NCBI GenBank assembly: GCA_040879785.1
Contig: JBBDJR010000004.1
Location: 14,778 to 78,777, forward strand
Length of the DNA: 64,000 nt
Source of the DNA: Candidatus Pacearchaeota archaeon
GTDB taxonomy: Archaea; Nanobdellota; Nanobdellia; Pacearchaeales; GW2011-AR1
Reading direction: 5' to 3'
Part shown: piece after piece, positions 1-64,000 of the stretch
Layout: each line of letters begins with the position of its first letter
How positions within the stretch are numbered: the stretch's first letter is position 1
Notes under the pieces: model-generated
What the model was told of the DNA's origin: nothing
The model's database searches: none
The model's input: only the letters and a program-made list of their open reading frames with translations
Program-made: the position numbers and the translations under genes

Positions 1-684
1 TGTGTTAAGAGTCTTTAGCATTTCGACCATAAATCTTTCTGTCCCTCTGAGTATTTCACATCCGGAGATATCCATTATATAAGAAGAGTTTCCTGTCTGT
101 GATATTTTTGTCTGGCTGCCCTCTCTTATTAGTAGCGAGGTCGCGTTTTTGCCTTCTGTTTCATTTCCCTTAAAAATCTCCATTCCAAACACCCCCATCA
201 TTCTTCCGAGATTTTCAACTCCTACCTTAGAATAACCTCCGCACTCTCTCCCGTATGTTATGTTTAGTGCAACATTTTTCCTCAATTCGAGCTCTCCTTC
301 AAAAGGCACCACGTCATCAAAAATTTTTGGGTTGTTTCTAAAATAAAATGTATAATTTGCTTCCCCTCCTCTGTAATTTACAGGCATTTTGGTTCCGTAT
401 GTTTTTAGACAGCCTTCAGGATTGCAGAACTCTATCTCTCCAAAGTTGATTCCTTCATATTCAAATTCACTTATCTCAGTTTTATCTCTATTAATCCAGA
501 ACGAAAAAACAAGAACTCCCAATATGATAACGACGGATAATATAACAACATTTCTTACAACTTTTTCTTGCTCATATTTCTTTCCTGAACTTTTATTTGC
601 AGGCTTTTTCTCCGCTACCTTTTTGCCTGCAGTTTTATTAGAAGATTTCTTTGTCGTTTTTTTCACACTTTTCTTTTTTGCCAT
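1..684 (-). CDS. Membrane-anchored secreted protein, partial (continues past left window edge); paralog of the next gene
   Basis: Reverse strand reads open from the ATG at 684-682 to position 1 (228 codons, no stop). Not in the ORF track because the stop lies outside the window. Basic N-terminus then a TM helix (VVILSVVIILGVLVFSFWI). Shares the motif FYFRNNPKIFDDVVPFEGEL with FAFRNNPNEIPDIEPEGEL in ORF 684..1292. Its start overlaps the upstream stop (TAATG). Confidence 0.5.
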   Translation of the reverse strand, partial: MAKKKSVKKTTKKSSNKTAGKKVAEKKPANKSSGKKYEQEKVVRNVVILSVVIILGVLVFSFWINRDKTEISEFEYEGINFGEIEFCNPEGCLKTYGTKMPVNYRGGEANYTFYFRNNPKIFDDVVPFEGELELRKNVALNITYGRECGGYSKVGVENLGRMMGVFGMEIFKGNETEGKNATSLLIREGSQTKISQTGNSSYIMDISGCEILRGTERFMVEMLKTLNT

Positions 685-1292
685 TATTTTATCTCCAAAA
701 TTTTAAACAGGAATTCGTCAGTTATTTTTGAAAGCTCTGAAGTCTGTCCTTCAATAAAAACGCAACTTTCTTCCTGTCTGATTCTACTTTCTATGTCTTC
801 TTTTATTATTATAAAGTTATCGCTGCATGTTTTCGTTTGTATTCCTTCGTCACATTCAACATCTTCCATACCATCAATCCCTTCGGGACAGGCAGTAATA
901 ACTCTTTCTGCAACGCTTCCCAGATTAACACTTATCTCACTTCTCGCCTCGGGACTTTCAGAATAAATGTAAAGCGGGCTGTCTTCATAAGAGAAGATAT
1001 CTTTTAGTTCTCCTTCAGGTTCAATATCAGGGATCTCGTTTGGATTGTTCCTAAAAGCGAAACCTCCTGCAACCCAGAATCCATTATTATAAACAAATTC
1101 AACTCCATTATATGTAATTCTGTCTTGCTCCGGTCTCTGTTCCTGGTTTCCGCCTACCCCAATACCAAACTGAAAAGCAAATCCCAACACACTAAAAAGC
1201 ATGATTCCTGTTAAGAAAATACCTATTGTTGCTCGCTTTTTTCTTTCTTTCTTTTCCCTCTCGCGTTTTGAAACAAAACCCTTTACTTTCAT
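684..1292 (-). CDS. Membrane-anchored hypothetical protein (basic N-terminus, one TM, Cys-containing ectodomain)
   Basis: ORF track. K/R-rich N-terminus followed by the TM segment IGIFLTGIMLFSVLGFAF. Paralogous to the partial gene 1..684. Confidence 0.55.
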   Translation of the reverse strand: MKVKGFVSKREREKKERKKRATIGIFLTGIMLFSVLGFAFQFGIGVGGNQEQRPEQDRITYNGVEFVYNNGFWVAGGFAFRNNPNEIPDIEPEGELKDIFSYEDSPLYIYSESPEARSEISVNLGSVAERVITACPEGIDGMEDVECDEGIQTKTCSDNFIIIKEDIESRIRQEESCVFIEGQTSELSKITDEFLFKILEIK

Positions 1293-1422
1293 AAGAAATA
1301 CTATCTAACATGATTTATAAATTTTAGTTTGTTGCAAAGATATTCAAATCTCTAATAAATCTCTTGTTGGACTTTGGAAAGACAAGAATAATTATATAAA
1401 CATCTCCCGTTTTCTTTATTTA

Positions 1423-1719
1423 ATGAGATATACTCTCAAGTTTGGAAAGAGATTTGATAAAGAATTTAGTAAATTGGACAAGTCAATTTCTGAACAAATA
1501 GTCAAAAAGTTACGCAGGATAAAAGAAAATCCTGAAAGTATGGGAAAGCCTCTTTTTTATACCAAACCTGTCTTATGGGAATTTAAAGTGAAGATGTTCC
1601 GTGTATTTTACACTATAAAGAAGAATTCAGGAGAAATCTGGCTCTTATCTATAAAACACAAGAATGAAACTGATAGTTATATAAAAAAAGGTTATCTAAG
1701 GGATGTTAATGAATCTTGA
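1423..1719 (+). CDS. RelE/ParE-family toxin (mRNA interferase)
   Basis: 98 aa with the family pattern KENPESMGKPL...LWEFKV..FRVFYTI...IWLLSIKHK. No cognate antitoxin lies upstream, so it looks orphaned. Confidence 0.65.
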   Translation: MRYTLKFGKRFDKEFSKLDKSISEQIVKKLRRIKENPESMGKPLFYTKPVLWEFKVKMFRVFYTIKKNSGEIWLLSIKHKNETDSYIKKGYLRDVNES

Positions 1720-1897
1720 TATTGTGTTTTTTCTCAAATTGTTCTTCTGTTAAGTAATTTCCTGCTTCAATGTCTTTATGTTCTTTATACAGCTCCAGTA
1801 TTAAGTCTTCGTTCACTAAGGCAGCAAGACTCTCAACTACTCTTTTGAGACTCTCTAACTCATTTCTTAGTTCCATTATTTCTTTGGATTGCTCCAT
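1706..1897 (-). CDS. Small coiled-coil hypothetical protein
   Basis: 63-aa ORF convergent with and overlapping the RelE 3' end by 14 nt. No recognisable domain. Confidence 0.3.
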   Translation of the reverse strand: MEQSKEIMELRNELESLKRVVESLAALVNEDLILELYKEHKDIEAGNYLTEEQFEKKHNIKIH

Positions 1898-1980
1898 ATT
1901 GAATATATCACCTGATTATATTTAAGCCTTTTGGTGTTATAAATATCCACGAGAACTCCTGCCAGAAGTTAAAATTGCTA

Positions 1981-2334
1981 TCAATCTAGATCAAGACTTA
2001 TCTTTAATGCAGCCTCAATTTTTTTCATATTATTATGATCCAAAGAAGAAATTTTTTTAAGAATTCGTGATTTATCAATAGTCCTAATTTGATTTAATAA
2101 GATTGTTGAATTTTTATCAAGATTAGAAATTTCCTTTTCCAAGAAAACATTTGTAGGGTATTCTTTTTTGTAAATCTTTGAAGTTATTGCTGCGATGATT
2201 GCCACAGGAGAATATTCGTTGTACAAGTCATTTTGGATTATTAGAGCAGGCCTAATTCCTCCTTGCTCACTCCCAACAACAGGTTCCATATTTGTAAGCA
2301 CTATATCCCCTCTTTTTATTTTTACCATCTCCAT
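1981..2334 (-). CDS. mazF: MazF/PemK-family toxin endoribonuclease
   Basis: Carries the PemK/MazF signature: KRGDIVL..EPVVGSEQGGIRPALIIQND, AIIAAITSK, LLNQIRTIDKSRI. Confidence 0.75.
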   Translation of the reverse strand: MEMVKIKRGDIVLTNMEPVVGSEQGGIRPALIIQNDLYNEYSPVAIIAAITSKIYKKEYPTNVFLEKEISNLDKNSTILLNQIRTIDKSRILKKISSLDHNNMKKIEAALKISLDLD

Positions 2335-2552
2335 TTATTCAAATCTTCTATAGATTCAAACTCTCTTGTTATCTTGAGATTCCCTTCAGCCATTTCTTTT
2401 GCACCCTCAATCATTAACTCTTTTCTCTCCATTTCTTTTTTTTCAACCTGGTTTAGCATTTTAATTATTATGCTTTCGTAAGTTTCTTTACCTATTTTCA
2501 ATCTATCAAGAGCCTTTTTTACATCCTCGTTAAGCTGTATACTTGTTACCAT
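2322..2552 (-). CDS. Antitoxin, RHH/CopG-like, partner of MazF
   Basis: 76 aa, overlaps the mazF start by 13 nt. N-terminal IQLNEDVKKALDRLKIGKETYESIII resembles a ribbon-helix-helix. Confidence 0.55.
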   Translation of the reverse strand: MVTSIQLNEDVKKALDRLKIGKETYESIIIKMLNQVEKKEMERKELMIEGAKEMAEGNLKITREFESIEDLNKWRW

Positions 2553-2615
2553 AATTCTATAGTGGGGCTATAGTATTTAAAACTTTCTCAAGATACCATC
2601 TCTCACGAAGCTCCC

Positions 2616-2699
2616 GCTAGATGTTAAAAAAATAAATCAAAATCAAAGATTTTTCAAGATTTCTTTAACACAGCACCAGCTAGATGTTAAAAAAATAAA
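2616..2699. repeat. Two perfect 21-bp direct repeats (GCTAGATGTTAAAAAAATAAA) 63 bp apart, in the mazEF promoter / S-layer gene terminator region
   Basis: Seen directly at 2616-2636 and 2679-2699. On the minus strand they read TTTATTTTTTTAACATCTAGC, i.e. TATA-like plus a putative operator. Confidence 0.5.
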
Positions 2700-2726
2700 G
2701 AAAAAGAAAAAAATAAAAAATTGGGT

Positions 2727-5135
2727 TTATTCAACTAGTGTCGCTGTTGCAGCACTTCCTTGTTCGTAAACTACCTTCTCACCAACAGATGTATCGATGC
2801 TTCCGTCTGGTCTGTTCATTAGAAGATTAACTGCATTTGTAGTGTCTTCTCTCTCATAACCAGCTACAAGCAATGCGATCTTTCCTGATTGTCCACCTGC
2901 GTCCGCAGCGTCAAAACTCTCAATTAAGAATTCTCCAGAACCAACTCCTGTTGCATCTGTCCAGTCACTTCCACAGTGTGCTCCACCTACAAGGCTAGCA
3001 GCTACTGAGTTAATACAGCTTCCACCAACAACGATAAGGTTTTTGTTCATGTCTTCAGAAGTTATTACATTATCTGCAAAAACAACATTCTCGTCAAGCT
3101 CACCGTTTTCTTCGACAGTATCTGTTGAAGACACGAAGATTCTACCAAAAGATTCTTCGCCGTGGTAAGTTACAGTAGCTGTCTTCTCATCTCCGCTCGT
3201 GTCCCAATCAATTTTTGAGGCAAGTTCAGATTCAACATAACCAACATAGTCATCTGTAGACTGGATTCTCTTAGTTGGATCTGAAAATGTTGTTCCAGTA
3301 GATGTACCGTTTACTCCAACCGCATTAACATGGATTGTTTCATCACTAGCATCTCTTGGTTCAAGAGTTAATCTTATCTGTCCTCCAGCTGCAAGCGACT
3401 GATCTTTGTCTTGCTCATCCATGAACAAGTACCAGCTTTCATTGTTGTGTCCTGTTTGCCCGACACTTGTTGCATTAATTGGATGGAAAGCACCTTTTTC
3501 AGTGGTCTGATTGTTTGCAGTCTCATAAGGCAAGTAAATCTTCAAGCCATCAGCAGTGTAAATGTTCCTCATAACTCCTGCATCTGTACTTGCAAGGTTA
3601 GTTATAGTAAGGTTAAAGTCACTAGAACTTACTCTTGCATCTACATCAACCTGAATCTCTATATCTCCAGCAACAATTGTGCTTCCGTCTGATACTTTAT
3701 ATGTTGTACCAGAACCTAATGAAGTAATGCTTGTTTCGTTATCCGAATTAACGGATGAAACTCTGAACACTTCCGAATACGCATCAGTTGAGCCTTCCCA
3801 TGAAGCAACAAACCACTCGTGATTCTGGCTCGCATTAAATGCAACAGAACTACTATTAGAAGTTACAAGTAACTTGTCATCAGATTCACCAATTCCTTTT
3901 ATGGCTGCAGTACTCTCATTGTGATATAACAATGGAAGAGTCACACTGCCTCCTTTCAAGGGAGCAGTTAGAGTAATATGTGAACCAGAATCCTCAATTC
4001 GTGTCACTTCTTCTGAAGGTGTATGGAATTCTGTCATTGAAAGCTTGAAAGTCTCAAATCCTGGAAGAACCATCTCATGGTCAGGGGTTACCCAAGCTCT
4101 ATCACTTGTTTCCCACTGAAGCTTAACACCTGAAAACTCTCCAGATGAATTTATACTTCCTGAAACAACAGTAAGTCCTTCAACAGTATCTCCATTCAAT
4201 TCAACTTCAGCTCCTTCTTCCAAAACAAGTTCTCCAGTACCAATGCTGAAATCAACAAACGCGTTAGGGTCGTCTGCGAATGCAGGCTCGTTAAATTCTT
4301 TAACACCTACATGAGTCCCATCACCTAAATCATAAGTATCTCCTGATCCAAGCCTTCCAGTAGTATCTCCGTCAACAGTTAGCTTAGCACCATCACTCGT
4401 TATAGAGTGTATGATTACATCGTAAGAAGTTCCATCAACAGTAAGTGTTATGGTTTCTCCAGGCGTAAGGCTTCCTTCAGTAGCTGAATCAAGCAATGTA
4501 ATCTTGTTACCGCTACCCGCACTTGTAGAACTCTCTATGCTTGAGATGAAGTACTCTTGTCCGAAAAGCTCAATGTTTGTTGTATCAAGCTTAGCAGCCG
4601 TAAAATCAGGCTTTGTCTGAAACTCCATAGTGTAGTTAAGAACTTCTGTTCCTGAGGAAGTCAATGAGATTCCTATTGTAGGAACGTCGTCCAAATCACT
4701 ATCCCTGAAGTGAGTTAGCTTAAGATTAGTGCTAAACTCAATCTTCTGTGTGAAGTCGAAGTCTTTATTGTCATCGTCTCTGAAAGTTCCATCACCTAAA
4801 AGATTTTCCAATTGAGCCTTTCTCAGAGTATCACGAACTCCGTTCGCATTGTCTCCAAGATTGAACTTATTTCCTGTTCTTTCAATCTCAAAATTTTCAC
4901 TTCCGACACCAGCAGCAGTGCCTGTTGCCAAAGCCAAAAGATCGTTAGCGACCTTTGTAGCTCCTGCCTCGTCTGTTGCAGAAACTCCTGTTCCTGAACC
5001 GTGAACAACCGCAAAGTCAGCTACTCCGTCTTCAACGAATGGAGCCGGATAGTTCTGAGCACCTACTCCTGCAGTCAAACCAAGAGTCATAAGACCCATA
5101 GCTACAGCAGCAATTTGCTTAAATTTATATTTCAT
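2727..5135 (-). CDS. Large secreted surface (S-layer-like) glycoprotein
   Basis: 802 aa. Signal peptide MKYKFKQIAAVAMGLMTLGLTAGVGAQ resembles archaeal S-layer protein leaders. T/S/G/D-rich, many N-x-S/T sequons. An oligo-T terminator follows the stop. Confidence 0.65.
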   Translation of the reverse strand: MKYKFKQIAAVAMGLMTLGLTAGVGAQNYPAPFVEDGVADFAVVHGSGTGVSATDEAGATKVANDLLALATGTAAGVGSENFEIERTGNKFNLGDNANGVRDTLRKAQLENLLGDGTFRDDDNKDFDFTQKIEFSTNLKLTHFRDSDLDDVPTIGISLTSSGTEVLNYTMEFQTKPDFTAAKLDTTNIELFGQEYFISSIESSTSAGSGNKITLLDSATEGSLTPGETITLTVDGTSYDVIIHSITSDGAKLTVDGDTTGRLGSGDTYDLGDGTHVGVKEFNEPAFADDPNAFVDFSIGTGELVLEEGAEVELNGDTVEGLTVVSGSINSSGEFSGVKLQWETSDRAWVTPDHEMVLPGFETFKLSMTEFHTPSEEVTRIEDSGSHITLTAPLKGGSVTLPLLYHNESTAAIKGIGESDDKLLVTSNSSSVAFNASQNHEWFVASWEGSTDAYSEVFRVSSVNSDNETSITSLGSGTTYKVSDGSTIVAGDIEIQVDVDARVSSSDFNLTITNLASTDAGVMRNIYTADGLKIYLPYETANNQTTEKGAFHPINATSVGQTGHNNESWYLFMDEQDKDQSLAAGGQIRLTLEPRDASDETIHVNAVGVNGTSTGTTFSDPTKRIQSTDDYVGYVESELASKIDWDTSGDEKTATVTYHGEESFGRIFVSSTDTVEENGELDENVVFADNVITSEDMNKNLIVVGGSCINSVAASLVGGAHCGSDWTDATGVGSGEFLIESFDAADAGGQSGKIALLVAGYEREDTTNAVNLLMNRPDGSIDTSVGEKVVYEQGSAATATLVE

Positions 5136-5138
5136 ATA

Positions 5139-5552
5139 TTATTTATTAAACCTCCTTTCAGCTCTATCAAAGAACTGCCTAAGGCAATTTTCACTATCTG
5201 TATGACCATAGGGTAGAGTCATCAGACTTAGTGAATGTGAAAGACCAGAATTAAGGCCCGTTTGATTTGATTGCTCTGGGCTCTGCCCAAGCAAATGATT
5301 TGAAGAGATATTTAGTGTATTAATCTGATTTACGGAAAGTCTTGTAGTGCCTAAATTGTTAGAGATATCTAATTTTGTAGTGTCTAAATCACTTAGACTA
5401 AATTTATTCATTAGGTCTATGGTAGAGTTTCCAGAACTCATATTAGGAACTTTCCCAAAATTCGCTCCGTCCAATCCAGTTTTTTTCATTTTATTGATAT
5501 GCATCGAATTTTTTACTCCTTCGTTTGGTCGTTTTTCGAACCAACACCCCAT
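5139..5552 (-). CDS. Doubtful ORF in the leader region upstream of the surface-protein gene
   Basis: 137-aa low-complexity (S/N/L-rich) product. The DNA contains short repeats (TTGTAGTGYCTAAAT twice). More likely 5' leader or regulatory DNA than a gene. Confidence 0.15.
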   Translation of the reverse strand: MGCWFEKRPNEGVKNSMHINKMKKTGLDGANFGKVPNMSSGNSTIDLMNKFSLSDLDTTKLDISNNLGTTRLSVNQINTLNISSNHLLGQSPEQSNQTGLNSGLSHSLSLMTLPYGHTDSENCLRQFFDRAERRFNK

Positions 5553-5589
5553 ATCTATCTTCTTGGATGTTTTTCTTATCCCCTATTAG

Positions 5590-5984
5590 AACGCCCCTTA
5601 TCTTTCCTCTACCTCAAGGCGTATTAGTCAAAATGCGTTTTCCTTTAAAAAGCTTACTGTTCAATACCTTAAAATATCCCAAAAAACCCTATTTTTAAGG
5701 TTTTATTTATAAAGCTTTTGGTATCACTAATATATAAACACATATCTCCAATTTTGGCAAAACGAAAGATTTATTAATATGTACCACTTATGTTGTAATA
5801 TATTATTAGTATAACCATATAACTACAATATATATAATAAAGATATCTATTAGAAGAAAACATATAATAATATAATATCCTTTAATATGAGATTAAGAAG
5901 TTATAAAAGCAATTAAAAAACCCAAAAAACCAAACAAACACCTAAACAGTTAACTAAACGCCCAACACAATTTAAAGACAAAAT
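5590..5984. promoter_or_regulatory. AT-rich divergent promoter region (surface-protein gene on minus, regulator on plus)
   Basis: About 400 bp of very AT-rich non-coding DNA with TATA-like TTTATAAA (~5707) and ATATATAATAAAG elements. Confidence 0.3.
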
Positions 5985-6338
5985 ATGGCAACAACAAAAA
6001 CAAGAGAAATAACAATATCTGAATCAAAAGGAGCATTCTATCTATTCAAAAAAGCAGGATTCTCCAAAAAAGACTATGATTTTGAGGGTTTGACGGCTCT
6101 GAGAAGGATACTGAGCAACGAAAGGGCCAGAATTCTCCATTCAATAAAGAACCAGGAACCCACCTCAATCTACGATTTAGCCAAAAAATTAGGCAGAAAC
6201 TTCAAATCTGTAAGTGATGACATAAAACTCCTTGAAAGATTCGGCTTCATAGAGTTAATAGAGGAAAAAACAAAGAAAAGAACGAGGCACAAGCCGGTAA
6301 TCTCAGCAGACACAATCACAATTAATATCAAAATTTAA
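5985..6338 (+). CDS. Winged-helix DNA-binding transcriptional regulator
   Basis: 117 aa. HTH segment LSNERARILHSIKNQEPTSIYDLAKKLGRNFKSVSDDIKLLERFGFIEL. Confidence 0.55.
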   Translation: MATTKTREITISESKGAFYLFKKAGFSKKDYDFEGLTALRRILSNERARILHSIKNQEPTSIYDLAKKLGRNFKSVSDDIKLLERFGFIELIEEKTKKRTRHKPVISADTITINIKI

Positions 6339-6414
6339 TCTGATTAGAAGATTAAATCTGTAAACCTGAAAAATCAATTTTAAAAGGTAGGTTTAATCAG
6401 GTCCTGATTCTATT

Positions 6415-6651
6415 CTAAGAAGTTATGCGAACGTTGTCGGGAAGAGAAATCTTAACACTTTTCATCCAATCTTCCTTCCTCTTAATTAAATTAAATATTT
6501 TATATCCTGTAAGCTCGTTTGTTTTTTTGTTTCGCCCTTCAAACAAATCCTCATCTACCTCGTTATAATAAGAGGGTGCAGAATCTCCTATAAAAATCTC
6601 TAAAAGATCTGTTTCAGGATTATAGTTTATTTCTATTTTATTAGAGGTCAT
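6415..6651 (-). CDS. DUF2283-family protein (antitoxin-like)
   Basis: IEINYNPETDLLEIFIGD...DEDLFEGRNKKTNELTGYKIFNL matches the DUF2283 pattern ('YD.E.D.LYI ... G.IVGIEI'). Paralog of 60651..60911. Confidence 0.6.
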   Translation of the reverse strand: MTSNKIEINYNPETDLLEIFIGDSAPSYYNEVDEDLFEGRNKKTNELTGYKIFNLIKRKEDWMKSVKISLPDNVRITS

Positions 6652-6654
6652 TTT

Positions 6655-6810
6655 TTATTTATATGTTGGGTGTAAAACACAGTTATTACAAAGCCGTCTC
6701 CGTTTAAATATTTTAGCAGCTATATCTGGGTACTTGACGGTTATATGATTCCACTGCTTACTAGTCAACCTTATTTTCCTCCCTGTATTATCCACAACCT
6801 CAAAATATTT
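6655..6810 (-). pseudogene. Frameshifted/truncated remnant of the DUF4258-like partner gene
   Basis: Minus-strand reading gives MTNILRLWIIQGGK*, then a +2 shift to LTSKQWNHITVKYPDIAAKIFKRRRLCNNCVLHPTYK*. This aligns with the first ~40 aa of the intact protein at 60377 (LTKERWRHVT ... NPYKI) and then stops early. Confidence 0.35.
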
Positions 6811-6821
6811 GTCATTTTATT

Positions 6822-7328
6822 CTAAGCATAATAAGCCCTAAAATTAATCCTTATCTTTATTCTTTCCCTTCCTCTAACAAAATCCTGAGAAGCCTCTCTA
6901 TAATTTGAGGTCCGATTCCCCTCCGAAAGAGAAAGAATATCACTTCCTCCATCCGAAGTTATGTTAAGCTCATACCCTCTCACAGGCCGATTACCTTCAA
7001 ACGGCCATCCCCGCCCCACAATATTTGTAAGAGTATCTTCTAAAACATCGCAAGAAAAATCCCCATCAACACATGTTTGCCTATTACTACACTCAAAAAT
7101 CAAATCCTGAACGTCATGATATCTCCCTCCGGGTCCGCTACACTCTGTTGTGACATGTAAAGACGACTGTAAAAAGCTATTCGCTTCAAAACTCTCAACG
7201 CCTTCATCATTCCCTCCTCTTATATAGAAACTAAGCAAAAACAAAAGGATTATAGCCACAATTATTATAATCACTGCAAATCCCACAATTTCTTCCTGCC
7301 CGCGTTTATTTTTAATCACCATTTTCAT
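6822..7328 (-). CDS. Prepilin-like protein (archaeal class III signal peptide)
   Basis: N-terminus MKMVIKNKRGQ|EEIVGFAVIIIIVAIILLFLL: K/R-G-Q followed by a hydrophobic helix, typical of archaeal type IV pilin precursors. Confidence 0.55.
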   Translation of the reverse strand: MKMVIKNKRGQEEIVGFAVIIIIVAIILLFLLSFYIRGGNDEGVESFEANSFLQSSLHVTTECSGPGGRYHDVQDLIFECSNRQTCVDGDFSCDVLEDTLTNIVGRGWPFEGNRPVRGYELNITSDGGSDILSLSEGNRTSNYREASQDFVRGRERIKIRINFRAYYA

Positions 7329-7802
7329 TTAACCCCCATGATACACAATCAACCTCGCCAAATCGCAATCTTCCTGTATCAATCCGTTTATATTTTCATA
7401 TCTACATAAGGCGACGAAGTTCGAAACCCCGACTCCTGAACCCCCTCCATCCAGAATTGTAATCTCTCTGCTTCCAGGATAAATTTCTTTTATCTCTATT
7501 CCATCAACTCCCCAAAAACCAGAGTACTTGCCCGAAACCCCTTGAAGAGCAATAACCTTATCTGCGTCAACACAACTTAACTTTGTTCCCCCGAAAGCAC
7601 TTCCACAAGAAAACTCAGGAGAATTTGCAAGCTTTGAAACAAGAGTCAGAGCATCTCTCTCTTCAATATCTTCCGCAGACTGCCTCAAGTCAGAGAAGAA
7701 AATCATCAAAATAAACATCCCTACAATAGCAAAAAACAGAGTCACGGCTAAAAGCATGAACGCCATCTGCTGTATCTTCATCTGCCCTTTTTTATCTACC
7801 AT
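7329..7802 (-). CDS. Prepilin-like protein (class III signal peptide)
   Basis: MVDKKGQ|MKIQQMAFMLLAVTLFFAIVGMFILMIFF. Abuts the neighbouring genes with no gap. Confidence 0.55.
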   Translation of the reverse strand: MVDKKGQMKIQQMAFMLLAVTLFFAIVGMFILMIFFSDLRQSAEDIEERDALTLVSKLANSPEFSCGSAFGGTKLSCVDADKVIALQGVSGKYSGFWGVDGIEIKEIYPGSREITILDGGGSGVGVSNFVALCRYENINGLIQEDCDLARLIVYHGG

Positions 7803-8791
7803 AGCTTACACCTCGCTCCGCTGTTTTCATCATCTACATTTCTTACAAGAGCTTTAATATTAAGAAGATCCTTTGAAGTTTGAACTTCTCTAAACGCATT
7901 CCTCAACTGAAGAATATCATTATTCGAAGTACACCCTTGAGACGAGAGAAAACTTTCTTTTTGATTATAAATTGTAGAGAGTTCGTCGGCCCTTTTCATA
8001 AGCCTCTCAACCTGACACTCATAAATACTCGGTTCAGAAAAAATAGCAGCATACATCAAAGCATCTTCCGCAAAGTACATTGTTCCACTATCTTTCTGAA
8101 CTTCGCTTCTACCATAACGAACATTAACATCGCAATTAACTTCCGAAGAACCGCCAAAACACACATTTATGCTTTCTGCAGGACATTCTTCATCTCCGGT
8201 ATCTCCACCCTCGATAAATACGTTCCAGTTTTCATTTCCCTTTTTCAGGTCACTTAATTCTTTTCTAATATCTTCTTCCGCATCTCCATCAAAACCAGAG
8301 AAACAATAATTCTCGTCGGCAGAAGTCATATAGATAACATCGGAAATTTTGAAAGGAAAATTAAACGGCTTTGAAAAAAGAAAGAAATTCCTTCCTTCAA
8401 CATCTCCCTCTGAAAAAATATATTTATTCTCAAACCTAGAGCTAAGATTGGTCTCGCTCCAGCTTCCACGGGTTTTCTGTGAGACTCTTACTCTTTGCTC
8501 TCCGAATGTTCCTGATGAAGAACACCTGTTATGAATTATTGTTTCAAGAGGCATAGTCAAAAAATTAACCTGCCCGGACTCAAACCCTGTCTCTAATGGA
8601 TTCAACAAAACGCCAATCTCTGCCCCAGCTCTCGCATCCGAGACATCGTTGCTCGTATCAACAATCTGCGCAACCCCATATATCGCAAGGAAAAGTATAA
8701 ACCCTCCTGCAATTATCGCAAAAAGCCAGGCAAACGACATCTGAAATCCGTGATTATTTCTCATCTTCTGCCCCCAGATTTTTCTTTGCAA
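7796..8791 (-). CDS. Pilin-like secreted protein (atypical signal)
   Basis: N-terminus MRNNHGFQMSFAWLFAIIAGGFILFLAIYG. Overlaps the downstream gene by 7 nt. Confidence 0.4.
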   Translation of the reverse strand: MQRKIWGQKMRNNHGFQMSFAWLFAIIAGGFILFLAIYGVAQIVDTSNDVSDARAGAEIGVLLNPLETGFESGQVNFLTMPLETIIHNRCSSSGTFGEQRVRVSQKTRGSWSETNLSSRFENKYIFSEGDVEGRNFFLFSKPFNFPFKISDVIYMTSADENYCFSGFDGDAEEDIRKELSDLKKGNENWNVFIEGGDTGDEECPAESINVCFGGSSEVNCDVNVRYGRSEVQKDSGTMYFAEDALMYAAIFSEPSIYECQVERLMKRADELSTIYNQKESFLSSQGCTSNNDILQLRNAFREVQTSKDLLNIKALVRNVDDENSGARCKLW

Positions 8792-9179
8792 TCTTGAAAA
8801 GTTTATTAACTATTTTTTTAATCTTCTCTTCATGGTTTATGTAAAAATTTCCGCTTTCCTTCCTTCCGTAATAAACCGTTCCGTGCCTGAATCTTCTCAT
8901 TCTATCAAGAATTTCCAAATCACTTTCGTTAAGCCCGTAATCTTTTGATAAGAATTTTATCAGAGATATATGACTAAGTGTTTTATATCCTCTGAGATAC
9001 ATTAATGCTGTCATAATCTGGATGGAAATCTCGTAATACTCTTCAAGAATTCTATAAGTAATGTCTCTTGGAATTGATTTTATTACCAATCTTAATCTTT
9101 CATCAGCCATTTCAAGTAAATCTCGGGCTCTTGCCAAGTCCTTGCTAATCTTAAACACATCTCTATTAGATTCTGCCAT
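8754..9179 (-). CDS. HEPN-domain protein (partner of the adjacent nucleotidyltransferase)
   Basis: 141 aa with an R-x5-H motif (DRMRRFRHGTVYY). Overlaps the MNT gene by 14 nt. Confidence 0.6.
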   Translation of the reverse strand: MAESNRDVFKISKDLARARDLLEMADERLRLVIKSIPRDITYRILEEYYEISIQIMTALMYLRGYKTLSHISLIKFLSKDYGLNESDLEILDRMRRFRHGTVYYGRKESGNFYINHEEKIKKIVNKLFKIAKKNLGAEDEK

Positions 9180-9678
9180 ATAAAATCCACCCTCTTTTTA
9201 GGTTGTCTCTGATATTTTTATCCGCCCTATTGACATCTTTTACAAAAGTAATATGGATGTTTCTGCTTAATCTTTTTTCGTATTTTCCAAGAGGAATCTC
9301 TTTTTTTATTTTACTAATTACTACTAAATCCACATCGCTTTCTTCAATATCTTCCCCTTTTTGATATGATCCAAAAAGAATAATCGCCTTAGGACCAATT
9401 TTTTCCGCAATCTCTTTTTTAAGAGTGATTAGCGAGTAAAGGTTGTAAACCTGTTTATATGAGATAAATTTCTCGTTTTCTCTGTTAGCCACAAATCCAT
9501 TGAAAGGCTTGGATTCTTTCTTCTCTATGAGATTCTCTTTTTCCATTGTTTTTATATGGTTTCTGACAGAGGTTTGGGCAAGGTCTATCTTTCTGCTTAT
9601 TTCCCTAATAAAATGAACTTTCGTAGGCTCTTTAAAAAAAACTTCAAGAACTCTTATATAGCTACAATTTTGTATCAT
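9166..9678 (-). CDS. Minimal nucleotidyltransferase (MNT) with N-terminal wHTH
   Basis: NTase motif ILFGSYQKGEDIEESDVDLVV (GS..x..D.D). The N-terminus looks HTH-like. Confidence 0.7.
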   Translation of the reverse strand: MIQNCSYIRVLEVFFKEPTKVHFIREISRKIDLAQTSVRNHIKTMEKENLIEKKESKPFNGFVANRENEKFISYKQVYNLYSLITLKKEIAEKIGPKAIILFGSYQKGEDIEESDVDLVVISKIKKEIPLGKYEKRLSRNIHITFVKDVNRADKNIRDNLKRGWILYGRI

Positions 9679-9719
9679 ATGATATATTAATGTTTATATA
9701 TGTATATAAATGTACCGAT

Positions 9720-10256
9720 TTACTCCTGCCTTTTTATTATAACCTCAGCCTCGCCAAATTCTTTAATCAACACCAACTCAAGAGTCCCTCCGTTGTTTTC
9801 AATACAAAACGGATTTTCTTGATTTGTTGTTTCTCCAATATCAATATTTCTAATCTCTACGGATTCAGTCTCGGCGGACCCGATAGGATAAAACACAAGA
9901 TTATCCTCGTCAAGAGCCCTGAATTTCAAATCTTCAAACAATCCGTCATCGCTTCCAGTTCCTTTATCTGCATCACTATCAATAAAACAAACCATTTCTA
10001 TTCTTGAAGGAAGATTATACTCTCTTTCCTGAGAGCCTCCCTGACTTTTCCACATCGTATCAACATCAGACCTAAAATCATCCACGAACACGCCGACTTC
10101 CGCAGTTCTCTGTATCCCTAAAAAAGTACTTATCGCATAAAACGCAAACACAAGAAAAATCACTATAAGTATCACCGAAAAAATCATCCCGAAAGATAAT
10201 TTAATCTGCCCTTTCTTTACCTCTTCACTCTTCTCAAACAACCCTCTTTTATCCAT
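9720..10256 (-). CDS. Prepilin-like protein (class III signal peptide)
   Basis: ...EEVKKGQ|IKLSFGMIFSVILIVIFLVFAFYAI. Confidence 0.55.
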   Translation of the reverse strand: MDKRGLFEKSEEVKKGQIKLSFGMIFSVILIVIFLVFAFYAISTFLGIQRTAEVGVFVDDFRSDVDTMWKSQGGSQEREYNLPSRIEMVCFIDSDADKGTGSDDGLFEDLKFRALDEDNLVFYPIGSAETESVEIRNIDIGETTNQENPFCIENNGGTLELVLIKEFGEAEVIIKRQE

Positions 10257-10512
10257 AAAAACAAAAGATAAAATAAGTTTATTAATTTAATGATATCGTC
10301 AAGGATTGATTATATTTAGAAAACGTAAGGTCTTAACAGCCTGTGAGTTGTGTAGTGGAGAAGGTGACTCTCTACTAATTGGTTTAGGAGAATATTTATC
10401 TACTAAATCAATCATTTTCCTAAACTTTTCTAAATATTCTTTTGCGTTTTTTTCAGCGTCGGGAATTATTTAATCTTGATTCTATTGTTTCTATGTATTA
10501 CTAATATATCCT

Positions 10513-12756
10513 CTAAGAAACATCATATGGTCTGACAGTAATACTACACTCGTCGGGTTTTGTTGGCCTGTTTCCGAACCCATCTGCACATTTTATGTAG
10601 AAGTTTCTGTTGGATTGCCAGTTTGTTGAGTGCTCTGTGTCTCCCTCGCTAGGATTCATCTTATCTCCTTTTTCAAAAGGATATCCACACCCAAGACTTA
10701 GATCGTTACTATAAACACACTCTGCCTCCTCATTAGTTATAATATTTAGATTTCCGCTACTCTGGAAGACTCTTACTACTCCCGGCGCTTGAATGTCCGT
10801 TTCCACTGTGAAGCTTATTTGGGTTGTGTCGGAGTTTCCTCCAGAGTCTGTACATCTTATATCGTAAGAGTAAGAGCCCGCGGAAAGATCAAGTCTCTGA
10901 CTATGTTCATGAGATCCTGTTTCTATAAAATTACTAAATCTATTTTCTCCTGCAGGACTGAAACTACATAGGGATTCTCCCCTATTGGCTCCTGCAGACG
11001 TTTTGACTTCAAGTTCTACTTTAATCACGTTAGTAGAATCTTTGATTGTTGTCGCATTAGGTCCTGCAGAGTCAAGTACTAATGGTTGAGTGCCGATTAT
11101 TCTTAAATGATATGGGATTTCGTTTGCATTTCTTTGATTCTCCTCTTCTGTTCCTTCAAGGTGTGGCTGATCTTTACAGCTTATATAAAAGTCGTTATTG
11201 TCTCTGTTTCTTAATCCTGTCAATTCAGTGTTACATCTGTATTCTCCAAGAGAAGTTGACTCAAGAGCACTCTCTGGACAGTCCATCTGGTTTTCTTCGG
11301 GCATATCCTCGTAGCTTTGTTCAAGTCTGCTCCACCTACACTCTGCAGGTTCATTTACAAATATTGAGGATCTGACAGACGATTGGTTAAATGCTATGTG
11401 ACTATTATCTGAAGGAAGGGTGTTAGTTATCACTGGTTCTTCAGTATCAGGCCCATCATCTACACAGAATCTAAACTGGAAATCTGCAGTATTTGAGTAT
11501 CCTTGGGGAGTTTGACATCTGACATAAAGAGAGATTTCTCCCCCATGCTGATAAGTTATGTTTTCTGCGGCAAGTGATTGATGGCTTGGAAGACTCATTC
11601 TGAATTGATGAGATTCATCAGACATTCCTCCACTCATAAATATATTTTGCATATCTTCAAACGTGCTTGCCCTTCCACTTACCGGAACAATTTTACATCT
11701 TGCATTTTTATCAAGCTCAACTCCAAACTCTAATGGAGTGAAAGGCGCTACACACCCACTATCTCCTTCATTTCTGACTATTTCAACACCTTTATGAGGT
11801 GGGTTAATTGCATCATCATCAGAGTAACTATAGCCTTCTGTCAAAACGTCATTCCAAGGCTCAATCACAGCAGGTTTTATATCATCTCTATCAACAAATT
11901 CACACTTTTTATTTTCTGTTCCTTCGTTGATTATTTCACAAGATTGTCCTAAACTCTTACACCTGTACTCTGTACAAGGAATCTCTTCATCATTACAAAG
12001 CTCACAATTTTCTCCTCCAAGTGGAGCGTCCCAAGGATAACACGAGAATGAAACAGAATCGTATCTTGCTTGCTTAAAAGACATGACTTTGTAGAGAATT
12101 CCAATTGTTGCCACTATTGGTCCCAGTGCTGGTACCGCTCCCCATAAAATAGTGCTTGTTAGAAAGTTTTCAACTCCTAAAAGACCGAGGGTTTTTGCAG
12201 TAGTTGCCCCAACTACATATCCCCAGAAAGCCCCTTTTCCTGCGGATTCAGAGAGTTCTGGACTTGCTCCTGCTATCTGGAAACCATATTGGGTTAGACC
12301 TTTAACCGCAAAAGCATAGGCTGCGTTAGCAGCCGCATATCCTAGCGTATTCCATAAAACTCCCCATCCTGCACCACTTCCTATTGAAGCTGTTGTAGGA
12401 TCAAGAACAGCTCCAATTCCTGAAGGGGAAGAGGTTTCTCCTCCTGTTGTAGCCTCAAGAGTCCCTTCTGCATCTCCTATATTAATTCGTTCAAGTATTT
12501 TATCGCTCGCTATATTTGCTCCTATAGGGACCCCTATATCTGTGATTGGATTTACACTTCTTCTGTTTATCTGGCCTGTTTCACCTTCTGCTGCCCCATT
12601 ATCAAAATCAGAATCTCCTTCTTGTGCACTCACAGAAGGCAAGCTGCTCCCTAAAAAATATGAGAAAGAAAATATAGCAACTACTAGAATAAATATTTGA
12701 GTTATTGCAACTATCCTCTGATTCTTTTCCGATTTCTCTTTTTTTGGTTTAATCAT
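10513..12756 (-). CDS. Large Cys-rich secreted/membrane protein
   Basis: 747 aa. Signal/TM at the N-terminus (IVAITQIFILVVAIFSFSYFLG). A ~100-aa Gly/Ala-rich hydrophobic segment (GAGWGVLWNTLGYAAANAAYAFAV...GAVPALGPIVATIGILY). More than 30 Cys in the rest. Confidence 0.6.
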   Translation of the reverse strand: MIKPKKEKSEKNQRIVAITQIFILVVAIFSFSYFLGSSLPSVSAQEGDSDFDNGAAEGETGQINRRSVNPITDIGVPIGANIASDKILERINIGDAEGTLEATTGGETSSPSGIGAVLDPTTASIGSGAGWGVLWNTLGYAAANAAYAFAVKGLTQYGFQIAGASPELSESAGKGAFWGYVVGATTAKTLGLLGVENFLTSTILWGAVPALGPIVATIGILYKVMSFKQARYDSVSFSCYPWDAPLGGENCELCNDEEIPCTEYRCKSLGQSCEIINEGTENKKCEFVDRDDIKPAVIEPWNDVLTEGYSYSDDDAINPPHKGVEIVRNEGDSGCVAPFTPLEFGVELDKNARCKIVPVSGRASTFEDMQNIFMSGGMSDESHQFRMSLPSHQSLAAENITYQHGGEISLYVRCQTPQGYSNTADFQFRFCVDDGPDTEEPVITNTLPSDNSHIAFNQSSVRSSIFVNEPAECRWSRLEQSYEDMPEENQMDCPESALESTSLGEYRCNTELTGLRNRDNNDFYISCKDQPHLEGTEEENQRNANEIPYHLRIIGTQPLVLDSAGPNATTIKDSTNVIKVELEVKTSAGANRGESLCSFSPAGENRFSNFIETGSHEHSQRLDLSAGSYSYDIRCTDSGGNSDTTQISFTVETDIQAPGVVRVFQSSGNLNIITNEEAECVYSNDLSLGCGYPFEKGDKMNPSEGDTEHSTNWQSNRNFYIKCADGFGNRPTKPDECSITVRPYDVS

Positions 12757-12765
12757 TTTATTCTA

Positions 12766-14517
12766 TCATTCTATATTTCTATCTAATTCAACTAATTCTT
12801 CTTTTTCCCAGTATCCTTCAACTCCAAGGTAATTCTTACCACTTCCACAATCTCCAAGCGCCATACACATATTACTTCTATCTTCGAACCATTCACTATC
12901 CAGTATGCTTGAAAAGGTGCTATCCACACCCTCTCTTCTATTGTCTTCTGAAAGACCTACGCAGTGGCAGTTTTCCACACATTTCCAATCGCTAGGCTTT
13001 ACTATGCTCTTATATATTGTTCTCTCGAATTTTACAACACAATTTTCATTTGCTACCATACATGCTTCTTGGGAACTTCCTTCAGAATTCCAAAAATCAA
13101 GTCCAGGAGGATACCTTGGGACGCATGACGCTCCTTCTTCACTATCTGACTCACTTCTTGGAACTAACGCCCCCTCTTCATTAATTACCATAAGATTTCC
13201 TTCATCTTCATCCCTTAATATACTCTGACCTTCTTTCCACATACAATCTCTTTGCTGAATATCTTCACATTCTTGTTGGTTGTCTATTGTCCAACAATCC
13301 TGCCATTTGTTAGCTCTAAATTCTGCAATCCTGAATGGGCCCCCTTCTGTCTGAATTTCATCTTCAATGCAAACAGTTTGTCTTGGATCTCCTGCCTCCT
13401 CAATAAGGATTTCTCCGGACGAACAGTGGAGCCTGTAATGCTCACTTCCTGGAGAATTTTCTTCTACCCTCTCTTCAGTAGTTGTTGAACACCATCTCTC
13501 TCCGTCAAAGTACCTTTCTCCGTTGAAATTACAACTTAAATCGCTACATACAAAATTACCGTAATCAGGACTGACAGATGTCTGCTCATTTCCTCTTTCA
13601 TATCTCCTTCCAATACTCCCCGCAAGATCGTCGCAATTCCCGCACTGACCTGCATTTGAAAAATCAGAATTAAGTGAGCAGCTCTCTCGAGGTTCAATTA
13701 CATTAGTCCAGTAATCTTGATCTGTTGGATTTATTTTTGAAGCATCATAAACATTTGCTATATTTCCACAAGTGTCAGTAAAGAAAACTTCTGGCCTACC
13801 TTCTACGAGAGTTGTTTCCCTACTCGGTCCGCAAACAGTTCCAAGAGCTTCTGCAGAACACAAAAATCCCTCATGGAATTCAACGTCAGTTTCATCTCCT
13901 GAGTTTGCCTCCTCTGTTTGACATTCTTCTCTTGTCAGCATTCTACAGTCTCTAGAGAACTCATCATCAAAAACACAAGCGCCTTTCTCTTGAGGAGATG
14001 CCATTCCTACACATTGGATAGGGTCCTGTATATCTCCTCTAAAAGTTGTCTCAGCTCCATATAATGATGAAATACTAGTACATCTTGTCTGGGTTACAAA
14101 GGATGCTCCATCACCTGCAAGACAACAACCTAACTGGCATTGTGGTGTAATTTCACTTCTTTCTCTTTCATCCCATGAGCCCCCACTATCTTCACAAACT
14201 CTTCTTGGAACATTTTGACTACATAACCCTTCTGCACTATCTACACATGTTCCAAGTTGACAATATGCTGCAGAATCACATGAGGTCTCCAAATATTCAT
14301 AGTCTGTGTCAACTTCATCAAGAGGAACATTTTGACACCATGCTCCGCTTGTTGTCCTCTCAGCACAGTATGAAACTTCTTGTGCGGAGACATTCATCGA
14401 AAATGAAAAAATAATTGTTAAGAAAAGTATAGATGATACTAACAGAATAAATTTTCTCTTTTTATATTTAGATTCTCTTTCCATTTTATTCGGATCCTGC
14501 AGAAGGTCCGTAACCAT
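12766..14517 (-). CDS. Cys-rich secreted protein
   Basis: 583 aa. Signal peptide FILLVSSILFLTIIFSFSMNVSAQ, about 45 Cys, acidic. Confidence 0.6.
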   Translation of the reverse strand: MVTDLLQDPNKMERESKYKKRKFILLVSSILFLTIIFSFSMNVSAQEVSYCAERTTSGAWCQNVPLDEVDTDYEYLETSCDSAAYCQLGTCVDSAEGLCSQNVPRRVCEDSGGSWDERERSEITPQCQLGCCLAGDGASFVTQTRCTSISSLYGAETTFRGDIQDPIQCVGMASPQEKGACVFDDEFSRDCRMLTREECQTEEANSGDETDVEFHEGFLCSAEALGTVCGPSRETTLVEGRPEVFFTDTCGNIANVYDASKINPTDQDYWTNVIEPRESCSLNSDFSNAGQCGNCDDLAGSIGRRYERGNEQTSVSPDYGNFVCSDLSCNFNGERYFDGERWCSTTTEERVEENSPGSEHYRLHCSSGEILIEEAGDPRQTVCIEDEIQTEGGPFRIAEFRANKWQDCWTIDNQQECEDIQQRDCMWKEGQSILRDEDEGNLMVINEEGALVPRSESDSEEGASCVPRYPPGLDFWNSEGSSQEACMVANENCVVKFERTIYKSIVKPSDWKCVENCHCVGLSEDNRREGVDSTFSSILDSEWFEDRSNMCMALGDCGSGKNYLGVEGYWEKEELVELDRNIE

Positions 14518-15301
14518 AAGGCTTTACAACACTTCTAGTTGCGAATTGAAATTTATCTTCTGTATTTGTATTAGTTATTATGTAAACTGCTGTTCCATAC
14601 TCTGGACTTCTTTTTTCAAACTGTAGATGTCTATAAAGAGCATCATAAAACAAATTCTCTTCTCTCCCCGATTTTTCTTCTTCAATCATGCTGTGAGTAA
14701 TCATAACTAGTTCATAAAGATTATTGTTTAAAACTACATTAAAATCCTCAAATCTTTCAGTATCTGTTCTTGAAACAGTGAGAACGTGGCTCATATTAAC
14801 AATAATCCTATTAGGAAGCAGATTAACACTTGTTGCTCCTTGATCAGGGTCTGTTTCATAGTTTCTTTCATCATAGCTTGCAACAAGAGAATTAAAACAA
14901 TCTTCAACATATCCTTTTCCTACTAACTCTTTCTCAATTTCAGATTCAATGTGCCGTTTCAGTAAAGGTTGCTGTTCTGTGCATCCTGTGAGATCTTCAT
15001 TAGTATAACATAAATATGCAATGTCTACTCCATTAAAAGTTATATTAAGATATCCAGGCTCAATACTCCCACCCTGCAACGAGACCTTTTCTACAATATC
15101 TTTTAAGTCATCTTCTAAACATGTTTGCATAAATGCCTGAGGATTCGTTTCGTCGAAATCAGGAGTGTCTGTCCTCAATTCCGGAGATAAGAAAAAGAAC
15201 AACGCTGCCGCGCCGACAACTAAAAGTGCAATGATTATAAACAAAGTCACCTGACCCTTTTTATCATTAAGATAACCAAATAATTCTCCCCTTTTATTCA
15301 T
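14486..15301 (-). CDS. Prepilin-like protein (class III signal peptide)
   Basis: MNKRGELFGYLNDKKGQ|VTLFIIIALLVVGAAALFFFL. Overlaps the downstream gene by 32 nt. Confidence 0.55.
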   Translation of the reverse strand: MNKRGELFGYLNDKKGQVTLFIIIALLVVGAAALFFFLSPELRTDTPDFDETNPQAFMQTCLEDDLKDIVEKVSLQGGSIEPGYLNITFNGVDIAYLCYTNEDLTGCTEQQPLLKRHIESEIEKELVGKGYVEDCFNSLVASYDERNYETDPDQGATSVNLLPNRIIVNMSHVLTVSRTDTERFEDFNVVLNNNLYELVMITHSMIEEEKSGREENLFYDALYRHLQFEKRSPEYGTAVYIITNTNTEDKFQFATRSVVKPYGYGPSAGSE

Positions 15302-15335
15302 GGATTTTATAAGGAAATTTTATTTATAAATCTTG

Positions 15336-17147
15336 TTAGGATTTAGAGGTTTTAGAAGATTTATTTTTTTTCTTTTGATTCTTATTATTTGAGTCATTCA
15401 CTACTAAAATCGTTAACAAAACTATTAAGAGAACGAACGTGGCAGTTATTGCACCGCCATTAGTTTTAATCAACGTCCCCACCACAGCACCGGTTATTCT
15501 ATCGAGAAAACTGTTCTCTACTTCTTCAACGACCTCTTCTTCAACCTGTTTTTCAACAACACAATCTTGAACTTCGTCAGGTTTTTCTTCTCTCGGCTCA
15601 CACCATCCCTCGGGATAAGAGCAGGTTCTTGTTTGTTTTCCGTTTTTATTGCAGACGCTCCACTCGTCACATTCCCACTCAGTCACACAAAATCCCCCTC
15701 CTCCGCCAGAACTTGAAGAAGTTGTCTGGCTACTCTGGGAAGATTCTTTTTCAAAAACAGAAAAGATTGTAAAGTGATTCACCGTTACGGAAATTGTTTT
15801 CTCTGTCTTGTTTATCGTCGGATTAGGAACCAATTGCCAGGAATCGTCTGTCTCATTAAAGAAATAAACATCCAATTCGTCCTCGTCGGAAACGCCTGAA
15901 CTGTCATAATCAAAGGTCAGTGTAACATTAAAGTCTTCGTTTTTAAGCTCATCAGACGTTATGTTAAAGAATTTGCTCGCACTCTCAAAACCCGAAGTGC
16001 TGAAGTTTGTTTCGTTGTTTTCTGTTATGTTTAATGTGAAAAACTTGGCTGGGTTGTTTATGAACTCAAGGGAAATTTCATCAGGAGTGATTATTAACGG
16101 TTTGATAAATTCAATAACAAACCAAGAGCTGTTAACTATGTTATTTGAAATTCCTTTTTGTAATTGAAGATTTGTTTCGTTTGTTAATGTGCTTGTTAAA
16201 AAAGATTGACCATAAAAGGTATTCCGTGTACTAAAACTATTTGATTGTAAAGTGGAAGATTTTGATAAATTAATTTCACTTATTTCTATGTTTTGTGGAG
16301 AATCTCCCGTAAATGAATGGATCCCCTTCTGAACACTTATATCTGGATGACTTATTACAAACCAGCTCAACGTTGTTATTCCCTCATCTAATTCCCTTTG
16401 TAATCCTATATTTGTTTCATTAATAAAATAAGATCTTATTAAAGTATTTCTAGCAGCCGTTACAGTAGACCTCTTCATTGCATAAATAAAACTCTTATCT
16501 AAGTCAACTTCGTTGATGCCTAGTGTGGCATTTGAAGAACCAGAATGTAAGGGGGTGAACCCTCTTTGGATATTTGCTCCCTCCCAATAAACAACTTGCC
16601 AAGAGACAGTTGAAACATTTCCTACTACATCTCTTGTTAAATTAAATCCTGTTTCATTAATAAATTCTGTAGTCCAAAAACCGCGCACATTTTGATTGTT
16701 TTCCGTTGCATTCAATCTGTTTGAAATTAAGATAAAACTTTTATTTAGATTTATTTCATTGATATCAATATGTATAGAATTTGTCGACGAAGAGGAAGTT
16801 TCTATTTGTCCTCTCTGGACGTTAAAGTCAGAATTTTCAATAACTTCCCAAGAGACTACTGTTTCCTCAGAACCAAACTTTTCAAATTGCAATAAAGTTT
16901 CATTTACTAATGTTCCAGTTATCTGGAGATCTCCTGGAGAGGATCTTGACGACTTTGTTGATAATAAAACAATTGATTTTGAAGGATTAACTTCATTTAT
17001 TGTCACGTTCAAGATAGGAGAATCCATTACTTCAACTCCCCTTTGAACATCATTAGCACTAACAAAACCAGCATTCGCTAATAATACAAAAAATATAAAC
17101 GTTAAGATTAAGACTCCAAACATAGAGCCTTTCTTATTAAACCTCAT
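15336..17147 (-). CDS. Repeat-containing surface protein with C-terminal TM anchor and basic tail
   Basis: 603 aa. Signal peptide. Four repeats of ~100 aa (V.SW.V....NIQRG / SWFVI). Cys knot, then the TM helix ATFVLLIVLLTILVV and a K-rich tail. Confidence 0.6.
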   Translation of the reverse strand: MRFNKKGSMFGVLILTFIFFVLLANAGFVSANDVQRGVEVMDSPILNVTINEVNPSKSIVLLSTKSSRSSPGDLQITGTLVNETLLQFEKFGSEETVVSWEVIENSDFNVQRGQIETSSSSTNSIHIDINEINLNKSFILISNRLNATENNQNVRGFWTTEFINETGFNLTRDVVGNVSTVSWQVVYWEGANIQRGFTPLHSGSSNATLGINEVDLDKSFIYAMKRSTVTAARNTLIRSYFINETNIGLQRELDEGITTLSWFVISHPDISVQKGIHSFTGDSPQNIEISEINLSKSSTLQSNSFSTRNTFYGQSFLTSTLTNETNLQLQKGISNNIVNSSWFVIEFIKPLIITPDEISLEFINNPAKFFTLNITENNETNFSTSGFESASKFFNITSDELKNEDFNVTLTFDYDSSGVSDEDELDVYFFNETDDSWQLVPNPTINKTEKTISVTVNHFTIFSVFEKESSQSSQTTSSSSGGGGGFCVTEWECDEWSVCNKNGKQTRTCSYPEGWCEPREEKPDEVQDCVVEKQVEEEVVEEVENSFLDRITGAVVGTLIKTNGGAITATFVLLIVLLTILVVNDSNNKNQKKKNKSSKTSKS

Positions 17148-17315
17148 TTTTAATAAAACGACATAAGAAAGAGCATCTTAAAAAGTTTTTTAATTTCCTC
17201 TAGAAAATATTTTCTATCTTTATTAGGTAGATAAATCCTCCTCCTTAATCCTCTGCTCAAATCAGCACCTCTTATTCTTTTGACATCATAGTAAAGCGCT
17301 AATCCTCGGTCTCAA

Positions 17316-17338
17316 ACTTGACCACGCCTGGGCGAGTT
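17316..17338. repeat. 24-nt element AACTTGACCACGCCTGGGCGAGTT, copy 1 (identical copy at 53166-53189)
   Basis: Exact match seen in the sequence. Both copies lie just 3' of minus-strand transcription units (PCNA stop; 23S trailer). Confidence 0.6.
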
Positions 17339-18063
17339 CAATCTTCTGTTTCAACTCTCGGAGCAAGAATAAATGAGAGCTCCATGAAATTGTTTTTGAC
17401 ATCCATTCTCAAAGGATGATCATTCGCAAATTTAAGAACTACCTTATCGTTAAGTTTCGCTCCTTTTATGAATTTCTGAAGATATTCAAGACTATAACGT
17501 GACTTGCAATCTTCCGCAGAAATCCTAGCCTCGTCACTTGAAAACTCCGACATTGCAGAATTAAGTCCTTTAGCTTCAACAGTGAATTTCCCATTTTTTA
17601 TTGTAAATGAGCAGGCGTCAGCGACAACGAGGCAGTCCTCAACGGAATCAGAGAAATCCTGAGAACTTAACTCAACTTCTGCCGCGAACTCAAGTTTTGG
17701 CATTTCCTTTTCCTCAGAATCTATCTCGATAAGACTTAAATTAAAATTCCTTTTTATTCTGTCTTGTATGCTAATATTAAGAAGGTTCTCTTTTTTCTCA
17801 ATAAGAAGTGTGCTCGTCGAACCGCACCTCTTTAAAATTCTCTTTAGATTATCCAGATTTATTCCAAGAACTTCCTTGTCTGCCTCAAACATAGAAAAAG
17901 AACTTTTAGGAATGATAAAATTAACCATCGCAACGTTCGCAGGGTCCATCGCAGTTATACCGAGACCGGATTCATCCACTTTTATTCTTACTTCTGTAAC
18001 CAGCTCGGAAATAAGATCAATTGCTTTTGCCAGAGGACCCGGGTTTTCTAATTTGATTAGCAT
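17338..18063 (-). CDS. pcn: DNA polymerase sliding clamp PCNA
   Basis: 241 aa. Archaeal PCNA pattern throughout (MLIKLENPGPLAKAIDLISELVTEVRIKVDESGLGITAMDPANVAMV..). Confidence 0.8.
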   Translation of the reverse strand: MLIKLENPGPLAKAIDLISELVTEVRIKVDESGLGITAMDPANVAMVNFIIPKSSFSMFEADKEVLGINLDNLKRILKRCGSTSTLLIEKKENLLNISIQDRIKRNFNLSLIEIDSEEKEMPKLEFAAEVELSSQDFSDSVEDCLVVADACSFTIKNGKFTVEAKGLNSAMSEFSSDEARISAEDCKSRYSLEYLQKFIKGAKLNDKVVLKFANDHPLRMDVKNNFMELSFILAPRVETED

Positions 18064-18155
18064 TTTAGGAAAAAAGATGCATTGCTTTTAAGCATTGCTA
18101 TCCTACAATAAACAATATGGATTAATTATATAAATCTTTCACACCCCTTAAAGTC

Positions 18156-20852
18156 ATGGAAAGTTCTTCTTTAAAGACCCAAAGAATAAAAAACGTAATG
18201 TCTATGTACTATGCCAGGAAAGATGTCCAAAAAGCCATATTTGATTTTTCAAAAAACAGAGAGATTGCACCTAGTTTTATGATGGAGAGCTTTGGAAAAA
18301 GACCTGACTCTTTTCAATATCAGGGAGATATATTTAGCCTGGTAAAAAAAGGGGCGACTTCATTTCACGGAAGCCAAGAACTCTGGAAAGACCCTCTTGA
18401 AATTTCTACAGACCACGACAGAAAACAACTCAATGAAATAAGAATAGGGTGGGACCTTCTATTTGATATAGACAGCAAATATCTCGACTATAGTAAAGTT
18501 CTTGTAAAAATAATAATAAAAATCCTTAATTTTTATTGTATTAAAAATATTGGAATAAAATTTAGCGTTTCAGGAGATACTCCTATATTGATAAAATGTG
18601 ATAATGAAATTTCTCTTATTTCAATAAAGGAAGCAATAGATCTTATAAAAAAAGGAAAAAAATTAGAAGTTTTATCCCTCGATAAAGAAAGGAAACTTAC
18701 GTTTTCAAAGATATATGATTTCTTAGAGCATGAAGATACTCTTTATGAATTAAAACATTCTCAAAGCACAATTCCTCTAAAGGCAACAGGGCATCACTCA
18801 GTTTTTGTATGGGATAAAGGAGATATCATTCAGAAAAAAGTTACAGAGCTGAAAAAAAGAGATTTTTTGGTTTCCTATCATTCTGAGAAAAATCCGTTCT
18901 CAGAAAAAAACCTAAAGATAACTCATAAGTTTGAATTAGGAAGAAACCAGTTCTCTAAAGAAATAATAAAAAAAGATATAAAAATAACTAATGAACTTGC
19001 CCGTTTAATAGGGTATTTTTTAGCAGAGGGTCATGTCACAAATACAATTAATCAGGTTGGATTTTCTTTTAATAAAAATGAAGAAGAATACATAAACGAT
19101 GTTAAAAATATCTTAGAAAAAATTACAAACAAGAAGATCTCAATAAGACATCCAAACCCCAACTCAACTCAAATATTAGTTCATTCCAAAGAATGGGCTG
19201 AATTCTTTGATAATTTTTGCGGAAAGAAAAAAGATAAACACGTGCCTCCTTTCATGTTTAAGTCTTCTAAAGAATTGTTTTTAGAAATGTTAAAAGGATA
19301 TATAAGAGGAGACGGATACAAAATAGGAGAATATGGAGTTGTTGCTAAGTCAGTTTCAAAAAGATTAGTCACCGAAATTGTTTGGCTTTGTGAGCTAAAT
19401 GGTATATCCTGCAATATGTCGTCCGAGAAAAATAAGCCTCATCTTTTGCCCCAAGGGAATTTGTTCAAAGGAAGTTTGGTATATATGTTAAGAATCCCTA
19501 AATCAGAACTTGTAGATTTGGAATTTAATCGCGGCAGGAACGGCTTTTCTCCCTATCCTGGAAGCAAGATCTTCCCAACAGACGGATTGAAGTCTGTTTA
19601 TTCCCAGATCAGGCCAAAAATGTTCAATCTACATCGGGCAGAGCAAATGACCCTTTCAAAAAAACGGGCAAATTTAAATAGGATCAGAAAAGTTTTAGAT
19701 TGGTTTTATAAATTTAAAAGTGTAGAACCTGACAAAGATTCCAGAAAGATTTTACTTAACTATGAAAAATTGTTTAATTCAGATATGTCCATTACAGAGA
19801 TTAAAGATATAACCAAAAAAAATAAGGCTCTTGTTTATGATGTTTCTGTGGAGGGGACCGAATCTTTCTTTGGGAATTTTTACCCTATTTTATTACATAA
19901 CTCAGGAAGCAAAGGATTCCATATAATTATTCCATGGAAGGCGTTCCCAAAAGAAATAAACGGAGTAAAGACTTCAGACATGTTCCCTGAATGGCCGAGA
20001 ATCATCACACAATTTATAATGAGTGTTTCAAATAATGAGCTCATAAAAGAGGTAACAGACCTCACAAAAGAGAGCCAGGGTACAAGCAAATACGTAAAAG
20101 ACTTTGAAGCTCCGAAGGAAGTAATCCCTGATTTAGTCCTTGTTTCCCCAAGACATTTATTTAGAATGCCCTATAGCCTCCACGAAAAAACAGCTCTTGC
20201 CAGTGTGGTTTTAAATCCGATTCCCGAAGAAATTGAGAACTTCCAGCCAAAAGATGCAGACCCTCTTAAAGTTAAAATAAAGAATTTCATTCCTGATTCA
20301 GAAGAAGGTGAGGCAACAGAACTTCTTAGAGAAGCTCTTGACTGGCACAAAAACCAGAATCCCGAAGAATCCGGAGAGATAAAAGAAAGAATGGAATTCA
20401 AACCAGCGAAGATATCAGAGATTTCTAAAGAGATGATTCCTCCATCAATAAAGAAGATTCTTGAAGGCGTTAGGGACGGAAGAAAACGTTCATTATTTAT
20501 TATTCTAAATTTCTTCAGGTCTATCGGAATGGATAAAGAAGAGATTGAGTCACGAGTATCGGAATGGAATGAAAAAAACGAGGTCCCTTTAAAACAAGGT
20601 TATATAAAATCTCAGCTCATATGGAGCTACAGAAACAAAGTAGTTCCTCCCCCAAACTACGATAAAGATTATTATAAGGGGATTGGCGTAACGCCGACGG
20701 AAGAAGAATTTAGATACAAGAATCCTGTTAATTATATTACGAGAAAGTCTGCACAGAAAAAGGCCAAAGAAATAGCTGAAAAGAAAAGAACTGGCAGAGT
20801 CAAAAAGAAAAACATATCTAAGAACAAAGATAATTTTAAAAATAAGGATTAA
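18156..20852 (+). CDS. priS: DNA primase catalytic subunit PriS containing a LAGLIDADG intein, with a C-terminal extension
   Basis: AEP motif I GWDLLFDIDSK. Motif II SGSKGFHIIIP forms after splicing. Motif III DLVLVSPRHLFRMPYSLHEK. The N-terminus aligns with archaeal PriS. Confidence 0.7.
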   Translation: MESSSLKTQRIKNVMSMYYARKDVQKAIFDFSKNREIAPSFMMESFGKRPDSFQYQGDIFSLVKKGATSFHGSQELWKDPLEISTDHDRKQLNEIRIGWDLLFDIDSKYLDYSKVLVKIIIKILNFYCIKNIGIKFSVSGDTPILIKCDNEISLISIKEAIDLIKKGKKLEVLSLDKERKLTFSKIYDFLEHEDTLYELKHSQSTIPLKATGHHSVFVWDKGDIIQKKVTELKKRDFLVSYHSEKNPFSEKNLKITHKFELGRNQFSKEIIKKDIKITNELARLIGYFLAEGHVTNTINQVGFSFNKNEEEYINDVKNILEKITNKKISIRHPNPNSTQILVHSKEWAEFFDNFCGKKKDKHVPPFMFKSSKELFLEMLKGYIRGDGYKIGEYGVVAKSVSKRLVTEIVWLCELNGISCNMSSEKNKPHLLPQGNLFKGSLVYMLRIPKSELVDLEFNRGRNGFSPYPGSKIFPTDGLKSVYSQIRPKMFNLHRAEQMTLSKKRANLNRIRKVLDWFYKFKSVEPDKDSRKILLNYEKLFNSDMSITEIKDITKKNKALVYDVSVEGTESFFGNFYPILLHNSGSKGFHIIIPWKAFPKEINGVKTSDMFPEWPRIITQFIMSVSNNELIKEVTDLTKESQGTSKYVKDFEAPKEVIPDLVLVSPRHLFRMPYSLHEKTALASVVLNPIPEEIENFQPKDADPLKVKIKNFIPDSEEGEATELLREALDWHKNQNPEESGEIKERMEFKPAKISEISKEMIPPSIKKILEGVRDGRKRSLFIILNFFRSIGMDKEEIESRVSEWNEKNEVPLKQGYIKSQLIWSYRNKVVPPPNYDKDYYKGIGVTPTEEEFRYKNPVNYITRKSAQKKAKEIAEKKRTGRVKKKNISKNKDNFKNKD
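18564..19901 (+). mobile_element. Intein (446 aa) with LAGLIDADG homing-endonuclease domain inside priS
   Basis: Starts with SVSGDTPIL (block A, Ser1). HE blocks LARLIGYFLAEGHV and LKGYIRGDGYK. Ends with ...ILLHN, followed by the extein Ser. Confidence 0.65.
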
Positions 20853-20863
20853 CTATAAATATA

Positions 20864-22825
20864 ATGGAAAAGAGGCGTGTTAATTTTGAAAAGAAAGGTA
20901 TTGCAATTTTGCTTTCCTTTTTTCTTGTATTATTAATTTTCTCGTTTGTTCAGGCACAGGATGCCGACGGAGAAGATGAAGAAACAGAAGAAGACCCTAT
21001 CGACATGGCATATTCCTGTCTTGAGGAAAACGTAGTGGACAAATGCTCCGCCCTTACAACAGAACAGAAAGTGTTTTCTTTATTGGCTATCAACCAGTGT
21101 GAGGAAGAACTAATTGAGGAATCTTCTAACAAAGGAGAGTGCTGGCCGTCTGGAAATTGTGACGTAGAAATAACCTCAAAAGCTGTCCTTGCCCTGAACC
21201 ATGTTGGGGCCAACACTACTTCTGCACAGGAATGGCTTAAATCAAAAAGCGAGCCTACAGAAGGTCTTGATTGGTTTATCCAGATTGAAAGCGGAGAAAC
21301 GTCATGTACCCTAACAGACGATAATGGTTATGAATACAATATAAATTTAATGGAAGATAAAACTATTGAAACAGATGACAATACAGCTGCCTGGCCCGGG
21401 CTTGAAATATCTGATGAAGGATACTGGCTTAAAGTCCTCCCTAAGTTTTACGGCAGAGATTTTAAAATAACCTGCGACGAGGGTTTCCAAACAAACTTAT
21501 TATTTAGGAAATCTGATGATCCGGGAACAATTCATGTTTTCCCTGATTTTTCCGAGAGAAGTGGAGGAGATTCTTCCAATGAAACAGTTGAATCTTCTTG
21601 TTTTGAAGAAAGGGACGGTTGCAGTTACTCAGGAGGTCTTTGGGCGGCACTTGTTCTTGACTTGCTTGAAGAGGACGTTTCTTCTTACCTTCCTTACCTA
21701 ATAACATTTAAGGAGGACAATCCGAGTCTTCTTCCAGATTCTTTCCTTTATTCCATAACTTCCGGAGATGATTACAAGGATTCTCTTCTTTCAGAACAAT
21801 CACAAAATAGATGGGATGTTTCCGGAGACGAATATTATGACACGGCTCTCGCGCTTTACCCTTTGTCAGACAATTCCCTAAGAGAGAAGGAGGATTCAAA
21901 AGAGTGGCTTCTTGAAGAGCAGGATGCTGACGGGTGCTGGCAGGGAGGAAATATAAGAAATACTGCGTTTGTGCTTGAGTCCGTATGGCCGAGGGATTTT
22001 ATAGGCAGTTCTGGTTCCGGCTCTGAAAACGGAGGAGACTCTACAATCTATTGTGAGGGTGCAGGGAATTATTGCGTTTCTTCATCAGGAGAGTGTTCAG
22101 GAGAGGTCATTGGCGACCAGGTTTGCCCGGGCTCATTTTCACCTGTTTGTTGTAGTCAGCCTCGGGAACAAAAAACCTGTTCTGATATTATTAATGAGCA
22201 CGGAGGAGATGGAGATGTTTGTTCTTCGTCGAGCCAAAGCTGTCAGGGCAGTCAAACCAGTGACGCTTCAGACTTAGGAGCTGGAGAAGTTTGCTGTTAT
22301 GGTGAAGGAGCATTTTGTAAGGATATTCCAGAACAGGAAGTTTCTGAATGTGAAGAGCAGGGAGGAGAGTGTAGAAGTTCTTGCTTTAGGGGCGAAGAAG
22401 AAGATTCACAATATTCATGTTCTCTAGAAAGTCAGGTCTGTTGTATGTCTTCTAGTTCTGATGAGGATGAAGGAAATGAAGAGGGAAATTTAATGTGGGT
22501 TTGGATTTTAGGGACACTTATAGTTCTTGTAGTAATTGGGATAATATTTAAAGATAAACTAAGAGAGTTCTGGCTAAAAATAAAATCTAAGTTTGGAGGT
22601 TCTAAATCTGGATCGGGAAGAGGAAGTCACGGCCCGGGAAGACCTCCGGGCAGACCCGGACCTCCACCACACTATCCAAGACCAAGAAGACCATCTTCAG
22701 AGAGGAGAGTTCTTCCAAGACCTCAGCCTCAACAATCCAGGCCCTCACCAAGACCAGAAAGAAAATCCGGGGCAAGCAAGGAATTAGACGACGTTCTTAA
22801 AAAACTGAAGGAGATGGGGAAGTAA
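20864..22825 (+). CDS. Membrane-anchored secreted protein with prenyltransferase/terpene-cyclase-like repeats, Cys-rich stalk and Pro/Arg-rich cytoplasmic tail
   Basis: Signal peptide. Repeats with QxxDGxW (EQDADGCWQGG, SQNRWDVSGDEYYDTALAL). Cys-rich region. TM helix LMWVWILGTLIVLVVIGIIF. Tail RPPGRPGPPPHYPRPRRP. Confidence 0.5.
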   Translation: MEKRRVNFEKKGIAILLSFFLVLLIFSFVQAQDADGEDEETEEDPIDMAYSCLEENVVDKCSALTTEQKVFSLLAINQCEEELIEESSNKGECWPSGNCDVEITSKAVLALNHVGANTTSAQEWLKSKSEPTEGLDWFIQIESGETSCTLTDDNGYEYNINLMEDKTIETDDNTAAWPGLEISDEGYWLKVLPKFYGRDFKITCDEGFQTNLLFRKSDDPGTIHVFPDFSERSGGDSSNETVESSCFEERDGCSYSGGLWAALVLDLLEEDVSSYLPYLITFKEDNPSLLPDSFLYSITSGDDYKDSLLSEQSQNRWDVSGDEYYDTALALYPLSDNSLREKEDSKEWLLEEQDADGCWQGGNIRNTAFVLESVWPRDFIGSSGSGSENGGDSTIYCEGAGNYCVSSSGECSGEVIGDQVCPGSFSPVCCSQPREQKTCSDIINEHGGDGDVCSSSSQSCQGSQTSDASDLGAGEVCCYGEGAFCKDIPEQEVSECEEQGGECRSSCFRGEEEDSQYSCSLESQVCCMSSSSDEDEGNEEGNLMWVWILGTLIVLVVIGIIFKDKLREFWLKIKSKFGGSKSGSGRGSHGPGRPPGRPGPPPHYPRPRRPSSERRVLPRPQPQQSRPSPRPERKSGASKELDDVLKKLKEMGK

Positions 22826-22861
22826 ATAAAAATTTATTAACCCCCCTTTTCTATTGTAATT

Positions 22862-24202
22862 ATGAGAAAAAATAAAGAGGCATTCCTTTTTTTAGGAATA
22901 TTCGTTTTGTTGGCTTTCGCGGGTTCGTTGATTGTTAAAGATATAAGCATTACAGGCATGGCAACTTCCGAATTCCTTAAAGATTCCGATGAGTTTGACC
23001 AGGGAGAGACATTAATTGCGGAGATTTCGGGGAATTTTATAGACCAAATCACTCACGACAATGTTCATTTTTTTGAGGACCATGTAGGAATTCCAATGAT
23101 ACATGATGTAAAAAAAATAGAAGAAAGTTTTTTTATTTATGCCCAGCTTAAAGACAAATCTGCAGGGAATTATTCTTTTGTCATCAGTGATGTGAGGTAT
23201 ATGTTGGGGGCGGAAACAACCGACGAAGATATTGTGGTTCCTTTCAAGATTACAGAGAACACAGCAGATTTTTATGTTTCGCCGGGCTTTATTACAACTC
23301 GCGATGACTTTGACCTCGAGTTTCAGAATTTGAAATCAGATAGGATAACAATCTCGATAGAGCATTCTGATTTACTTGAATCACAGAATTCTTTAGAGTT
23401 GATTTCAGGAGAGATAGAAGAAATAAATTTCCAGAGAACAGAGAAATCCCAGGATTCAGAATATCATTTTGAAAAGATAACCTTGAGTTCCGGAGATACT
23501 TCTTATGAAGTTCCTGTTTTGCTTGAGCCTTTTGACGGAGCGGTTGACGAGGAGCAGGAGACGGAAGACCCTGAAGAAACAGAAGAGAAGCTTGATTTTA
23601 GGTTTGAGCCGAATTCTGCCAACGTGTCAATAGCTACAGAATCAGATTCAAAAAGAATAATCTATCTCCTAAACACCGGCGAAGACTTAATTGAAAATAT
23701 CTCAATCTCTGTTTCCCCTTCTCTAGATGATTATGTTAATGTCTCTCCTTCTGAAATTCTTATGTTAAGTGAAGGCTCCAGACAAAAAATTGAGATCTCT
23801 ATAATTTCAGGAGAAGACGAAGAGAGTTTAGAAGGAAAAATTAATGCCCTTTCAAAGAATCTCACAACTTCCTTTACCTTTAACCTAGATTTTGTAATAG
23901 ATTTTATTCCCGAGGATGAAGAAGAAAATGAAACTGGAACAGAAATAATCACCACTTGTGAACAGCTCGGCGGAAATATCTGCGGAAGCGGGGAGAGTTG
24001 CACCGGAGAAACAACTTCTGCTAAAGATGGAACTTGCTGTCTTGAACCCGCTATTTGTGAAGAAGACGAAGAATCAAACACTGGAAGAATTGTGGGATGG
24101 AGCATTGTCATTGTAGTTATCATCCTGCTTGCCTGGTTTTTCCTTAAATATAAAAAAGCCAGACCGAAGGCAGACATTCTTTCAAGGGGAAGGAAGAGGT
24201 AG
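22862..24202 (+). CDS. Surface protein with C-terminal Cys-rich stalk and TM anchor
   Basis: Signal peptide. Acidic. C-terminal TCEQLGGNICGSGESC...GTCCLEP, then the TM helix IVGWSIVIVVIILLAWFFL and a basic tail. Confidence 0.5.
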   Translation: MRKNKEAFLFLGIFVLLAFAGSLIVKDISITGMATSEFLKDSDEFDQGETLIAEISGNFIDQITHDNVHFFEDHVGIPMIHDVKKIEESFFIYAQLKDKSAGNYSFVISDVRYMLGAETTDEDIVVPFKITENTADFYVSPGFITTRDDFDLEFQNLKSDRITISIEHSDLLESQNSLELISGEIEEINFQRTEKSQDSEYHFEKITLSSGDTSYEVPVLLEPFDGAVDEEQETEDPEETEEKLDFRFEPNSANVSIATESDSKRIIYLLNTGEDLIENISISVSPSLDDYVNVSPSEILMLSEGSRQKIEISIISGEDEESLEGKINALSKNLTTSFTFNLDFVIDFIPEDEEENETGTEIITTCEQLGGNICGSGESCTGETTSAKDGTCCLEPAICEEDEESNTGRIVGWSIVIVVIILLAWFFLKYKKARPKADILSRGRKR

Positions 24203-24214
24203 TTGAAATGATAA

Positions 24215-24796
24215 TTACTTCTTAGAAGACTTCTTTTTAGCAGTTTTTTTCTTGGATTTTTCTTTGTTCTTTTTTTCCGGGCTTTTTTGAATTTCTTGTA
24301 TTTTATTCTGTTCCTGTTGCTCTTGTCCTGGTTGTTGAATCTGGGCTACTGGACTGACTTCTTTAGGAATTTCTCCTCCGAGTTCTTTAATCTTCCTAAA
24401 AAGAATCTGCTTTTCTACTTGCATCACTCTTGCTATTTCATCATATCTATGAAGCTTAAATATAAGATCGTTTAAAATTTCATTAATCCTGTCGTTGGAT
24501 ACCATAAGAATTTCGGGAGAGATTATTTCTATGTTCGCAGGCATATATTTAAACATCAATTTTGAAAGATACGGAATCTCCTCAACTTCAATTTCAACTT
24601 CAGCGAAAGTCGTATAGAGCTCTTTCTGATCCTTCATTAAAACAGGCTCTTTTATATCCTTAGACAAAACATCCACTTTCTTTTCATTTCCTAAATCATT
24701 TATCATATTCTCAAGAGTTTCTATAAGATGGTTCGCAGGCCTGCCTATAATATCAAGAATCATTACCGCTCTTATCTTAACATCATCTGAACTCAT
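24215..24796 (-). CDS. Hypothetical protein with K-rich C-terminal tail (operonic with comEA-like)
   Basis: 193 aa. Its start overlaps the comEA-like stop. No confident domain; a possible small alpha/beta fold. Confidence 0.35.
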   Translation of the reverse strand: MSSDDVKIRAVMILDIIGRPANHLIETLENMINDLGNEKKVDVLSKDIKEPVLMKDQKELYTTFAEVEIEVEEIPYLSKLMFKYMPANIEIISPEILMVSNDRINEILNDLIFKLHRYDEIARVMQVEKQILFRKIKELGGEIPKEVSPVAQIQQPGQEQQEQNKIQEIQKSPEKKNKEKSKKKTAKKKSSKK

Positions 24797-25373
24797 TTTT
24801 GTATCTGTTTTTTTGGATAAGGAAAAGTATTCCTATAATTATAGAGAATATTATGAATCCGTAAACCGCATATCCTCTACCTGATTTTGAAAAATCCTCG
24901 TCGCTTTTTATATCTTTTGGGTTAAGGTTTATTGGCTCAGATATTTCTGTGTTTGTTTGCACGGCTTTCCCTGTGCCGGATGAATCCATTTCCTCAGAGT
25001 TAACTTCTCCATGTTTGGTTTGTGTTAATTCATAGTCGTCTTCATCTGAGGGTTCCTTTTCATTATCCACACTCTCGTTCTCTTCTTTACTTTCGTTGTT
25101 GGAAACGCACGCACCTTCATCTTTCATGTCTTGAAGTGTTGCAGGACCGATTCCGTTAACATTTATTAAATCATCAACCTCTTCAAAAGGATTGTTTGTT
25201 CTGTAATCAATTATCGACTGGGATTTAACAGGACCAATCCCTGTAAACTCCTGAAGCTTTTCTTTAGAAGCGGTATTAACATCAATCTCCCCTTCTCCAC
25301 ATTGTGCAGGAATAAGAGGAATCACTAATAAAACCGAGATAAATATGAACCAGTAGAGAGTTCCAGTCTTCAT
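24783..25373 (-). CDS. comEA: ComEA-like extracellular DNA-binding protein (tandem HhH), membrane anchored
   Basis: Signal peptide. IDVNTASKEKLQEFTGIGPVKSQSIIDYRTNNPFEEVDDLINVNGIGPATLQDMKD is a classic ComEA HhH pair. C-terminal TM helix. Confidence 0.7.
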   Translation of the reverse strand: MKTGTLYWFIFISVLLVIPLIPAQCGEGEIDVNTASKEKLQEFTGIGPVKSQSIIDYRTNNPFEEVDDLINVNGIGPATLQDMKDEGACVSNNESKEENESVDNEKEPSDEDDYELTQTKHGEVNSEEMDSSGTGKAVQTNTEISEPINLNPKDIKSDEDFSKSGRGYAVYGFIIFSIIIGILFLIQKNRYKNEFR

Positions 25374-25397
25374 GAAAACCAGAGGGAGTTATTAAAT

Positions 25398-25877
25398 TTA
25401 AAGTTTATTGTGATTGTATTTCTCTTCAAAATCAACATATTCAATCTCTCCGCGTTTTTTTCCTTTTTTTGCTATGAGAATCTGGGAGAAAATTTTACTT
25501 TCAATCAGCCAAGTGCACATAGCTCTTTCAACTTTGTCCAAATACCCGTTAGCTTTAACCTCGAGACCGACCACATCATATTTTCCGTTTTCATCTCTTC
25601 TGAAACACACAAAGTCAGGGAATCCTGTTCCAATTCCAAGAGGGACCATTCTTTTTATTTTCGGATTGAATACAAATTTTGGCCTTGTTGCAGTAAGTTT
25701 CCATATCCCTCCATCTTTTTCTTGCTCAACAGTATTCATCCATTTTGAAACGATCCATCCCATATCTTCTGCCTTGGCCCGGACACGAGCCTCAAAACGC
25801 GCGCCCGCCGCCCGACTTTTCTTTCCGCGAACAGAGTTCTTCTTTTTGATCTTTTCCTTAGCCGCCTCTTTTTTCAT
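25398..25877 (-). CDS. PD-(D/E)xK nuclease, Hjc / VRR-NUC-like
   Basis: GARFEARV...GFPDFVCFRR...YDVVGLEVKANGYLDKVERAMCTWL gives the E, PD and ExK motifs. Basic N-terminal extension. Confidence 0.5.
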   Translation of the reverse strand: MKKEAAKEKIKKKNSVRGKKSRAAGARFEARVRAKAEDMGWIVSKWMNTVEQEKDGGIWKLTATRPKFVFNPKIKRMVPLGIGTGFPDFVCFRRDENGKYDVVGLEVKANGYLDKVERAMCTWLIESKIFSQILIAKKGKKRGEIEYVDFEEKYNHNKL

Positions 25878-25916
25878 AATATTAAAAATTTCCAGAACTA
25901 TAAAAACCTAACTTTA

Positions 25917-26078
25917 TTATGAGTTAAATCTGTTAAAAATCATCCCTATAGCAATTATCCCGATAATCACGGGAATCCACGGGAGATTAATACTATAATA
26001 TCCCATATCTTCAAAGAACCAGACTATTGCAAATATTAAAATAATAACTGCCAGAACCGGAAACCTTGGGTTTGTCAT
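25917..26078 (-). CDS. Small (53-aa) membrane protein, below the ORF-track size cut-off
   Basis: Reverse translation gives MTNPRFPVLAVIILIFAIVWFFEDMGYYSINLPWIPVIIGIIAIGMIFNRFNS, i.e. two TM helices. Confidence 0.25.
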   Translation of the reverse strand: MTNPRFPVLAVIILIFAIVWFFEDMGYYSINLPWIPVIIGIIAIGMIFNRFNS

Positions 26079-26110
26079 AAAAAACGAAAGACACAGAGGT
26101 TTTTATATTT

Positions 26111-26305
26111 TTACAAATCACGAGCCTGAAGAGTTCGTCTTGAATTTGCTTTAGCTCTTTTTATTCCGTCCCTCAAAACTTCTTCAACTTTTCTTTCAAG
26201 AGCAATCCCAACTTCCTCGGCAACGCTTGATATAGCACCTTCTTTGTCCAGTTCCTTTACAACATTCCGTATGTTTGACTTAACTACTAACGCCATTTTA
26301 TTCAC
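26111..26305 (-). CDS. Histone-fold protein (DUF1931-like)
   Basis: 64 aa. ...VAEEVGIALERKVEEVLRDGIKRAKANSRRTLQARDL resembles the histone-fold C-terminal helix pattern (AKHAGRKTI.A.DI). Confidence 0.5.
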   Translation of the reverse strand: MNKMALVVKSNIRNVVKELDKEGAISSVAEEVGIALERKVEEVLRDGIKRAKANSRRTLQARDL

Positions 26306-26889
26306 TCCAATCCCACATCATCTTTTATCTTTTTAATTCCTTCGATAGCTGTTCCAAAAAACTCATCTAACTCCAGACCAAGTTTTTCACACTCACGGAT
26401 AATTTCTCGGTCAATTTTTGCCGCGAAGGTTTTGTCCTTAAACTTTTTCTTTAGACCTTTAGCTTTCATGTCAGAAACTCTTCCGTCGCGCATTAAGGCA
26501 TATGCATGCACAAGGCCCGTTATTGTTTCAGAGGTAGCGAGGGCATGCTGAACTTTCTCCGTCCTCTTTTTTTCTGCTAAGTGAGGCAACTCTTCAAATC
26601 CGTATCCGTGACTCAAAACAATCTGAATAAACTCGTCATCAAATCCTGCTTCTTTTAGAATTTCAGGAGCCTTTGTTAAATGTGTTTCAACATTTTCTTT
26701 TGTAAGCCCCCAATCAATATCGTGAACAAGGCCAAGCATTCCCCAATAATTTTCGTCTTCATCAAGTTTTTTTGCTAGTTCTCTCATTACTGCCTCAGAT
26801 TCCAGATAATGAACTAAATCTTTTTCATCGTTGTCGTATTCTTTTACAAGTTTAAGTGCCTGTTCTCTGTTTAGTGGAAGATTAGACAT
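26302..26889 (-). CDS. HD-domain metal-dependent phosphohydrolase
   Basis: LGLVHDIDW ... LSHGYG, the HD motif. Confidence 0.65.
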   Translation of the reverse strand: MSNLPLNREQALKLVKEYDNDEKDLVHYLESEAVMRELAKKLDEDENYWGMLGLVHDIDWGLTKENVETHLTKAPEILKEAGFDDEFIQIVLSHGYGFEELPHLAEKKRTEKVQHALATSETITGLVHAYALMRDGRVSDMKAKGLKKKFKDKTFAAKIDREIIRECEKLGLELDEFFGTAIEGIKKIKDDVGLE

Positions 26890-26890
26890 T

Positions 26891-28390
26891 TTATTTTATT
26901 TTCTCCAACAATTTAACAACATTCCCCTCTCCAATTGAAAGTATCAGGCTTGCTAATCTAGGTCCTCTTGGCTTATCAATAAGGATTTCATAAGCAGTCT
27001 GGAAAAATTCTTTTGGCTTTATCTCTGTTGCCTGACAAATATTATAAAACTCGTTGAACAGTTCCTCTTCATTAAATTTCTTTGTTGCAAGCGATTCCTT
27101 TAACATAATAAGAGCTTGTTTTTCAGGGTCCGTTAATTCTTTTTTAATTTCTTTTTGCACTTCAAAGGTCATGTCAGGTCCCGCATGTTTCTCAAGCCAG
27201 TTTTTAACTTTCTCTGCTCTTTTTTTTGAATGAAGGTTAAGCTCTTTTGTTTTCTCTGTCTGGACTAGGGTTATTAAATGTCTGAAACTCATTCTTTCAG
27301 GCTTTTTCTCTGGGATTTTTTCAGGAGAGACCTGGGAAAGCTCATAAACTCTTTTTTCTTGTGGATTAACAATGCCTTCAAAATACCTGTGCTCAAGGTC
27401 ATCATAATCTTCATAAATCTTTATTATGTCATTGTCAAAGCTTATTTGGAACCCTTTGTTTGGACGGGTGCTTACAAATATATATCTAAGAACTTCAGGT
27501 TCGTAAACTTTTTCTACGTCATCTAATGAGACTGCATTTCCCGATGAGCTAGAGAATTCTTTGCCTCCCTTTATTCTAACCCAATCATAGAATGTATATA
27601 TAGGGGTCTCGTAATCAAAAACCTCTTTGACAATTTCTTTCGAAGTTGTAAGTGAACCTCCGTGAACACTGTGATCTATTCCTCCCGGCTCGTAATCTAC
27701 ATTTTCATATTTCCATCTCATAGGCCAATCCACTCTCCACTTGACACTGACAATTCCTTTTTTTCTATAGTCTATCTTATTTTTATGTCCACATAAACAT
27801 TCATACTCAATTTCGTAACCCTTGACAGAAGTGATCTTAGTGGAATCCTTTTTGCATTCTTCACAATAAATTGCGATAGGCCACCAATCATTTTTTAGAG
27901 GCTCTCTTCGGTATTTGTTGAGAATCCTCACAATATCGTCCTTTTTTTCAAGCGCGGTTTTTATCAACTCTGTATATTTACATTTTTTATTCATCACATT
28001 CTGTCTTATAAAATCGGGATTTATCCCAACTTTTTTAAGAGATTCTTCGAATTCTTTTTCAAAATATTCTGCGTAACTTAATTTTTTATCAAAAGGTGAA
28101 ATGAATTCACTGAGAGGCATGCCCACATATTTTTCATACTCCTCGGGAACATTCTTTGGCACTTTTCTGAACCTATCATAATCATCCCAGGAGTAAAGAA
28201 ATCTCACATTTTTCCCTTTATTTCTAAGAGCCCTTGCAACAAGATCTGTTGTGATAACCTCCCTAAAATTACCGATATGAATTGTTCCGGAAGGAGTTAT
28301 TCCCGAAGCGCAAATGTACTGCTTTTTGTTTCCTTTTTCCTTGATTATTTCGTCAGCGATTTGATCCGCCCAAAAGAATTTTTCTGCCAT
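26891..28390 (-). CDS. lysK: Lysyl-tRNA synthetase, class I (archaeal type)
   Basis: SGITPSGTIHIGNFREV (HIGN), YSWDDYDRFRKVPKNVPEEYE, SSSSGNAVS (KMSKS-like). Close to archaeal LysRS-I. Confidence 0.8.
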   Translation of the reverse strand: MAEKFFWADQIADEIIKEKGNKKQYICASGITPSGTIHIGNFREVITTDLVARALRNKGKNVRFLYSWDDYDRFRKVPKNVPEEYEKYVGMPLSEFISPFDKKLSYAEYFEKEFEESLKKVGINPDFIRQNVMNKKCKYTELIKTALEKKDDIVRILNKYRREPLKNDWWPIAIYCEECKKDSTKITSVKGYEIEYECLCGHKNKIDYRKKGIVSVKWRVDWPMRWKYENVDYEPGGIDHSVHGGSLTTSKEIVKEVFDYETPIYTFYDWVRIKGGKEFSSSSGNAVSLDDVEKVYEPEVLRYIFVSTRPNKGFQISFDNDIIKIYEDYDDLEHRYFEGIVNPQEKRVYELSQVSPEKIPEKKPERMSFRHLITLVQTEKTKELNLHSKKRAEKVKNWLEKHAGPDMTFEVQKEIKKELTDPEKQALIMLKESLATKKFNEEELFNEFYNICQATEIKPKEFFQTAYEILIDKPRGPRLASLILSIGEGNVVKLLEKIK

Positions 28391-28391
28391 C

Positions 28392-28667
28392 TTAAATATG
28401 CAATATCTTGAAGCTTTTAAAATCTTGGAATCTCTCTTTTTTTTGTGTAACTTTTCTTATTTGCGAGTGTCTTGGACCTTTTCCTGAAATTTCTATCATT
28501 TTATTCACATTATCTACATTCCCTTCAAGGAAAACTTCTACACGGCCGTCTTCAAGATTCCTTACAAACCCTTTAACATCATACCTCTCCGCATTTTCCT
28601 TGATAAATGCTCTATAAAATATCCCTTGTACTGTTCCTTCAATATAAAGCCTCACAGATTTTTTCAT
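28392..28667 (-). CDS. acyP: Acylphosphatase
   Basis: 91 aa. VRLYIEGTVQGIFYR...GFVRNLEDGRVEV. Confidence 0.8.
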   Translation of the reverse strand: MKKSVRLYIEGTVQGIFYRAFIKENAERYDVKGFVRNLEDGRVEVFLEGNVDNVNKMIEISGKGPRHSQIRKVTQKKERFQDFKSFKILHI

Positions 28668-28719
28668 AAAAATATATAGGAAGGGGGATTTATTAAGTTT
28701 TATCCACAGAAAAAAGAAT

Positions 28720-29310
28720 CTAAAGACCTCTCAAATCAAGTTCGTTATTAAGGATCGTAATTGTTTGGCTGGCGAAATATGTTTCCGGACCGACAGAAAC
28801 AAGCTTAGCGGTTTTTTTAAGTCGCTTTAGTTCTTTTTTTGGAAGCCCGTCATGGTCTCCTATTATAAAAACACTATCTCCAGAAATTTCCACATCTCTT
28901 AAATTATTCCCTTTTTCATCAAGGATAAATATTTCTTTACTTTCTTTTCTAAGTTCCTCAACAACATCAAGAAAACTTTTCTTTTCTATGAAACATCCCG
29001 GGACAACTTCAACTTTTTTCCCATCTTTATGTTTGTAAAGGATTTTCTTCAAAAGATTCCCCATATCTTTTTTGCTCAGTTCTGTTTCAGGACTGACCCG
29101 AAGTTCTATGTGTTTCGGAGGGTCCGGCATTCCATAAAATATTAGATGGAGAACAACATTATCTCTTAATTTGTTTGAAACGAAAAAAGAATTTATTATT
29201 GTGTGAATAGCGATGTCTATCCTGCCGGCTTTCATTAAATCCACATTTTTCCCGGATAACGCCTTTCCCGACGTCTGGGCTGTCGATGAAAAGTATATGA
29301 AGTGTCTCAT
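28720..29310 (-). CDS. trmY: SPOUT-family tRNA (pseudouridine54-N1)-methyltransferase TrmY-like
   Basis: MRHFIY...GRIDIAIHTI..., FIIGDHDGL, SVGPETYFASQTITILNNELD match the COG1901/TrmY pattern. Confidence 0.6.
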   Translation of the reverse strand: MRHFIYFSSTAQTSGKALSGKNVDLMKAGRIDIAIHTIINSFFVSNKLRDNVVLHLIFYGMPDPPKHIELRVSPETELSKKDMGNLLKKILYKHKDGKKVEVVPGCFIEKKSFLDVVEELRKESKEIFILDEKGNNLRDVEISGDSVFIIGDHDGLPKKELKRLKKTAKLVSVGPETYFASQTITILNNELDLRGL

Positions 29311-30212
29311 TTTAAATTGATTGGTTGCAAGACAAATTCAGGCCTCGCGAATATTTCACCTTCTGATGTAACTTTATAGATCCCTATAAATGTTTCTCCT
29401 GAAAACGCACAGAATTTCTCAATATCTTTAGCCTCTTTTTTGCCCTTTAAGAATTCGTAATGGAGCGGGCTTCCGTGAAGGAGTTTGTCTGCATACTTCT
29501 CCTTGACCTGAACAACAGGATATAATTCTGTAATAATTTCCCCCGGAATAATTATTTCTCTAAGAGGTTTTTCATCACCTTTTTTGAAAGACTCAATAGC
29601 TTTTTCTAAATCATAAAGATTCACAGAAGGGTATTCTTTATCGTCTTCATTAAAAATCCCTGCTCTCACACGACGAAGCTCAAGCATATGCGCCCCGGTT
29701 TTAAGATAATCTCCGAGGTCATGTACTAGTTTTCTTATATAAGTCCCGCCGGCACACACAACTTTAAATAAAATATTCTGCCCATCTTTCTCAATAATTT
29801 CAAAACTCTTTATTTCCCTTTCTCTTTCCTGTCTTTTAACTCTTGACTTAACGGGTGGCAACTGTGTTATCATTCCTGTAAACTTTTCCGCTATCGCTTT
29901 ATTAATATCTCCAATACTAACTTCCTTGTGTGTTCTCATTATCCCAACATATTCTTTATCTTCACCTATAAAAAATCCTGTGAGTTTGCACGCCCTGTTT
30001 AAAGCAACAGGCAAAACCCCTGTAACCTTGGGATCCAGAGTCCCAAAATGAGAAGTCTTTCTGGCTTTGATTCCTGCCGAATTTAACGTTTTCCTAACTA
30101 AATCAGAAACGTTAAAGCTTGTGGGACCCGAAGGCTTATCAATATTTAAAATTCCAAACTCTAAGAGATCTTCAGTAGTTTTATTTTTCTTTATTTTTTC
30201 TTTATTTACCAT
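29307..30212 (-). CDS. cbf5: tRNA/rRNA pseudouridine synthase Cbf5 (H/ACA RNP catalytic subunit)
   Basis: GILNIDKPSGPTSFNV, KTSHFGTLDPKVTGVLPVAL (TruB motif), C-terminal PUA-like region. Confidence 0.8.
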   Translation of the reverse strand: MVNKEKIKKNKTTEDLLEFGILNIDKPSGPTSFNVSDLVRKTLNSAGIKARKTSHFGTLDPKVTGVLPVALNRACKLTGFFIGEDKEYVGIMRTHKEVSIGDINKAIAEKFTGMITQLPPVKSRVKRQEREREIKSFEIIEKDGQNILFKVVCAGGTYIRKLVHDLGDYLKTGAHMLELRRVRAGIFNEDDKEYPSVNLYDLEKAIESFKKGDEKPLREIIIPGEIITELYPVVQVKEKYADKLLHGSPLHYEFLKGKKEAKDIEKFCAFSGETFIGIYKVTSEGEIFARPEFVLQPINLK

Positions 30213-30327
30213 TTTTGATTATAAGAGAGAGGGTTTATATAAATAATTGTCTGGATTGAGAACAACAATTCAATTTAAATTTGGCTGTTTTTAAAGATTT
30301 TAAAATGCTTAATTTTATTAATTCTGG

Positions 30328-30999
30328 ATGAAAATGGTTAGTATGGAATTTCAAAAATACAATATTACTGATAAAATTTATCTCTTAGTTTTCGAGAAGC
30401 AGAAAGACTTGGGAGAGACTTTTGTAAGATTTCAAGAGCATTATGAGTCTCCTGAATTTGCAGGAAGGATTTTTTCTCTGGAGGAATATAAAGATTGGTA
30501 TATTAAGAATATGCCAAATGCTAGAGAGAAAAGCAGGTTTACATATTATGAAGACTGGAATGGTTTTAATATTCCTTCTTATGTTATGAGGTCTTTTTAT
30601 GAAGGGAGATTCAACCCTCTTTCTGAAAAAGAACAAAAGATACTCGACTTATTTAGAAATGAAGAAGAACCTTTTTACATAATCGGGACGAATAAAGAAG
30701 TTGAAGATTTGGAAGGATATTTAAGACATGAAACTGCCCACGGTTTATTTTATACAGACAAAAAGTATCGGGATAAGGTTTTGAAAATTATTTCCGAATT
30801 TGACACTAGCAAAATGGAGAATGAATTAGTGGAACAAGGATATCATACAGAAGTCTTGAAGGATGAAGTTCATGCTTATAGTATAGATTATGAAGACAGT
30901 TTGAAAAATTGTCTTACTAAGGAAGCGAGAGAAATATTAAGAGAGGTTTATAAGGAATATCTAAAAAAGAACAATGCTTCATTTCCAGAGATAAAATGA
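30328..30999 (+). CDS. Hypothetical protein with HExxH motif
   Basis: 223 aa with LRHETAHGLFYT. No further assignment. Confidence 0.4.
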   Translation: MKMVSMEFQKYNITDKIYLLVFEKQKDLGETFVRFQEHYESPEFAGRIFSLEEYKDWYIKNMPNAREKSRFTYYEDWNGFNIPSYVMRSFYEGRFNPLSEKEQKILDLFRNEEEPFYIIGTNKEVEDLEGYLRHETAHGLFYTDKKYRDKVLKIISEFDTSKMENELVEQGYHTEVLKDEVHAYSIDYEDSLKNCLTKEAREILREVYKEYLKKNNASFPEIK

Positions 31000-31607
31000 G
31001 CCCTAAAAAAGCAATAAAGCAGTTGAAAGAATTGGAGAAAGAAGGTAAGACTATGAGGCTCGCCGCAGAGGCTTGGAAAAATGATTACGAAACACTTGTC
31101 TCCACCATCTTGTCTGCTCGCTCTTTAGACGAGATAACTATAAAATACTCAACGATTTTATTTGAGAAATATCCGACTCCTGAAGCCCTTTCAAAAGCGT
31201 CGGTAAGCGAAGTTGAGAAAATAATATTTCCTATAAACTTTTATCAGAACAAATCCAAATATATAATAAACTGTGCAAGAAAACTGGTAGAGGTTTACAA
31301 AGGCAAAGTACCACACGATTTTGAGAAGTTGATTGAACTGCCCGGAGTGGGAAGGAAAACCGCGAACGTTTTTTTGTCTCAAACGGGAAAAGACGCTATT
31401 GGCGTAGACACTCACGTTTCATACATCTCACAAAAACTCGGCTGGACGAAAAACGAGAATCCTGACAGAATTGAAGAAGACCTGAAAAAAACCTTTCCTG
31501 AAAAATACTGGAGTAAAGTCAATCCTACTCTCGTAAGATTTGGAAAGACACATACAAGCAGAAGAAAAAAAGACGAAATTTTAAAGGAGATTAAGAAGGT
31601 AAAATGA
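30996..31607 (+). CDS. nth: Endonuclease III-like HhH-GPD DNA glycosylase lacking the Fe-S cluster
   Basis: LVSTILSARSLDE, LPGVGRKTANVFL...GVDTHV. The C-terminus has no C-x6-C-x2-C-x5-C motif. Confidence 0.6.
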   Translation: MSPKKAIKQLKELEKEGKTMRLAAEAWKNDYETLVSTILSARSLDEITIKYSTILFEKYPTPEALSKASVSEVEKIIFPINFYQNKSKYIINCARKLVEVYKGKVPHDFEKLIELPGVGRKTANVFLSQTGKDAIGVDTHVSYISQKLGWTKNENPDRIEEDLKKTFPEKYWSKVNPTLVRFGKTHTSRRKKDEILKEIKKVK

Positions 31608-32041
31608 AAAATAAAAACCTAAAGATTTATTTTGCAGCCTCAATAAGAGGTGGAAGAGGCGATTCAGATTTGTACAAGGAATTAATCGATTACTTGAAAG
31701 GATTTGGTGAAGTTTTGTCAGAGCATATTGGAGATAAATCATTGACTCAAAAAGGGTCTAAGGGTTCTGAGAGAGGTATTCACGATGAGGATTTGAAATG
31801 GTTATTTATGTCAGATGTTGTAGTAGCAGAAGTTACCAATCCTAGTTTGGGGGTTGGATACGAGATCAGGGCAGCATTGGAGAAAGGAAAGAAAATATTG
31901 ACACTTTACAGGTTATCTGAAGGCAAGAAACTTTCTGCTATGATAAAAGGCTCTCCAGAGGTAGATAATTTTAACTATAAGGATGTAGAAGAAGCTAAAT
32001 CAATAATAAGGAATTATTTTGAAAATGAACTCCATAATTGA
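31604..32041 (+). CDS. DNPH1/Rcl-like 2'-deoxynucleoside 5'-phosphate N-hydrolase (nucleoside 2-deoxyribosyltransferase superfamily)
   Basis: IYFAASIRGGRGD ... DVVVAEVTNPSLGVGYEIRAA. Confidence 0.55.
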   Translation: MKNKNLKIYFAASIRGGRGDSDLYKELIDYLKGFGEVLSEHIGDKSLTQKGSKGSERGIHDEDLKWLFMSDVVVAEVTNPSLGVGYEIRAALEKGKKILTLYRLSEGKKLSAMIKGSPEVDNFNYKDVEEAKSIIRNYFENELHN

Positions 32042-32651
32042 ACTAATTGAAAAACTTAAGAACGAGCCCGTGAGCGAAACAATAAGTCAGAGGATGAAAG
32101 AATTTGAAGATCTCGGCAAAAAACATTCCAATGAGATTTTCAAGGAACTTTGTTTCTGCCTCCTTACAGCAAACTTCAGCGCGGCAGGAGGAATAAAAAT
32201 TCAAAACGAAATCGGAGACGGGTTTTTACATCTAACCGAAAAAGAACTTGCAACAAAACTTTCAGATCTGGGCCACAGGTTTCCTAACGCAAGAGCAAAA
32301 TATATTCTTGAATCACAAAAGCACAAAGATAATTTAAAAGAAACTCTCACTTTTTTAAAGGATGACGAAGAAGCTCGAGACTGGCTCATCAAAAACATAA
32401 AAGGACTCGGAATGAAAGAGGCCAGCCATTTTTTAAGAAACATAGGGTACAAAAACGTCGCAATCCTTGATTTTCATATAATTGACCTTCTTGTAGGCGA
32501 GGGCATCATAGAAAGACCGAAGACACTAACTCCAAAAAGATATCTTGAAATTGAAAATTCCTTAAAAGAGTTGTCGGAGAAAACACAAATTCCCTTAGGA
32601 GAACTTGATTTATATCTTTGGCACCACGAAACCGGGAAAGTTTTGAAATAG
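32019..32651 (+). CDS. ogg: 8-oxoguanine DNA glycosylase/AP lyase (archaeal Ogg2-type, HhH-GPD)
   Basis: GLGMKEASHFLRNIGYKNVAILDFHI, the HhH-GPD motif. Size and pattern match N-glycosylase/DNA lyase. Confidence 0.6.
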   Translation: MKMNSIIELIEKLKNEPVSETISQRMKEFEDLGKKHSNEIFKELCFCLLTANFSAAGGIKIQNEIGDGFLHLTEKELATKLSDLGHRFPNARAKYILESQKHKDNLKETLTFLKDDEEARDWLIKNIKGLGMKEASHFLRNIGYKNVAILDFHIIDLLVGEGIIERPKTLTPKRYLEIENSLKELSEKTQIPLGELDLYLWHHETGKVLK

Positions 32652-32706
32652 CTACGTAAAAGTTTATAAACCCTTTAAGACAGTTCTAACAGTTAAATTT
32701 CTTAAA

Positions 32707-33372
32707 ATGAGAAAAAGATTCAAAACTATCAAGTATGCTGCAATTCCTTTTTTAGTTGGGGCTCTAATATTCAATGGTCCAACAAACAAGGAGAATTTCG
32801 GAAAAGTATTAGATGATAAGATTATTGAACCCTTAAGTCTAACAGCAGTTGATGTGAAAGATGCTTTAGAATATAAGCTAGACCTTAACAATCCTCCAGA
32901 AAGAATCTCTGAAACATTACGAGATGTTTATGAAAGTATATCCATTCCGAAACCAGATTATTTTAATAAAGAATTCATCAAAGAAATTATAAGGGTTGAG
33001 TCAGGATTCGATTCTAATGCAGTAAGCAACAGAGGTGCAAGAGGGTTGATGCAACTTATGGAAGGAACGTTTAAAGAGAGAAGCCGGGAAATATATGATA
33101 AATCTCTTTCATTTGACAAAGCTTTTGATCCTGAGGTAAATATTCGTGTCGGAATACATCATCTTTTGTGGATAAATCAATATGCTGAGAGAAGGCATCC
33201 TCAATGGAATGAACTAGATAACTATGAAAAAATGAGGGCAGTAAAATCAGCTTATAACGCAGGCGCTTTTAGAATGGCTAGTAGAGATTGGGATATTAAG
33301 AGAGCTCCTCTTGAAACAAGAAGATATATAGATAGGATTGAGAGAGGACTAAAAGGTCAGTTTGATTTATAA
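32707..33372 (+). CDS. Secreted lytic transglycosylase (SLT domain, lysozyme-like)
   Basis: Signal/TM at the N-terminus. EIIRVESGFDSNAVSNRGARGLMQLMEGTF and AYNAG are the SLT catalytic motifs. Confidence 0.7.
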   Translation: MRKRFKTIKYAAIPFLVGALIFNGPTNKENFGKVLDDKIIEPLSLTAVDVKDALEYKLDLNNPPERISETLRDVYESISIPKPDYFNKEFIKEIIRVESGFDSNAVSNRGARGLMQLMEGTFKERSREIYDKSLSFDKAFDPEVNIRVGIHHLLWINQYAERRHPQWNELDNYEKMRAVKSAYNAGAFRMASRDWDIKRAPLETRRYIDRIERGLKGQFDL

Positions 33373-33375
33373 GAA

Positions 33376-33972
33376 TTATTTCTTCAGAGCCTTCCTCTGC
33401 TGCTGCTTTGGTTGCTTAGACATTTTCGTCTGATGCTTAGACATCTGAGCCGCTTTCTTGGCCTGCTCTTTTCCTGCCTCAACTACCGAAGCTTTTTTCT
33501 CTTCTTTTTCTTGCTGAGTTTCAGGCTCTTCCTTTTTACCTTCTTCACCTGATTTTTCTTTATCTTTAGATTCTTCTTCAGGCTCTTCCGGTTTCTTTTC
33601 TTCTTTCTTTTCCAAAGATTCTAATGACTTTTGTTTTCTCTTATCCAGCTTGGCCTTTCTGAATTTGATCTTGTCAGGGAAATCCATAAGCTCAACCCTA
33701 ATCACATCTCCTTCTCTAAATGCTTTTACCTTAACTCTTGCAGGAGGATTCTTTATCCCTCTCATCCATAAAAAATTGTTAAGATATGTATCAAGCTTAA
33801 TTTTGTTTAGATCCCTGTCGCGAATTTTCATATGCCTGGCAAGAAACTCTTTCACAGCTTTAACAGCCTTATTGGTTTTCTTATATCTAGCTTCCTTAAT
33901 CCATTTACTTCTAAGAGGAATTGTATATTCTCTTTCTTCTCCCTTAGTTTCTTGTTTTTTTTCTTCCGCCAT
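33376..33972 (-). CDS. rpl31e: Ribosomal protein L31e with long K/E-rich C-terminal extension
   Basis: EREYTIPLRSKW...AVKAVKEFLARHMK...LNNFLWMRGIKNPPARVKV, then ~75 aa of K/E-rich tail. Confidence 0.8.
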   Translation of the reverse strand: MAEEKKQETKGEEREYTIPLRSKWIKEARYKKTNKAVKAVKEFLARHMKIRDRDLNKIKLDTYLNNFLWMRGIKNPPARVKVKAFREGDVIRVELMDFPDKIKFRKAKLDKRKQKSLESLEKKEEKKPEEPEEESKDKEKSGEEGKKEEPETQQEKEEKKASVVEAGKEQAKKAAQMSKHQTKMSKQPKQQQRKALKK

Positions 33973-33991
33973 TTTATATTATAATTTTCAA

Positions 33992-34195
33992 TTACCCAAA
34001 ATGAGATTTTTTCTGTTTTCTTGGTTTAATATGCAGTTTTGTTCTCTTCCACGATCTTCTGTTTTGTGTCATAGCAGACGGATGCACTTTTTTCCCAACC
34101 CCATATTTTCTTAAAACAGCCCATACCGGAGCCCATTTCGTCTGCTTTCCCTTCTTGGAAAGTCTTGATTTTTTATCCTTATTTTTTATGCCCAT
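33992..34195 (-). CDS. rpl39e: Ribosomal protein L39e
   Basis: 67 aa. KKSRLSKKGKQTKWAPVWAVLRKYG...RRSWKRTKL. Confidence 0.8.
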   Translation of the reverse strand: MGIKNKDKKSRLSKKGKQTKWAPVWAVLRKYGVGKKVHPSAMTQNRRSWKRTKLHIKPRKQKKSHFG

Positions 34196-34196
34196 C

Positions 34197-34646
34197 TTAT
34201 TTTATACTCTCCATGAATTTTTTACCTTTCTCTGTAATCTGTCTTCCGGGTCTCTTGCTTCTTACCCCTTTGATATCTTTAGCAATTTCTGTGAACTCCG
34301 CCTTATCAGATTGCTGTAAAATACTTCTTATTATCTTTCCTCCACTTTTTCTAAACTTTTCAGGTCTTGCCCCTCTCTCTTTCTTGCTTCCATATCTATT
34401 TTTTAGTCGATTAACTCCAACGATTTTTCTTTTGTAAACTTGCCTCAGAATACTTGCAGCTCTTTTATACCAAAAATCTTCATCGTCAATCGGCCTCGAT
34501 TTTCCGGAGCCGGACTTAACAAACTCAATCCAGGCAGGCTTCTTAAATTCAGGGATTTTTTTTAGAGCCTCTGCTAACTTAAGATTGTAATCTTGGCTTT
34601 CTAAATCATAAATAGGATTTTTTATATTTTCCATTTTTATTAACAA
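34197..34646 (-). CDS. rps19e: Ribosomal protein S19e
   Basis: YDLESQDYNLKLAEALKK...PAWIEFVKSGSGKSRPIDDEDFWYKRAASILRQVY...RLKNRYGSKKERGARPEKFRKSGGKIIRSILQQ. Confidence 0.8.
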   Translation of the reverse strand: MLIKMENIKNPIYDLESQDYNLKLAEALKKIPEFKKPAWIEFVKSGSGKSRPIDDEDFWYKRAASILRQVYKRKIVGVNRLKNRYGSKKERGARPEKFRKSGGKIIRSILQQSDKAEFTEIAKDIKGVRSKRPGRQITEKGKKFMESIK

Positions 34647-34726
34647 GGCACATCTCTCGATGTTAGAATTTTCAATACTGAAAATTTACCTAATCCAATG
34701 CCGATGATTCAGTTTATAAATTTATC

Positions 34727-35020
34727 TCATTGGCTAAAATTTCTATAATGTTCTTCAGAAGCTACCTGAATTGCATATTGAATGCTTTTTAGATCTATAT
34801 CACTAAGCCCGCGTCCGAAGTCTTTTTTGGATTGAATGTGTCTTATTAACTTATTAGGATCTTTTGAGATACTTTCTAACTCTTCTTTTTTAAACTGAAA
34901 AGATGTTCTATCCCTACTGATCCCATTATCTCGAGGGTTAATTGAAATGTCATACAAATCTCTTCTTCCATCATAAAACACTAGTGCCTCCCCTATCTTA
35001 TCTACATAACACCCATCCAT
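34727..35020 (-). CDS. Hypothetical protein
   Basis: 97-aa ORF, no recognisable domain. Confidence 0.35.
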   Translation of the reverse strand: MDGCYVDKIGEALVFYDGRRDLYDISINPRDNGISRDRTSFQFKKEELESISKDPNKLIRHIQSKKDFGRGLSDIDLKSIQYAIQVASEEHYRNFSQ

Positions 35021-35083
35021 AACGAAGAAACAAAATTTCGTTTTATAATGTTTTATATAATCAAAGATATATTTTTACTGAGC

Positions 35084-35329
35084 TTATTCTCGCATGGACT
35101 TTCTCCACTTTTTTAGAAAAATTGAAAACCCGACAATTTTCGAAGTATAGTTCTTCCCTAATTTTTCAAGAATTTCTTCATTAAATTTCTTAACTTTCTC
35201 TCTGTCATGCCCCGCGCCCTTCAAAACACTAACCTTAACGTTTGCGTGTCTATCGAAGTGGCTTCTAAGTGTTTCAATGAAATTACTTGTTAATCCGTTT
35301 TTTCCTAGTTGTACTGTTCCTTGTGTCAT
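35084..35329 (-). CDS. CRS1/YhbY (CRM-domain) RNA-binding protein
   Basis: VQLGKNGLTSNFIETLRSHFDRHANVKVSVLK...EEILEKLGKNYTSKIVGFSIFL. Confidence 0.6.
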   Translation of the reverse strand: MTQGTVQLGKNGLTSNFIETLRSHFDRHANVKVSVLKGAGHDREKVKKFNEEILEKLGKNYTSKIVGFSIFLKKWRKSMRE

Positions 35330-35387
35330 TATGTTTGCCTCCGTGATTTACATAGTGATGCAGTGAAAATATTTGATTTACTCTGTG

Positions 35388-35765
35388 TCATTTTTTCTCC
35401 CTCTCAAACTTCAAAATATCTCCTTTTTTAACTTTAATCTTTTTTGATTTTTTAACCTTCCAGCTTCCTGGCTTTGAGAACCATGGCTTTGAAATATCTT
35501 TTCCTGTAAAAACATTCAACTCTACATCTTTTTTCTTATCACGCCAGTCCTGGCTGTACTTTGCAACGATTACTCCTGTCCCATAAATTTCTTCCTTTGT
35601 CGGTTTTATTTTTTCAATAACTCCAAAAGGACTCCCGGGAGATTCTGTATGAAGAATTGTATTATTTTTTCCTTTGAATTTCTTCATTAATTCATCGTTG
35701 CTTTCAGAATCTTTCCCAAGAAAAACCCTGGTTCCTGATTTTAATTCAAAATTTCTAAACACCAT
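35388..35765 (-). CDS. NFACT-R (DUF814) RNA-binding domain protein
   Basis: LHTESPGSPFGVI ... GVIVAKYSQDWRDKKKDVELNVFTGKDISKPWFSKPGSWKV matches the DUF814 pattern. Confidence 0.5.
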   Translation of the reverse strand: MVFRNFELKSGTRVFLGKDSESNDELMKKFKGKNNTILHTESPGSPFGVIEKIKPTKEEIYGTGVIVAKYSQDWRDKKKDVELNVFTGKDISKPWFSKPGSWKVKKSKKIKVKKGDILKFEREKK

Positions 35766-35796
35766 GTTAAAAGAAGCAAAGATTAGTTTTTATATC

Positions 35797-36246
35797 TTAT
35801 TTAATTTTATTTTTCAACCAGTCATCAACCAATTTCAAAGATTTTTTCTGGTTTTCCCATTTGACCATTTCAACAGCTTTCTTGAAACCCGTCCATTTAT
35901 AATCTGAATGCTCCCTTACATCAATATTTATTCTTCCTCCTTTAGGCTTCTCAACTTCTGCCGCATATAGGGAAAATGTCTGACCCTTGAATCCAGGACG
36001 GTCAGGATATATTTTCTTGTAATTATATTTTCCAGAAAAATCGAACCCCTTTATCTTAATCGGTTTTAACCCTGTTTCTTCTTTAATCTCACGTTTTACT
36101 GCATTTCTTTTTGTCTCAAAAAAGTTCATTCCTCCTTTCGGAAATTCCCATCCTTTCCAATGAAGTTTTCTCCTTAAAATTAAATATTCAATTCCTTTCT
36201 TTGTTTTTGAATACGTCACGATAAAAATTGCTTTTCTGTATTTCAT
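35797..36246 (-). CDS. NUDIX hydrolase
   Basis: Nudix box GGMNFFETKRNAVKREIKEETGL. Confidence 0.8.
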   Translation of the reverse strand: MKYRKAIFIVTYSKTKKGIEYLILRRKLHWKGWEFPKGGMNFFETKRNAVKREIKEETGLKPIKIKGFDFSGKYNYKKIYPDRPGFKGQTFSLYAAEVEKPKGGRINIDVREHSDYKWTGFKKAVEMVKWENQKKSLKLVDDWLKNKIK

Positions 36247-36262
36247 TCTATCAGTCTTTTAT

Positions 36263-36523
36263 TTATTCTTTATCAGAAGGCTTTATCCTAGATACAATCA
36301 TAATGACAATCACTGTAAGGACCGTCACAGCTATTGCGGAAACCAAAGAGTTTTGCAGTGAGCTATCTCCAAGAACACTATTAAAGAACTCTCTGATTAC
36401 ATCCATCCAGGCAAGTCCTGTAACGAATCCCACTGCACCGATTATTGCGACGCTCGACGCTTTCCTAAACTCTCTGTTAATCTTTCTCGTCCTATGTCTA
36501 ATATTTCTTTTTTTCTTCGCCAT
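36263..36523 (-). CDS. Small membrane protein
   Basis: 86 aa. Basic N-terminus and two hydrophobic helices. Confidence 0.4.
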   Translation of the reverse strand: MAKKKRNIRHRTRKINREFRKASSVAIIGAVGFVTGLAWMDVIREFFNSVLGDSSLQNSLVSAIAVTVLTVIVIMIVSRIKPSDKE

Positions 36524-36539
36524 TTTTATTTAGGTTTAA

Positions 36540-38003
36540 TTAGTAAACTATTTTAGGACCATAACCCCAATGCTCAACTGCTTTTGCAAGAGGGGTTTCT
36601 GGATTTTCCTTTACAAATTTTCTTAATGAAATTCCTTCCTCATAAATTGTTCTGGCTTCTTCAATCGCGATGACTCCTGCTTCAACTCCGTTTGGATGTC
36701 CCAACAAACCTCCTCCACACTGGATTAAGATGTCGCTTCCCAACTCTTTTAATACGGCTTCAAAATCTCCGGGATGTAATCCTCCCGAGGCTGTCATCCA
36801 GACAGGTTTTATGTGATACCAGTTTTGACCTAAGCTCGGAATTTCTTTATGCGGTTTAAGATTTTTTTCCTGAAGAACTTGCTGAATATACTTTGCCTCA
36901 TTATAATCCTCCATCTTCGCAAGCGGCGAGCCTCCGTGAAGCGAATCAACACCGAGAAGTCTGAAAAGTTTAGCTATAAATATCATTGAGATTGAGAAAC
37001 CATAGAGTTTTCCTGTTCCGTGTATTCCTGGAGAATTATCTCTTGTTATAAACCCGTGCATTGCTCTATGGGCATGAATTGCCAATCCCAGGTTCTTTCT
37101 CCTTACTGTGTCAACTCCTGTAAACCCTGTCGTAATCACATCCATCATCATAAAAATCCCTCCGTTCTTTTTTATAAAATCAGCCCGGGAGAGCATCTCA
37201 TCAATATTTGAATGCGTTGTATTGCTCAAATAAAATTTCTTATGCCCTGTTTTCTTTTCTGCTTTCTTCAGCTCTTTAAGGACAAGTTTAGTTCTTTTTC
37301 TGAAATTGTTAAACGAGAGGTTTGTAAGATTTTCGTCGTCTTTTATTCCTTCATAGGTCCCTTTTCCCGAGTTAAACAAGACTTCTGCAAGGCTTGCCTG
37401 TTCTTTGTCCGTCCTTCCGATTTTTGGTTTTGGAACAGTTGCAACTAAACATCCTTTTGGTTTTTTGAGAAGTTTCCTCACTCCCTGAACACCAAACCTC
37501 GGTCCGGGAAAAGCCTTAATCATTTTTTTAGGAAATCTAACATCGTACATTCTCATGGCAGAAACCATCTTCATTCCTGCAATATTCCCAACAATCCCTG
37601 CAAGAAGTCCTGAGACATTGTCCATTTCAAACAACTCTAAAGGGTACGCAATTTTGAACATGTGTTTTTTATAATCAAGGTCGTAAGCGCGAGCCCTTAT
37701 CTTTCCTGCAAGAGGAATCCCCGAATCTTTTCCGTCGTAAACGTTAGTCCATGTTCCGGTAGAACTTTCTGCAGCCACGGTCGCAGCAGCATCTTCAAAT
37801 AACCTATCAATCTTTTTCTGCCCTTTCTTAAGATGAGCATATTTAGCCTCTTTCACAGCTTTCTTGTCCATCTCAACTTTCAAAAGAGTAATTATATAAT
37901 TCTCATCAGGATTCTTAGGTTTCCATCCCTTCGGCGCCAGATAATCTAATTGTACAGCCATGCGATTCCGCTCACTCCGTTCGTTGCATACGCTTCGCCC
38001 CAA
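36540..38003 (-). CDS. rbcL: Ribulose-1,5-bisphosphate carboxylase large subunit, form III (true start probably at MAVQLDY, ~37964)
   Basis: Catalytic residues are retained: VPKPKIG (KPK), GIKDDENL (carbamylated K plus DE), HAHRAMHG, ASGGLHPG, QCGGGLLGHP. Confidence 0.8.
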   Translation of the reverse strand: MGRSVCNERSERNRMAVQLDYLAPKGWKPKNPDENYIITLLKVEMDKKAVKEAKYAHLKKGQKKIDRLFEDAAATVAAESSTGTWTNVYDGKDSGIPLAGKIRARAYDLDYKKHMFKIAYPLELFEMDNVSGLLAGIVGNIAGMKMVSAMRMYDVRFPKKMIKAFPGPRFGVQGVRKLLKKPKGCLVATVPKPKIGRTDKEQASLAEVLFNSGKGTYEGIKDDENLTNLSFNNFRKRTKLVLKELKKAEKKTGHKKFYLSNTTHSNIDEMLSRADFIKKNGGIFMMMDVITTGFTGVDTVRRKNLGLAIHAHRAMHGFITRDNSPGIHGTGKLYGFSISMIFIAKLFRLLGVDSLHGGSPLAKMEDYNEAKYIQQVLQEKNLKPHKEIPSLGQNWYHIKPVWMTASGGLHPGDFEAVLKELGSDILIQCGGGLLGHPNGVEAGVIAIEEARTIYEEGISLRKFVKENPETPLAKAVEHWGYGPKIVY

Positions 38004-38030
38004 ACGTAATTAAATTTATTTCTTTTCATT

Positions 38031-39389
38031 TTACCTCTTTTTTATTCTAAAACCTTTTTCAGTATCTTCCAAAACAAAACCCTGCTTATAAATCTTATCT
38101 CTGATTTTGTCAGCTTCCTTAAATTTTTTATCTTTCCTCATCTTTTCTCTTTCCTCGGAAAGTTTTCTGATTTCTTCAGGAACTTCAACCCTCTTTTCTT
38201 TACCTAAATCCAATCCGAATATTTCGTCAAATTTTATTACAAGTTCGTACTTCTCAGAATCGTTAAGTTTGTCATCTCTTAAAATGTCCCACATATATGA
38301 GAGGGCGCGGGGTGTGTTAAAATCGTCATTGATGATATCCTGAAATTCTTTATAAGCTGACTCAATAGTTTTCTTTTTCTTGTCATCTTCTTTTTTTAGT
38401 TCTGACATAATGTTTTTGAGTCTGTTGTAAGCGTTTTTTGCTGCGTCAAGATTTCTTAGAGTGAAGTTCAACGGTTTTCGGTAATGTGCTGAAAGAAAAA
38501 AGTATCTTAAATGGTGCGGCCTGTAGCCCATTTCAAAAATTTCTCTTATTGTATAAAAGTTTTTCTTTGACTTCCCCATTTTTTCACTGTTTATTTCAAG
38601 AAATCCTGTGTGCATCCAATACCTTACTAACGGCTTCTTCCCAGATATAGATTCCATCTGGGCTATCTCTGCCTCATGGTGAGGGAATATTAAATCCATT
38701 CCTCCTCCATGGATATCATATTGCGGGCCGAATTCCTTTTCTGTTATAGCAGTATCTTCAATGTGCCACCCTGGTCTGCCGTCACCTAAATATTTTGATT
38801 CCCAAACAGGCTCTCCTTTCTTTGAAAATTTCCATAAACAAAAATCCCCTTTATTCTTTTTTTCCTTATTTTCATCTATTCTTGAGACGGCGTCTTCTGT
38901 CTGAGACTCTTTTCTTCTTGCTAGTTTTCCATAATCTTTGTCTTTGCTAAGGTCAAAGTACCATCCGTCGGAAGTCCTGTATGTATAGCCTTTTTCTATC
39001 AATCGTTTAACTTGGGAAATTATCCCCGAAACATAATCTGTTGCGCGAGCATATTTATCCACGGAAATTACATTAAGCTTTTTCATATCTTCAAGAAAAG
39101 ACTTTTCATATCTTCTTGCAAGATTCTTCCAATCAACGTTTTGATCTGTCGCCCTTCTGATTATTTTGTCATCTATATCAGTTATGTTTTGTAGGTAGAA
39201 AACTTCACTGTAGATTGTTTTCAAATAACGGATAATAAAATCAAATTGGACATAAGTTTTTGCATGTCCCAAATGAGAAAGGTCATAAACAGTCGGCCCA
39301 CAAACAAAGATATTTACTTTCTTATCTCTTAAAGGCTTGAAGATTTCTTTCTTTCTTGATAATGTGTTGTAGAGTTTAATCTTAGACAT
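38031..39389 (-). CDS. cysS: Cysteinyl-tRNA synthetase
   Basis: VCGPTVYDLSHLGHAKTYVQFDFI (HIGH-type motif), KMGKSKKN (KMSKS). Confidence 0.85.
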   Translation of the reverse strand: MSKIKLYNTLSRKKEIFKPLRDKKVNIFVCGPTVYDLSHLGHAKTYVQFDFIIRYLKTIYSEVFYLQNITDIDDKIIRRATDQNVDWKNLARRYEKSFLEDMKKLNVISVDKYARATDYVSGIISQVKRLIEKGYTYRTSDGWYFDLSKDKDYGKLARRKESQTEDAVSRIDENKEKKNKGDFCLWKFSKKGEPVWESKYLGDGRPGWHIEDTAITEKEFGPQYDIHGGGMDLIFPHHEAEIAQMESISGKKPLVRYWMHTGFLEINSEKMGKSKKNFYTIREIFEMGYRPHHLRYFFLSAHYRKPLNFTLRNLDAAKNAYNRLKNIMSELKKEDDKKKKTIESAYKEFQDIINDDFNTPRALSYMWDILRDDKLNDSEKYELVIKFDEIFGLDLGKEKRVEVPEEIRKLSEEREKMRKDKKFKEADKIRDKIYKQGFVLEDTEKGFRIKKR

Positions 39390-39423
39390 AAACTGATTAA
39401 GAAAAAGATGTTTAAAAAATAAT

Positions 39424-39990
39424 CTATCTTACTGTCACAACTAAATCAGCACTTGCATATCCTGGAACGTCATTTTTTAAAACTTCAACAACATACTGGA
39501 TATCACAGAGTGGAGCTGACTCTGGAATATTGAATGAAACAATACGATAGGGATCTACTATTCCCCCCTCTAGGAGTGTGACTGGACTGCCCTTATTAGA
39601 TCCCCCAAAAACGTAGCTCGTTGCTTCTTCTTTAGAAAGCCTCTCAGGACAGGAGGTGTCGGTTGCTTTAGTTTCGTAGGTAAATTCTGCCCTCTGACCG
39701 TCATTCCTTATGGACAAAGCAAATCCACTTCCTCTGCTACCCTGGTCTAACTCAATTCTTCTTGAATTAGGTTGTATAGCAATTTTAGCATTTTCTTCGC
39801 TGAAAAACTGCTGTATCTGATTTTGGATTTCGCCATCAATAGAATCAACTGCTTCAGTTCCGACCCCAAATATCTGCTGTATAAAGAAAATCCCAAGAAC
39901 AAGGACAACCATCGAAAGCACAATTGTAACTATGGTTCCTGTGCTCATTTCCATAGCTGCTTTTTTTGAGTTTAAGAAATTATTTTTCAT
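39424..39990 (-). CDS. Membrane-anchored secreted protein, possibly pilin-like (KKA|AMEMSTGTIV...)
   Basis: The N-terminus resembles archaeal prepilin leaders (KKGQIAMELG type). A single TM helix, then the ectodomain. Confidence 0.4.
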   Translation of the reverse strand: MKNNFLNSKKAAMEMSTGTIVTIVLSMVVLVLGIFFIQQIFGVGTEAVDSIDGEIQNQIQQFFSEENAKIAIQPNSRRIELDQGSRGSGFALSIRNDGQRAEFTYETKATDTSCPERLSKEEATSYVFGGSNKGSPVTLLEGGIVDPYRIVSFNIPESAPLCDIQYVVEVLKNDVPGYASADLVVTVR

Positions 39991-39991
39991 C

Positions 39992-40240
39992 TTATTGCAC
40001 TGGTAGAAGGCCTGTTTCCCCTAGATATATTGATATCCAAATTAGATATATCATTAAGATTAAACTTAGAACAATTCCTGCGATGTTCATATTCTTCGCT
40101 TTTTTCACTTTATTTTTATTGCTTTGAACGAGACCGATAATTCCTAAAACAAGTCCTGACAACGGACTAAAAAATGCGAAGCCAACACTTAATATACCAA
40201 TAATATAACTAACGGACGCAAAGTCAATTTTTGTAACCAT
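39992..40240 (-). CDS. Small membrane protein (DUF4190-like)
   Basis: GLVLGIIGLVQSNKNK plus two TM helices. Confidence 0.45.
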   Translation of the reverse strand: MVTKIDFASVSYIIGILSVGFAFFSPLSGLVLGIIGLVQSNKNKVKKAKNMNIAGIVLSLILMIYLIWISIYLGETGLLPVQ

Positions 40241-40315
40241 TTATATTCCCCTTTTATAATCTGATTAGCAATCTTTGTTTTATAAATGTTTTTGATTTAT
40301 TTTAAAATCAGAAGA

Positions 40316-40387
40316 TGGGCAGAGAGGGAATCGAACCCTCGACGCCATGAGCTTCAGTCATGTGCTCTCCCACTGAGCTACCTGCCC
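40316..40387 (-). tRNA. tRNA-Phe (GAA)
   Basis: The reverse complement GGGCAGGTAGCTCAGTGGGAGAGCACATGACTGAAGCTCATGGCGTCGAGGGTTCGATTCCCTCTCTGCCCA folds as a cloverleaf. Anticodon loop CTGAAGC. CCA is not encoded. Confidence 0.8.
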
Positions 40388-40426
40388 TTCCAAACAAAGA
40401 AAGATAAATCACTTTTAAATCTTTTA

Positions 40427-40894
40427 CTATTCCAATCCGACAGAGTCGCCTTCTTTAAAATTATAGAAATCAGACAAGCCAGAACTTATCTCCAGAGCAT
40501 ATTTTATTTTTTCTTCAGGATAAACAACGGGACAATTTCCTGCATTACATGGCTGTAAATTTTCTTCAATTCCAATTATCTCAAAATCAGAATCAATCCA
40601 CATTATGTCAATAGGAAAATCCATATCTTTCATCCAGAATCCTGACCTGGTCTCTTCTTCAAAAATGAAAAACATTCCTTCGTCTTCTCCAAGAGATTCA
40701 TGTTCACTCAAACCGATTCTCCTTTCTTCAGGAGTTTCTGCAATTTCAACACTGAAACATTTTTTATCCTCAACACAAACCATTGAAAATCCAGAATTAT
40801 TTCCTGAATCATTGACTACTAAAAAAATAACTATTGCCAGAATTAATATAAACGCAAAGATAGAGTATCTAACATAATTTTTTCTCATTATCAT
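40427..40894 (-). CDS. DUF192-family secreted protein
   Basis: EERRIGLSEHESLGEDEGMFFIF...FWMKDMDFPIDIMWIDSDFEIIGI...PC..GNC matches COG1430/DUF192. Confidence 0.6.
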   Translation of the reverse strand: MIMRKNYVRYSIFAFILILAIVIFLVVNDSGNNSGFSMVCVEDKKCFSVEIAETPEERRIGLSEHESLGEDEGMFFIFEEETRSGFWMKDMDFPIDIMWIDSDFEIIGIEENLQPCNAGNCPVVYPEEKIKYALEISSGLSDFYNFKEGDSVGLE

Positions 40895-40922
40895 AAAAGT
40901 AAATCATCCTTAAAAAAAGTTT

Positions 40923-41268
40923 GTAAGTCGGGAATAGGCCAGCTTCTGTCGTTCGTCGTTTCCCTGCCTTTTACGGCCGGCTTTTTCAGCCAGGACGAAC
41001 CGAACGCGTTAACATTCCACTAAGCACCCATTTGGGCTTGCACCGGTTGAGGCGGCCGTTTCATCAAATCTCTCACTTCGCAGTTCCCTTCAAGTTCATA
41101 ACTCAGTGAAAGCTGTGTCGTTTCTGTTCCGGAGCTTTCCTTCACAGGAATCCTTCTTTCAAAGGACAACCTTAATTTGGTGGCCGGACCTTCCTCAGGA
41201 CTTAGAATTCATTCAATAAATTCTCGCTCATTTAAGAGCAAAGTCCCGGAGTTAACTACCCGACTTAC
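40923..41268 (-). ncRNA. rnpB: RNase P RNA (archaeal type A)
   Basis: GC-rich island in an AT-rich genome. On the minus strand: P1 GTAAGTCGGG...CCCGACTTAC, P4 5' strand GAGGAAGGTCCGGCC, GGAACAGAAACG, and 3' ACGACAGAAGCTGGCCTAT (compare E. coli ACGACAGAACCCGGCUUAU). Confidence 0.7.
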
Positions 41269-41380
41269 AAAAAATAATCGCTTTTTGACTTTAAAAGTCT
41301 TATTATTCTCTGAAAAGCCCCGAAGATAGATTTTTATACTCTAAAAGATATTAATTCATAATAAAATAAGGAGGTGTAAA

Positions 41381-41566
41381 ATGTCTTGGCAGGTTAAAAC
41401 AGCTTTAGTCTTAGCAAATATCGGTGCTATCAACTGGGGTCTTCAGGAACTCGGATGGAATGCAGTAGATTCTTTGCTTAGCTTTGTGAACTGGTTACCA
41501 ATGGTAGTCTACTATATTGTAGCTCTTTGTGGTCTCTACGGTTTATACAGATTATTCTCTGAATAA
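41381..41566 (+). CDS. DUF378-family small membrane protein
   Basis: ALVLANIGAINWGLQELGWNAV. Preceded by a strong SD (AAGGAGGTGTAAAATG). Confidence 0.6.
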   Translation: MSWQVKTALVLANIGAINWGLQELGWNAVDSLLSFVNWLPMVVYYIVALCGLYGLYRLFSE

Positions 41567-41714
41567 TTACACACTTATTTTATTTTTCGTAATTTTTGTT
41601 TATTATCCCTAGCTGTTGCTTTATACATCTACAGACTATAAAATTTGCACCACTAAATCCTCTTAAAATACAAGAAATAAACTAAATAAAAAATAAATTT
41701 AGATTCTAATCAAA

Positions 41715-42017
41715 TTAAAATCTTCTTTGTCCTCCGCCGGAATTTCTTCCACCATCTCTTCGTGGCGGCCTGTCTTCCATTGGTCTTGCTTCGTTAACTT
41801 TCAATGCTCTACCTTCAACTTCTTTCTCATTCATTTCTTTGATAGCTTTCTTAGCTCCTTCATCATCTGAAAAAGTCACGAAACCAAATCCCTTAGATCT
41901 GCCTGAAAACTTGTCTGAAATAACTGTTGCTTCTTCGATATCTCCATGTGAAGAGAATAGTTCTTTCAGCTTCTCAGAGTCAATACTAAAAGGCAAATTA
42001 CCTACATAAACTTTCAT
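41715..42017 (-). CDS. RRM-domain RNA-binding protein with RGG-like tail
   Basis: MKVYVGNLPFS (RNP2) and RSKGFGFVTF (RNP1). C-terminal RPPRRDGGRNSGGGQRRF. SD GGAGG upstream. Confidence 0.75.
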   Translation of the reverse strand: MKVYVGNLPFSIDSEKLKELFSSHGDIEEATVISDKFSGRSKGFGFVTFSDDEGAKKAIKEMNEKEVEGRALKVNEARPMEDRPPRRDGGRNSGGGQRRF

Positions 42018-42188
42018 TATCTTCTTTCCTCCTTACACTTATATTACTGTCAGAATTAGCCGAACAAATTTTATTAACCATTCTAAAAGCTAAATAGAGA
42101 AATGGGAGGGGTTTTTAAATATTTGGATTCACCTAATTTGGATAGTTTATAAAAAAGCTTAAATAATGTTTTTCCTTCTTCAGTTAAA

Positions 42189-42806
42189 ATGGTGATGGAA
42201 TTGTTAGCTTATCTTTTTGTGAGTATTGCAGCCGTCTTTGTTATTGTTAATCCTCTGACAACTGCATTTATTTTTTCTTCATTAGTCAAAAATGCGTCAG
42301 ATAAAGAGAAAAGAACTATTGCAAGAAAAGCAACCCTCACATCAACAATAATCCTAATAACATTTGCTCTTCTTGGAGGCGTTATTTTCATGCTTTTTGG
42401 GATAACTCTCGCTGCGTTTAAAATTGCTGGAGGAATCATCTTGTTTGGAATTGGTATGAGTATGCTTAAGGAAAGTGATGAAAAAATGAAACTCAAGGAC
42501 GGAAAAGTTTCAGAAGGAATTGCAGTAGTCCCTTTAGCAATCCCTTTTATTAGCGGCCCGGGCTCAATTGCACTGGTTATGATTTTAACGAGCGAGGCAC
42601 CCTCACCAATTCATGTGCTTGTAGTTTTTGCGGCCGTTTTAATCACGACTATTGCCTGCTATTATTCGATGGTTTATTCTAAATATATCATCAACTATCT
42701 TGGAGAAACCGGAAAACAGATAGTGTCTAAACTTTTCGGTCTTATACTTGCGGTTATCGCGGTCCAGTTCGTGATTAACGGAATTCTTGATAGCGGATTG
42801 ATTTAA
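42189..42806 (+). CDS. MarC-family (UPF0056) integral membrane protein
   Basis: VNPLTTAFIFSSL..., FGITLAAFKIAGGIILFGIGMSML. Six TM helices. Confidence 0.7.
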   Translation: MVMELLAYLFVSIAAVFVIVNPLTTAFIFSSLVKNASDKEKRTIARKATLTSTIILITFALLGGVIFMLFGITLAAFKIAGGIILFGIGMSMLKESDEKMKLKDGKVSEGIAVVPLAIPFISGPGSIALVMILTSEAPSPIHVLVVFAAVLITTIACYYSMVYSKYIINYLGETGKQIVSKLFGLILAVIAVQFVINGILDSGLI

Positions 42807-42810
42807 TAAA

Positions 42811-43818
42811 ATGCGAAAGAAAATAATATCTGCAGTGTCGCTTTTTGTCGGATTGGTTATTTTTGGTTTTATCTTATGGAAATTTGGATTAGATTCTTTT
42901 GAGGAGATTGTCAAAAATGCAAATCCTATTTATTTGTTGCCTTTTGTCGCGTTTGCACTGGTTTCTGTTTCTTTACAGGCGTTTAAGTTAAGACTAATCA
43001 CAAAAGCTCACGGATATAAAATGTCCTTTCTTAAATCATTGAGATATGTTCTTGTAGGTTCTGCCGTCGCTAACTCAACTCCCTCAGCAAAAGTTGGTGG
43101 AGAGCCCGTTAAAGCATATATGATGAAAAAAGAGGAAGGAATTCCGTTAAAAAGCGGAGGATCTTCGGTGATTATAGAAAAGTTTGTTGAGCTTGTTGGC
43201 GTGGGTCTTATGGCGATATTAACTTTCATCCTTGTTTTCTTTGTTCCTAAAATATCATTTAGTCTTAAGGTATCACTTCTAGTGGCGATATTTTTCTTCT
43301 TCGCAATTATCTTCTTAATCTATTCTAGTACAGTTAGAGGCAAAGGCCCGTTTTTTAGCTTGTTTAATTTGTTTGGATTTTACAAATTTAAGAAATTCAA
43401 ACGGTCAAAGAGATTCCTTAAGAATGTCGATAGAAACATGAAAATATTTTTTAAACTTCATAAACCGAGATTCTGGCTGGCCCTGATTATTTATTTTGGA
43501 TTTTTGGCATCCCAAATTATAGAGTATAAATTTATCCTTCTTTCCCTTGGCGTGGACGCGTCTTTTTTTGAACTTCTTTTAGCCTTGGTTGTTTTTTGGA
43601 TAGCCGGAATGATTCCTGTTCCGGGAGGAATCGGTTTCCAGGAGGCAGGACATTCGGGACTTTTCTCTTTGCTTAGAGGATCCGCAGGTCTGGGTCTGGT
43701 GTTCAGCTTGATAATAAGATTCCGATACCTAATAATCATAGGAATAGGGTTCACAATCCTATCCCATTTCGGTGGAAAAGAGATACTAAAGAAGTTTGAG
43801 AACAATAACAATTCTTAG
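42811..43818 (+). CDS. UPF0104 / lysylphosphatidylglycerol-synthase-TM-like (flippase-like) membrane protein
   Basis: Multi-TM protein. LVGSAVANSTPSAKVGGEPVKAYMM matches the COG0392 pattern. Confidence 0.55.
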   Translation: MRKKIISAVSLFVGLVIFGFILWKFGLDSFEEIVKNANPIYLLPFVAFALVSVSLQAFKLRLITKAHGYKMSFLKSLRYVLVGSAVANSTPSAKVGGEPVKAYMMKKEEGIPLKSGGSSVIIEKFVELVGVGLMAILTFILVFFVPKISFSLKVSLLVAIFFFFAIIFLIYSSTVRGKGPFFSLFNLFGFYKFKKFKRSKRFLKNVDRNMKIFFKLHKPRFWLALIIYFGFLASQIIEYKFILLSLGVDASFFELLLALVVFWIAGMIPVPGGIGFQEAGHSGLFSLLRGSAGLGLVFSLIIRFRYLIIIGIGFTILSHFGGKEILKKFENNNNS

Positions 43819-43825
43819 TCGGAAT

Positions 43826-44257
43826 TTACGATACTCTATCCTTAAATAAAATGTAATATATTTCCCACGATAAAAAAAGTCTTTTCAGGTCTTCACTTTC
43901 TTTTATCGTTTCCAAATTATTTGAATAGTACTTTACATTTCTTTTTAAAATCTCATTCGGAACTTCTTCTGGGCCGAGATATTTTCTAACTTCTTTTGGA
44001 TTAAAATCAGTCTTAAGAGTTTTTCTTTTGTTTAAAGAAATTTTCTTCACAAACATTGTATCTCTATAAAAAGTTAAAGGAGAATCAGGGCCTCTGCCTA
44101 TAGCTTCTCTGGAGCGTTTGTTGATTATATCCTGAGTGTATTTGTCTGCCTTGATTTTAAGCATTTCAAGTGCAACCTCTTCCGGCAACGAACGCTCAAA
44201 ATTAGGGTCTGTTTTTGGAAGTTCAATAAGTTTTCTCAATAATCTGTCGGTCAACAT
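43826..44257 (-). CDS. Hypothetical protein
   Basis: 143-aa ORF, no domain recognised. Confidence 0.35.
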   Translation of the reverse strand: MLTDRLLRKLIELPKTDPNFERSLPEEVALEMLKIKADKYTQDIINKRSREAIGRGPDSPLTFYRDTMFVKKISLNKRKTLKTDFNPKEVRKYLGPEEVPNEILKRNVKYYSNNLETIKESEDLKRLFLSWEIYYILFKDRVS

Positions 44258-44280
44258 AATCTTAATTATTTTAAGAGTTT

Positions 44281-45795
44281 TTAAGAATTGCTGGCTTTGA
44301 TTTCTCCTAGATAATTTCTAATTTCTTTTAGGAACAAGCCCCCAAAATCTTCCAACTTCTGTTGTCCGACTCCTTTTATTTCGAGGAATTCCTCGCTGTT
44401 TTTAGGGAGGCAGAAGGCCATTTCCTGCAGGGAGACATCACTAAAAATAATGTAAGGCGGGACTTTTCTTTCGTCTGCGATTTTTCTTCTGAGTATTTTC
44501 AATTTTATGAAAAGTTTTTTGTCGTAGTCCAGCCCGCTTTCATTTTCCCAGGAGGTTAAATCTTTGTTGCCTTTTCCTGAAGAAACCGCTTCTTTTCCAA
44601 AGTCTTCATGAGTGCCGAGACAGACGTCGCATTTGTTGCACTTTTCCTCTTTGTATTCTTCTCCAAAATGCCTTAAGATGTGTCTTCTTCTGCATAAACG
44701 AGTCTCACAATACCTTATCACCTTGTTTAGCTTTTCCTTTTCTTTTGCTTTTGAATCCTCATCTTCAAGCTGGTCTATGAAGAACTCGTGTTTCCTTTTG
44801 TCTCCGTATGAATAAAACATGATGCAGTCGCTCGGCAATCCGTCTCTTCCCGCTCTTCCTATTTCCTGATAGTATCCTTCAAGTGTTTTTGGGAATGTGT
44901 GGTGAATTATTAAACGGACGTCGGGTTTGTCGATTCCCATACCGAACGCGATTGTCGCCACAATTATTTCTACCTTGTCTTTAATAAACAACTCCTGATT
45001 GTGTTTTCTTATTTTATTGTCAAGTCCCGCGTGATACGGCAAAGAGTTAAGCCCGTTTTCATTAAGTTTTCTCGAGAGATTTTCAACCTCTTTACGTGAA
45101 TGACAATAAATTATTACAGAATCGTTTTCTCTTCCTTTAAGAAGCTCCATGATTTTATCAAAACTTTTTTTCTTTTTTGTGACTGAAAGATTTAGGTTTT
45201 TTCTGTCGAAACTCGAGATAAACATTTCCGGTTCTTTGAGTGAGAGTTCTTTTATTATGTCTCCTCTTACTTTCTCCGTCGCTGTTGCAGTAAGTGAAAT
45301 CATTGGAGTTTCAGGAAAAAATTCTCTGAGTGATTTTAGCTTTCTGTAGCTTGGTCTGAAGTCGTGCCCCCACTCCGAAATGCAATGCGCCTCGTCGACA
45401 GCAATAAGGCTAACTTCCGCTATTCGTATGAGTCTCATAAAACTTTCGGATTCTATTCTTTCAGGAGCTATGTAAAGCAACTTTATTTCCCCGTTCATTA
45501 TCCCGAGTTCAATCCTAAGAGCTTCTCTGGAATCAAGAGTAGAGTTAATATATTCTGCAGGAATTCCGTTTGCCTTTAGCCCATCAACTTGGTCTTTCAT
45601 TAAAGAAATTAGGGGAGAAACAACTATTGTCAGCCCGTCGAGTTTCAATGCAGGAATCTGATAGCAAAGTGATTTCCCGCCGCCCGTCGGCATAATCGCA
45701 ACGACATCCTTCCCTCCAAGAACTTTTTCAATAACCTGTCGCTGCATCGGCCGGAACTCATCATATCCAAAATACCTCTTTAATATCTCTTCCAT
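44281..45795 (-). CDS. recQ: ATP-dependent DNA helicase RecQ
   Basis: YFGYDEFRPMQRQVIEKVLGGKDVVAIMPTGGGKSLCYQIPAL, DEAH box (VDEAHCISEWGHDFRP), RQC Zn-finger Cys cluster, HRDC-like C-terminus. Confidence 0.85.
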   Translation of the reverse strand: MEEILKRYFGYDEFRPMQRQVIEKVLGGKDVVAIMPTGGGKSLCYQIPALKLDGLTIVVSPLISLMKDQVDGLKANGIPAEYINSTLDSREALRIELGIMNGEIKLLYIAPERIESESFMRLIRIAEVSLIAVDEAHCISEWGHDFRPSYRKLKSLREFFPETPMISLTATATEKVRGDIIKELSLKEPEMFISSFDRKNLNLSVTKKKKSFDKIMELLKGRENDSVIIYCHSRKEVENLSRKLNENGLNSLPYHAGLDNKIRKHNQELFIKDKVEIIVATIAFGMGIDKPDVRLIIHHTFPKTLEGYYQEIGRAGRDGLPSDCIMFYSYGDKRKHEFFIDQLEDEDSKAKEKEKLNKVIRYCETRLCRRRHILRHFGEEYKEEKCNKCDVCLGTHEDFGKEAVSSGKGNKDLTSWENESGLDYDKKLFIKLKILRRKIADERKVPPYIIFSDVSLQEMAFCLPKNSEEFLEIKGVGQQKLEDFGGLFLKEIRNYLGEIKASNS

Positions 45796-45910
45796 GAAAA
45801 AGAAAAATTTAAAGGAGTTTTTAAGGTTTTTAGTTTGTTTGTGATGGAAAAGGTTAAAAGTTAGTGTTTTCTAAGAGCGTTATGAGAGATAATGTGATGG
45901 AGGTTAGAGG

Positions 45911-48900
45911 ATGAGTGGAGAGAATACACTTTTTAATGATACCACAATAAAAAGATTAGTCTCAGATACTAAACTGACATCTAAACAGAAAAAAGCTTCT
46001 CAAGAATGGCTTAAACTAATTGAAGAAGACAAATTAATAAAAGAGAAGCAAGGATACCTTAGGTTTTATGATATTATCCTAAAGGAGTTATTAGGGTATG
46101 ATAATATTAAACACGAAAAAGAAGGTGTTGAATTTTCTTATGAAAAAGAAGGAAAACCTATCTTAAGAATTGAGGCAAAGGGGATGGATACTCCAGATTT
46201 GTTTCTGCCCCAGAAGAGAGCAAGAGAAGAGTCTCCAGTTCAACAACTTTGGAGATATATGCAATTACATGCAAGTCCTTATGGGATAGTCACTAATTAT
46301 AAAATTTTTATTTTTTTCAAATACGACATTGGAAGCACAAAATATTATCTCTTTGATTTTGAAGAGATAAAAAAAGACTCGAACAAACTGCAAGAATTTG
46401 TAGCTATTTTTTCAAAAGAAAATATAGATAAGGGTTTTGTTGAAGATTTATACGAAGAATCAATAATTGAAGAAAGAGAGTTTACAAAAGAATTCTACAA
46501 GTTATATCATGAAACAAGATTAATGTTGATAAAGGAATTTGAAGAAAACCCAGATATTAGTAGGGAGGCTTCTGTTCACTTTGCACAACTTTTCCTTAAT
46601 AGGTTAATGTTCGTATTTTTTGCAGAAGATACCGGAAAGATAGATAAGAGGGTTATTGAGGACAGAATTTTGAAGACCTTGGATAACATTCATTTATTCT
46701 CATCAAATTCTTCAAATATTTCTAATGTGTTGGTAGGATTATTTAGGGATTTAGACAAAGGAAGTGATTTTCCAATTAAGGTTTTTGGATTTAATGGAGG
46801 ATTATTTCACCATCCAATTCCCCCAAAAATTTACTTCAAAGATTTTAGAGATAGTAAATTTTTCAAGGATGTTAATCAATATTCAAAATTAAAGAAAAAA
46901 GATTTAGAAATAAATGAGAAAGAAAAAGAGATTTTTGAGAAATATAAAAATAAGATTAGTCCAATAATAAAAAATGTTTTGTTGATGGCTTCATTTGATT
47001 TTAATACTGAAGTGGATGTTAATATTTTAGGGCATATTTTTGAGCAATCTATTTCAGATATTGAAGATTTGAAAATTGACAAAAGCTCAAGAAGAAAAAA
47101 AGAAGGAATTTATTATACGCCTTCATATATAACAGACTACATTTGTAGAAACACAATAATTCCTTATCTCTCGAATAAAGGGGAAACAGAAATTTCTGGC
47201 TTGATCAAGGAATATGCTGATAATATTTGGGATTTAGAAAAAAAGTTTAAAGAAATGAAAATCTTAGATCCTGCTTGTGGTTCTGGAGCATTTTTAATTA
47301 GAGCTACTGACATTATGCTTGAAGTATTTAAGGCAATTCAAGAATTTAAACAACAAGAAGGAGAGTATGGGGCAAAAAGAGGATTAAAAAGAAAGAGCAA
47401 TAACAAAGGACAATTAATCTTGGAAAAATGGAACGAAGAAGCAGAAGCAAGAGAGATTATAGAAAATAATATTTATGGCGTAGATATTAATGAAGAGTCT
47501 GTTGAGATAACAAAACTTTCGTTGTTCTTGAAAATGGCACGAAAGAATAGAAAACTCACGGATTTATCTAATAATATCAAAAAAGGAAATAGTTTGATAA
47601 ATGATTCTTCTGTTGCTGGAGATTTGGCTTTTGATTGGGATAAAGAGTTTAAAGATATAATGGACAATGGCGGATTTGATGTTGTTATTGGGAATCCTCC
47701 TTATGTCGAAGCAAGAAGTATAGAACAAAAATTTGTAGATTTCTTAAGGAAGAATTATAAAACCTCTGGCAATAGGATAAACATCTTCGCTTCTTTTATT
47801 GAAAAAGGTCTTAGCTTACTAAAGACAGAAGGATATTTTAGTTATATTATTCATAGAAACCTAATACGTTCAAACGACTACCATAAAACAAGAAGATATA
47901 TTTTAGATAATTCAAAAATAAAACAAATATTAAGTTTTTCACAAGGAGTTTTTGAGGGTGTAACGGGAGAGATGACCGTTGTAATATTAAAAAAAAGCAA
48001 CTATGAAAAAAAGGAAAATACATTGCTTGTTTATGAATATGGAAGTGAGATAAATCCAGATATTAAACCATGGAAGATAAAACAAGGAATCTTTGAAGAA
48101 ACTGCGGGGAATAGATTTAACATATATCTGACCGATAAAAAAATTAAAATCTTAGAAAAAATAAAACAAAAATGTTCTAAGTTAGGAGAATTGGCTGAAA
48201 CATACCAAGGCATTATTGTCGGAAATGAAAAAAAATATGTTTCAAAAAACAAAGAATCTGATAAATATAAACCAATTTTAAGAGGTAGAGATATTTCTCG
48301 TTATGGGTATCCAAGAGCAAAAGAATTTGTTTATTATGTTCCTGGAACAAAAGTGCTTACAAGAGGAAAAACACCCTCATTATTTGAAAAAAAGGAAAAA
48401 ATATTAACTCAACACGTTTCTGGAGATATTATAGCAACATTAGACGCAGAGCAAAAATATTTTCTACAAACAATAAATTCTACGACATCCATTAAAGAGG
48501 GTATTAAAAATAAGTATTTACTTACCTTATTAAATTCAAAAGTAATAAATTTTTATTATAGCAGTATATTTAATCTAGGAGCAGAGTTTACAACTGCCGT
48601 AGCAATAGAAAATCTAGATGAACTCCCTATAAAAACAATTTCTCTTTCAGAACAAAAACCCTTCATAGAAAAATCAGACTTAATGCTAAAACTAAATAAA
48701 GAATTCTACGAGAAAAAGAATAAATTTTTGAAGCTTATTAAACACGAATATAAAATTGAAAAGATTACTAAAAAATTAGATGAGTTTTATAAATTAGAAT
48801 TTGATGACTTTATCAAGCAATTAAAAATTAAGGTAAATATAGATAAAAAATCTGAAATTTTGGACTTTTTTGAAAAAAACAAAAAAGAGATATCCAAATT

Positions 48901-49006
48901 AAAAGAAGAAATTGATAAAACTGACAGGGAAATTGATGAAATGGTTTATGGGTTGTATGGATTGACTAAGGAAGAGATAGGGGTTGTTGAGGGGAGTTTG
49001 AACTAA
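45911..49006 (+). CDS. Type IIL restriction-modification enzyme, MmeI family (fused PD-ExK endonuclease + gamma-class N6-adenine MTase + TRD)
   Basis: N-terminal E..x13..IEAK nuclease motif, LFLNRLMFVFFAEDTG (MmeI has LVRLLFCLFAEDT), FNGGLF, LDPACGSGAFLI (motif I), VIGNPPYV (motif IV). 1031 aa. Confidence 0.8.
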   Translation: MSGENTLFNDTTIKRLVSDTKLTSKQKKASQEWLKLIEEDKLIKEKQGYLRFYDIILKELLGYDNIKHEKEGVEFSYEKEGKPILRIEAKGMDTPDLFLPQKRAREESPVQQLWRYMQLHASPYGIVTNYKIFIFFKYDIGSTKYYLFDFEEIKKDSNKLQEFVAIFSKENIDKGFVEDLYEESIIEEREFTKEFYKLYHETRLMLIKEFEENPDISREASVHFAQLFLNRLMFVFFAEDTGKIDKRVIEDRILKTLDNIHLFSSNSSNISNVLVGLFRDLDKGSDFPIKVFGFNGGLFHHPIPPKIYFKDFRDSKFFKDVNQYSKLKKKDLEINEKEKEIFEKYKNKISPIIKNVLLMASFDFNTEVDVNILGHIFEQSISDIEDLKIDKSSRRKKEGIYYTPSYITDYICRNTIIPYLSNKGETEISGLIKEYADNIWDLEKKFKEMKILDPACGSGAFLIRATDIMLEVFKAIQEFKQQEGEYGAKRGLKRKSNNKGQLILEKWNEEAEAREIIENNIYGVDINEESVEITKLSLFLKMARKNRKLTDLSNNIKKGNSLINDSSVAGDLAFDWDKEFKDIMDNGGFDVVIGNPPYVEARSIEQKFVDFLRKNYKTSGNRINIFASFIEKGLSLLKTEGYFSYIIHRNLIRSNDYHKTRRYILDNSKIKQILSFSQGVFEGVTGEMTVVILKKSNYEKKENTLLVYEYGSEINPDIKPWKIKQGIFEETAGNRFNIYLTDKKIKILEKIKQKCSKLGELAETYQGIIVGNEKKYVSKNKESDKYKPILRGRDISRYGYPRAKEFVYYVPGTKVLTRGKTPSLFEKKEKILTQHVSGDIIATLDAEQKYFLQTINSTTSIKEGIKNKYLLTLLNSKVINFYYSSIFNLGAEFTTAVAIENLDELPIKTISLSEQKPFIEKSDLMLKLNKEFYEKKNKFLKLIKHEYKIEKITKKLDEFYKLEFDDFIKQLKIKVNIDKKSEILDFFEKNKKEISKLKEEIDKTDREIDEMVYGLYGLTKEEIGVVEGSLN

Positions 49007-49110
49007 AAATATATAAACTGAAAAATCAATTGAATAATAACTAAAAGAGAGGTGATCGGAGAAGAATCCGGGTGATCCCTCTCTGATTACTTCTGAGATA
49101 GATAATAATT

Positions 49111-49920
49111 ATGAGTGAAGAACAAAAAGAACATACGCATGAAGTATACTCTGATGAATCTGGGCATAACCAAGGAAAATATGGAGCAATATCTGCTATA
49201 AGTCTTGAAAAAGAATTAGTTAAAAAGACAGAGGCAACATTGAAAGAAATATTTGAAGAGTCAAATGTAGAGGAATTAAAATGGAGTAAAATAAGAAGTG
49301 CAAAATACAGGTTGTGTGCAGAAAAAGTCATAGATTTTATTTTTTCAATTTTCGGAGAAGGGAATCTCAGAATAGATATAGCTATTTGGGATGTTAAGGA
49401 AAGAAAGTCTAAATATCTTCATAACAATACGGAATCTCTAAAGAGAATGAATCATCAACTTTTTAAGAACATTTTATCAAGATGGCCAAAAGAATCAAGA
49501 TTGAAATTCTTCCCAGATAGGCACGAAGAAATAAATTGGGAAAAAATGAAAGAAATTTTAGATTATGTAATCCCTGAAGGAAGAGAAATAAGTATAGAAG
49601 AGATTCCCTCAAAAGATTTCTTTTTAGGACAGGTAGCAGATCTTTTTTCTGGACTAGGATCTTTTTCTCACTCAAATAAAGATATAAGAAATTTTCATAG
49701 CGACCAAAAACAACTCCCCAATTCAAGTAAGGATCCAATATCTAATTCAAAAAATGAAAAAATAAGAGTTCTTTCTTACTTTAAAAGAAAAGCAAAAGAA
49801 AAGGGATATAATGTCGAACAGAATGGAATTTTACATACAAAAGATCCTAAAGACCCCCTTAATTTTTGGCCTTTCAAGTTTAAAGACTATGCAAATAAGA
49901 AATTATCTGAGTTTTTTTAG
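49111..49920 (+). CDS. DUF3800-family protein
   Basis: N-terminal EVYSDESGHNQGKYGAISAISL (the Y.DESG hallmark). Confidence 0.5.
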   Translation: MSEEQKEHTHEVYSDESGHNQGKYGAISAISLEKELVKKTEATLKEIFEESNVEELKWSKIRSAKYRLCAEKVIDFIFSIFGEGNLRIDIAIWDVKERKSKYLHNNTESLKRMNHQLFKNILSRWPKESRLKFFPDRHEEINWEKMKEILDYVIPEGREISIEEIPSKDFFLGQVADLFSGLGSFSHSNKDIRNFHSDQKQLPNSSKDPISNSKNEKIRVLSYFKRKAKEKGYNVEQNGILHTKDPKDPLNFWPFKFKDYANKKLSEFF

Positions 49921-49941
49921 TAATTTCTATTAAATTCTAGT

Positions 49942-50790
49942 TCACTCTTTCTGCCTTTTTAGCTTATCTAGAGTTTTCCCATCCTTATTTTTCCATTCAA
50001 GCCATCCATTTGCAGGCCTCCCCAGTACTACCGCCGCAGCATTAGAAGGAGAACTCATTAATAAATCTTCATCAAAGATTAATTTATTATCTACCTCTTT
50101 CAGGATATCATTTCTTTTAAGTGCCTCTTTATATTCTTTTATTGCATAATTGAGTGAGGCAACATCATCTAACCTTGCTTTCGACCCTTCATAAACAACA
50201 AAACCCTCTTCAGTTAAATTTCCCTTCGCTTCCGCATCCTTACCTTTACAATAAAATATATCTTCTTCTCTTTCAGCCTTCTTAATTTTTTCAAATATTG
50301 GATAGCCTAATGTCCCTAAAATAAGTTTTATCTCATCAAAAAACTGCAATGAAAAATCTTTTTCTGAAGGGGATAAACTTGATCTTGTTGGTGAACAATT
50401 ATTCATTAGGTCTGTGCGTTTTGATTTTTCAGCTTCTTCATGACAGAATGACTCTAAAAATTTTACATGAGCTTTATTAAGATTGTCTTTCCCTGAAACA
50501 AAACAAACTGCATAATTCCAGTAATCCTTATTTGGACTATCATGCTGTTTTATTCTTTTCTTTATATCTTCGGCCTCACCAATATAGGTTTTAAATTGAG
50601 ATGATTCGTCTTTCTCACTAAATAAGAAATAAATTCCAACTTTCTCTAAATTTTCATAATCTTGTGCCTCTTTAATTAAATTCCTTGGAATCTGGATTGC
50701 TTTAATTATTGAATTAGGTATCTCACAGATTTTAACTCCTTTTGGGTTCCCGTCTGGGAGATAAATATTGATTGTTTTTCCTCTTACCAT
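49942..50790 (-). CDS. GIY-YIG nuclease fused to DUF4357 domain
   Basis: GIYFLFSEKDESSQFKTYIGEAEDIKKRIKQH (GIY...YIG). C-terminal SSPSNAAAVVLGRPANGWLEWK (DUF4357-like). Confidence 0.6.
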   Translation of the reverse strand: MVRGKTINIYLPDGNPKGVKICEIPNSIIKAIQIPRNLIKEAQDYENLEKVGIYFLFSEKDESSQFKTYIGEAEDIKKRIKQHDSPNKDYWNYAVCFVSGKDNLNKAHVKFLESFCHEEAEKSKRTDLMNNCSPTRSSLSPSEKDFSLQFFDEIKLILGTLGYPIFEKIKKAEREEDIFYCKGKDAEAKGNLTEEGFVVYEGSKARLDDVASLNYAIKEYKEALKRNDILKEVDNKLIFDEDLLMSSPSNAAAVVLGRPANGWLEWKNKDGKTLDKLKRQKE

Positions 50791-50796
50791 GGTATA

Positions 50797-52266
50797 TTAA
50801 CTAACTATCTCCTTTAATTTATTTACTATTAACATTTCAGCTAAAGTATCCAACTCACAATATTTCAACAAATCCCCTCTAATTTTCTCCCTCTCATCCT
50901 CAGAATAAACATCCTCATAAGCCATATTATAAAACTCAACCGAAGCTGTTCCACCATCTTTTATACTCCCATCAAGCTCTTTGTAACTCTTTCCGGTTAT
51001 TGCAGGAAGAACAGCTTTTAGTGAGGCAGAACCCTCTTGTTTAGGATTGTAATAACTAAATTCTCTGAAAGGGATAAGCAAATCAATAATTCTTTTCAGA
51101 ACCGATTCAACCCATTCTTTATGTTCTGGGAAATGTTCTGCAAGCTCTTTTAATCTTCCAATCTCAAAGCTTTGGTTATAAACAACAATGCTTCCTTTAT
51201 CTCCTAACACTTTTTTCAAAGCTAAAACAAAATCTTCTCTTGGATCTTTATTTCCGTTATACAAAAATTCATAATGTTTAGGTTCTGCACCTTCTTCCTC
51301 AACAACGTGCAAAGAAAACTGAAAACAAACCTGAGAATAAGGCTTCAAGCCATCAAACAGGGGAACAGATGTGGAAAAAGTTTCAAAATCAAGATAATAA
51401 AGAGGGTATTGTAATTTTTTCATAAAATTATTAATTCTTTTTTCATCAACAAAGATTTTTCCATTAATCTCACAATCTCTCTGGATTTTCTGTTTTCCAT
51501 TTAGTTTAATATCCTCGGGAATCTCTTTTATTGTTTCGATTCCATTCTCAAATAATTCACAACTTAATTTTCCTCCGCGATAAAGACAGAAAACATGATT
51601 TTCAGGCAGCTCAACACATCCTTCGGAAAAACAATCATGAAATCCATCTTTGAAAACCTTAACCAAAGAAAGACCTGCTTTTGGAGGCTCTTTCAAAGAA
51701 ACAAAATCAAATAATTCTTTAATCTGGTTGTCAATTCCTTTAATGGCTTTCTCAACTTCACCAGTTATATCTTCTTTTTCAAATAAATTATTAACATCAA
51801 TCTCTCCACTCTTTACAAATCCCTTATTCAGATGCAATAGAAAACACTTTCTTATCTTTAAGCCATTTCCTTCATAAACATACTTCTGAAAAGAAACATC
51901 ATGAACATTAATATCCTTGACTTTAGTGCTTGACTTAACCTCTATTATATCCCACTTATCCCCAACGGGAACTAGAATATCTGCTCTTGAAAAGCAGTTA
52001 TTAAACTCAAATCCAGCTTCAAATAAAGGCTTTTTCTTCTTTAGGGATTCTTTGCTTTCTTTGAGATTTTCCTTGTAATCTGTGGGCAAATCTATGCCTT
52101 CAGGAAAGAGCATTTTAGCTATTTGACCTGCTTTATCCCCCTCCTTAAACTTAAACTCCTCAGCCAGAGTAGCTTTCCTTATCTGCTCGGGCTGATTAAA
52201 CACAATCCAGAGATATCTCGGGCATTCCAGGCCAACCAGATAATTTGACTTTGTTAAGGCTTTCAT
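50797..52266 (-). CDS. DUF2779-family protein (Cas4/RecB-like PD-(D/E)xK N-domain + RNaseH-like exonuclease C-domain)
   Basis: SKSNYLVGLECPRYLW; ADILVPVGDKWDIIEVKSS (D...EVK); YYLDFETF...PYSQVCFQFSLH (DUF2779 hallmark). 6-nt gap to the downstream GIY-YIG gene. Confidence 0.6.
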   Translation of the reverse strand: MKALTKSNYLVGLECPRYLWIVFNQPEQIRKATLAEEFKFKEGDKAGQIAKMLFPEGIDLPTDYKENLKESKESLKKKKPLFEAGFEFNNCFSRADILVPVGDKWDIIEVKSSTKVKDINVHDVSFQKYVYEGNGLKIRKCFLLHLNKGFVKSGEIDVNNLFEKEDITGEVEKAIKGIDNQIKELFDFVSLKEPPKAGLSLVKVFKDGFHDCFSEGCVELPENHVFCLYRGGKLSCELFENGIETIKEIPEDIKLNGKQKIQRDCEINGKIFVDEKRINNFMKKLQYPLYYLDFETFSTSVPLFDGLKPYSQVCFQFSLHVVEEEGAEPKHYEFLYNGNKDPREDFVLALKKVLGDKGSIVVYNQSFEIGRLKELAEHFPEHKEWVESVLKRIIDLLIPFREFSYYNPKQEGSASLKAVLPAITGKSYKELDGSIKDGGTASVEFYNMAYEDVYSEDEREKIRGDLLKYCELDTLAEMLIVNKLKEIVS

Positions 52267-52412
52267 TATAGGTTTAAGAGGAGAGAGATTATTTATAAAT
52301 CTTGCAGAATTTTACCCAAATTTTTTCTTCGCAAAAACTTCTGTTAATGCCGATGTTTGTGAGATGTGCGTTGGAGAAACTATTATAAATTAAAATTGAT
52401 TGATAACTATGT

Positions 52413-53078
52413 ATGATATATGAAATTAAATCAGATAAAGGAGTCCTTGTTGCAGAAATACACTTTCTTACTGACAGGAAAGAAATAAAAAATAGTAAAG
52501 TTACTCGTCTTATCAAAGAAGCTTTATTAAAGTGCTATAAGGAGATTCCTTTGAAAAATAAAAAAGTAGCTGTTTTTTATACGGATTACAAGTTTATCAA
52601 GGATAAAATGGGAGGAGTAGGAGGGAATGCTCTTCATGAAAATCTTATTTCTCTATACATTAATCCTTCAAATAAAAAATGGAAGGACCGTCTGGAATCT
52701 TTTATAGTACACGAATACTCTCATCTGACTGTTTTTGATAAAAGAAAATGGAAGACTATTGAAGATTCTTTAATAATTGAAGGAATTGCTGAGGTTTTTA
52801 GAGATGAGATTGTCGGCGGAAAACCATCTCCTTGGACGAGTGCATTGACAGAGAAGGAAGCTAAAGATTTGCTTAAGAAAATAAAGAATAAATTAAAGAC
52901 TCCTGTAGAGAAAATGCATAAAGAATTATTTTTTGGCTCAAAAGAATTCAAGATGTGGTCAGGTTATTCGCTTGGATACCAAATAGTAAAAAGTTTTAGG
53001 AAAAAATATCCTGAATTAAGTTGGAAGAAGATAATAAAAATGAAATCTTCCGAGATCTTGAAAAAATCAGAATTCTAA
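52413..53078 (+). CDS. Putative zinc metallopeptidase (HExxH; DUF2268-like)
   Basis: FIVHEYSHLTVF. 221 aa. Confidence 0.45.
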   Translation: MIYEIKSDKGVLVAEIHFLTDRKEIKNSKVTRLIKEALLKCYKEIPLKNKKVAVFYTDYKFIKDKMGGVGGNALHENLISLYINPSNKKWKDRLESFIVHEYSHLTVFDKRKWKTIEDSLIIEGIAEVFRDEIVGGKPSPWTSALTEKEAKDLLKKIKNKLKTPVEKMHKELFFGSKEFKMWSGYSLGYQIVKSFRKKYPELSWKKIIKMKSSEILKKSEF

Positions 53079-53165
53079 AAAACAGCTCTCTTACTACCAT
53101 CAGTCCACAAGAAAAAACTCGATAAGTAGAGGAAACTCCCAGGAAAAATACTACATTGAGGCTTT

Positions 53166-53189
53166 AACTTGACCACGCCTGGGCGAGTT
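53166..53189. repeat. 24-nt element AACTTGACCACGCCTGGGCGAGTT, copy 2, within the 23S 3' trailer
   Basis: Identical to 17315-17338. Lies between the 23S 3' end (~53222) and the 3' strand of the processing stem (53117-53140). Confidence 0.6.
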
Positions 53190-53221
53190 AATGAACTCGC
53201 TTGGGCAAATCGGATTAAAAA

Positions 53222-56050
<2,829 letters not shown>

Positions 56051-56153
56051 TTGAGACTTTCGTCTCATGTGGGATTTCCTCTACTTATTTCATTGAAAAT
56101 AATTTGTGAGTTATTTTCTCAAAATGATCCCGTAAAATCTACGGAACCACTGT

Positions 56154-56489
56154 TCAACTTTTGGTTGAATATGATTTGTGATTTTGTGATTGTTGATATT
56201 CTATAACTTCAATTTCCGCTCCCTGAAATTTATCTCTAATTTCTCTAGAGACTCTATCCTGAGCTTCTATCTCATAATTTTCTGAGTCATTTATCCTATA
56301 AGCAATGTTTTCTTTGCCTATTTTTGAACCAATTATCCTATAATGGGTTGGATTATCTTGAGCATTTATCTGAACCGTGAACATATAGACTCTTTCCCCA
56401 TTTACGATTACTTCCAGCCTTTTTCCTGAAGGCATTGTGCCATTTATCTTGGGAAAGTACACTTTTCCATTCCTTCCCATCCGGTTCAT
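56154..56489 (-). CDS. Hypothetical 111-aa protein encoded inside the tRNAAla-23S spacer of the rRNA operon
   Basis: Complex, non-repetitive ORF (GKVYFPKINGTMPSGKRLEVIVNGERVYMFTVQ...). AT-rich coding-like composition unlike the flanking rRNA. Sits between tRNA-Ala and the 23S processing stem. Confidence 0.35.
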   Translation of the reverse strand: MNRMGRNGKVYFPKINGTMPSGKRLEVIVNGERVYMFTVQINAQDNPTHYRIIGSKIGKENIAYRINDSENYEIEAQDRVSREIRDKFQGAEIEVIEYQQSQNHKSYSTKS

Positions 56490-56585
56490 TTTCTATTTCC
56501 ATTTTGTTTATTTGATTTGACATTTATTTTTACCTTCTTTATGTAACTAAATCATCTTGTTAAACGTCCAGAAAAATTGTTCGAA

Positions 56586-56702
56586 TGGACCTGCCGTGAA
56601 TCGAACACGGAGCTCCTCGGTTTTTGGCGACAACAAAAAGACTTCGCGAAGCAAGTTCACGTCGCGTGCAAACGAGGGATTTTGCCGTTAAACTACAGGC
56701 CC
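56586..56702 (-). tRNA. tRNA-Ala (TGC) with ~45-nt intron at 37/38, in the 16S-23S spacer
   Basis: GGGCCTGTAGTTTAACGGCAAAATCCCTCGTTTGCA[intron CGCGACG...CCAAAAA]CCGAGGAGCTCCGTGTTCGATTCACGGCAGGTCCA. Cloverleaf stems all pair. Anticodon TGC. Confidence 0.75.
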
Positions 56703-56785
56703 TTATTATTTTGTGCCCGCAGTTGTTTTTAAACTTTTTCTGAACTTAAGATGAGTATGTAGAAACAATCTCGCCGTATTCTATA

Positions 56786-58246
56786 AAATTTTTAGGAGGT
56801 GATCCATCTGCAGGTTCCCCTACAGATACCTTGTGACGACTTAACCTACCTCGCCATATCGTGGCTCTCCTTCGAAAAGTTTCACCATAACATAACTTGG
56901 TTGGTTTGACGGGCAGTGAGTGCAAGAGACAGTGACGTATTCACCGTTCGCTGATAACAAACGATTACTACGGATTCCAGCGTCATGAGGCTGAGTTACA
57001 AACCTCAATCTGAACTAAAGCGGACTTTAAGAGATTAGCTTCTCCTTTCAGAGTTGCATCTCGTTGTATCCACCATTGCCGCGCGCGTGTTGCCCAGGGG
57101 ATTCGGGCTGTACTCACCTAACGTAGCCCTCACTTTCATCCATGTTGCCATGGCAATCTCTAATATAGTACACGTAGTAAATATAGATGAGGGTTTTGCC
57201 TGTTACCTGATTTAACAGGTCACCTCACGGCACAGGCTGACGTCGGCCATGCAGCTCCTCTCAGCGTGTCAGGTAAGCCCTTCAGACTGACCTTCATTCT
57301 GCTGTCGCTCCTGGTGAGGTTCACGGTGTATAATCTAATTGAACCGCACGCGTCACCCGTTGTAGTGTCTCCCCGCCTATTCCTTTAAGTTTCGGTCTTG
57401 CGACTATACTTCCCAGGTAGCACACTCTTCGCCTTCGCTGCAGCACCGACACCTCTCGAGGAGGTACCGATGTTTAGTGTGCAGTGTTTACTGCTAGGAC
57501 TACACGGGTATCTAATCCGTTTTGCGCCCCTAGCCTTCATCCCTTACAGTCAGAACCGTTCTCGTAAGATGCCTTCGCTATTGTGAGTCCGCTCAAGATC
57601 AACACATTTTACCGCTACTTTGAACGTACTTCTTACGTCTCCCGGTCTCTAGTTAGACAGTATTTCCCGCTCGCCCCAGGCTTGAGACTTGGGATTTCAC
57701 AGGAAACTGATCTAACAAGCTACGGATGTTTTAGACCCAATAAATGTGGCTGCGACTTGGACCGCTAGTATTACCGCGGCGGCTGGCACTAGTCTTACCC
57801 AGTCCTTATTCGCCAAACTTTTTACATTTGGCAAAAGCTTCTCTATGAGAAGCACTCTGGCTCAAACTATCACGCTTTCGCGCATTGTAGATTATTCCTA
57901 ACTGCTGCACCCCGTAGGGCTGGGAATAGTGTCTCAGATTCCCTCTCAGGGCTCTTCCGCTAAGAACCCTTACGGATCTTTGGCTTGGTGGGCTATTACC
58001 CCGCCAACAACCTAATCCGCCGCAACCCCATCCTTAGGCTCGAGTTTAAAAGTGAATTCATTCCAGGGATTCACTCCTATCGTGTGTTAGCCTCAGTTTC
58101 CCGAGGTTATCCACGACCTAAGGGCAGGTTAGTTACGTGTTACTGAGCAGTTCGCCTTCACCTTAATTCCGAAGAACCAAAGCAAAAAACTAGCATGTCT
58201 AATTGCAAACCAGAGAGCCGCAGCCGCCAGCAGGATCAACTGGATT
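56786..58246 (-). rRNA. rrs: 16S rRNA
   Basis: 5' AATCCAGTTGATCCTGCTGGCGG; 3' ...AAGTCGTCACAAGGTATCTGTAGGGGAACCTGCAGATGGATCACCTCCT (anti-SD). Length ~1461 nt. Confidence 0.85.
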
Positions 58247-58471
58247 TGTTAAAAACTCCTACTATTGGCTATATGCTTTATTATTAGTATCGAAACTTAG
58301 AAATACAACTAAGTGACTGCTTCTACATACCTCATACCTTAATGCAATCGCTACTTCCTTCTCGGAAGATTTCTGAATATATGCACATTTTTAAGGCACT
58401 CATCTTAGTTACATAAAATTACGATTTTTTAGATTTATAAATGTTTCTGTAAGTTTCTTTATCGTCGGTGC

Positions 58472-58840
58472 TCAACCATCCAAGAATCTCTTTTTCAGTT
58501 CTTCAGGATCATTTGATTCGGCTATTGTTTCTAGGTCTTTTTCCAATCTTAAGAAAGTTTCACTACTCTCATCAAATCCTTCAGTAGTTATAATCGCAAA
58601 ATATTTCTCGAGCATTAAAGGAGTCCTATATCTTATTACTCCCTCACCTGGAACAGAATAAATTCTTTCTTTCACCTTGAAAGTTTCGTTAGATTTGTTC
58701 TTAAAAGAATCCTCGACGTACTCTTCAGAGATACATTCTCCAACATAATTAAGAATTCTTTCAACGGAATCGCGATAATATCCATCTTCAATTCTTATGT
58801 TATCTTTTCTTATCTCTTTTCTGAATCCTTCATTCTCCAT
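58472..58840 (-). CDS. Hypothetical protein
   Basis: 122-aa acidic ORF, no domain recognised. Confidence 0.35.
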   Translation of the reverse strand: MENEGFRKEIRKDNIRIEDGYYRDSVERILNYVGECISEEYVEDSFKNKSNETFKVKERIYSVPGEGVIRYRTPLMLEKYFAIITTEGFDESSETFLRLEKDLETIAESNDPEELKKRFLDG

Positions 58841-58969
58841 ATTATTTTACAGAGACAAACTTTATAAGAATATTTGTTCTTTAGGATATATTGCCTTGAC
58901 TAAATCTTCAATCAAGCGAAAAATATATAAATAACCCTAATCTAGGTTATTATAACTATAATAAAGGTT

Positions 58970-59479
58970 ATGATGAGACTATTGCAATTTTTAAAAGAAA
59001 ACGAGAATACGAGAAAGATATTTGGAAAGCGAGAGCTGAAAATAATTGAAAAACAAGTTAACGGAATAAATCTGACCCAGTCCGAGAAAAATAGGCTTTC
59101 AAGAGATATAAGAAAAAAATTTCAGCTTATAAAAGAAGCTTCAAGGTTTTCCGACGAGTTTGATTTAAAAAAAGCAAGCTCGATAAAATTTCTGATTAAG
59201 GAAGCAAAAGAAATTATCCTAGAGCATCCCTTAAGAAATAAGATAAAAAGAATAATTTTATTTGGTTCTGTTGCAAAAAAAAATCTAACTCAAAGATCGG
59301 ATATAGACATTGCTGTAGATTTCTTAAAAATAACTAAAAAACAAGCATTCAATTTCAGAAAAAACATCCTGGGAAAGATTTCTGGCAGGGTTGATATACA
59401 GGTTTTTAATGTCCTCCCAATAAAAGTGAAAGAAGAAATTAAAAGTAACGGAAAAGTTATCTATAAGAAAAATGAATAG
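58970..59479 (+). CDS. Minimal nucleotidyltransferase (MNT)
   Basis: ILFGSVAKKNLTQRSDIDIAVDF. Confidence 0.7.
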   Translation: MMRLLQFLKENENTRKIFGKRELKIIEKQVNGINLTQSEKNRLSRDIRKKFQLIKEASRFSDEFDLKKASSIKFLIKEAKEIILEHPLRNKIKRIILFGSVAKKNLTQRSDIDIAVDFLKITKKQAFNFRKNILGKISGRVDIQVFNVLPIKVKEEIKSNGKVIYKKNE

Positions 59480-59891
59480 AATAAGTGATAAAATTGGAGA
59501 GATAGAAAAATACCTTCAGGAACTTTCAGAAACAATTCCTGTAAATATTGAAAATTATAAAGGCGACTTTAAAGCTCGCGCTGCCTGCGAAAGGTATTTT
59601 GAAAGGATAATCGAAGCCATTATCGATTTGGCGTTTTTTATGATTAAAGAGTATAGGTTAAAAACTCCTGAAGAGGACAGACAAGCTTTTGATATTTTGG
59701 AACAGGAAATGATAATCTCTGATAAATTAGCCGAAAAGATGCGTGATGCTAAAGGGATGAGAAATATAATTGCTCATGAATACGGGATAATAGATGACGA
59801 GATGGTTTTTGATTCTATAAAAAACGAGTTAGTCTCGGATGCTGAAGATTTTGTTAAACAAATTAAAGATTTTTTAAGAAATAAAAAATGA
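59472..59891 (+). CDS. HEPN-domain protein (DUF86-type), partner of the MNT
   Basis: MRNIIAHEYGIIDDEMVF (the R-x4-6-H motif). Overlaps the MNT gene by 8 nt. Confidence 0.7.
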   Translation: MNRISDKIGEIEKYLQELSETIPVNIENYKGDFKARAACERYFERIIEAIIDLAFFMIKEYRLKTPEEDRQAFDILEQEMIISDKLAEKMRDAKGMRNIIAHEYGIIDDEMVFDSIKNELVSDAEDFVKQIKDFLRNKK

Positions 59892-60370
59892 CCTTTAAGG
59901 AGTACAAACAAAAGCGCAAATTCCCGGGAAAAGAAAAAACAACGGAACCAAAAGATAGTAAGACAAAAAAGTCTCGAACGCCGACGGCCCGAAAACCAAT
60001 CTTTGTAATTCATCGCCACGACGCAAGCCATTTACATTTCGACCTCCGTCTTGAAATGGACGGCGTCTTAAAATCCTGGGCCGTCCCTAAATCTCCAGAG
60101 GCGTTAAGCACAAAAGGAACAAAAAGACTTGCAATTCATGTTGAGGACCACCCTCTTTCTTACAAAGATTTTGAAGGAACAATTCCCGAAGGCAATTACG
60201 GTGCAGGAAAAGTTGAAATCTGGGATAACGGAACATACGAACTAAAAGAAAAAGAAAAAAAGAAAATTGAATTCACTCTCCACGGGAAAAAACTCGATGG
60301 AGATTATGTTTTAGTAAAAACGAATTATGGGAGCAAGCCGGAGAAGAGTTGGTTGTTTTTTAGGGTTTAA
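59888..60370 (+). CDS. Stand-alone LigD-type 3'-phosphoesterase (PE) domain
   Basis: FVIHRHDASHLHFDLRLEMDGVLKSWAVPKSPE...RLAIHVEDHPLSYKDFEGTIPEGNYGAGKVEIWDNGTY...LHGKKLDGDYVLVK. Confidence 0.75.
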   Translation: MTFKEYKQKRKFPGKEKTTEPKDSKTKKSRTPTARKPIFVIHRHDASHLHFDLRLEMDGVLKSWAVPKSPEALSTKGTKRLAIHVEDHPLSYKDFEGTIPEGNYGAGKVEIWDNGTYELKEKEKKKIEFTLHGKKLDGDYVLVKTNYGSKPEKSWLFFRV

Positions 60371-60376
60371 TAAAAA

Positions 60377-60670
60377 ATGAATATTTTTGAAATAAAGGAT
60401 AAGACAGGAAGAGAAATTTATCTCACAAAAGAAAGATGGAGACATGTAACTTCGCCAATTTCTCCACATGCATACATGACAAATTACATTGAGTATATAA
60501 AAGAGACACTTACAAATCCTTATAAAATTATTTCTGACATGGATAATCCAAATAAAGCATATTATTTTAGATATCATAAAGATAAGAAAGAGTATTTGAA
60601 AATCGTAGTTAATTATTTAAATGGAAGAGGATTTATAATAACATCCTATTTTGTTAGGAATATTAGGTAA
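60377..60670 (+). CDS. DUF4258-like toxin-type protein (partner of DUF2283)
   Basis: 97 aa (LTKERWRHVT...YIKETLTNPYKII...LKIVVNYLNGRGFIITSY). Genetically paired with DUF2283 (20-nt overlap). Family call is tentative. Confidence 0.45.
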   Translation: MNIFEIKDKTGREIYLTKERWRHVTSPISPHAYMTNYIEYIKETLTNPYKIISDMDNPNKAYYFRYHKDKKEYLKIVVNYLNGRGFIITSYFVRNIR

Positions 60671-60911
60671 AATGGAAGGAAAAATGAATCTTTATTATGA
60701 CGAAGAAGGGGATTATTTGGAAATATTTATAGAGGGTCAAAGCCCGACATATGGGGAAGATGTGGAAAACGGAATTACATTATTCAAAAAAGAAAGCACA
60801 GATGAAATTGTCGGAATAGGAATTTTAAACTTTAGAAAAAAAGCTAAATCACTTGACAACATAAGGCTTAATCTTCCCTTTAATGTCAATTTTTCTTCGC
60901 TAAAGGTTTAA
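60651..60911 (+). CDS. DUF2283-family protein
   Basis: MNLYYDEEGDYLEIFIEG...GEDVENGITLFKKESTDEIVGIGILNF. Confidence 0.65.
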   Translation: MLGILGKMEGKMNLYYDEEGDYLEIFIEGQSPTYGEDVENGITLFKKESTDEIVGIGILNFRKKAKSLDNIRLNLPFNVNFSSLKV

Positions 60912-60945
60912 GCTAGAAAAGAGCTGGCTGTTTTTCAAGATTTAA

Positions 60946-61203
60946 ATGATAGAAATTATAATCTATGGATTGATAGGATTTTGTCTTTCATTGTTTTCTA
61001 TTTGGTATTTTGAAATAGATGTTCCAAAGGCAGTTTTTTGGATTTTATTTCTTTTGCTACTTTTAATATATCTTTTTGGAGTAACCTTTATCGATCCTAA
61101 ATTCTGGTCAGATTATCCAGAAATATTTACAAACAAATTTTTTATACCTTTCATTATAGGAATTTTTATAGAATTAGCTTTTGAATCGTTTGAGATAATC
61201 TAA
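60946..61203 (+). CDS. Small membrane protein
   Basis: 85 aa, 2-3 TM helices. Confidence 0.35.
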   Translation: MIEIIIYGLIGFCLSLFSIWYFEIDVPKAVFWILFLLLLLIYLFGVTFIDPKFWSDYPEIFTNKFFIPFIIGIFIELAFESFEII

Positions 61204-61209
61204 CTATTC

Positions 61210-62208
61210 TCAAACCCCAAACTCTGCCTTACCTGCTTCTGCCCTGAATTCTCTGGACCTTGGTTTCCTTACCTTTCCGTCTTCTTCAATTTCTCCGGTC
61301 CACCATTCCAAATCAGGAACATCTGCCTCAATTCCTCGTGCCTTACAATACTCTCTCGACAATAGATAGAAAATTAATCCAAGACTTTTAGGACTTTTAT
61401 TATTTCCAAGAATTATCTGGTCCGCACCTTTCGAAAAGTTATTAGTGTCACAAACCATCAGAACCTTTTTGTTAACTTTAAGGGTGTCGTTAAGCGCGTT
61501 TTTATCAACCCAATGGTCAGTTACTATTGTTAGTTCATTCTCAAAAAAGTCTTCAAGGTTTTTATTTGTTAGAATTCCTGCAGGGTATTTCTTCGTGAAA
61601 ACTCTTATCCCGGTAATCTCTGAAAACTTCTTTGCAGCTTTCCATCCTGCCTCTCTCTTACATACAAGAATAACATCTTCGGGAGCGAACTTTGAAAGAA
61701 ACTCTATTCCCTCTCTAATTTTCTCGTCTATTAAATCGGTATTGAATATCGCCAAACCATCTGCTCTTCTCCTATAAACAAAAGGTTTCATGCTCGGAGT
61801 TACAACCCTTGTTCCGAGGTAGATTCCCGCTTTAACATACTCCTCGAGAGGAATAAGCATCTCTTTTTTCTTTACTTTGACCTTTTCTTTCAACTCTTCA
61901 GTGTCAGGTTTTTTATCAACTTTTTCCTGCAACTTCTTAGCTTTCTCCAAAAGAGCTTTCTTTTTCTTTTCAATATCTTTCTCTCTGGAAGTCGATTCCT
62001 TTTCAGCTTCTTTCTCAAGATCTTTATCAGAGGGTTCATCTTCCTTAGCAGATTTTTTCGCCGATTCCTTTTCAGGCTTTGCTTTAGTCTTCCCTTCAAT
62101 TTCTTCGGCAACCTTCTCTACAGCTTCCTTCCCTTTTTCAATAACCTTTTCCAGTACTTCTTCTCCTTTCTTAACATTATTTTCAATATCTTTAGCAACG
62201 TCTGTCAT
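61210..62208 (-). CDS. rps2: Ribosomal protein S2 with ~110-aa K/E-rich N-terminal extension
   Basis: YVKAGIYLGTRVVTPSMKPFVYRRRADGLAIFNTDLIDEKIREGIEFLSK...VILVCKREAGWKAAKKFSEITGIRVFTKKYPAGILTN. Confidence 0.8.
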   Translation of the reverse strand: MTDVAKDIENNVKKGEEVLEKVIEKGKEAVEKVAEEIEGKTKAKPEKESAKKSAKEDEPSDKDLEKEAEKESTSREKDIEKKKKALLEKAKKLQEKVDKKPDTEELKEKVKVKKKEMLIPLEEYVKAGIYLGTRVVTPSMKPFVYRRRADGLAIFNTDLIDEKIREGIEFLSKFAPEDVILVCKREAGWKAAKKFSEITGIRVFTKKYPAGILTNKNLEDFFENELTIVTDHWVDKNALNDTLKVNKKVLMVCDTNNFSKGADQIILGNNKSPKSLGLIFYLLSREYCKARGIEADVPDLEWWTGEIEEDGKVRKPRSREFRAEAGKAEFGV

Positions 62209-62245
62209 GAGATTTCAGAGAGAATTAGATTTAAAAAGCTTTACA

Positions 62246-62500
62246 TTACTTTTCCATTATAAATACCGTAGCTCTTTTCCCGGAGAATTCTTTAGGAAGA
62301 ATCACATGAGCCGCATTTCCGAATTTCTTAATCTTCAAATTTTTTATCGCACGAGGCATCATCTTTTTCATAGAATCGTAGGCCTTTGAAACATCTTTTT
62401 GCAACTGCTCAAGATTAACTTTGAGTTCTTTAGAGCTTACATCAACTCTTCGAACAGGTTTTTTTACATTACTATTAGAATTTTTCTTTACTTTTTTCAT
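62246..62500 (-). CDS. Small AbrB/SpoVT-like (DUF2080-like) protein
   Basis: FGNAAHVILPKEFSGKRATVFI resembles a swapped-hairpin barrel motif. Confidence 0.35.
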   Translation of the reverse strand: MKKVKKNSNSNVKKPVRRVDVSSKELKVNLEQLQKDVSKAYDSMKKMMPRAIKNLKIKKFGNAAHVILPKEFSGKRATVFIMEK

Positions 62501-62576
62501 ATATACATATGTATATACTTGTTTATAAAGTTAGGGGTTACTTCCCAACACATTTTATTTATCTTGATTTTAAGGA

Positions 62577-63308
62577 TTAAACAATTGTGATATTTTCTAA
62601 AGAAACATGTGCAAACTGGGTTCCAGGAGGACCTCCAGATAGTTGGAATCTCCAGAAATTTTCATTAAAATTATAGTCATAATACTCTGTGAATTCATAT
62701 TCTCCCTCTTCTAGTAAATTTGATTCTGCTAGTTTTTCATAAGCTTCTGAAGCCTTCAACTCAAATATAGAATAATCAAAACAGTCTTCTAATTGAGGGT
62801 GCCATCTTCCCCCCCTATAGTTGTCTCCCTTACACTTAATTCTTTCTACAAATTCTATGTCTTCCGTGTTTATCGTCATAATAATCATATCCACACACCC
62901 ACTATTAGTGCACATCCCTTGTTCATGATGAATTCTTCCAGAAATTCTTGCTTTTACAATCCCATCTCCCAATAATTCATTGTCTTCTGTAGCTTCTATT
63001 TTGTCCTTAAATGTGGTTCCTTCCCTAAATCTTATAAAAACAGTTTTGTCTTCGTCGCTAATGTGAAATCCAGATCCCATCTTTCCTTCAACAGTAATCT
63101 CCTCAGTTAAACAAGAATCAGGGTTGCATACTTGGTATGCCTGTGAAGGACTAATTGGCTGGGTAATATCAGGGATTGGTTGTTCTTTTATATCTGGAAT
63201 AAATATGACTAATGAAGCTAATATTACTATCAGGACTATAAATCCTATAACCAGGCCTTTTTGCATATTTTTTGATAGATTTTTAGATTTAAAAACTTTC
63301 TCAATCAT
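62577..63308 (-). CDS. Membrane-anchored secreted Cys-containing protein
   Basis: N-terminal TM helix GLVIGFIVLIVILASLVIFI, then a 200-aa ectodomain with 8 Cys. Confidence 0.45.
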   Translation of the reverse strand: MIEKVFKSKNLSKNMQKGLVIGFIVLIVILASLVIFIPDIKEQPIPDITQPISPSQAYQVCNPDSCLTEEITVEGKMGSGFHISDEDKTVFIRFREGTTFKDKIEATEDNELLGDGIVKARISGRIHHEQGMCTNSGCVDMIIMTINTEDIEFVERIKCKGDNYRGGRWHPQLEDCFDYSIFELKASEAYEKLAESNLLEEGEYEFTEYYDYNFNENFWRFQLSGGPPGTQFAHVSLENITIV

Positions 63309-64000
63309 TTCCCAACCTTCCTCTCAATCTCAATCAACCTTTTGATTTTTACCTCGCGCCCTTTCCCAGTTATCCCACATTTTAAGAAATCCGCCTGGAA
63401 CCCGACTGCCAAATCAGCTAAAATATTTTCCTCAGTCTCGCCGCTTCTGTGAGAGAAAACAATTTTTATCCCATTTTTCTTTGCAAGCTCACAGACTTCT
63501 TTAACTCTCATGAGCGAGCCGTTCTGATTTGGTTTAACAATTATCGCATTTATACTTTTTTGTTCTATAGCTTTTTCAAGCCGTTTGTAATTAGTAGTTG
63601 TCAAATCGTCCCCTACAATCAGCGTGTCAGGGAATTTCTTGAGAAGGTTTGAAAAACTCTCAAAGTCATCCTCATTAAAAGGGTCTTCAACATAAAAAAG
63701 ATTAAAATTTTTTATAAGACTCGAAACGTAAAAAAGCTGTTCATCTTTTGTTCTACCTAAGACAGGATTCTGATACTGGTATCTTTTTCTTTTACAAAAC
63801 TCTGAAGCTGCAATGTCCAATCCCAAAGGTAAATTTAGGCCACTCATGCCGTCAAGTATATCTTTCTCATTTAACGAAGTCTCCCACGCATCTTCATCAT
63901 TTGTTTTGCTTCTGAAGTTTTCGTCATTGTCTTTAAGGAAGTAAACTATATCTTTTTTCGCTTTTTTAATTAGCTTAAAAGATTCCTTTGGAGAGTTTGT
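63305..64000 (-). CDS. eno: Enolase, C-terminal part (N-terminus beyond right window edge)
   Basis: LGLDIAASEF..., LIVGDDLTTTN, AIIVKPNQNGSL, SHRSGETEENILADLAVG. The reading frame stays open upstream of the listed Met to position 64000. Confidence 0.8.
   Translation of the reverse strand, partial: TNSPKESFKLIKKAKKDIVYFLKDNDENFRSKTNDEDAWETSLNEKDILDGMSGLNLPLGLDIAASEFCKRKRYQYQNPVLGRTKDEQLFYVSSLIKNFNLFYVEDPFNEDDFESFSNLLKKFPDTLIVGDDLTTTNYKRLEKAIEQKSINAIIVKPNQNGSLMRVKEVCELAKKNGIKIVFSHRSGETEENILADLAVGFQADFLKCGITGKGREVKIKRLIEIERKVGK

Follow-up and report, generated by a model that had tools for sequence, protein, structure and literature searches.

A conserved seven-gene cluster of Pacearchaeota and Woesearchaeota that probably forms a cell-surface attachment structure

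Gene content and conservation of the locus

We analysed a 64-kb stretch of DNA (hereafter, the window) from a Pacearchaeota MAG, in which an earlier note had described eight minus-strand ORFs as a candidate surface appendage or attachment system. All eight are real and lie where it placed them, and their overlapping or abutting ends were likewise confirmed. Of the ten genes at the locus, seven make up a conserved unit, ordered E (271 aa)-BIG2 (583)-BIG1 (747)-D (178)-C (331)-B (157)-A (168). Its products are five small pilin-like proteins plus a pair of disulfide-rich surface proteins belonging to no named family: none of the seven core families matched any existing Pfam or NCBIfam model. The order is common to Pacearchaeota and Woesearchaeota genomes and unbroken in ~90% of related loci with sufficient flank, a strong conservation of the arrangement among relatives. 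D-C-B-A is unbroken in 53 of 59 loci and E-BIG2, with E upstream, in 51 of 54; within the two halves (E-BIG2-BIG1 and D-C-B-A) the median intergenic gaps range from -7 to +26 nt. Each locus holds one full set of the cluster, which is nearly universal in the clade, and the taxa among the matches listed were Pacearchaeota, Woesearchaeota, and 'Nanoarchaeota' MAGs only.

The unit is flanked by PCNA on one side and by a winged-helix gene and an S-layer gene on the other. The winged-helix protein (5985..6338, plus strand; PF25212, HVO_A0114 family) is divergently encoded between the cluster and the S-layer gene, is 66-68% identical in two related loci (L001 and L003), and is kept in 42 of 44 loci with sufficient flank; it is a possible regulator. 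The S-layer protein (2727..5135, minus strand; 802 aa; Pfam S_layer_C at 2.7e-10, over the cut-off) has no evident transmembrane anchor of its own, and its gene lies downstream of the cluster in 42 of 44 loci. Gene order is generally kept in these genomes, as in PCNA-primase and p188-cysS-RuBisCO (p188 is described below), so adjacency to the S-layer gene and PCNA proves little.

The three remaining genes are lineage-specific insertions. Between D and C, also on the minus strand, lies a HEPN + wHTH-minimal nucleotidyltransferase pair (8754..9678; HEPN 8754-9179, nucleotidyltransferase 9166-9678), which the earlier note left unmentioned although it splits the locus. With its matches (Pfam NTP_transf_2 at 8e-10 and HEPN at 0.012; NCBIfam MntA at 3e-7), this is a toxin-antitoxin-type pair outside the system; it is missing from most related loci and found at other positions in 6 of 82. 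At the other end, BIG3 (15336..17147, minus strand; 603 aa) carries a Sec signal, a C-terminal transmembrane segment, and four repeats of ~80 aa each (30-37% identity, 12 invariant columns), the last two features as had been claimed. It had also been called Cys-rich, which a count of 6 Cys does not bear out; it further holds 21 N-glycosylation sequons and a small Cys motif. Three giant proteins had been assigned to the system: BIG1 and BIG2 keep their place, and BIG3, with no homolog in 84 related loci, loses it. BIG3 sits where 22 other loci carry a paralogous module, E' plus a BIG2-BIG1 fusion. Its own module occurs in 1706 representative clusters, including proteins of 2000-6100 aa and some with Big_13 or CARDB domains, and BIG3 is thus a modular protein of the cell surface whose family is another, very large one.

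N-terminal motif of the small proteins

The small proteins share an N-terminal layout—a short basic leader, then [K/R]-[G/A/S], then Q and a helix of 21-24 hydrophobic residues. In A, B, D, and E the charged leader ends in K/R-G-Q and passes directly into the helix, and no other ORF anywhere in the 64-kb window has [KR][GAS]Q plus a helix. Five such ORFs had been proposed; C, the fifth, is atypical, reading NHG↓FQMSF (arrows mark predicted cleavage sites), although its orthologs carry K/R-G/A where C here has NHG. Position -1 is G, A, or S in all orthologs of A (59/59), B (61/61), and E (75/75) and in 67 of 69 of D; position +1 is Q without exception in A (59/59), B (61/61), and E (75/75); and position -2 is K or R in about 80-92%. 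Such positional conservation across ~60-75 orthologs per family indicates that the motif is not due to chance, and a [K/R][G/A/S]↓Q site near-invariant in five separate families supports the proposed class III-type signal. The N-termini of the small families follow the class III (prepilin-peptidase) pattern. By contrast, the signals of BIG1, BIG2, BIG3, and the S-layer protein are of the ordinary Sec type, ending in ..[VG][SG]A↓ after the hydrophobic core. The most conserved part of each small family is its N-terminal segment (QEEMVGF, QMKIQQMAFML, SFAWLFAII, LSFGMIFSIILI, and QVTIFIII), which favours specific helix packing over a plain anchor.

All five genes lie on the minus strand. A (6822..7328; 168 aa) has the predicted class III site KRG↓QEEIVGF, with Q at +1 and E at +3 invariant and E at +2 in all orthologs except one. 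B (7329..7802; 157 aa) has the predicted class III site KKG↓QMKIQQMAFML, and Q-x-K-x-Q-Q is invariant among its orthologs. C (7796..8764; 322 aa from the NCBI start, 331 aa from a TTG at 8791; site NHG↓FQMSFAWLFAII) exceeds the other pilin-like proteins of the cluster in both size and conservation and has 864 homologs, all 'hypothetical' and without a Pfam assignment. Its model (pLDDT 85.9, pTM 0.79), the only one built for a small protein, has an N-terminal helix of 43 residues (11-53) followed by a beta-sheet (66-156) and a C-terminal helical bundle, and it matched no solved pilin fold or other solved counterpart. D (9720..10256; 178 aa) has its site, KKG↓QIKLSFGMIFS, after residue 16, as does E (14486..15301; 271 aa; predicted class III site KKG↓QVTLFIII), whose gene in every case immediately precedes BIG2/BIG1 or the fusion paralog of the two.

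Comparison of profiles with hhalign revealed partial paralogy among the small families: E with A (86% probability, E 5e-6), the D N-terminus with C (94%), and the N-terminus of a standalone sixth pilin-like gene with D (92.7%). This sixth gene, p188 (39424..39990, minus strand; 188 aa; site KKA↓AMEMSTGTIVTIVL), lies 22 kb away and always adjoins cysS-RuBisCO; it has 230 homologs, all hypothetical, and no filament machinery was found near them. It is a candidate further subunit, possibly the major one. Searched against the curated pilin and class III models of Pfam and NCBIfam, the 143 members of the six small families gave no match.

As proposed earlier, the window appears to hold no assembly ATPase, platform protein, or prepilin peptidase. 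A phmmer search found no T2SSE ATPase or T2SSF platform homologs in it, nor any in the 10 kb around the cluster across about 80 genomes, and the only two polytopic membrane ORFs in the window are MarC and LPG_synthase_TM, leaving no candidate peptidase there. One preprint describes type IV pilus components as missing in DPANN genomes (10.1101/2020.05.14.094862), and TFF 'system 1' has been reported in some DPANN (bioRxiv 10.64898/2026.04.22.720090). Archaellins are expressed by Woesearchaeota (PMC11606122), which points to class III peptidases in at least part of the clade.

The large proteins BIG1 and BIG2

BIG1 (10513..12756, minus strand; 747 aa) consists of an N-terminal signal or transmembrane segment, ~90 disordered residues, Gly/Ala-rich helices (131-226), and an ectodomain of 4-5 Ig/FN3-like beta-sandwich domains with 20 invariant Cys. 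Its AlphaFold model (pLDDT 75.8 overall, about 90 in the ectodomain) retrieved only generic tandem Ig/FN3/cadherin ectodomains in Foldseek. In this model the Gly/Ala-rich helices form a predicted membrane hairpin that would anchor BIG1 in the cell's own membrane; the hydrophobic segments are kept in 29 orthologs, and at least 586 confirmed stretches of BIG1 occur in species-representative genomes. BIG2 (12766..14517, minus strand; 583 aa) has a Sec-type signal (..NVSA↓QE) and no transmembrane anchor, and is disulfide-rich and secreted, with ~33 invariant or near-invariant Cys in 44 orthologs. The earlier Cys counts were too high for both: BIG1 has 21 (not >30) and BIG2 has 37 (not ~45). A BIG2-BIG1 fused paralog of 1200-1400 aa occurs in 22 of 82 loci, again with an E-type gene before it.

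The lack of a characterised family for the big proteins was borne out by family and profile searches, with no Pfam or PDB relative found for BIG2. Indeed, nothing was found of what the earlier note had named as speaking against its reading—ordinary Sec signals in the small proteins, a well-characterised family for the large ones, or an arrangement not conserved in relatives. Its suggestion of pilus-tip adhesins nonetheless suits BIG1 poorly, since a hairpin anchor in the cell's own membrane is a better fit to a stalk or S-layer-traversing component.

Possible functions of the cluster

The seven-gene cluster probably forms a cell-surface attachment structure. More specifically, we tentatively take the locus to encode the extracellular half (pilins plus accessory proteins) of a surface apparatus that resembles type IV filaments and is particular to Pacearchaeota and Woesearchaeota. 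The five small proteins would enter the membrane first, and a class III (prepilin-type) signal peptidase, its gene located elsewhere, would remove their short basic leaders at [K/R]-[G/A/S]↓Q. Their hydrophobic N-terminal helices, strongly conserved and family-specific, could then bundle into a short heteromeric stem, much like the minor pilins that prime and cap type IV pili in bacteria or the pseudopilins that do so for the pseudopili of type II secretion; an ATPase and platform would presumably also be supplied from elsewhere. The stem would be coupled to a two-part disulfide-rich module, in which hairpin-held BIG1 would project its 4-5 Ig-like domains through the pseudo-periplasm and S-layer and secreted BIG2 would bind BIG1, and the assembly may serve in attachment to surfaces or partner cells. 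The class III motif, the conserved N-termini, the paralogy, the gene order, the BIG2-BIG1 fusion, the helix-sheet model of C, and the literature together make such an apparatus plausible, if not quite probable. Against it stand the own-membrane anchor of BIG1, unlike known pilus-tip adhesins, as well as the absence of a linked ATPase, platform, or peptidase, the DPANN preprint, the lack of a curated pilin match, and the generally kept gene order.

Known systems offer partial parallels. Gln at +1 after K/R-G is a signature of EppA/DUF361 substrates, and the mature major Epd pilin begins with pyroglutamate; Q at +1 is reportedly a hallmark of the EppA-cleaved Epd pilins of Methanococcus maripaludis. 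The cluster proteins resemble Epd pili (TFF 'system 1') in this residue, yet they lack the DUF361 motif QxSxExxxL in that exact form, PF04021 is unmatched, and the epd locus has its own ATPase, two platform genes, and EppA, none of which the cluster has. In the bacterial sets GspG-K (type II secretion), FimU/PilVWXE + PilY1 (type IVa pili), and ComGC-GG, a priming or tip complex forms via N-terminal helices. By analogy, these too group 4-5 pilin-like subunits, some beside a large non-pilin protein, with one outsized subunit (GspK of about 330 aa versus C of 322 aa); they differ in domain of life, in peptidase type, and in giving no sequence or fold match, and neither BIG1 nor BIG2 is a beta-propeller protein of the PilY1 kind. 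In archaeal type IV pilus loci, minor pilins are typically joined by two further proteins, one S-layer-like, membrane-anchored, and Cys-containing, the other large and adhesin-like, and the pilins are often encoded away from the ATPase (Makarova, Koonin and Albers 2016, PMC4858521). The present set is similar, with several small class III-signal proteins, an anchored Ig/S-layer-like Cys protein, a large secreted protein, and conserved cysteines throughout; unlike those loci, it has no ATPase, TadC/FlaJ platform, or FlaK/PibD peptidase nearby in ~80 genomes, and the BIG1 anchor is an internal hairpin, not a C-terminal transmembrane segment.

S-layer-like proteins with extracellular Ig-like domains and 2-4 transmembrane segments are known (arCOG02884 and others; Makarova 2015, PMC5898192), and Ig-fold S-layer-like proteins occur in archaellum loci (arCOG05057); such proteins have been proposed to belong to a complex that spans the envelope, or to make a local opening in the S-layer through which a filament can pass. 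BIG1 shares their architecture of few transmembrane helices and an extracellular Ig-like array, but PF07760/DUF1616 and S-layer models are unmatched, and the arCOG01314 system partners (MoxR ATPase, vWA, DUF4350) are absent from the cluster.

We consider it unlikely that the cluster encodes instead a static, ATPase-free envelope scaffold, in which N-terminally anchored subunits (cleaved or not), BIG1, and BIG2 would form a pillar spacing, anchoring, or organising the S-layer, comparable to SlaB-type stalks or the Sulfolobus bindosome. The bindosome (Bas system) places class III-signal proteins in the envelope/S-layer region without a long pilus; it has its own ATPase BasE, platform BasF, and sugar-binding substrates, none of which is found in the cluster. 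A scaffold would suit the single full set per locus, nearly universal in the clade, the absence of a nearby ATPase or platform gene in all of about 80 genomes, a membrane-anchored BIG1 with an ectodomain long enough to cross the pseudo-periplasm, an S-layer protein with no evident transmembrane anchor of its own, and a C fold unlike pilins by any solved structure. Adjacency to the S-layer gene in 42 of 44 loci also fits but may be inherited synteny, as neighbouring PCNA and primase are conserved to the same degree; the proteins resemble no known S-layer or S-layer anchor family, and unless there is a processing site, an invariant small -1 residue with Q at +1 across five families is difficult to account for.

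Another reading is a host-contact or membrane-bridging device, whose pilin-like stem would present BIG1 and BIG2 to a partner cell, with the Gly/Ala-rich hydrophobic helices of BIG1 inserting into the partner membrane in a translocon- or fusion-like manner and opening the cytoplasmic bridges reported for some DPANN archaea. This appears quite improbable. The Gly/Ala-rich amphipathic/hydrophobic helices are conserved in position, not in sequence, follow a long disordered tether, and weakly resemble AopB, a type III secretion translocator, at the profile level (E 0.17), in a small, probably symbiotic genome that also encodes a lytic transglycosylase. The AopB match, however, is not significant and looks compositional, Foldseek gave generic Ig/FN3 arrays as the best 50 matches to BIG1, with no fusogen or translocator among them, and the hairpin of the fused paralog sits between two extracellular domains of a Sec-exported protein and should thus integrate into the producer's own membrane.

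It is very improbable that the pilin-like proteins act as a type II secretion-like pseudopilus, a piston or priming complex pushing BIG2, BIG1 ectodomains, or S-layer subunits rather than adhering. Secreted, disulfide-rich, cargo-like proteins and an S-layer gene are encoded alongside, and the number of distinct subunits, five, equals that of the bacterial GspG-K or ComGC-GG sets, but archaea have no outer membrane that would need such a piston, the supposed cargoes have ordinary Sec signals, and no linked ATPase or platform gene was found. That unrelated membrane and secreted proteins are kept adjacent only by frozen gene order, which does extend well beyond the cluster (PCNA-primase, p188-cysS-RuBisCO), is hardly credible given overlapping or abutting reading frames, a processing motif common to five families, paralogy among them, duplication of E+BIG2+BIG1 as a unit, and the BIG2-BIG1 gene fusion.

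The secreted DPANN-specific 'dark matter' family cls.004306 / NEQ255, present in 43 of 67 DPANN genomes, often adjoins genes for S-layer-like proteins (Makarova, Wolf and Koonin 2019, PMC6393860); likened by description alone, it shares this kind of genomic context with the cluster and offers a lead.

Gene content and conservation of the surface-protein locus

We found ten open reading frames on the minus strand within 6822–17147, in an archaeal window that also holds an rRNA operon and an RNase P RNA. In transcription order these begin with BIG3, a four-repeat protein (15336–17147; 603 aa), followed by E (14486–15301; 271 aa), one of five small pilin-like proteins, by the secreted protein BIG2 (12766–14517; 583 aa), and by BIG1 (10513–12756; 747 aa), a hairpin-anchored protein identical to WDZ69_01135 of a Candidatus Pacearchaeota archaeon MAG. 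Next come the pilin-like D (9720–10256; 178 aa), a wHTH-nucleotidyltransferase (9166–9678), a HEPN-like protein (8754–9179), and the remaining pilin-like genes C (7796–8791; 322 aa from the NCBI start at 8764), B (7329–7802; 157 aa), and A (6822–7328; 168 aa). Reading frames overlap or abut with the sole exception of a 256-nt gap ahead of D, which suggests that E-BIG2-BIG1 and D-C-B-A are separate transcription units; a TATA-like element (ATTTATAAATA) about 25 nt upstream of E sets this gene apart from BIG3. An earlier note, made from the sequence alone, had described five prepilin-like genes together with three giant Cys-rich or repeat surface proteins. That description stands overall, but its eight ORFs become ten, and its cysteine counts (“>30” and “~45”) come down to 21 for BIG1 and 37 for BIG2. 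BIG3 is not Cys-rich, having 6 cysteines and 21 N-glycosylation sequons, and the toxin-antitoxin-type pair formed by the HEPN and nucleotidyltransferase genes had gone unmentioned.

Relatives of BIG1 were confirmed in at least 586 stretches of species-representative genomes; among the 80 loci listed, the labels are Pacearchaeota, Woesearchaeota, or “Nanoarchaeota”, except for a few that say no more than “archaeon” and for two contigs that are evidently mis-binned. Gene order, read from 82 related loci, runs from PCNA through an optional unit—an E-type gene, E', and a protein of 1200–1400 aa—to E, BIG2, BIG1, D, C, B, and A, after which stand a wHTH gene on the opposite strand and then an S-layer protein. 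This arrangement, on whose conservation the earlier note had staked its proposal, is kept in relatives: D-C-B-A is unbroken in 53 of the 59 loci with enough flank and E-BIG2 in 51 of 54, while the wHTH and S-layer genes come next in 42 of 44. Median gaps range from -7 to +26 nt inside each half and reach ~100 nt between BIG1 and D. Two bacterial labels occur among the related loci: L056 (CAZADO010000237.1), named “uncultured Alphaproteobacteria bacterium”, has the archaeal cluster, and L084 (JAHYJW010000002.1), named “Patescibacteria group bacterium”, has the cluster with PCNA and the S-layer gene; these contigs or bins are evidently mis-assigned.

What had been presented as a ten-kb system thus survives as a seven-gene core, E-BIG2-BIG1-D-C-B-A, into which BIG3 and the HEPN/nucleotidyltransferase pair are two insertions. 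The modular surface protein BIG3 sits as an insertion where 22 other loci have a paralogous module, and phmmer searches found no BIG3 homologs in the related loci. Its four repeats, missed by blastp of the protein against itself and confirmed by manual alignment, make up a module that recurs in 1706 representative clusters, often in giant proteins of 2000–6100 aa and in some cases together with Big_13 or CARDB domains. Many proteins have either the repeat module (~aa 30–350) or the C-terminal part (~aa 355–600) without the other, some of them giants that reach 6104 aa and show up to five matched stretches; BIG3 thus represents a family of modular, repeat-bearing surface proteins that is uncharacterised. 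The HEPN/nucleotidyltransferase pair (8754–9678) is likewise an insertion. Similar pairs lie elsewhere in the cluster in six of the 82 loci (L013, L014, L048, L060, L062, and L064); such pairs seem to land in the operon repeatedly. When all ten locus proteins were searched against Pfam and NCBIfam, only the nucleotidyltransferase gave a significant match, that of the HEPN-like protein being weak.

Pilin-type signals of the small proteins

Archaeal class III (prepilin-peptidase) signals are cleaved on the N-terminal side of the hydrophobic core. For each small family, we compared the residues preceding the first hydrophobic helix in 59–75 orthologs from the 82 related loci. All five families have the class III layout—a short charged leader, [K/R]-[G/A/S], and then a helix of about 20 residues (21–24 in these families)—and the claim of class III-type signals, first made from the one sequence, is borne out by this conserved site. 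In A, B, and E, every ortholog has G/A/S at -1 and Q at +1 (59/59, 61/61, and 75/75, respectively, at both positions), with the N-terminal motifs Q-E-E-[MI]-[VI]-G-F, Q-[ML]-K-I-Q-Q-M-A-F-M-L, and Q-[VI]-T-[IL]-F-I-I. Family D has G/A/S at -1 in 67 of 69 orthologs and Q at +1 in 57 of 69 (motif Q-M-[KQ]-L-S-F-G-M-I-F-S). The register is variable in C, where +1 is F/Y/Q/A and the motif reads [FYQA]-[LQ]-[EQ]-I-S-F-[AGS]-W-L-F-A-I-I; the C protein of the window has H-G/F (slash, predicted site), with an atypical residue at -2, a position held by K/R in ~80–92% of orthologs. In Methanococcus maripaludis, a glutamine at +1 marks the Epd pilins, which are processed by EppA. By contrast, the S-layer protein (..VGA/QN), BIG1 (..VSA/QE), BIG2 (..VSA/QE), and BIG3 (..VSA/ND) carry Sec signals, and no further ORF with [KR][GAS]Q followed by a helix was found in the 64-kb window.

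The families are partly paralogous in profile comparisons, which aligned A to E over 118 columns (86% probability, E 5e-6) and D to C over the N-terminal 52 columns (94% probability). That the small families might carry complementary charges directly past the predicted cleavage site is offered as an idea only; charges there are strict in just two families, A, whose Q-E-E keeps its Q and second E throughout, and B, whose Q-x-K never varies, and are variable in C and D.

Known pilin families gave no counterpart. Models for pilins, archaellins, and class III proteins (Pfam PF07790 and PF04021/DUF361 and their NCBIfam equivalents) matched no window protein at E<=1, and no such model was among the 25 most-matched families when 143 members of six small families were searched at E<=0.1, the matches consisting only of single-TM noise. 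The AlphaFold model of C (pLDDT 85.9, pTM 0.79) opens with an N-terminal helix of 43 residues, continues with a beta-sheet, and ends in a helical bundle, a confidently predicted fold without a solved counterpart. Profile searches of PDB sequences with BIG1, BIG2, C, and E returned nothing significant, and a match to CTR1 was set aside as compositional. Judged from these sequence comparisons, the signal of A–E is pilin-type, with cleavage predicted, and membership of a known pilin family is unsupported.

One more pilin-like gene stands alone at 39424–39990 (minus strand). Its product, p188 (188 aa), is class III-like, with a site after KKA and before AMEMSTG (KKA/AMEMSTGTIVTIVL), and profile comparison relates the N-terminus of p188 to family D. 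The family is conserved, with 230 homologs, all hypothetical, and lies always beside cysS and type III RuBisCO; around it in two long contigs, we found housekeeping genes only and no filament genes. The p188 protein may be a further or the major subunit.

The large proteins, filament machinery, and possible role

BIG1, BIG2, and BIG3 have no significant Pfam or NCBIfam match, in keeping with the first impression that they belong to no recognised family. Nor are they generic S-layer paralogs, the outcome that would have told against the earlier proposal: none matches an S-layer model (PF05124 S_layer_C and relatives), and the 802-aa neighbour does (2.7e-10). The AlphaFold model of BIG1 begins with a signal/TM helix and ~90 disordered residues, continues with three Gly/Ala-rich helices (residues 131–226), and from residue 240 forms an ectodomain of 4–5 beta-sandwich domains (pLDDT ~90) with 20 invariant cysteines. 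An N-terminal hydrophobic segment is present in 29 of the 29 orthologs examined; nearly all have a strong hydrophobic segment just ahead of a conserved CxPWxAP motif, and about half have a weaker one ~60 residues earlier. Compared with the PDB by Foldseek, the model returned among its top 50 matches only generic tandem Ig/FN3/cadherin ectodomains, and a class II fusogen (HAP2/fusexin) was rejected on this result; a T3SS translocator was also set aside, the AopB profile match (E 0.17) being compositional. A viral origin was rejected as well, since a tblastn comparison of BIG1 and C with 50,697 phage records found nothing.

BIG2, an unanchored protein with a Sec signal, has ~33 invariant or near-invariant cysteines; no relatives were found in Pfam or NCBIfam (44 orthologs scanned) or the PDB. 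The optional upstream protein of 1200–1400 aa proved to be a fusion, with a BIG2-like N-terminal half and a BIG1-like part that extends from the hairpin to the C-terminus, which speaks for joint action of BIG2 and BIG1 and fixes the topology as outside–hairpin–outside. Because an E-type gene stands ahead of the BIG2 and BIG1 sequences whether these are separate or fused, we infer that E links the pilin-like set to the Cys-rich module.

The closest described pattern is that of archaeal type IV pilus accessory loci, in which several minor pilins are accompanied by an S-layer-like protein that is membrane-anchored and contains cysteines and by a large adhesin-like protein; the pilin genes there are often unlinked to the ATPase (PMC4858521). 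The cluster shares with this plan its pilin-type signals and general layout but differs in its seven families without curated relatives, its unusual hairpin-anchored stalk, its lack of linked machinery, and its conservation across the clade sampled. A PilY1-type tip adhesin, which is soluble, borne by minor pilins, and equipped with a C-terminal beta-propeller, found no support: BIG1 is a membrane-anchored, Ig/FN3-like string, and BIG2 has no Pfam or PDB relative. The arCOG01314-associated secretion system was rejected because its defining parts—DUF4350, a MoxR-type AAA+ ATPase, and vWA—are absent from the cluster and the called neighbours in related loci. A DPANN-specific “dark matter” family, cls.004306/NEQ255, is described as secreted and encoded beside S-layer-like genes (PMC6393860); it may overlap one of the seven families.

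The function we infer for the core, at a little short of an even chance, is that of an accessory-type pilus module for attachment at or through the S-layer. The five pilin-like subunits, once processed, would build a short heteromeric stem, which E would couple to the Ig-like stalk of BIG1, anchored by its hairpin, and to its disulfide-rich partner BIG2, and the assembly would be exposed at or through the S-layer, where its role would be attachment.

As the earlier note had remarked, no secretion ATPase, platform protein, or prepilin peptidase lies in the window. Phmmer searches of the window and 84 related loci (1.3 Mb) found no ATPase of the T2SSE/FlaI/PilB type with E. coli HofB and no platform of the T2SSF/FlaJ/TadC type with HofC, a query with limited sensitivity to archaeal FlaJ; Pfam identified no filament component among 40 window ORFs, no A24-family prepilin peptidase was found in the window, and only two of its ORFs have at least three TM segments (MarC and LPG_synthase_TM). 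Type IV pilus components are reported missing in DPANN (preprint 10.1101/2020.05.14.094862), archaellin expression has been reported in Woesearchaeota (PMC11606122), Nanoarchaeota proper are credited with an archaellum as well as pilus systems, and “system 1” (Epd-like) loci are reported in a few DPANN (bioRxiv 10.64898/2026.04.22.720090). The missing machinery favours the main rival, a static scaffold associated with the S-layer and independent of any ATPase, as do the membrane anchor that BIG1 itself possesses, the fold of C, which resembles no solved pilin, and the S-layer gene neighbourhood; we nevertheless consider it somewhat unlikely, the invariance of the processing-type site speaking against it.

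A bolder reading, which we hold to be unlikely, would make the cluster an unrecognised, lineage-defining surface organelle of Pacearchaeota and Woesearchaeota, with a pilin-derived heteromeric stem free of the classical ATPase and platform, or using a distant one unusually, and a hairpin-anchored Ig-like stalk with a disulfide-rich head serving as the primary device by which these ubiquitous uncultivated symbionts contact or recognise a host. A device that inserts into host membranes seems very doubtful, and a secretion pseudopilus a shade more doubtful still. Mere synteny without common function is highly improbable, because of the shared motif, the paralogy among families, the module duplication, and the BIG2-BIG1 fusion.

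Few uncultivated archaea are as widespread as the Pacearchaeota and Woesearchaeota, and the attachment module that we favour would bear on how these very abundant organisms contact, attach to, and exploit other cells. Very few multi-gene surface systems keep their order across the relatives sampled, as this cluster does. All seven core proteins are annotated as hypothetical, and we found no prior description of the cluster in the searchable literature, the nearest items being general. It adds up to seven protein families without a detectable curated relative and offers testable surface-apparatus candidates, with predicted cleavage sites, a predicted topology, a partner-linking fusion, and a candidate extra subunit. 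If it is true that the system runs without a linked ATPase, the known repertoire of pilin-like protein structures would be widened.

Other features of the window

Further surface proteins are encoded at 20864–22825 and 22862–24202 (plus strand; 653 and 446 aa). Both have a Sec signal, a stalk rich in cysteine, and a TM segment at the C-terminus, and the larger also has a cytoplasmic tail rich in Pro/Arg. No Pfam model matches either protein, and both are conserved beyond the primase gene in 16–19 related loci. At 684–1292 (minus strand) lies a 202-aa, N-terminally anchored protein with several cysteines, which in 41 related loci is conserved as the gene next to that of the S-layer protein, on its downstream side; relatives read R-N-Q at the N-terminus, which is not class III-like. 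The DNA primase that adjoins PCNA (18156–20852, plus strand) contains an intein (Intein_splicing and LAGLIDADG_3), and the primases of relatives are intein-free proteins of 424–431 aa.

A lytic transglycosylase at 32707–33372 (plus strand; SLT domain, 3.7e-19) has a homolog in a related Pacearchaeota contig (L087) and may be directed at bacterial cell walls. ARAGORN placed a tRNA-Asp in the 16S-23S spacer (56585–56659, minus strand), a call that is doubtful because a Rfam gathering-threshold scan reported no tRNA. Finally, GC content falls to 0.29, against ~0.36, at ~45900–52300. Inside this stretch lies an Eco57I/MmeI-type restriction-modification fusion (45911–49006), with a GIY-YIG/DUF4357 protein (49942–50790) and a DUF2779/RNase H-like protein (50797–52266) just downstream, and the part with low GC resembles an acquired island.

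What the first reader, a model, noticed from the sequence alone, without database searches (positions are those of the whole stretch)
32707..33372. Bacterial-type soluble lytic transglycosylase (SLT) with secretion signal in an archaeal genome
ESGFDSNAVSNRGARGLMQLMEGTF plus AYNAG are the catalytic motifs of family-1 lytic transglycosylases that cleave peptidoglycan. Archaea lack murein, so a secreted SLT suggests interaction with bacteria (predation, parasitism or competition) or a horizontally acquired phage or bacterial gene. It sits between DNA-repair genes and ribosomal proteins, not in an obvious island.
Basis: partly seen in the sequence, partly recalled or inferred. Interest (0 to 1): 0.55.

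Follow-up and report, generated by a model that had tools for sequence, protein, structure and literature searches.

The report
Exported peptidoglycan-cutting enzyme in a Pacearchaeote
A tiny groundwater-type archaeon, which has no bacterial-style cell wall, carries an intact, apparently exported bacterial-type wall-cutting enzyme that its lineage has kept for a long time; the gene is real, but this kind of gene is already reported for these archaea and none has been tested in the lab.

Summary
Window 32707-33372 (+) encodes a 221-aa protein with a Pfam SLT domain (68.8 bits, cutoff 21.3). The E98-S99, GLMQ and AYNAG motifs are intact. The predicted fold is very confident and matches Slt, MltC and MltE. 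The N-terminus looks like a Sec signal. The contig is archaeal (16S/23S rRNA, RNase P, L31e/L39e/S19e).

The gene is not a recent import. Its composition matches its neighbours. A 38%-identical homolog and a second relative occupy the same slot against L31e-L39e-S19e in two other archaeal assemblies. A sister group sits between ThrRS and TrpRS in four Woesearchaeota-type genomes. dN/dS is 0.25.

It belongs to a small subfamily (244 clusters of 1.84 billion) that also includes bacterial and phage proteins, so the origin is an old transfer from bacteria or phages.

The most likely function is exported cleavage of bacterial peptidoglycan. The substrate and the ecological role are inferred.

NCBI already annotates this exact protein as SLT domain-containing. 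Castelle 2021, Vigneron 2022 and a 2024 ISME J paper already report GH23 transglycosylases in Pacearchaeota and Woesearchaeota. What is modestly new is the compact single-domain form and its conserved synteny. No archaeal SLT has been assayed.

The parts
32707..33372 (+). Complete gene for a 221-aa SLT-domain protein. It is identical to P0001, which NCBI names 'MAG: transglycosylase SLT domain-containing protein [Candidatus Pacearchaeota archaeon]'.
   Evidence: ORF. Pfam SLT 68.8 bits. Exact match in the protein collection.
32658..32670 (+). Promoter-like element: purine-rich AAAAG (BRE-like) followed by TTTATAAA (TATA-like), starting 44 nt before the ATG. It lies in the 55-nt gap after the Ogg stop codon, so the gene probably has its own promoter.
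   Evidence: Sequence read directly. The same palindromic octamer occurs 13 times in the window, including 43 nt upstream of the MarC-family gene at 42189. Function is inferred and not tested statistically.
32707..32787 (+). Signal-like N-terminus (residues 1-27): basic n-region MRKRFKTIK, hydrophobic core YAAIPFLVGALIF, then polar NGPTN. No Cys or lipobox and no clear AxA cleavage site.
   Evidence: The segment stays below a 19-residue TM threshold that real anchors in the same window pass. An equivalent basic-plus-hydrophobic N-terminus is present in nearly all clade members. No dedicated signal-peptide predictor was available.
32788..32889 (+). Low-confidence, poorly conserved linker (residues 28-61) between the signal and the catalytic domain.
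   Evidence: AlphaFold2 pLDDT about 47-56 for residues 1-60. These columns are not conserved in the family alignment.
32890..33360 (+). Catalytic all-helical goose-lysozyme/SLT fold (residues 62-218).
   Evidence: pLDDT 90-98 across this span. Foldseek top hits are Slt 5ohu (E = 7.6e-6), MltC 4c5f and MltE 4hjy (TM normalised to target 0.63).
32998..33003 (+). Catalytic Glu98-Ser99 (codons GAG TCA), at the end of helix 88-99.
   Evidence: Aligns with the catalytic Glu of P. aeruginosa Slt. Invariant in 125 of 125 relatives. Helix boundaries.
33043..33054 (+). GLMQ motif (residues 113-116), motif II of family-1 lytic transglycosylases.
   Evidence: G, L and Q are invariant and M is present in 124 of 125 sequences.
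33250..33264 (+). AYNAG motif (residues 182-186), motif III.
   Evidence: Y183 and G186 are invariant; N184 is present in 119 of 125 sequences.
33307..33330 (+). C-terminal PLETRRYI motif (residues 201-208), a signature of this subfamily (consensus MPxETRxYV). It is also present in the phage member L097.
   Evidence: P201, E203 and Y207 are nearly invariant. The L097 protein ends with ...VPKETREYVDKV.
33376..34646 (-). Convergent L31e-L39e-S19e ribosomal-protein block. The L31e stop lies 3 nt from the SLT stop. This is the conserved syntenic partner of the SLT gene in group A.
   Evidence: Pfam. The same arrangement is found in L002-L004 and L088.

Best explanation
The gene encodes a small exported family-1 (CAZy GH23-type) lytic transglycosylase. 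The basic-plus-hydrophobic N-terminus sends it through the Sec pathway to the outside of the cell, where it is released or stays tethered by an uncleaved signal. A roughly 35-residue flexible linker carries a single catalytic domain. By analogy with Slt70, MltE and MltC, Glu98 acts as the acid/base that cleaves the beta-1,4 MurNAc-GlcNAc bond of murein and produces 1,6-anhydro-MurNAc ends. The archaeon makes no murein of its own, so the substrate is bacterial peptidoglycan: either the wall of a living bacterium it attaches to or competes with, or wall debris it scavenges. An ancestor of these DPANN lineages obtained the gene long ago from a bacterial or phage SLT subfamily. It has since been inherited vertically under purifying selection as a normal chromosomal gene. 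Shown here: the domain, motifs, fold, archaeal host, synteny, selection and subfamily relationships. Inferred: export, peptidoglycan as the substrate, the lytic (non-hydrolytic) chemistry and the ecological role.
For: Domain and active site: Pfam SLT 68.8 bits; alignment to the catalytic Glu of solved Slt structures; motifs invariant in 125 relatives. Fold: pLDDT 90-98 over residues 62-218, and all top PDB matches are lytic transglycosylases. Export: signal-like N-terminus conserved across the clade and too short and too weakly hydrophobic for a TM helix. Own promoter-like box. Archaeal, non-chimeric host. No sign of recent transfer: GC 0.345 and codon usage within the neighbours' range. Vertical descent: the same slot against L31e-L39e-S19e in independent assemblies L002-L004 and L088; a sister group between ThrRS and TrpRS in L001, L086/87, L091 and L175; SLT identity tracks neighbour identity (41% vs 44-78%, and 68% vs 70-95%); dS 0.85 is similar to the neighbours and dN/dS is 0.25. 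Murein as target: another Woesearchaeota SLT carries a LysM wall-binding domain, a relative is fused to a Peptidase_M15_4 D-Ala-D-Ala carboxypeptidase domain, and a NagZ-like GH3 gene lies 5 kb from the SLT in L086/87. The literature proposes the same role (PMC8204110, PMC9723730, PMC11537232). Other classes of archaeal peptidoglycan hydrolase have been shown to kill bacteria (PMC12352652).
Against: No biochemical data exist for any archaeal SLT. This protein has no wall-binding domain, so substrate specificity rests on the catalytic domain alone. GH23-fold enzymes can bind or cleave chitin-type oligosaccharides: MltE was crystallised with chitopentaose and Cj0843 with chitotriose. No signal-peptidase cleavage site is evident, and Pro follows the hydrophobic core. 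Among about 50 ORFs scanned in this 64-kb window, no peptidoglycan-salvage genes (NagZ, LdcA, AnmK, MurQ) were found. Only this window, not the whole genome, could be checked for the absence of murein synthesis. Distribution is patchy: GH23 is absent from some Pacearchaeota (PMC11537232).
Confidence: 0.6

Rival explanations
1. The enzyme is exported but acts on a glycan other than murein: chitin or chito-oligosaccharides, another GlcNAc-rich polymer, or an envelope glycan of an archaeal host. It would then serve nutrition or attachment to an archaeal partner, not a bacterial one.
For: The GH23 fold accommodates chitin oligomers: MltE with chitopentaose (4hjy) and Cj0843 with triacetylchitotriose (7lam) appear among the structural matches. 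The protein has no peptidoglycan-binding module. LysM, found in the L042 relative, binds chitin as well as murein (PMC12352652). All cultivated DPANN have archaeal hosts (general knowledge, echoed in PMC8204110).
Against: All close sequence and structure relatives are murein lytic transglycosylases. The murein-specific motifs are strictly conserved. A family member is fused to a D-Ala-D-Ala carboxypeptidase-type domain, which only makes sense for murein. Pseudomurein has beta-1,3 links that lysozyme-fold enzymes do not cut (established knowledge).
Confidence: 0.15
2. The enzyme works on the archaeon's own surface. It would remodel an unrecognised glycan layer so that pili or other surface machines can be assembled, as specialised lytic transglycosylases do in bacteria.
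For: The best NCBIfam hit is a flagellar-assembly lytic transglycosylase, though far below its cutoff (45 vs 234 bits). The window holds a cluster of pilin-like and surface-protein genes at 0.7-17 kb. Stable vertical inheritance among housekeeping genes would suit a housekeeping role.
Against: No murein-synthesis gene was seen in the window. An S-layer protein is encoded at 2727-5135. The SLT gene is 15 kb from the pilin-like cluster and is not syntenic with it in any relative. Patchy distribution among Pacearchaeota (PMC11537232) argues against an essential self-directed role.
Confidence: 0.08
3. The gene is a recent import or an artefact: a phage or bacterial fragment mis-assembled into an archaeal bin, or a newly transferred gene with no established role.
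For: The subfamily includes phage virion proteins (L097, 982 aa, C-terminal SLT) and bacterial or virus-like contexts (L093, L094, L095). PHROG endolysin and tail-lysin profiles match.
Against: The best match in known phage genomes is 33% identical with E = 7e-5, and viral structure matches are no better than bacterial ones. Composition matches the host. Archaeal rRNA and ribosomal-protein genes lie on the same contig. The same gene order recurs in independent assemblies from other samples. dS equals that of the neighbours and dN/dS is 0.25.
Confidence: 0.03

Closest known systems
Family-1 bacterial lytic transglycosylases with solved structures: P. aeruginosa Slt (5ohu, 6fbt), E. coli Slt70 (1qsa), MltC (4c5f), MltE/EmtA (2y8p, 4hjy)
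   Same: Same Pfam domain, same E-S / GLMQ / AYNxG motifs, and same all-helical goose-lysozyme-like fold. MltE is also a single-domain enzyme of about 190 aa and gives the best target-normalised TM-score, 0.63.
   Different: Only 19-30% identical in structural alignments. The protein does not reach the cutoff of any NCBIfam equivalog (Slt, MltC, EmtA, MltF). It lacks the superhelical U and L domains of Slt70 and the lipobox of MltE. It has a subfamily-specific insertion with conserved W167 and a C-terminal MPxETRxYV motif. Its host is an archaeon.
[quoted passage not shown] 2021, PMC8204110; Woesearchaeota AR20, Castelle 2015; 'large lytic murein transglycosylase', Vigneron 2022, PMC9723730; GH23 in 'many Pacearchaeota genomes', PMC11537232)
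   Same: Same domain, same host lineages, same proposed extracellular action on bacterial walls.
   Different: The published emphasis is on very large proteins, up to about 3,000 aa. This one is a 221-aa single-domain protein from a compact subfamily of mostly 190-260 aa with conserved synteny. Whether it was counted within fam00969 could not be checked.
Short (about 190 aa) membrane-anchored SLT proteins of Clostridia, Halanaerobiales and other Bacillota (for example named hits from Acetivibrio, Acetohalobium, Orenia and Pelotomaculum; many carry PF27553 plus SLT)
   Same: Similar size and layout: an N-terminal hydrophobic segment followed by one SLT domain. They are the nearest named bacterial proteins in the profile search.
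   Different: They score 93 bits or less against the archaeal profile, versus 106-344 bits for the archaeal tier. They fall in a separate clade (bootstrap 67). They have strongly hydrophobic true TM anchors (maximum hydropathy 2.5-3.6, mostly about 3 or more, vs 2.5 here). Many have an N-terminal PF27553 domain that is absent here.
Experimentally validated archaeal peptidoglycan hydrolases: Halogranum salarium M23 peptidase 'woldo' (PMC12352652) and Aciduliprofundum boonei GH25 muramidase (Metcalf 2014, cited there)
   Same: Bacterial-origin, secreted, wall-degrading enzymes in archaea that make no murein.
   Different: Different catalytic classes (M23 peptidase, GH25). Those enzymes are modular, with wall-binding domains. 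That survey deliberately excluded single-domain enzymes like this one.
Phage virion-associated SLT domains (tail or internal-virion lysins; PHROG 669, 2013, 342; L097 982-aa protein)
   Same: Same domain. L097 shares the subfamily's C-terminal PxETRxYV motif.
   Different: In phages the domain is the C-terminal module of a large structural protein, without a signal peptide. Here it is a free-standing exported protein in a cellular chromosome.

Membership tests
Pfam SLT (PF01464) / family-1 lytic transglycosylases / CAZy GH23-type | Significant match to the SLT domain model above the curated cutoff | tested here: met
   68.8 bits vs cutoff 21.3, E = 3.7e-19, residues 87-191.
Pfam SLT (PF01464) / family-1 lytic transglycosylases / CAZy GH23-type | Catalytic Glu followed by Ser (E-S) at the C-terminal end of a helix | tested here: met
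   E98-S99 lies at the end of helix 88-99. It aligns with the catalytic Glu of P. aeruginosa Slt, which is Q in the 6fc4 E503Q mutant. Invariant in 125 of 125 relatives.
Pfam SLT (PF01464) / family-1 lytic transglycosylases / CAZy GH23-type | Conserved motifs GLMQ and AYNxG | tested here: met
   G113-L-M-Q116 and A182-Y-N-A-G186 are present and conserved.
Pfam SLT (PF01464) / family-1 lytic transglycosylases / CAZy GH23-type | Goose-type-lysozyme-like all-helical fold | tested here: met
   AF2 pLDDT 90-98 over residues 62-218. The top 38 Foldseek PDB hits are all lytic transglycosylases, with g-type lysozymes lower in the list.
Pfam SLT (PF01464) / family-1 lytic transglycosylases / CAZy GH23-type | Non-hydrolytic cleavage of MurNAc-GlcNAc producing 1,6-anhydroMurNAc | not testable with these tools
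   Requires an enzyme assay on sacculi with LC-MS of the products.
Named E. coli-type subfamilies (Slt70, MltC, EmtA/MltE, MltF) as NCBIfam equivalogs | Score above the equivalog cutoff | tested here: not met
   26.7 vs 536 (Slt), 26.7 vs 375 (MltC), 19.2 vs 233 (EmtA), 14.4 vs 354 (MltF). It is a family-1 enzyme but not a member of any of these named subfamilies.
Large extracellular murein-like transglycosylase proteins of Pacearchaeota and Woesearchaeota (fam00969, PMC8204110) | SLT domain in a Pacearchaeota or Woesearchaeota genome, predicted extracellular | tested here: met
Large extracellular murein-like transglycosylase proteins of Pacearchaeota and Woesearchaeota (fam00969, PMC8204110) | Large multi-domain protein (up to about 3,000 aa) | tested here: not met
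   221 aa with a single domain. No large SLT protein was found among the ORFs of this window.
Large extracellular murein-like transglycosylase proteins of Pacearchaeota and Woesearchaeota (fam00969, PMC8204110) | Sequence clustering into fam00969 | not tested
Modular archaeal peptidoglycan hydrolases (Strock et al. 2025, PMC12352652) | A catalytic domain plus at least one cell-wall-binding domain | tested here: not met
   Only the SLT domain is detected. Residues 1-61 are a signal plus a disordered linker. A different Woesearchaeota SLT (L042) does carry LysM.
Bacillota-type short membrane-anchored SLT proteins (PF27553 + SLT) | N-terminal PF27553 domain and a strongly hydrophobic TM anchor | tested here: not met
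   Only PF01464 is recorded for P0001. The hydrophobic segment is below the TM threshold. It falls in a separate clade.

The most novel reading that the evidence does not exclude
The compact SLT may be a long-retained, vertically inherited part of the lifestyle of particular Pacearchaeota and Woesearchaeota lineages, because they live on bacteria rather than on archaea. An exported lytic transglycosylase would open the bacterial sacculus at the contact site, perhaps together with the pilin-like and surface-protein cluster. That would make these organisms cross-domain episymbionts or micropredators of bacteria, a host relationship not yet demonstrated for any cultivated DPANN archaeon.
Probability: 0.25. 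Interest if true: 0.7.

Novelty: new member of a known kind. Interest (0 to 1): 0.3.

Why it matters
If the enzyme really cuts bacterial walls, it is a concrete and easily expressed handle (about 160 catalytic residues, one essential Glu) on an open question in DPANN biology: who are the partners or prey of the very abundant and still uncultivated Pacearchaeota and Woesearchaeota? Its stable inheritance next to core translation genes in two lineages suggests that it matters to the organism. However, the presence of such genes and the 'bacterial host or prey' hypothesis are already published, and the gene is correctly annotated in GenBank. The finding therefore adds detail (a compact subfamily, its synteny, selection on it, and mixed archaeal/bacterial/phage membership) and does not add a new concept.

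Tried and rejected
1. Chimeric contig or contamination: rejected. Archaeal rRNAs and ribosomal proteins lie on the same contig, composition is uniform, and the same gene order occurs in independent assemblies.

2. Recent phage origin: rejected. The best hit in known phages is 33% identical with E = 7e-5. BFVD structure matches are no closer than bacterial ones. IMG/VR holds subfamily relatives (L095, L097), but at 37% identity or less and in non-archaeal contexts.

3. True transmembrane anchor: unlikely. The 19-residue hydropathy is about 1.2, below the 1.6 reached by real anchors in the window.

4. Peptidoglycan-salvage or murein-synthesis partners in the window: none were found among about 50 ORFs scanned with Pfam. 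A second or large SLT protein in the window was also not found.

5. A single archaeal clade: not resolved. The 40-sequence subfamily clade has bootstrap 67, but verified bacterial and virus-like members branch between archaeal groups A and B, and internal supports are low (17-25). The L042 SLT+LysM protein is a separate acquisition.

6. Taxon names for more subfamily members: cluster look-ups returned almost no names.

7. Metagenome scan for more syntenic loci: the group-A profile (A4) was too divergent for pattern extraction.

8. Sigma-70 promoter and terminator scan: uninformative for an archaeon.

Full report
OBSERVATION

The ORF at 32707-33372 (+) is real: ATG start, 221 aa. It matches Pfam SLT (PF01464) over residues 87-191 with E = 3.7e-19 and 68.8 bits against a curated cutoff of 21.3.

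Against solved structures, the best sequence matches are P. aeruginosa Slt (E about 8e-8), then MltC and Slt70. E98 sits in the column of the catalytic Glu, which is Q in 6fc4, the E503Q mutant. In an alignment of 125 relatives, E98, S99, G113, L114, Q116, Y183 and G186 are invariant.

An AlphaFold2 model built on 62 sequences has pLDDT 90-98 for residues 62-218 and about 50 for residues 1-60. Foldseek against the PDB returns only lytic transglycosylases at the top: Slt, MltC, MltE, LtgA, Cj0843 and MltF. Goose-type lysozymes come further down. TM normalised to the single-domain MltE is 0.63.

THE HOST IS AN ARCHAEON AND THE CONTIG IS NOT CHIMERIC

- The window carries archaeal LSU and SSU rRNA genes and archaeal RNase P RNA.
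- It also encodes L31e, L39e, S19e, Cbf5, PCNA, a primase, class I LysRS, form III-type RuBisCO and an S-layer-like protein.
- The exact protein is in NCBI as 'MAG: transglycosylase SLT domain-containing protein [Candidatus Pacearchaeota archaeon]' on a 126-kb contig.
- The gene's GC (0.345) and codon usage lie within the range of its core-gene neighbours.
- The only compositional island in the window, at 46-52 kb with GC 0.29, is a restriction-modification/defence cluster 13 kb away.

ANATOMY

- Residues 1-9 (MRKRFKTIK) are basic and residues 10-22 (YAAIPFLVGALIF) are hydrophobic, followed by polar NGPTN.
- This segment is shorter and less hydrophobic than true membrane anchors in the same window. 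Its 19-residue hydropathy is about 1.2, below the 1.6 threshold that those anchors pass. It therefore resembles a Sec signal h-region.
- No clear signal-peptidase site is visible, so an uncleaved tether cannot be excluded.
- An equivalent N-terminus occurs in almost all clade members.
- Residues 28-61 are a non-conserved, low-confidence linker.
- A BRE/TATA-like AAAAG-TTTATAAA lies 44 nt upstream of the ATG, in the 55-nt gap after Ogg. The same octamer lies 43 nt upstream of the MarC-family gene. This suggests an own promoter, which is an inference.
- The SLT stop is 3 nt from the stop of the convergent L31e gene.

RELATIVES AND HISTORY

A single-sequence search found only three full-length relatives, at 34-42% identity. 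A profile search showed a score cliff: about 40 proteins at 106-344 bits, then a plateau of 93 bits or less made of short membrane-anchored SLT proteins from Clostridia, Halanaerobiales and other bacteria.

An exhaustive profile search of 1.84 billion representatives gave 68,699 SLT-superfamily hits at E <= 1e-3, but only 244 at E <= 1e-30. Most of these are 190-260 aa. This is a small, distinct subfamily, marked by a W167-containing insertion and a C-terminal MPxETRxYV motif.

Genomic contexts define two archaeal groups:

- Group A: the SLT is convergent on L31e-L39e-S19e-YhbY-NFACT-NUDIX-RuBisCO-CysRS, with Cbf5 upstream. It is seen in the window, in Hainich groundwater contigs L002-L004 and in GCA_964510715 (L088).
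- Group B: ThrRS (archaeal editing domain) - SLT - TrpRS/TyrRS-type synthetase - a protein of about 640 aa - HAD. It is seen in a Woesearchaeota MAG (L001), a 'Nanoarchaeota archaeon' MAG (L086/87), L091 (with insertions) and L175.

Within group A, SLT identity tracks that of the neighbours but is the lowest or close to it. Window vs L002 is 41% for the SLT against 44-78% for neighbours. L002 vs L088 is 68% against 70-95%. For L002 vs L088, the SLT's dS (0.85) is like that of its neighbours and dN/dS is 0.25, against 0.03-0.18 for neighbours. This is the signature of a vertically inherited gene under purifying selection, evolving somewhat faster as exported proteins typically do.

The subfamily is not purely archaeal:

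- P0046 lies in a bacterial context (L093).
- P0042 lies in a virus-like context (L094).
- IMG/VR holds relatives, including a 982-aa phage structural protein with a C-terminal SLT domain that shares the PxETRxYV motif (L097), and a high-GC 163-kb contig (L095).
- One member cluster carries a Flavobacteriaceae label.

In a bootstrapped NJ tree, the 40-member subfamily separates from the Bacillota-type proteins with bootstrap 67. Internally, a bacterial/viral cluster branches between groups A and B with weak support. One or two ancient acquisitions therefore cannot be distinguished. A Woesearchaeota SLT with a C-terminal LysM domain (L042) falls elsewhere among bacterial sequences, so it is an independent acquisition. 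Known phages contain nothing close: the best tblastn match is 33% identical with E = 7e-5.

MECHANISM

The best-supported explanation is that the protein is exported by the Sec pathway and that its single catalytic domain cleaves the MurNAc-GlcNAc bond of bacterial peptidoglycan, using Glu98 as in Slt70, MltE and MltC. Archaea of this kind have an S-layer (2727-5135), and no murein genes were seen in the window, so the substrate would be foreign.

Indirect support for murein as the family's substrate comes from relatives: LysM fused to SLT in L042, a Peptidase_M15_4 (D-Ala-D-Ala carboxypeptidase type) fused to SLT in P0039, and a NagZ-like GH3 gene 5 kb from the SLT in L086/87.

Whether the enzyme serves attachment to or entry into a bacterial host, antagonism, or scavenging of wall debris cannot be decided from sequence. 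Rivals are action on a non-murein glycan (GH23 folds do bind chitin oligomers), a self-directed surface-remodelling role, and an artefact or recent import. The last is essentially excluded.

COMPARISON WITH WHAT IS KNOWN

The protein meets every testable defining feature of family-1 lytic transglycosylases: domain, E-S, GLMQ, AYNxG and fold. It meets none of the NCBIfam equivalog cutoffs for Slt, MltC, EmtA or MltF.

The presence of such domains in these archaea is published:
- Castelle et al. [quoted passage not shown]
- Vigneron et al. 2022 report GH23 'large lytic murein transglycosylase' genes in Woesearchaeota and propose a 'vampiristic' lifestyle (PMC9723730).
- A 2024 ISME J paper states that many Pacearchaeota genomes encode GH23 murein transglycosylase, although some lack it (PMC11537232).
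- Strock et al. 2025 showed experimentally that archaeal peptidoglycan hydrolases kill bacteria, but for an M23 peptidase. Their survey was restricted to modular enzymes with wall-binding domains, which excludes this single-domain protein (PMC12352652).

I found no report of an assayed archaeal SLT.

VERDICT

The added value is the recognition of a compact, signal-bearing subfamily of about 200 aa (244 clusters). It has conserved synteny in two DPANN lineages and clear purifying selection, and it shares ancestry with bacterial and phage SLT domains. Interest is 0.3, and I file it as a new member of a known kind.

Noticed in passing
window 684-17147 (- strand): This looks like a cell-surface gene cluster. 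It has an S-layer-like 802-aa protein (2727-5135). Several small ORFs have N-termini typical of archaeal type IV pilin-like (class III) signals, [KR]GQ followed by about 20 hydrophobic residues: 6822-7328, 7329-7802, 9720-10256, 14486-15301 and possibly 7796-8791. Large signal-bearing proteins without any Pfam match lie at 10513-12756, 12766-14517 and 15336-17147, and also at 20864-22825 and 22862-24202. The cluster could be relevant to cell-cell attachment.
   Followed up: partly
window 18156-20852 (+): An 898-aa ORF combines DNA primase small-subunit and large-subunit domains (a PriS-PriL fusion). It is interrupted by an intein with a LAGLIDADG homing-endonuclease domain.
   Followed up: no
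window 45911-52266: A low-GC (0.29) island next to the rRNA operon. It holds a 1031-aa MmeI/Eco57I-like type IIG restriction-modification enzyme, a DUF3800 protein, a GIY-YIG/DUF4357 protein and a DUF2779/RNase H-like protein. It is probably a horizontally acquired defence island.
   Followed up: partly
window, 13 copies of TTTATAAA (e.g. 32663, 42146, 52292, 58434): The palindromic octamer TTTATAAA recurs 13 times. It sits 43-44 nt upstream of the start codons of the SLT gene and the MarC-family gene, so it may be this organism's TATA-box consensus. Enrichment was not tested statistically.
   Followed up: partly
window 30328-32651 vs L002 4767-5781: Compared with the syntenic Hainich contig, the window has four extra genes between Cbf5 and the SLT: an unknown 223-aa protein with no Pfam hit, EndoIII, a nucleoside 2-deoxyribosyltransferase-family protein and Ogg.
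   Followed up: partly
window 36540-38003 (-) vs L002 10010-11308 and L088 4600-5898: The RuBisCO in the conserved slot is much more divergent (41-44% identity) than its syntenic neighbours (56-78%). It is also longer (487 vs 432 aa, TTG start). This may reflect replacement by a different RuBisCO form or a mis-called start.
   Followed up: no
window 56585-56659 (-): ARAGORN calls a tRNA-Asp (GTC) in the 16S-23S spacer, but the Rfam tRNA model did not report it at gathering threshold. Archaeal spacers usually carry tRNA-Ala.
   Followed up: no
L086 / L087 11326-12339 (+): A 323-337-aa GH3 N-domain-only protein (NagZ-like size) lies about 5 kb downstream of the SLT in the 'Nanoarchaeota archaeon' genome. 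NagZ-type enzymes process GlcNAc-anhydroMurNAc products of lytic transglycosylases, which hints at muropeptide salvage.
   Followed up: partly
L042 5794-6618 (+): Woesearchaeota RIFCSPLOWO2_01_FULL_Archaea_34_35 encodes a 274-aa protein with a signal, an SLT domain and a LysM domain. It groups with bacterial sequences outside the subfamily studied here, so it is an independent acquisition of an SLT domain by a DPANN archaeon, this time with a wall-binding module.
   Followed up: partly
L092 5987-7081 (+) (P0039): A 364-aa subfamily member fuses a Peptidase_M15_4 (D-Ala-D-Ala carboxypeptidase type) domain to the SLT domain, making a two-activity murein hydrolase. The taxon of the contig is unclear; it also carries DUF723, NUDIX and glycosyltransferase genes.
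   Followed up: no
L097 2454-5402 (+); also L096, L098-L100: A group of IMG/VR contigs of about 33-35 kb. In L097, the one whose ORFs were inspected, the SLT is the C-terminal domain of a 982-aa virion/tail-type protein and shares the PxETRxYV signature of the archaeal subfamily. These phages could be donors or recipients.
   Followed up: partly
window 63305-63847 (-): This 180-aa ORF matches only the C-terminal barrel of enolase (profile positions 99-282). It is either a truncated or split gene, or the start codon is mis-called.
   Followed up: no

Follow-up and report, generated by a model that had tools for sequence, protein, structure and literature searches.

The 64,000-nt stretch of DNA analyzed here (the window) comes from Candidatus Pacearchaeota (DPANN), a tiny symbiotic archaeon, and carries a horizontally acquired defence island at 45.9-52.3 kb. 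The recurrent element of the island is a pair of genes encoding a restriction-modification (RM) enzyme and a DUF2779 protein, while the GIY-YIG/DUF4357 and DUF3800 genes between them are exchangeable cargo. Islands of this kind are ordinary and known, and the new point is the recurring pairing of RM and DUF2779 genes. We consider it probable that the island forms a layered defence, in which RM and DUF2779 frame the two cargo genes and act through the mechanism proposed below.

Gene content and flanking regions

Five consecutive ORFs occupy positions 45911-53078 of the window (Table 1). An earlier note on this DNA had described them as accessory genes; ORF calling recovered all five exactly where they had been placed, and profile searches back each of the domains assigned to them, including those of the DUF3800 (YxDESG) protein after the RM gene (Pfam 1e-7, with 33.2 bits where the cut-off is 21) and the DUF2779 nuclease (Pfam 7e-44). 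The block also adjoins the 23S rRNA gene, as claimed, with 137 nt between the end of the last ORF and the 23S 3' end. On the left lies a RecQ helicase gene, whose product scores 664.8 bits for TIGR01389 (cut-off 640) and matches Pfam DEAD, Helicase_C, RecQ_Zn_bind, and HRDC. It points away from the RM gene, with a spacer of 115 nt between the two, and has a GC3 of +2.0 sd and a skew opposite to that of the island genes.

The DUF2268 gene separates the island from the 23S rRNA gene and may itself belong to the island, which would then extend to 53.1 kb. Its product (Pfam 1.5e-28; HEYSH at aa 100-104) is the HExxH protein that had been counted as part of the defence block. The protein is present, but no defence link was found for it and its membership is doubtful: PADLOC returned no match and no homolog occurs in any related locus, so that what points to membership is its position and low GC (0.306, rank 5 of the 58 window genes).

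Table 1. Features of the island and its flanks (nucleotide positions refer to the window, residues to the protein named).
Feature	Nucleotides	Residues	Strand	Basis
RecQ helicase, left flank, not counted in island	44281..45795		-	NCBIfam TIGR01389 recQ
RM enzyme (predicted), 1031 aa	45911..49006		+	Pfam, PADLOC, 40-homolog alignment, AF2, Foldseek
RM: N-terminal PD-(D/E)xK nuclease		1-220
RM: nuclease catalytic motif E69...E74...E88-x-K90	46115..46183		+	Alignment invariance, AF2 strands
RM: helical spacer		221-320
RM: gamma-class N6-adenine methyltransferase		370-715
RM: motif I DPACGSGAF, SAM binding	47267..47293	453-461	+	Sequence
RM: motif IV NPPY, catalytic	47693..47704	595-598	+	Sequence, invariance
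RM: TaqI_C-type target-recognition domain (TRD)	48269..48631	787-907	+	Pfam TaqI_C
RM: C-terminal helical bundle		912-1031
GC-rich hairpin in RM/DUF3800 spacer	49041..49101		+	Minimum free energy vs shuffles
DUF3800 protein, 269 aa	49111..49920		+	Pfam DUF3800, PADLOC PDC-M04A
GIY-YIG+DUF4357 protein, 282 aa	49942..50790		-	PADLOC PDC-S14, Pfam
GIY-YIG+DUF4357: GIY-YIG nuclease domain		51-128
GIY-YIG+DUF4357: C-terminal DUF4357/RAMA-like domain		222-274
DUF2779 protein, 489 aa	50797..52266		-	Pfam, alignments of 8 and 36 sequences, AF2, Foldseek
DUF2268 predicted Zn-metalloprotease, 221 aa	52413..53078		+	Pfam DUF2268
23S rRNA, right flank	53216..56044		-	Rfam LSU_rRNA_archaea, 2265 bits

Pairing of RM and DUF2779 genes across loci

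RM and DUF2779 genes bracket one to five varying genes in 12 loci of Nanoarchaeota/Pacearchaeota-type archaea and Saccharibacteria, counted as independent. These sets of loci are small, and some of their members are related to one another (L001/L010, L007/L016, and L049/L050/L070). The bracketed cargo elsewhere includes HEPN, M78+DUF4411, HARE-HTH nuclease, and NYN genes, and differs between the arrangement classes of these loci. Tight same-strand operons with overlapping or abutting genes are found in five of the 12 (L007, L016, L049, L050, and L070), and in the window the RM and DUF2779 genes converge and do not share an operon. A restriction system adjoins DUF2779 in nine of the ten informative archaeal loci centred on this gene, including the window, a tally in which the UvrD-PDDEXK_1/PDDEXK_4/SMC set of L096 is counted as restriction, whereas the counter-argument below takes it as non-RM defence. 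The remaining systems are type IIG RM (this window, L086, L091, and L092), HinfI, DpnII, and AlwI RM (L093, L094, and L095, respectively), and GmrSD (L090), while L088 has an SLFN-like helicase and MazG with no restriction system. Among RM loci of species representatives with at least 4 kb downstream, DUF2779 is present in 6 and absent in 48 of 54, and it is absent in all 41 RM loci outside Nanoarchaeota-type archaea and Saccharibacteria.

The main alternative is plain defence-island clustering, with five independent, stand-alone systems gathered at a permissive site, so that RM and DUF2779 would not be functionally linked. Because DUF2779 also lies beside non-RM defence genes (those of L088 and L096, and, on plasmids of bacteria, OLD, WYL, PLD, and NERD genes) and the pairing is far from universal, general clustering could explain much of the signal, and the convergent orientation in the window fits it as well. 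However, in the RM loci that carry it DUF2779 invariably follows the RM gene on its 3' side and in no case precedes it, a restriction system is within a few kb in nine of the ten DUF2779 loci (the window included), and two Nanoarchaeota and three Saccharibacteria loci have translationally coupled RM-cargo-DUF2779 operons. Moreover, an identical 6.46-kb RM-cargo-DUF2779 module moves as a unit, occurring in two different right-hand contexts (L003 and L004) with identity that stops 54-72 nt before DUF2779 begins, on its upstream side. Clustering without a functional link is possible, yet we regard it as a doubtful account of these arrangements.

The DUF2779 protein and lateral transfer

Besides its DUF2779 domain, the 489-aa protein matches Pfam RNase_H_2 (3e-7) and, in PADLOC, which has no DUF2779 model, gives only weak Cas4 matches. 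The N-terminal half resembles a Cas4/RecB-like PD-(D/E)xK nuclease (D96, E109-x-K111, and Q127-x-x-Y; cysteines at 15, 141, 212, and 217) and the C-terminal half a DEDDy-type 3'-5' exonuclease (D293-x-E295, D395, and Y469-x3-D473), with catalytic residues that do not vary when either 8 or 36 sequences are aligned. Foldseek matches of the AF2 model (pLDDT 92.5) include Cas4 8D3L (1.7e-4), 4R5Q, MGME1, ERI2, and the DinG exonuclease domain. Motifs and model together suggest that DUF2779 is a fusion of two nucleases, predicted to be Cas4-like and of the DEDD exonuclease type.

Such a protein might instead be a housekeeping repair or recombination nuclease that marks a chromosomal hotspot for the integration of defence genes. 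The minimal Mycoplasma JCVI-syn3.0 has a quasi-essential homolog of DUF2779 (PMC13621843), which hints at a housekeeping role. The family is also well conserved (mean column identity of 67% in the 36-sequence alignment), and in most loci what lies on the 5' side of the gene is rRNA or housekeeping genes. On the other hand, the DUF2779 DNA of the window is 81.7% identical to the copy in L086, whereas the 16S and 23S genes of the same two hosts share 78% and 74%, and conservation beyond that of rRNA indicates lateral transfer. In addition, no two of the loci compared share a 5' flank, a 2.26-Mb contig has three DUF2779 copies, each in a different island, and the gene also occurs on bacterial plasmids, while limited data point towards incongruence between DUF2779 and host phylogenies or absence from close relatives. 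We therefore consider a housekeeping hotspot marker unlikely.

Acquisition is also indicated for the island as a whole. None of the 58 window genes has a GC as low as that of the RM gene, all five genes of the block lie below the window mean, and homologous RM and DUF2779 genes occupy unrelated genomic contexts elsewhere. Together with the conservation of DUF2779 DNA beyond rRNA, this agrees with the earlier view that these are not lineage-wide core genes.

The RM enzyme

Sequence evidence supports the prediction that the 1031-aa protein is an MmeI-like type IIG RM enzyme, with kinship to MmeI at the level of architecture. Its best PADLOC model is REase_MTase_IIG (1e-74), and the Pfam matches above curated cut-offs are Eco57I (6e-44), TaqI_C (2e-19), N6_Mtase (4e-19), MmeI_Mtase (1e-14), and MmeI_hel (2e-8). 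The earlier note had read an N-terminal nuclease motif, an MmeI-like helix, and gamma-class motifs I and IV from this protein, and each of them is present (E69/E74...E88-A-K90; LFLNRLMFVFFAEDT at aa 227-241; DPACGSGAF and NPPY). It had also proposed a single-chain enzyme with no separate S or R gene, and an ORF and Pfam scan found neither nearby. Across an alignment of 40 homologs (42-73% identical to the window protein), invariant residues include E69, E88, and K90 of the nuclease motif, Q112 and T128-N129-Y130 just 3' of it, D453, A455, C456, G457, S458, G459, and F461 of motif I, and N595, P596, P597, and Y598 of motif IV. The AF2 model (pLDDT 81) places the nuclease motif residues on strands 66-68, 75-79, and 82-89. 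The TRD is the variable part of the enzyme: column conservation collapses there in the same alignment, and it has no DNA-level match to the L003 homolog, while the N-terminal 1.9 kb is 82% identical.

Assignment to the MmeI family holds for the architecture, as MmeI_hel and MmeI_Mtase are matched in all 40 homologs, but the methyltransferase scores best as Eco57I and the TRD is of the TaqI_C type (MmeI_TRD is matched in 1 of 40). Type IIL, the class named earlier, refers to methylation of one strand, a biochemical property, and is a putative label here.

The closest solved folds of the model in Foldseek are CamA, PglX, BpuSI, DrdV, and MmeI together, which bears on whether the protein is mainly a methyltransferase, either PglX-like or orphan and epigenetic, instead of a working restriction enzyme. 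The orphan methyltransferase CamA gives the top structural matches, PglX/BrxX are among the best full-length matches (TMq 0.51-0.54), and NCBI labels the homologs as 'N-6 DNA methylase'. However, PglX and CamA lack the N-terminal domain, in which the nuclease residues are invariant here and which matches HSDR_N_2 (17 of 40 homologs) or MmeI_N (12 of 40) in 29 of 40 member-hits. The ORF list and PADLOC show no BREX genes nearby, the NCBIfam PglX scores (42-124 bits) are far under the cut-offs of 400-900, and the best PADLOC model combines restriction with methylation. A protein that mainly methylates is thus improbable.

Cargo genes

The GIY-YIG+DUF4357 protein (GIY at 52-54, YIG at 69-71) is matched over its full length by PADLOC PDC-S14 (7e-105), as well as by Pfam DUF4357 (1e-19) and GIY-YIG (2e-5), and a RAMA match overlapping DUF4357 (2e-4, 21.6 bits) falls below the Pfam cut-off of 35.2. 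GIY-YIG-RAMA fusions have been proposed to be 6mA-dependent type IV restriction enzymes (PMC11037411), and by analogy the protein is predicted to be a modification-sensing (type IV-like) endonuclease. As the gene adjoins an N6A methyltransferase, the nuclease must have a specificity that leaves the methylation mark of its own host uncut. The gene starts 6 nt past the DUF2779 stop, and the operon suggested for these two genes stands insofar as they are adjacent and probably co-transcribed here, but the pairing is absent from other loci and the gene is treated as exchangeable cargo.

The DUF3800 protein, likewise treated as exchangeable cargo, has YSDESG at 13-18 (D15-E16) and Q174-x-x-D177, the hallmark motifs of the family being described in PMC7736814, and is predicted to have an RNase H-like fold. 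It matches PADLOC PDC-M04A (1e-12), and no second PDC-M04 component was identified. RM and DUF3800 are 104 nt apart, and their spacer contains a stable hairpin (-24.9 kcal/mol, z = -3.5 against 200 shuffles), which may mark the end of a transcript, have a regulatory role, or be an RNA associated with DUF3800. No Rfam family matches the hairpin, and none of 11 published DUF3800 RNA motifs was detected, the hairpin 5' of the gene being unrelated to them.

Proposed mechanism

In the layered defence that we favour, the RM enzyme would recognize an asymmetric site and methylate a single adenine within it. Like MmeI, BpuSI, and DrdV, it would cut incoming DNA that lacks this methylation, at a set distance from the site. 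DUF2779 would then act on the ends so created, in both polarities, and degrade the fragments, and thus probably shreds restriction-cut DNA, a step that is inferred. In bacteria, RecBCD/AddAB degrades DNA after restriction, and the small genomes considered here would otherwise be without an enzyme of this type for post-restriction degradation. The GIY-YIG+DUF4357 protein would add a second, modification-sensing layer against foreign-methylated DNA, and the DUF3800 protein a further nuclease layer. The cargo and the RM specificity domain are swapped between lineages. Although the concentration of the pairing in ultra-small, host-dependent lineages and the suitability of a dual-polarity exonuclease for complete digestion could also point to nucleotide scavenging, in which auxotrophic episymbionts digest foreign or host DNA for salvage and not for immunity, this is very improbable, as no uptake or salvage genes are indicated in the loci and the variable cargo (HEPN, M78+DUF4411, GmrSD, and HARE-HTH nucleases) is typical immunity/toxin content.

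Comparison with known systems

The RM enzyme shares with MmeI (5HR4), BpuSI (3S1S), and DrdV (7LO5) a single chain of nuclease, spacer, gamma-class N6A methyltransferase, TRD, and helices, with Foldseek alignments of 900-1100 columns and a direct match to the MmeI spacer (1e-7 by single sequence, 3e-14 by profile), although sequence identity to solved enzymes is 11-14%. It departs from MmeI in its methyltransferase (150 bits for Eco57I against 54 for MmeI_Mtase), in its TRD, which is nearest to those of CamA, BseCI, and TaqI, and in its nuclease domain, which is nearer to HSDR_N_2 than to MmeI_N in more homologs; profile search detected neither MmeI_TRD nor MmeI_C. The best full-length superpositions are with PglX/BrxX of BREX (8C45 and 9EWZ), which likewise have an Eco57I-type methyltransferase, a TaqI_C-type TRD, and C-terminal helices, but PglX has no nuclease domain and depends on other BREX proteins.

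DUF2779 has the same catalytic residues as MMSYN1_0389 of JCVI-syn3.0, which also combines a Cas4-like PD-(D/E)xK nuclease with a DEDD(y/h) exonuclease (PMC13621843). Solo-Cas4 genes adjoining RM genes in DPANN genomes, and DPANN-CPR exchange, were reported in 2017 (PMC5704561), but that observation concerned pfam01930-type Cas4 and not clearly the two-nuclease fusion, and we found no paper linking DUF2779 itself to restriction systems. A Cas4-family accessory nuclease has been shown experimentally to boost pAgo defence (pAgo-ACE1, APACE1; PMC12094033); ACE1, which binds pAgo, has one domain and acts as an ssDNA endonuclease, whereas DUF2779 is predicted to be a fusion of two nucleases.

With its nuclease in the N-terminal half and a RAMA-like domain at the C-terminus, the GIY-YIG+DUF4357 protein resembles GIY-YIG-RAMA fusions and PDC-S14, a computational candidate for which no paper reporting a test was found. 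The N-terminal DE and C-terminal QxxD motifs of the DUF3800 protein are also those of the DUF3800 proteins in retron type VII systems and of the TPR-DUF3800 proteins associated with Cas12a2, but the locus has no reverse transcriptase, Cas12, or TPR partner.

As a whole, the island is similar to variable hotspot islands with conserved bookends and to defence genes embedded in RM or BREX operons, in that two conserved genes frame cargo that varies between lineages. To our knowledge, no hotspot framed by DUF2779 and a type IIG RM gene has been described. In contrast to described hotspot islands, the bookends here are not core chromosomal genes but nuclease genes that themselves move laterally.

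Domain Architecture of the Defence Island

The window source is a low-GC archaeon (mean window GC 0.363). Archaeal 23S and 16S rRNAs, an archaeal RNase P RNA, and tRNA were recognized with Rfam, and the restriction-modification (RM) protein is 100% identical to an NCBI protein of a Candidatus Pacearchaeota MAG, which places the host among the DPANN archaea. The five ORFs that the earlier note had read as a defence island next to the rRNA operon sit exactly where it placed them, with the quoted motifs found in the sequence, and 137 nt lie between the end of the last ORF (DUF2268) and the 3' end of the 23S rRNA. The defence-island interpretation holds, with three corrections, which concern the family label of the RM enzyme, the membership of the DUF2268 gene, and the pair of genes that is meaningful.

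Features in and around the defence island (window positions)
Feature	Position	Strand	Details
tRNA	40316-40387
RRM-domain protein gene	41715-42017	-
MarC membrane protein gene	42189-42806	+
RecQ helicase gene	44281-45795	-	DEAD, Helicase_C, RecQ_Zn_bind, HRDC
RM gene	45911-49006	+	1031 aa
GC-rich hairpin	49041-49101	+	in 104-nt spacer just 5' of the DUF3800 gene; -24.9 kcal/mol, z = -3.5
DUF3800 gene	49111-49920	+
GIY-YIG+DUF4357 gene	49942-50790	-	282 aa
DUF2779 gene	50797-52266	-
DUF2268 gene	52413-53078	+	HEYSH motif
23S rRNA	53216-56044	-	archaeal
16S-23S spacer	56045-56793
ORF in spacer	56154-56489	-	111 aa; strand as rRNAs
Spacer tRNA (ARAGORN)	56585-56659		tRNA-Asp
Spacer tRNA (Rfam)	56586-56702		117 nt, 45 bits
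16S rRNA	56794-58246	-	archaeal

The RM enzyme carries the MmeI-like and N6-adenine methyltransferase domains noticed in the earlier note, all above the curated Pfam cut-offs (Eco57I, 6e-44; TaqI_C, 2e-19; N6_Mtase; MmeI_Mtase, 1e-14; MmeI_hel, 2e-8), and matches REase_MTase_IIG of PADLOC (1e-74). A PD-ExK domain (aa 1-220), an Eco57I/N6_Mtase domain (aa 370-715), and the enzyme's own target-recognition domain (TRD; the TaqI_C match, aa 787-907) share one ORF, and the neighbourhood contains no separate S or R gene (no Methylase_S or hsdS ORF), in agreement with the single-chain enzyme proposed earlier. By contrast, the relative in the archaeal locus L086 is split, with a separate S gene. In an alignment of 40 homologs (42-73% identical to the window protein and nearly all from DPANN archaea), the catalytic residues are intact: the N-terminal residues E69, E88, K90, Q112, T128, N129, and Y130 are invariant, as are motif I (D453-x-ACGSG-x-F) and motif IV (NPPY). 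Column conservation drops sharply over the TRD, as expected because the TRD is the specificity module. The first 220 residues of the window protein have no Pfam match, and MmeI_N was undetected at E ≤ 0.01; across the homologs this region matches HSDR_N_2 in 17/40 and MmeI_N in 12/40, and the window protein keeps the catalytic ExK, which is borne by a three-strand core in its AlphaFold model (pLDDT 81).

The label “MmeI-family” stands for only part of the protein. It is supported by the spacer and methyltransferase profiles, as MmeI_hel (35.2 bits) and MmeI_Mtase (54.5 bits) both exceed the 27-bit cut-off and are each found in all 40 homologs, and the RM sequence profile matches the MmeI spacer (5HR4) at 3e-14. 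It fails for the TRD and C-terminal domain, with MmeI_TRD in one of the 40 homologs and MmeI_C in none. The TRD is instead of the TaqI_C type, and the methyltransferase and TRD together are nearest CamA (the closest in Foldseek, 1e-24), BseCI, and TaqI; long Foldseek superpositions of the model were obtained on PglX/BrxX, BpuSI, DrdV, and MmeI. The better name is therefore “MmeI-like type IIG”: the protein combines an MmeI-like architecture with a methyltransferase and TRD of the Eco57I/TaqI type, and is a complete, probably active type IIG enzyme in a single chain. Membership in BREX as PglX was rejected, as the protein reaches 42-124 bits with the NCBIfam models of PglX, whose cut-offs are 400-900, and there are no Brx or PglZ neighbours.

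The DUF2779 call (PF11074) is borne out at 149.5 bits against a cut-off of 23.3 (7e-44), together with a match to RNase_H_2 (Pfam). Homolog alignments show that the catalytic residues of both halves are intact, with invariant D96, E109-x-K111, and Q127 of a Cas4/RecB-type nuclease in the N-terminal half and D293-x-E295, D395, and Y469-x3-D473 of a DEDDy exonuclease in the C-terminal half. The structural model is very confident (pLDDT 92.5); in Foldseek its N-terminal half matches Cas4 (8D3L, 1.7e-4; 4R5Q) and MGME1, and its C-terminal half gives weak matches to ERI2, the DinG exonuclease domain, and RNase H. Published sequence analyses of DUF2779 agree with this Cas4-like plus DEDD exonuclease assignment, and a PDB sequence search with the protein returned nothing significant. 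A CRISPR-associated Cas4 was rejected, since the PADLOC Cas4 matches are weak only (6e-4) and no other cas match occurs among the ORFs at 43.8-53.1 kb (Pfam, PADLOC); no CRISPR repeat array was found in 43-54 kb. A viral gene is also unlikely, with two confirmed matches in 2.9 million viral contigs.

The DUF3800 assignment (PF12686) is secure at 33.2 bits against the Pfam cut-off of 21, and the protein matches the PADLOC candidate system PDC-M04A (1e-12). An RNase H-like fold is predicted for the family, members of which are found in type VII retrons and in systems linked to Cas12a2. The hallmark motifs of the family, an N-terminal DE and a C-terminal QxxD (PMC7736814), are present as D15-E16 and Q174-V-A-D177. 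At least 11 structured RNA motifs, unrelated to one another, are known to occur with DUF3800 genes (PMC5737381), and a GC-rich, very stable hairpin lies just 5' of the window gene; a search of 45.7-53.3 kb for a DUF3800-associated RNA gave no Rfam family at E ≤ 5 except the 23S end and chance snoRNA-like matches.

The GIY-YIG/DUF4357 protein was likewise correctly identified, with both domains past the Pfam cut-offs (DUF4357, 1e-19). It matches PDC-S14 over its full length (PADLOC PDLC04925, 7e-105, aa 1-280 of 282), with residues GIY52-54, YIG69-71, R79, and E113 present. The C-terminal DUF4357 domain overlaps a sub-threshold RAMA match (Pfam), and GIY-YIG-RAMA fusions have been proposed to be 6mA-dependent type IV enzymes (PMC11037411). 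PDC-S14 is a candidate system only, for which no functional literature was found, and a PDB sequence search with the protein gave nothing significant. The HExxH protein is present as well, as a DUF2268 “predicted Zn-dependent protease” (Pfam, 1.5e-28). It has no PADLOC match and nothing links it to defence; its place in the defence island, as originally drawn, is not demonstrable.

Genomic Setting of the Island

The RecQ helicase encoded beside the island is a full bacterial-type RecQ in a DPANN host (TIGR01389 recQ, 665 bits against a cut-off of 640; NCBIfam). The GC3 of its gene is 2 sd above the window mean, and the gene was probably acquired laterally in a separate event. RecQ and a 143-aa ORF were considered as a PsyrTA or Dpd defence module, which was rejected, as the RecQ equivalog cut-off is passed and RecQ_Zn_bind and HRDC are present; for the Dpd (7-deazaguanine) system, DpdF reaches 190 bits, far short of its cut-off of 550 (NCBIfam), and PADLOC found no other dpd genes. 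The PADLOC DpdF and PsyrT matches of the helicase are generic RecQ similarity.

The span that Rfam gives to the tRNA in the 16S-23S spacer suggests an intron, and ARAGORN reports the same tRNA over the shorter stretch only. The ORF in this spacer has no Pfam match, and no 5S rRNA linked to the operon was found anywhere in the window. The RRM-domain protein is 69% identical to one in L001 (19996-20367) and MarC is 36% identical to one in L004 (8644-9270), both among the compared loci of other genomes. Across three different genomes, genes for RRM and MarC are found no more than a few kb from RM-DUF2779 islands and may represent a loosely conserved neighbourhood.

Accessory Status and Lateral Transfer

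The genes are not core but accessory, as the earlier note had supposed, according to their low GC, the identity of the DUF2779 DNA relative to rRNA, and their unrelated contexts. All five are below the mean window GC; among the 58 genes of the window, RM has the lowest GC, DUF3800 the third lowest, and DUF2268 the fifth lowest. The DUF2779 DNA is 81.7% identical between the window and L086, compared with 78% for 16S and 74% for 23S rRNA, and a protein-coding gene more conserved than rRNA points to lateral transfer. In L001 the RM/DUF2779 homologs adjoin PolD/Cdc6; in L003 their neighbours are a transposase and genes for ribosomal proteins. Compared with the L003 homolog, RM is 82% identical at the DNA level over its N-terminal 1.9 kb, with no DNA match in the TRD, which indicates a specificity swap.

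Mobility of the genes is also seen in a 6,463-nt block that is 100% identical in two assemblies (L003, 9730-16192; L004, 1-6463) and contains an 83-aa ORF, RM, an M78 peptidase, DUF4411, and DUF2779. The identity ends 54-72 nt upstream of the DUF2779 start, beyond which the right flanks are unrelated, and in a third assembly (L005) the contig breaks at the same point. This pattern fits a mobile or strain-variable module, and the position of the break implies that DUF2779 marks the edge of a unit existing in two contexts. There is no tRNA at the borders of the window island (the only tRNAs being at 40316-40387 and in the rRNA spacer), no integrase or transposase among the scanned island neighbours, and no convincing flanking direct or inverted repeat, the candidates all being short and 70-80% AT-rich. 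A scan for sigma-70 promoters gave sites at or below shuffle expectation and no intrinsic terminators were found, as expected for an archaeal host. Islands adjoin an rRNA operon in two (the window and L086) of about a dozen loci; in L086 (4119-10470) the DUF2779-led island directly adjoins the operon on the 16S-promoter side, not the 23S side.

Recurrent Linkage of RM and DUF2779

The meaningful pair is not GIY-YIG with DUF2779, which the earlier note had joined in one operon, but RM with DUF2779. Both of the RM homologs looked up first have a convergent DUF2779 gene a few kb downstream, with different intervening genes. A scan of RM loci with one genome per species yielded 80 loci, and among the 54 counted, which have at least 4 kb downstream, DUF2779 is present in six, always on the 3' side of RM (6/6) and never upstream. 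These six comprise 3/9 Nanoarchaeota-type and 3/4 Saccharibacteria loci, with 0/41 among the others. The linkage is sometimes operonic: L007 and L016 (RM, HEPN, a 260-aa gene, and DUF2779, with 4-nt overlaps) and L070 (RM, a HARE-HTH+PD-ExK gene, and DUF2779, with abutting genes) are tight operons.

Exact-protein look-ups centred on DUF2779 added nine informative archaeal loci, with L089, cut at a contig end, left out. Beside DUF2779 are type IIG RM homologs in L091 and L092 (1e-110 and 1e-103, respectively, against the RM profile), the split type IIG enzyme with NYN and an S subunit in L086, HinfI and a methyltransferase in L093, GmrSD and HEPN in L090, and an SLFN-like helicase and MazG in L088. 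The remaining three are paralogs on one 2.26-Mb contig (GCA_019058195.1), whose proteins are 61-65% identical to the window protein and which each lie in a separate defence island, with DpnII RM and HNH (L094), AlwI RM with TIR, UDG, and Nmad3 (L095), or PDDEXK_4, an SMC-like ATPase, and a UvrD-PDDEXK_1 helicase-nuclease (L096). On bacterial plasmids, which were searched for DUF2779 as well, the neighbours of DUF2779 are OLD, WYL, PLD, NERD, and DUF4357 genes. Plasmid pSR67 of Salinibacter ruber (L101, 11651-12662) has two short DUF4357-domain genes about 4 kb from DUF2779, 40-50% identical to the C-terminus of the window GIY-YIG protein, a second, weak co-occurrence of DUF4357 and DUF2779.

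The cargo between RM and DUF2779 varies between arrangement classes, and a third conserved component among the cargo genes was rejected because they are shared only by closely related locus pairs. A separate observation concerns a Peptidase_M78+DUF4411 pair, which is the cargo in the archaeal locus L003 (13052-14681) and also directly follows DUF2779 in L050 of Saccharibacteria (14692-16355), with 23-26% identity between the two; these islands are therefore accompanied by the same accessory pair in archaea and bacteria alike.

Possible Role of the RM-DUF2779 Pair

CRISPR is mostly absent from DPANN archaea and CPR bacteria, which are thought to depend on restriction systems, and we know of no route by which cut DNA would be cleared in them without enzymes of the RecBCD type. 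In the mechanism that we infer for the window island, the RM enzyme would protect host sites by N6-adenine methylation and cut unmodified invader DNA at a distance, and DUF2779, through its predicted 5'-3' (Cas4-like) and 3'-5' (DEDD) activities, would probably destroy the fragments from the resulting ends. GIY-YIG+DUF4357 would target foreign-modified DNA and DUF3800 would add a further nuclease layer. More tentatively, we propose, as a possibility rather than a probability, that RM and DUF2779 constitute an undescribed two-component “restrict-and-shred” cassette with an internal cargo slot, transferred laterally in one piece between members of the DPANN archaea and of the CPR bacteria (Saccharibacteria). 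DUF2779 would then act as a dedicated end-processing exonuclease that makes restriction irreversible in organisms without RecBCD/AddAB, and the slot would be an exchange hotspot for type IV-like nucleases, HEPN, toxin-antitoxin-like pairs, and DUF3800.

Simple clustering within defence islands could also explain the recurrent co-occurrence of RM and DUF2779. We consider this explanation less likely than not; it remains a serious rival because most RM homologs lack DUF2779, non-RM defence genes are also among the neighbours of DUF2779, the RM and DUF2779 genes of the window are not co-transcribed but face each other, a minimal Mycoplasma has a quasi-essential homolog of DUF2779 (PMC13621843), and the locus samples are small and partly related.

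The island is an ordinary defence island of known families; what merits testing is the candidate RM-DUF2779 cassette with its cargo slot. The island also offers a useful natural test case for the avoidance of self-toxicity, as it sets a predicted writer of N6-methyladenine next to a nuclease predicted to sense methyl-adenine. If DUF2779 is the missing partner of restriction, this would assign a role to a widespread uncharacterized domain and define a restriction cassette that is compact and portable and whose slot takes interchangeable cargo. The adjacency of solo-Cas4 to RM genes in DPANN genomes would then be explained as well; it was remarked upon in 2017 without follow-up, together with exchange between DPANN and CPR (PMC5704561). 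Experimental precedent for such a partnership is provided by pAgo-ACE1, in which a Cas4-family accessory nuclease boosts a primary DNA-cutting defence (PMC12094033).
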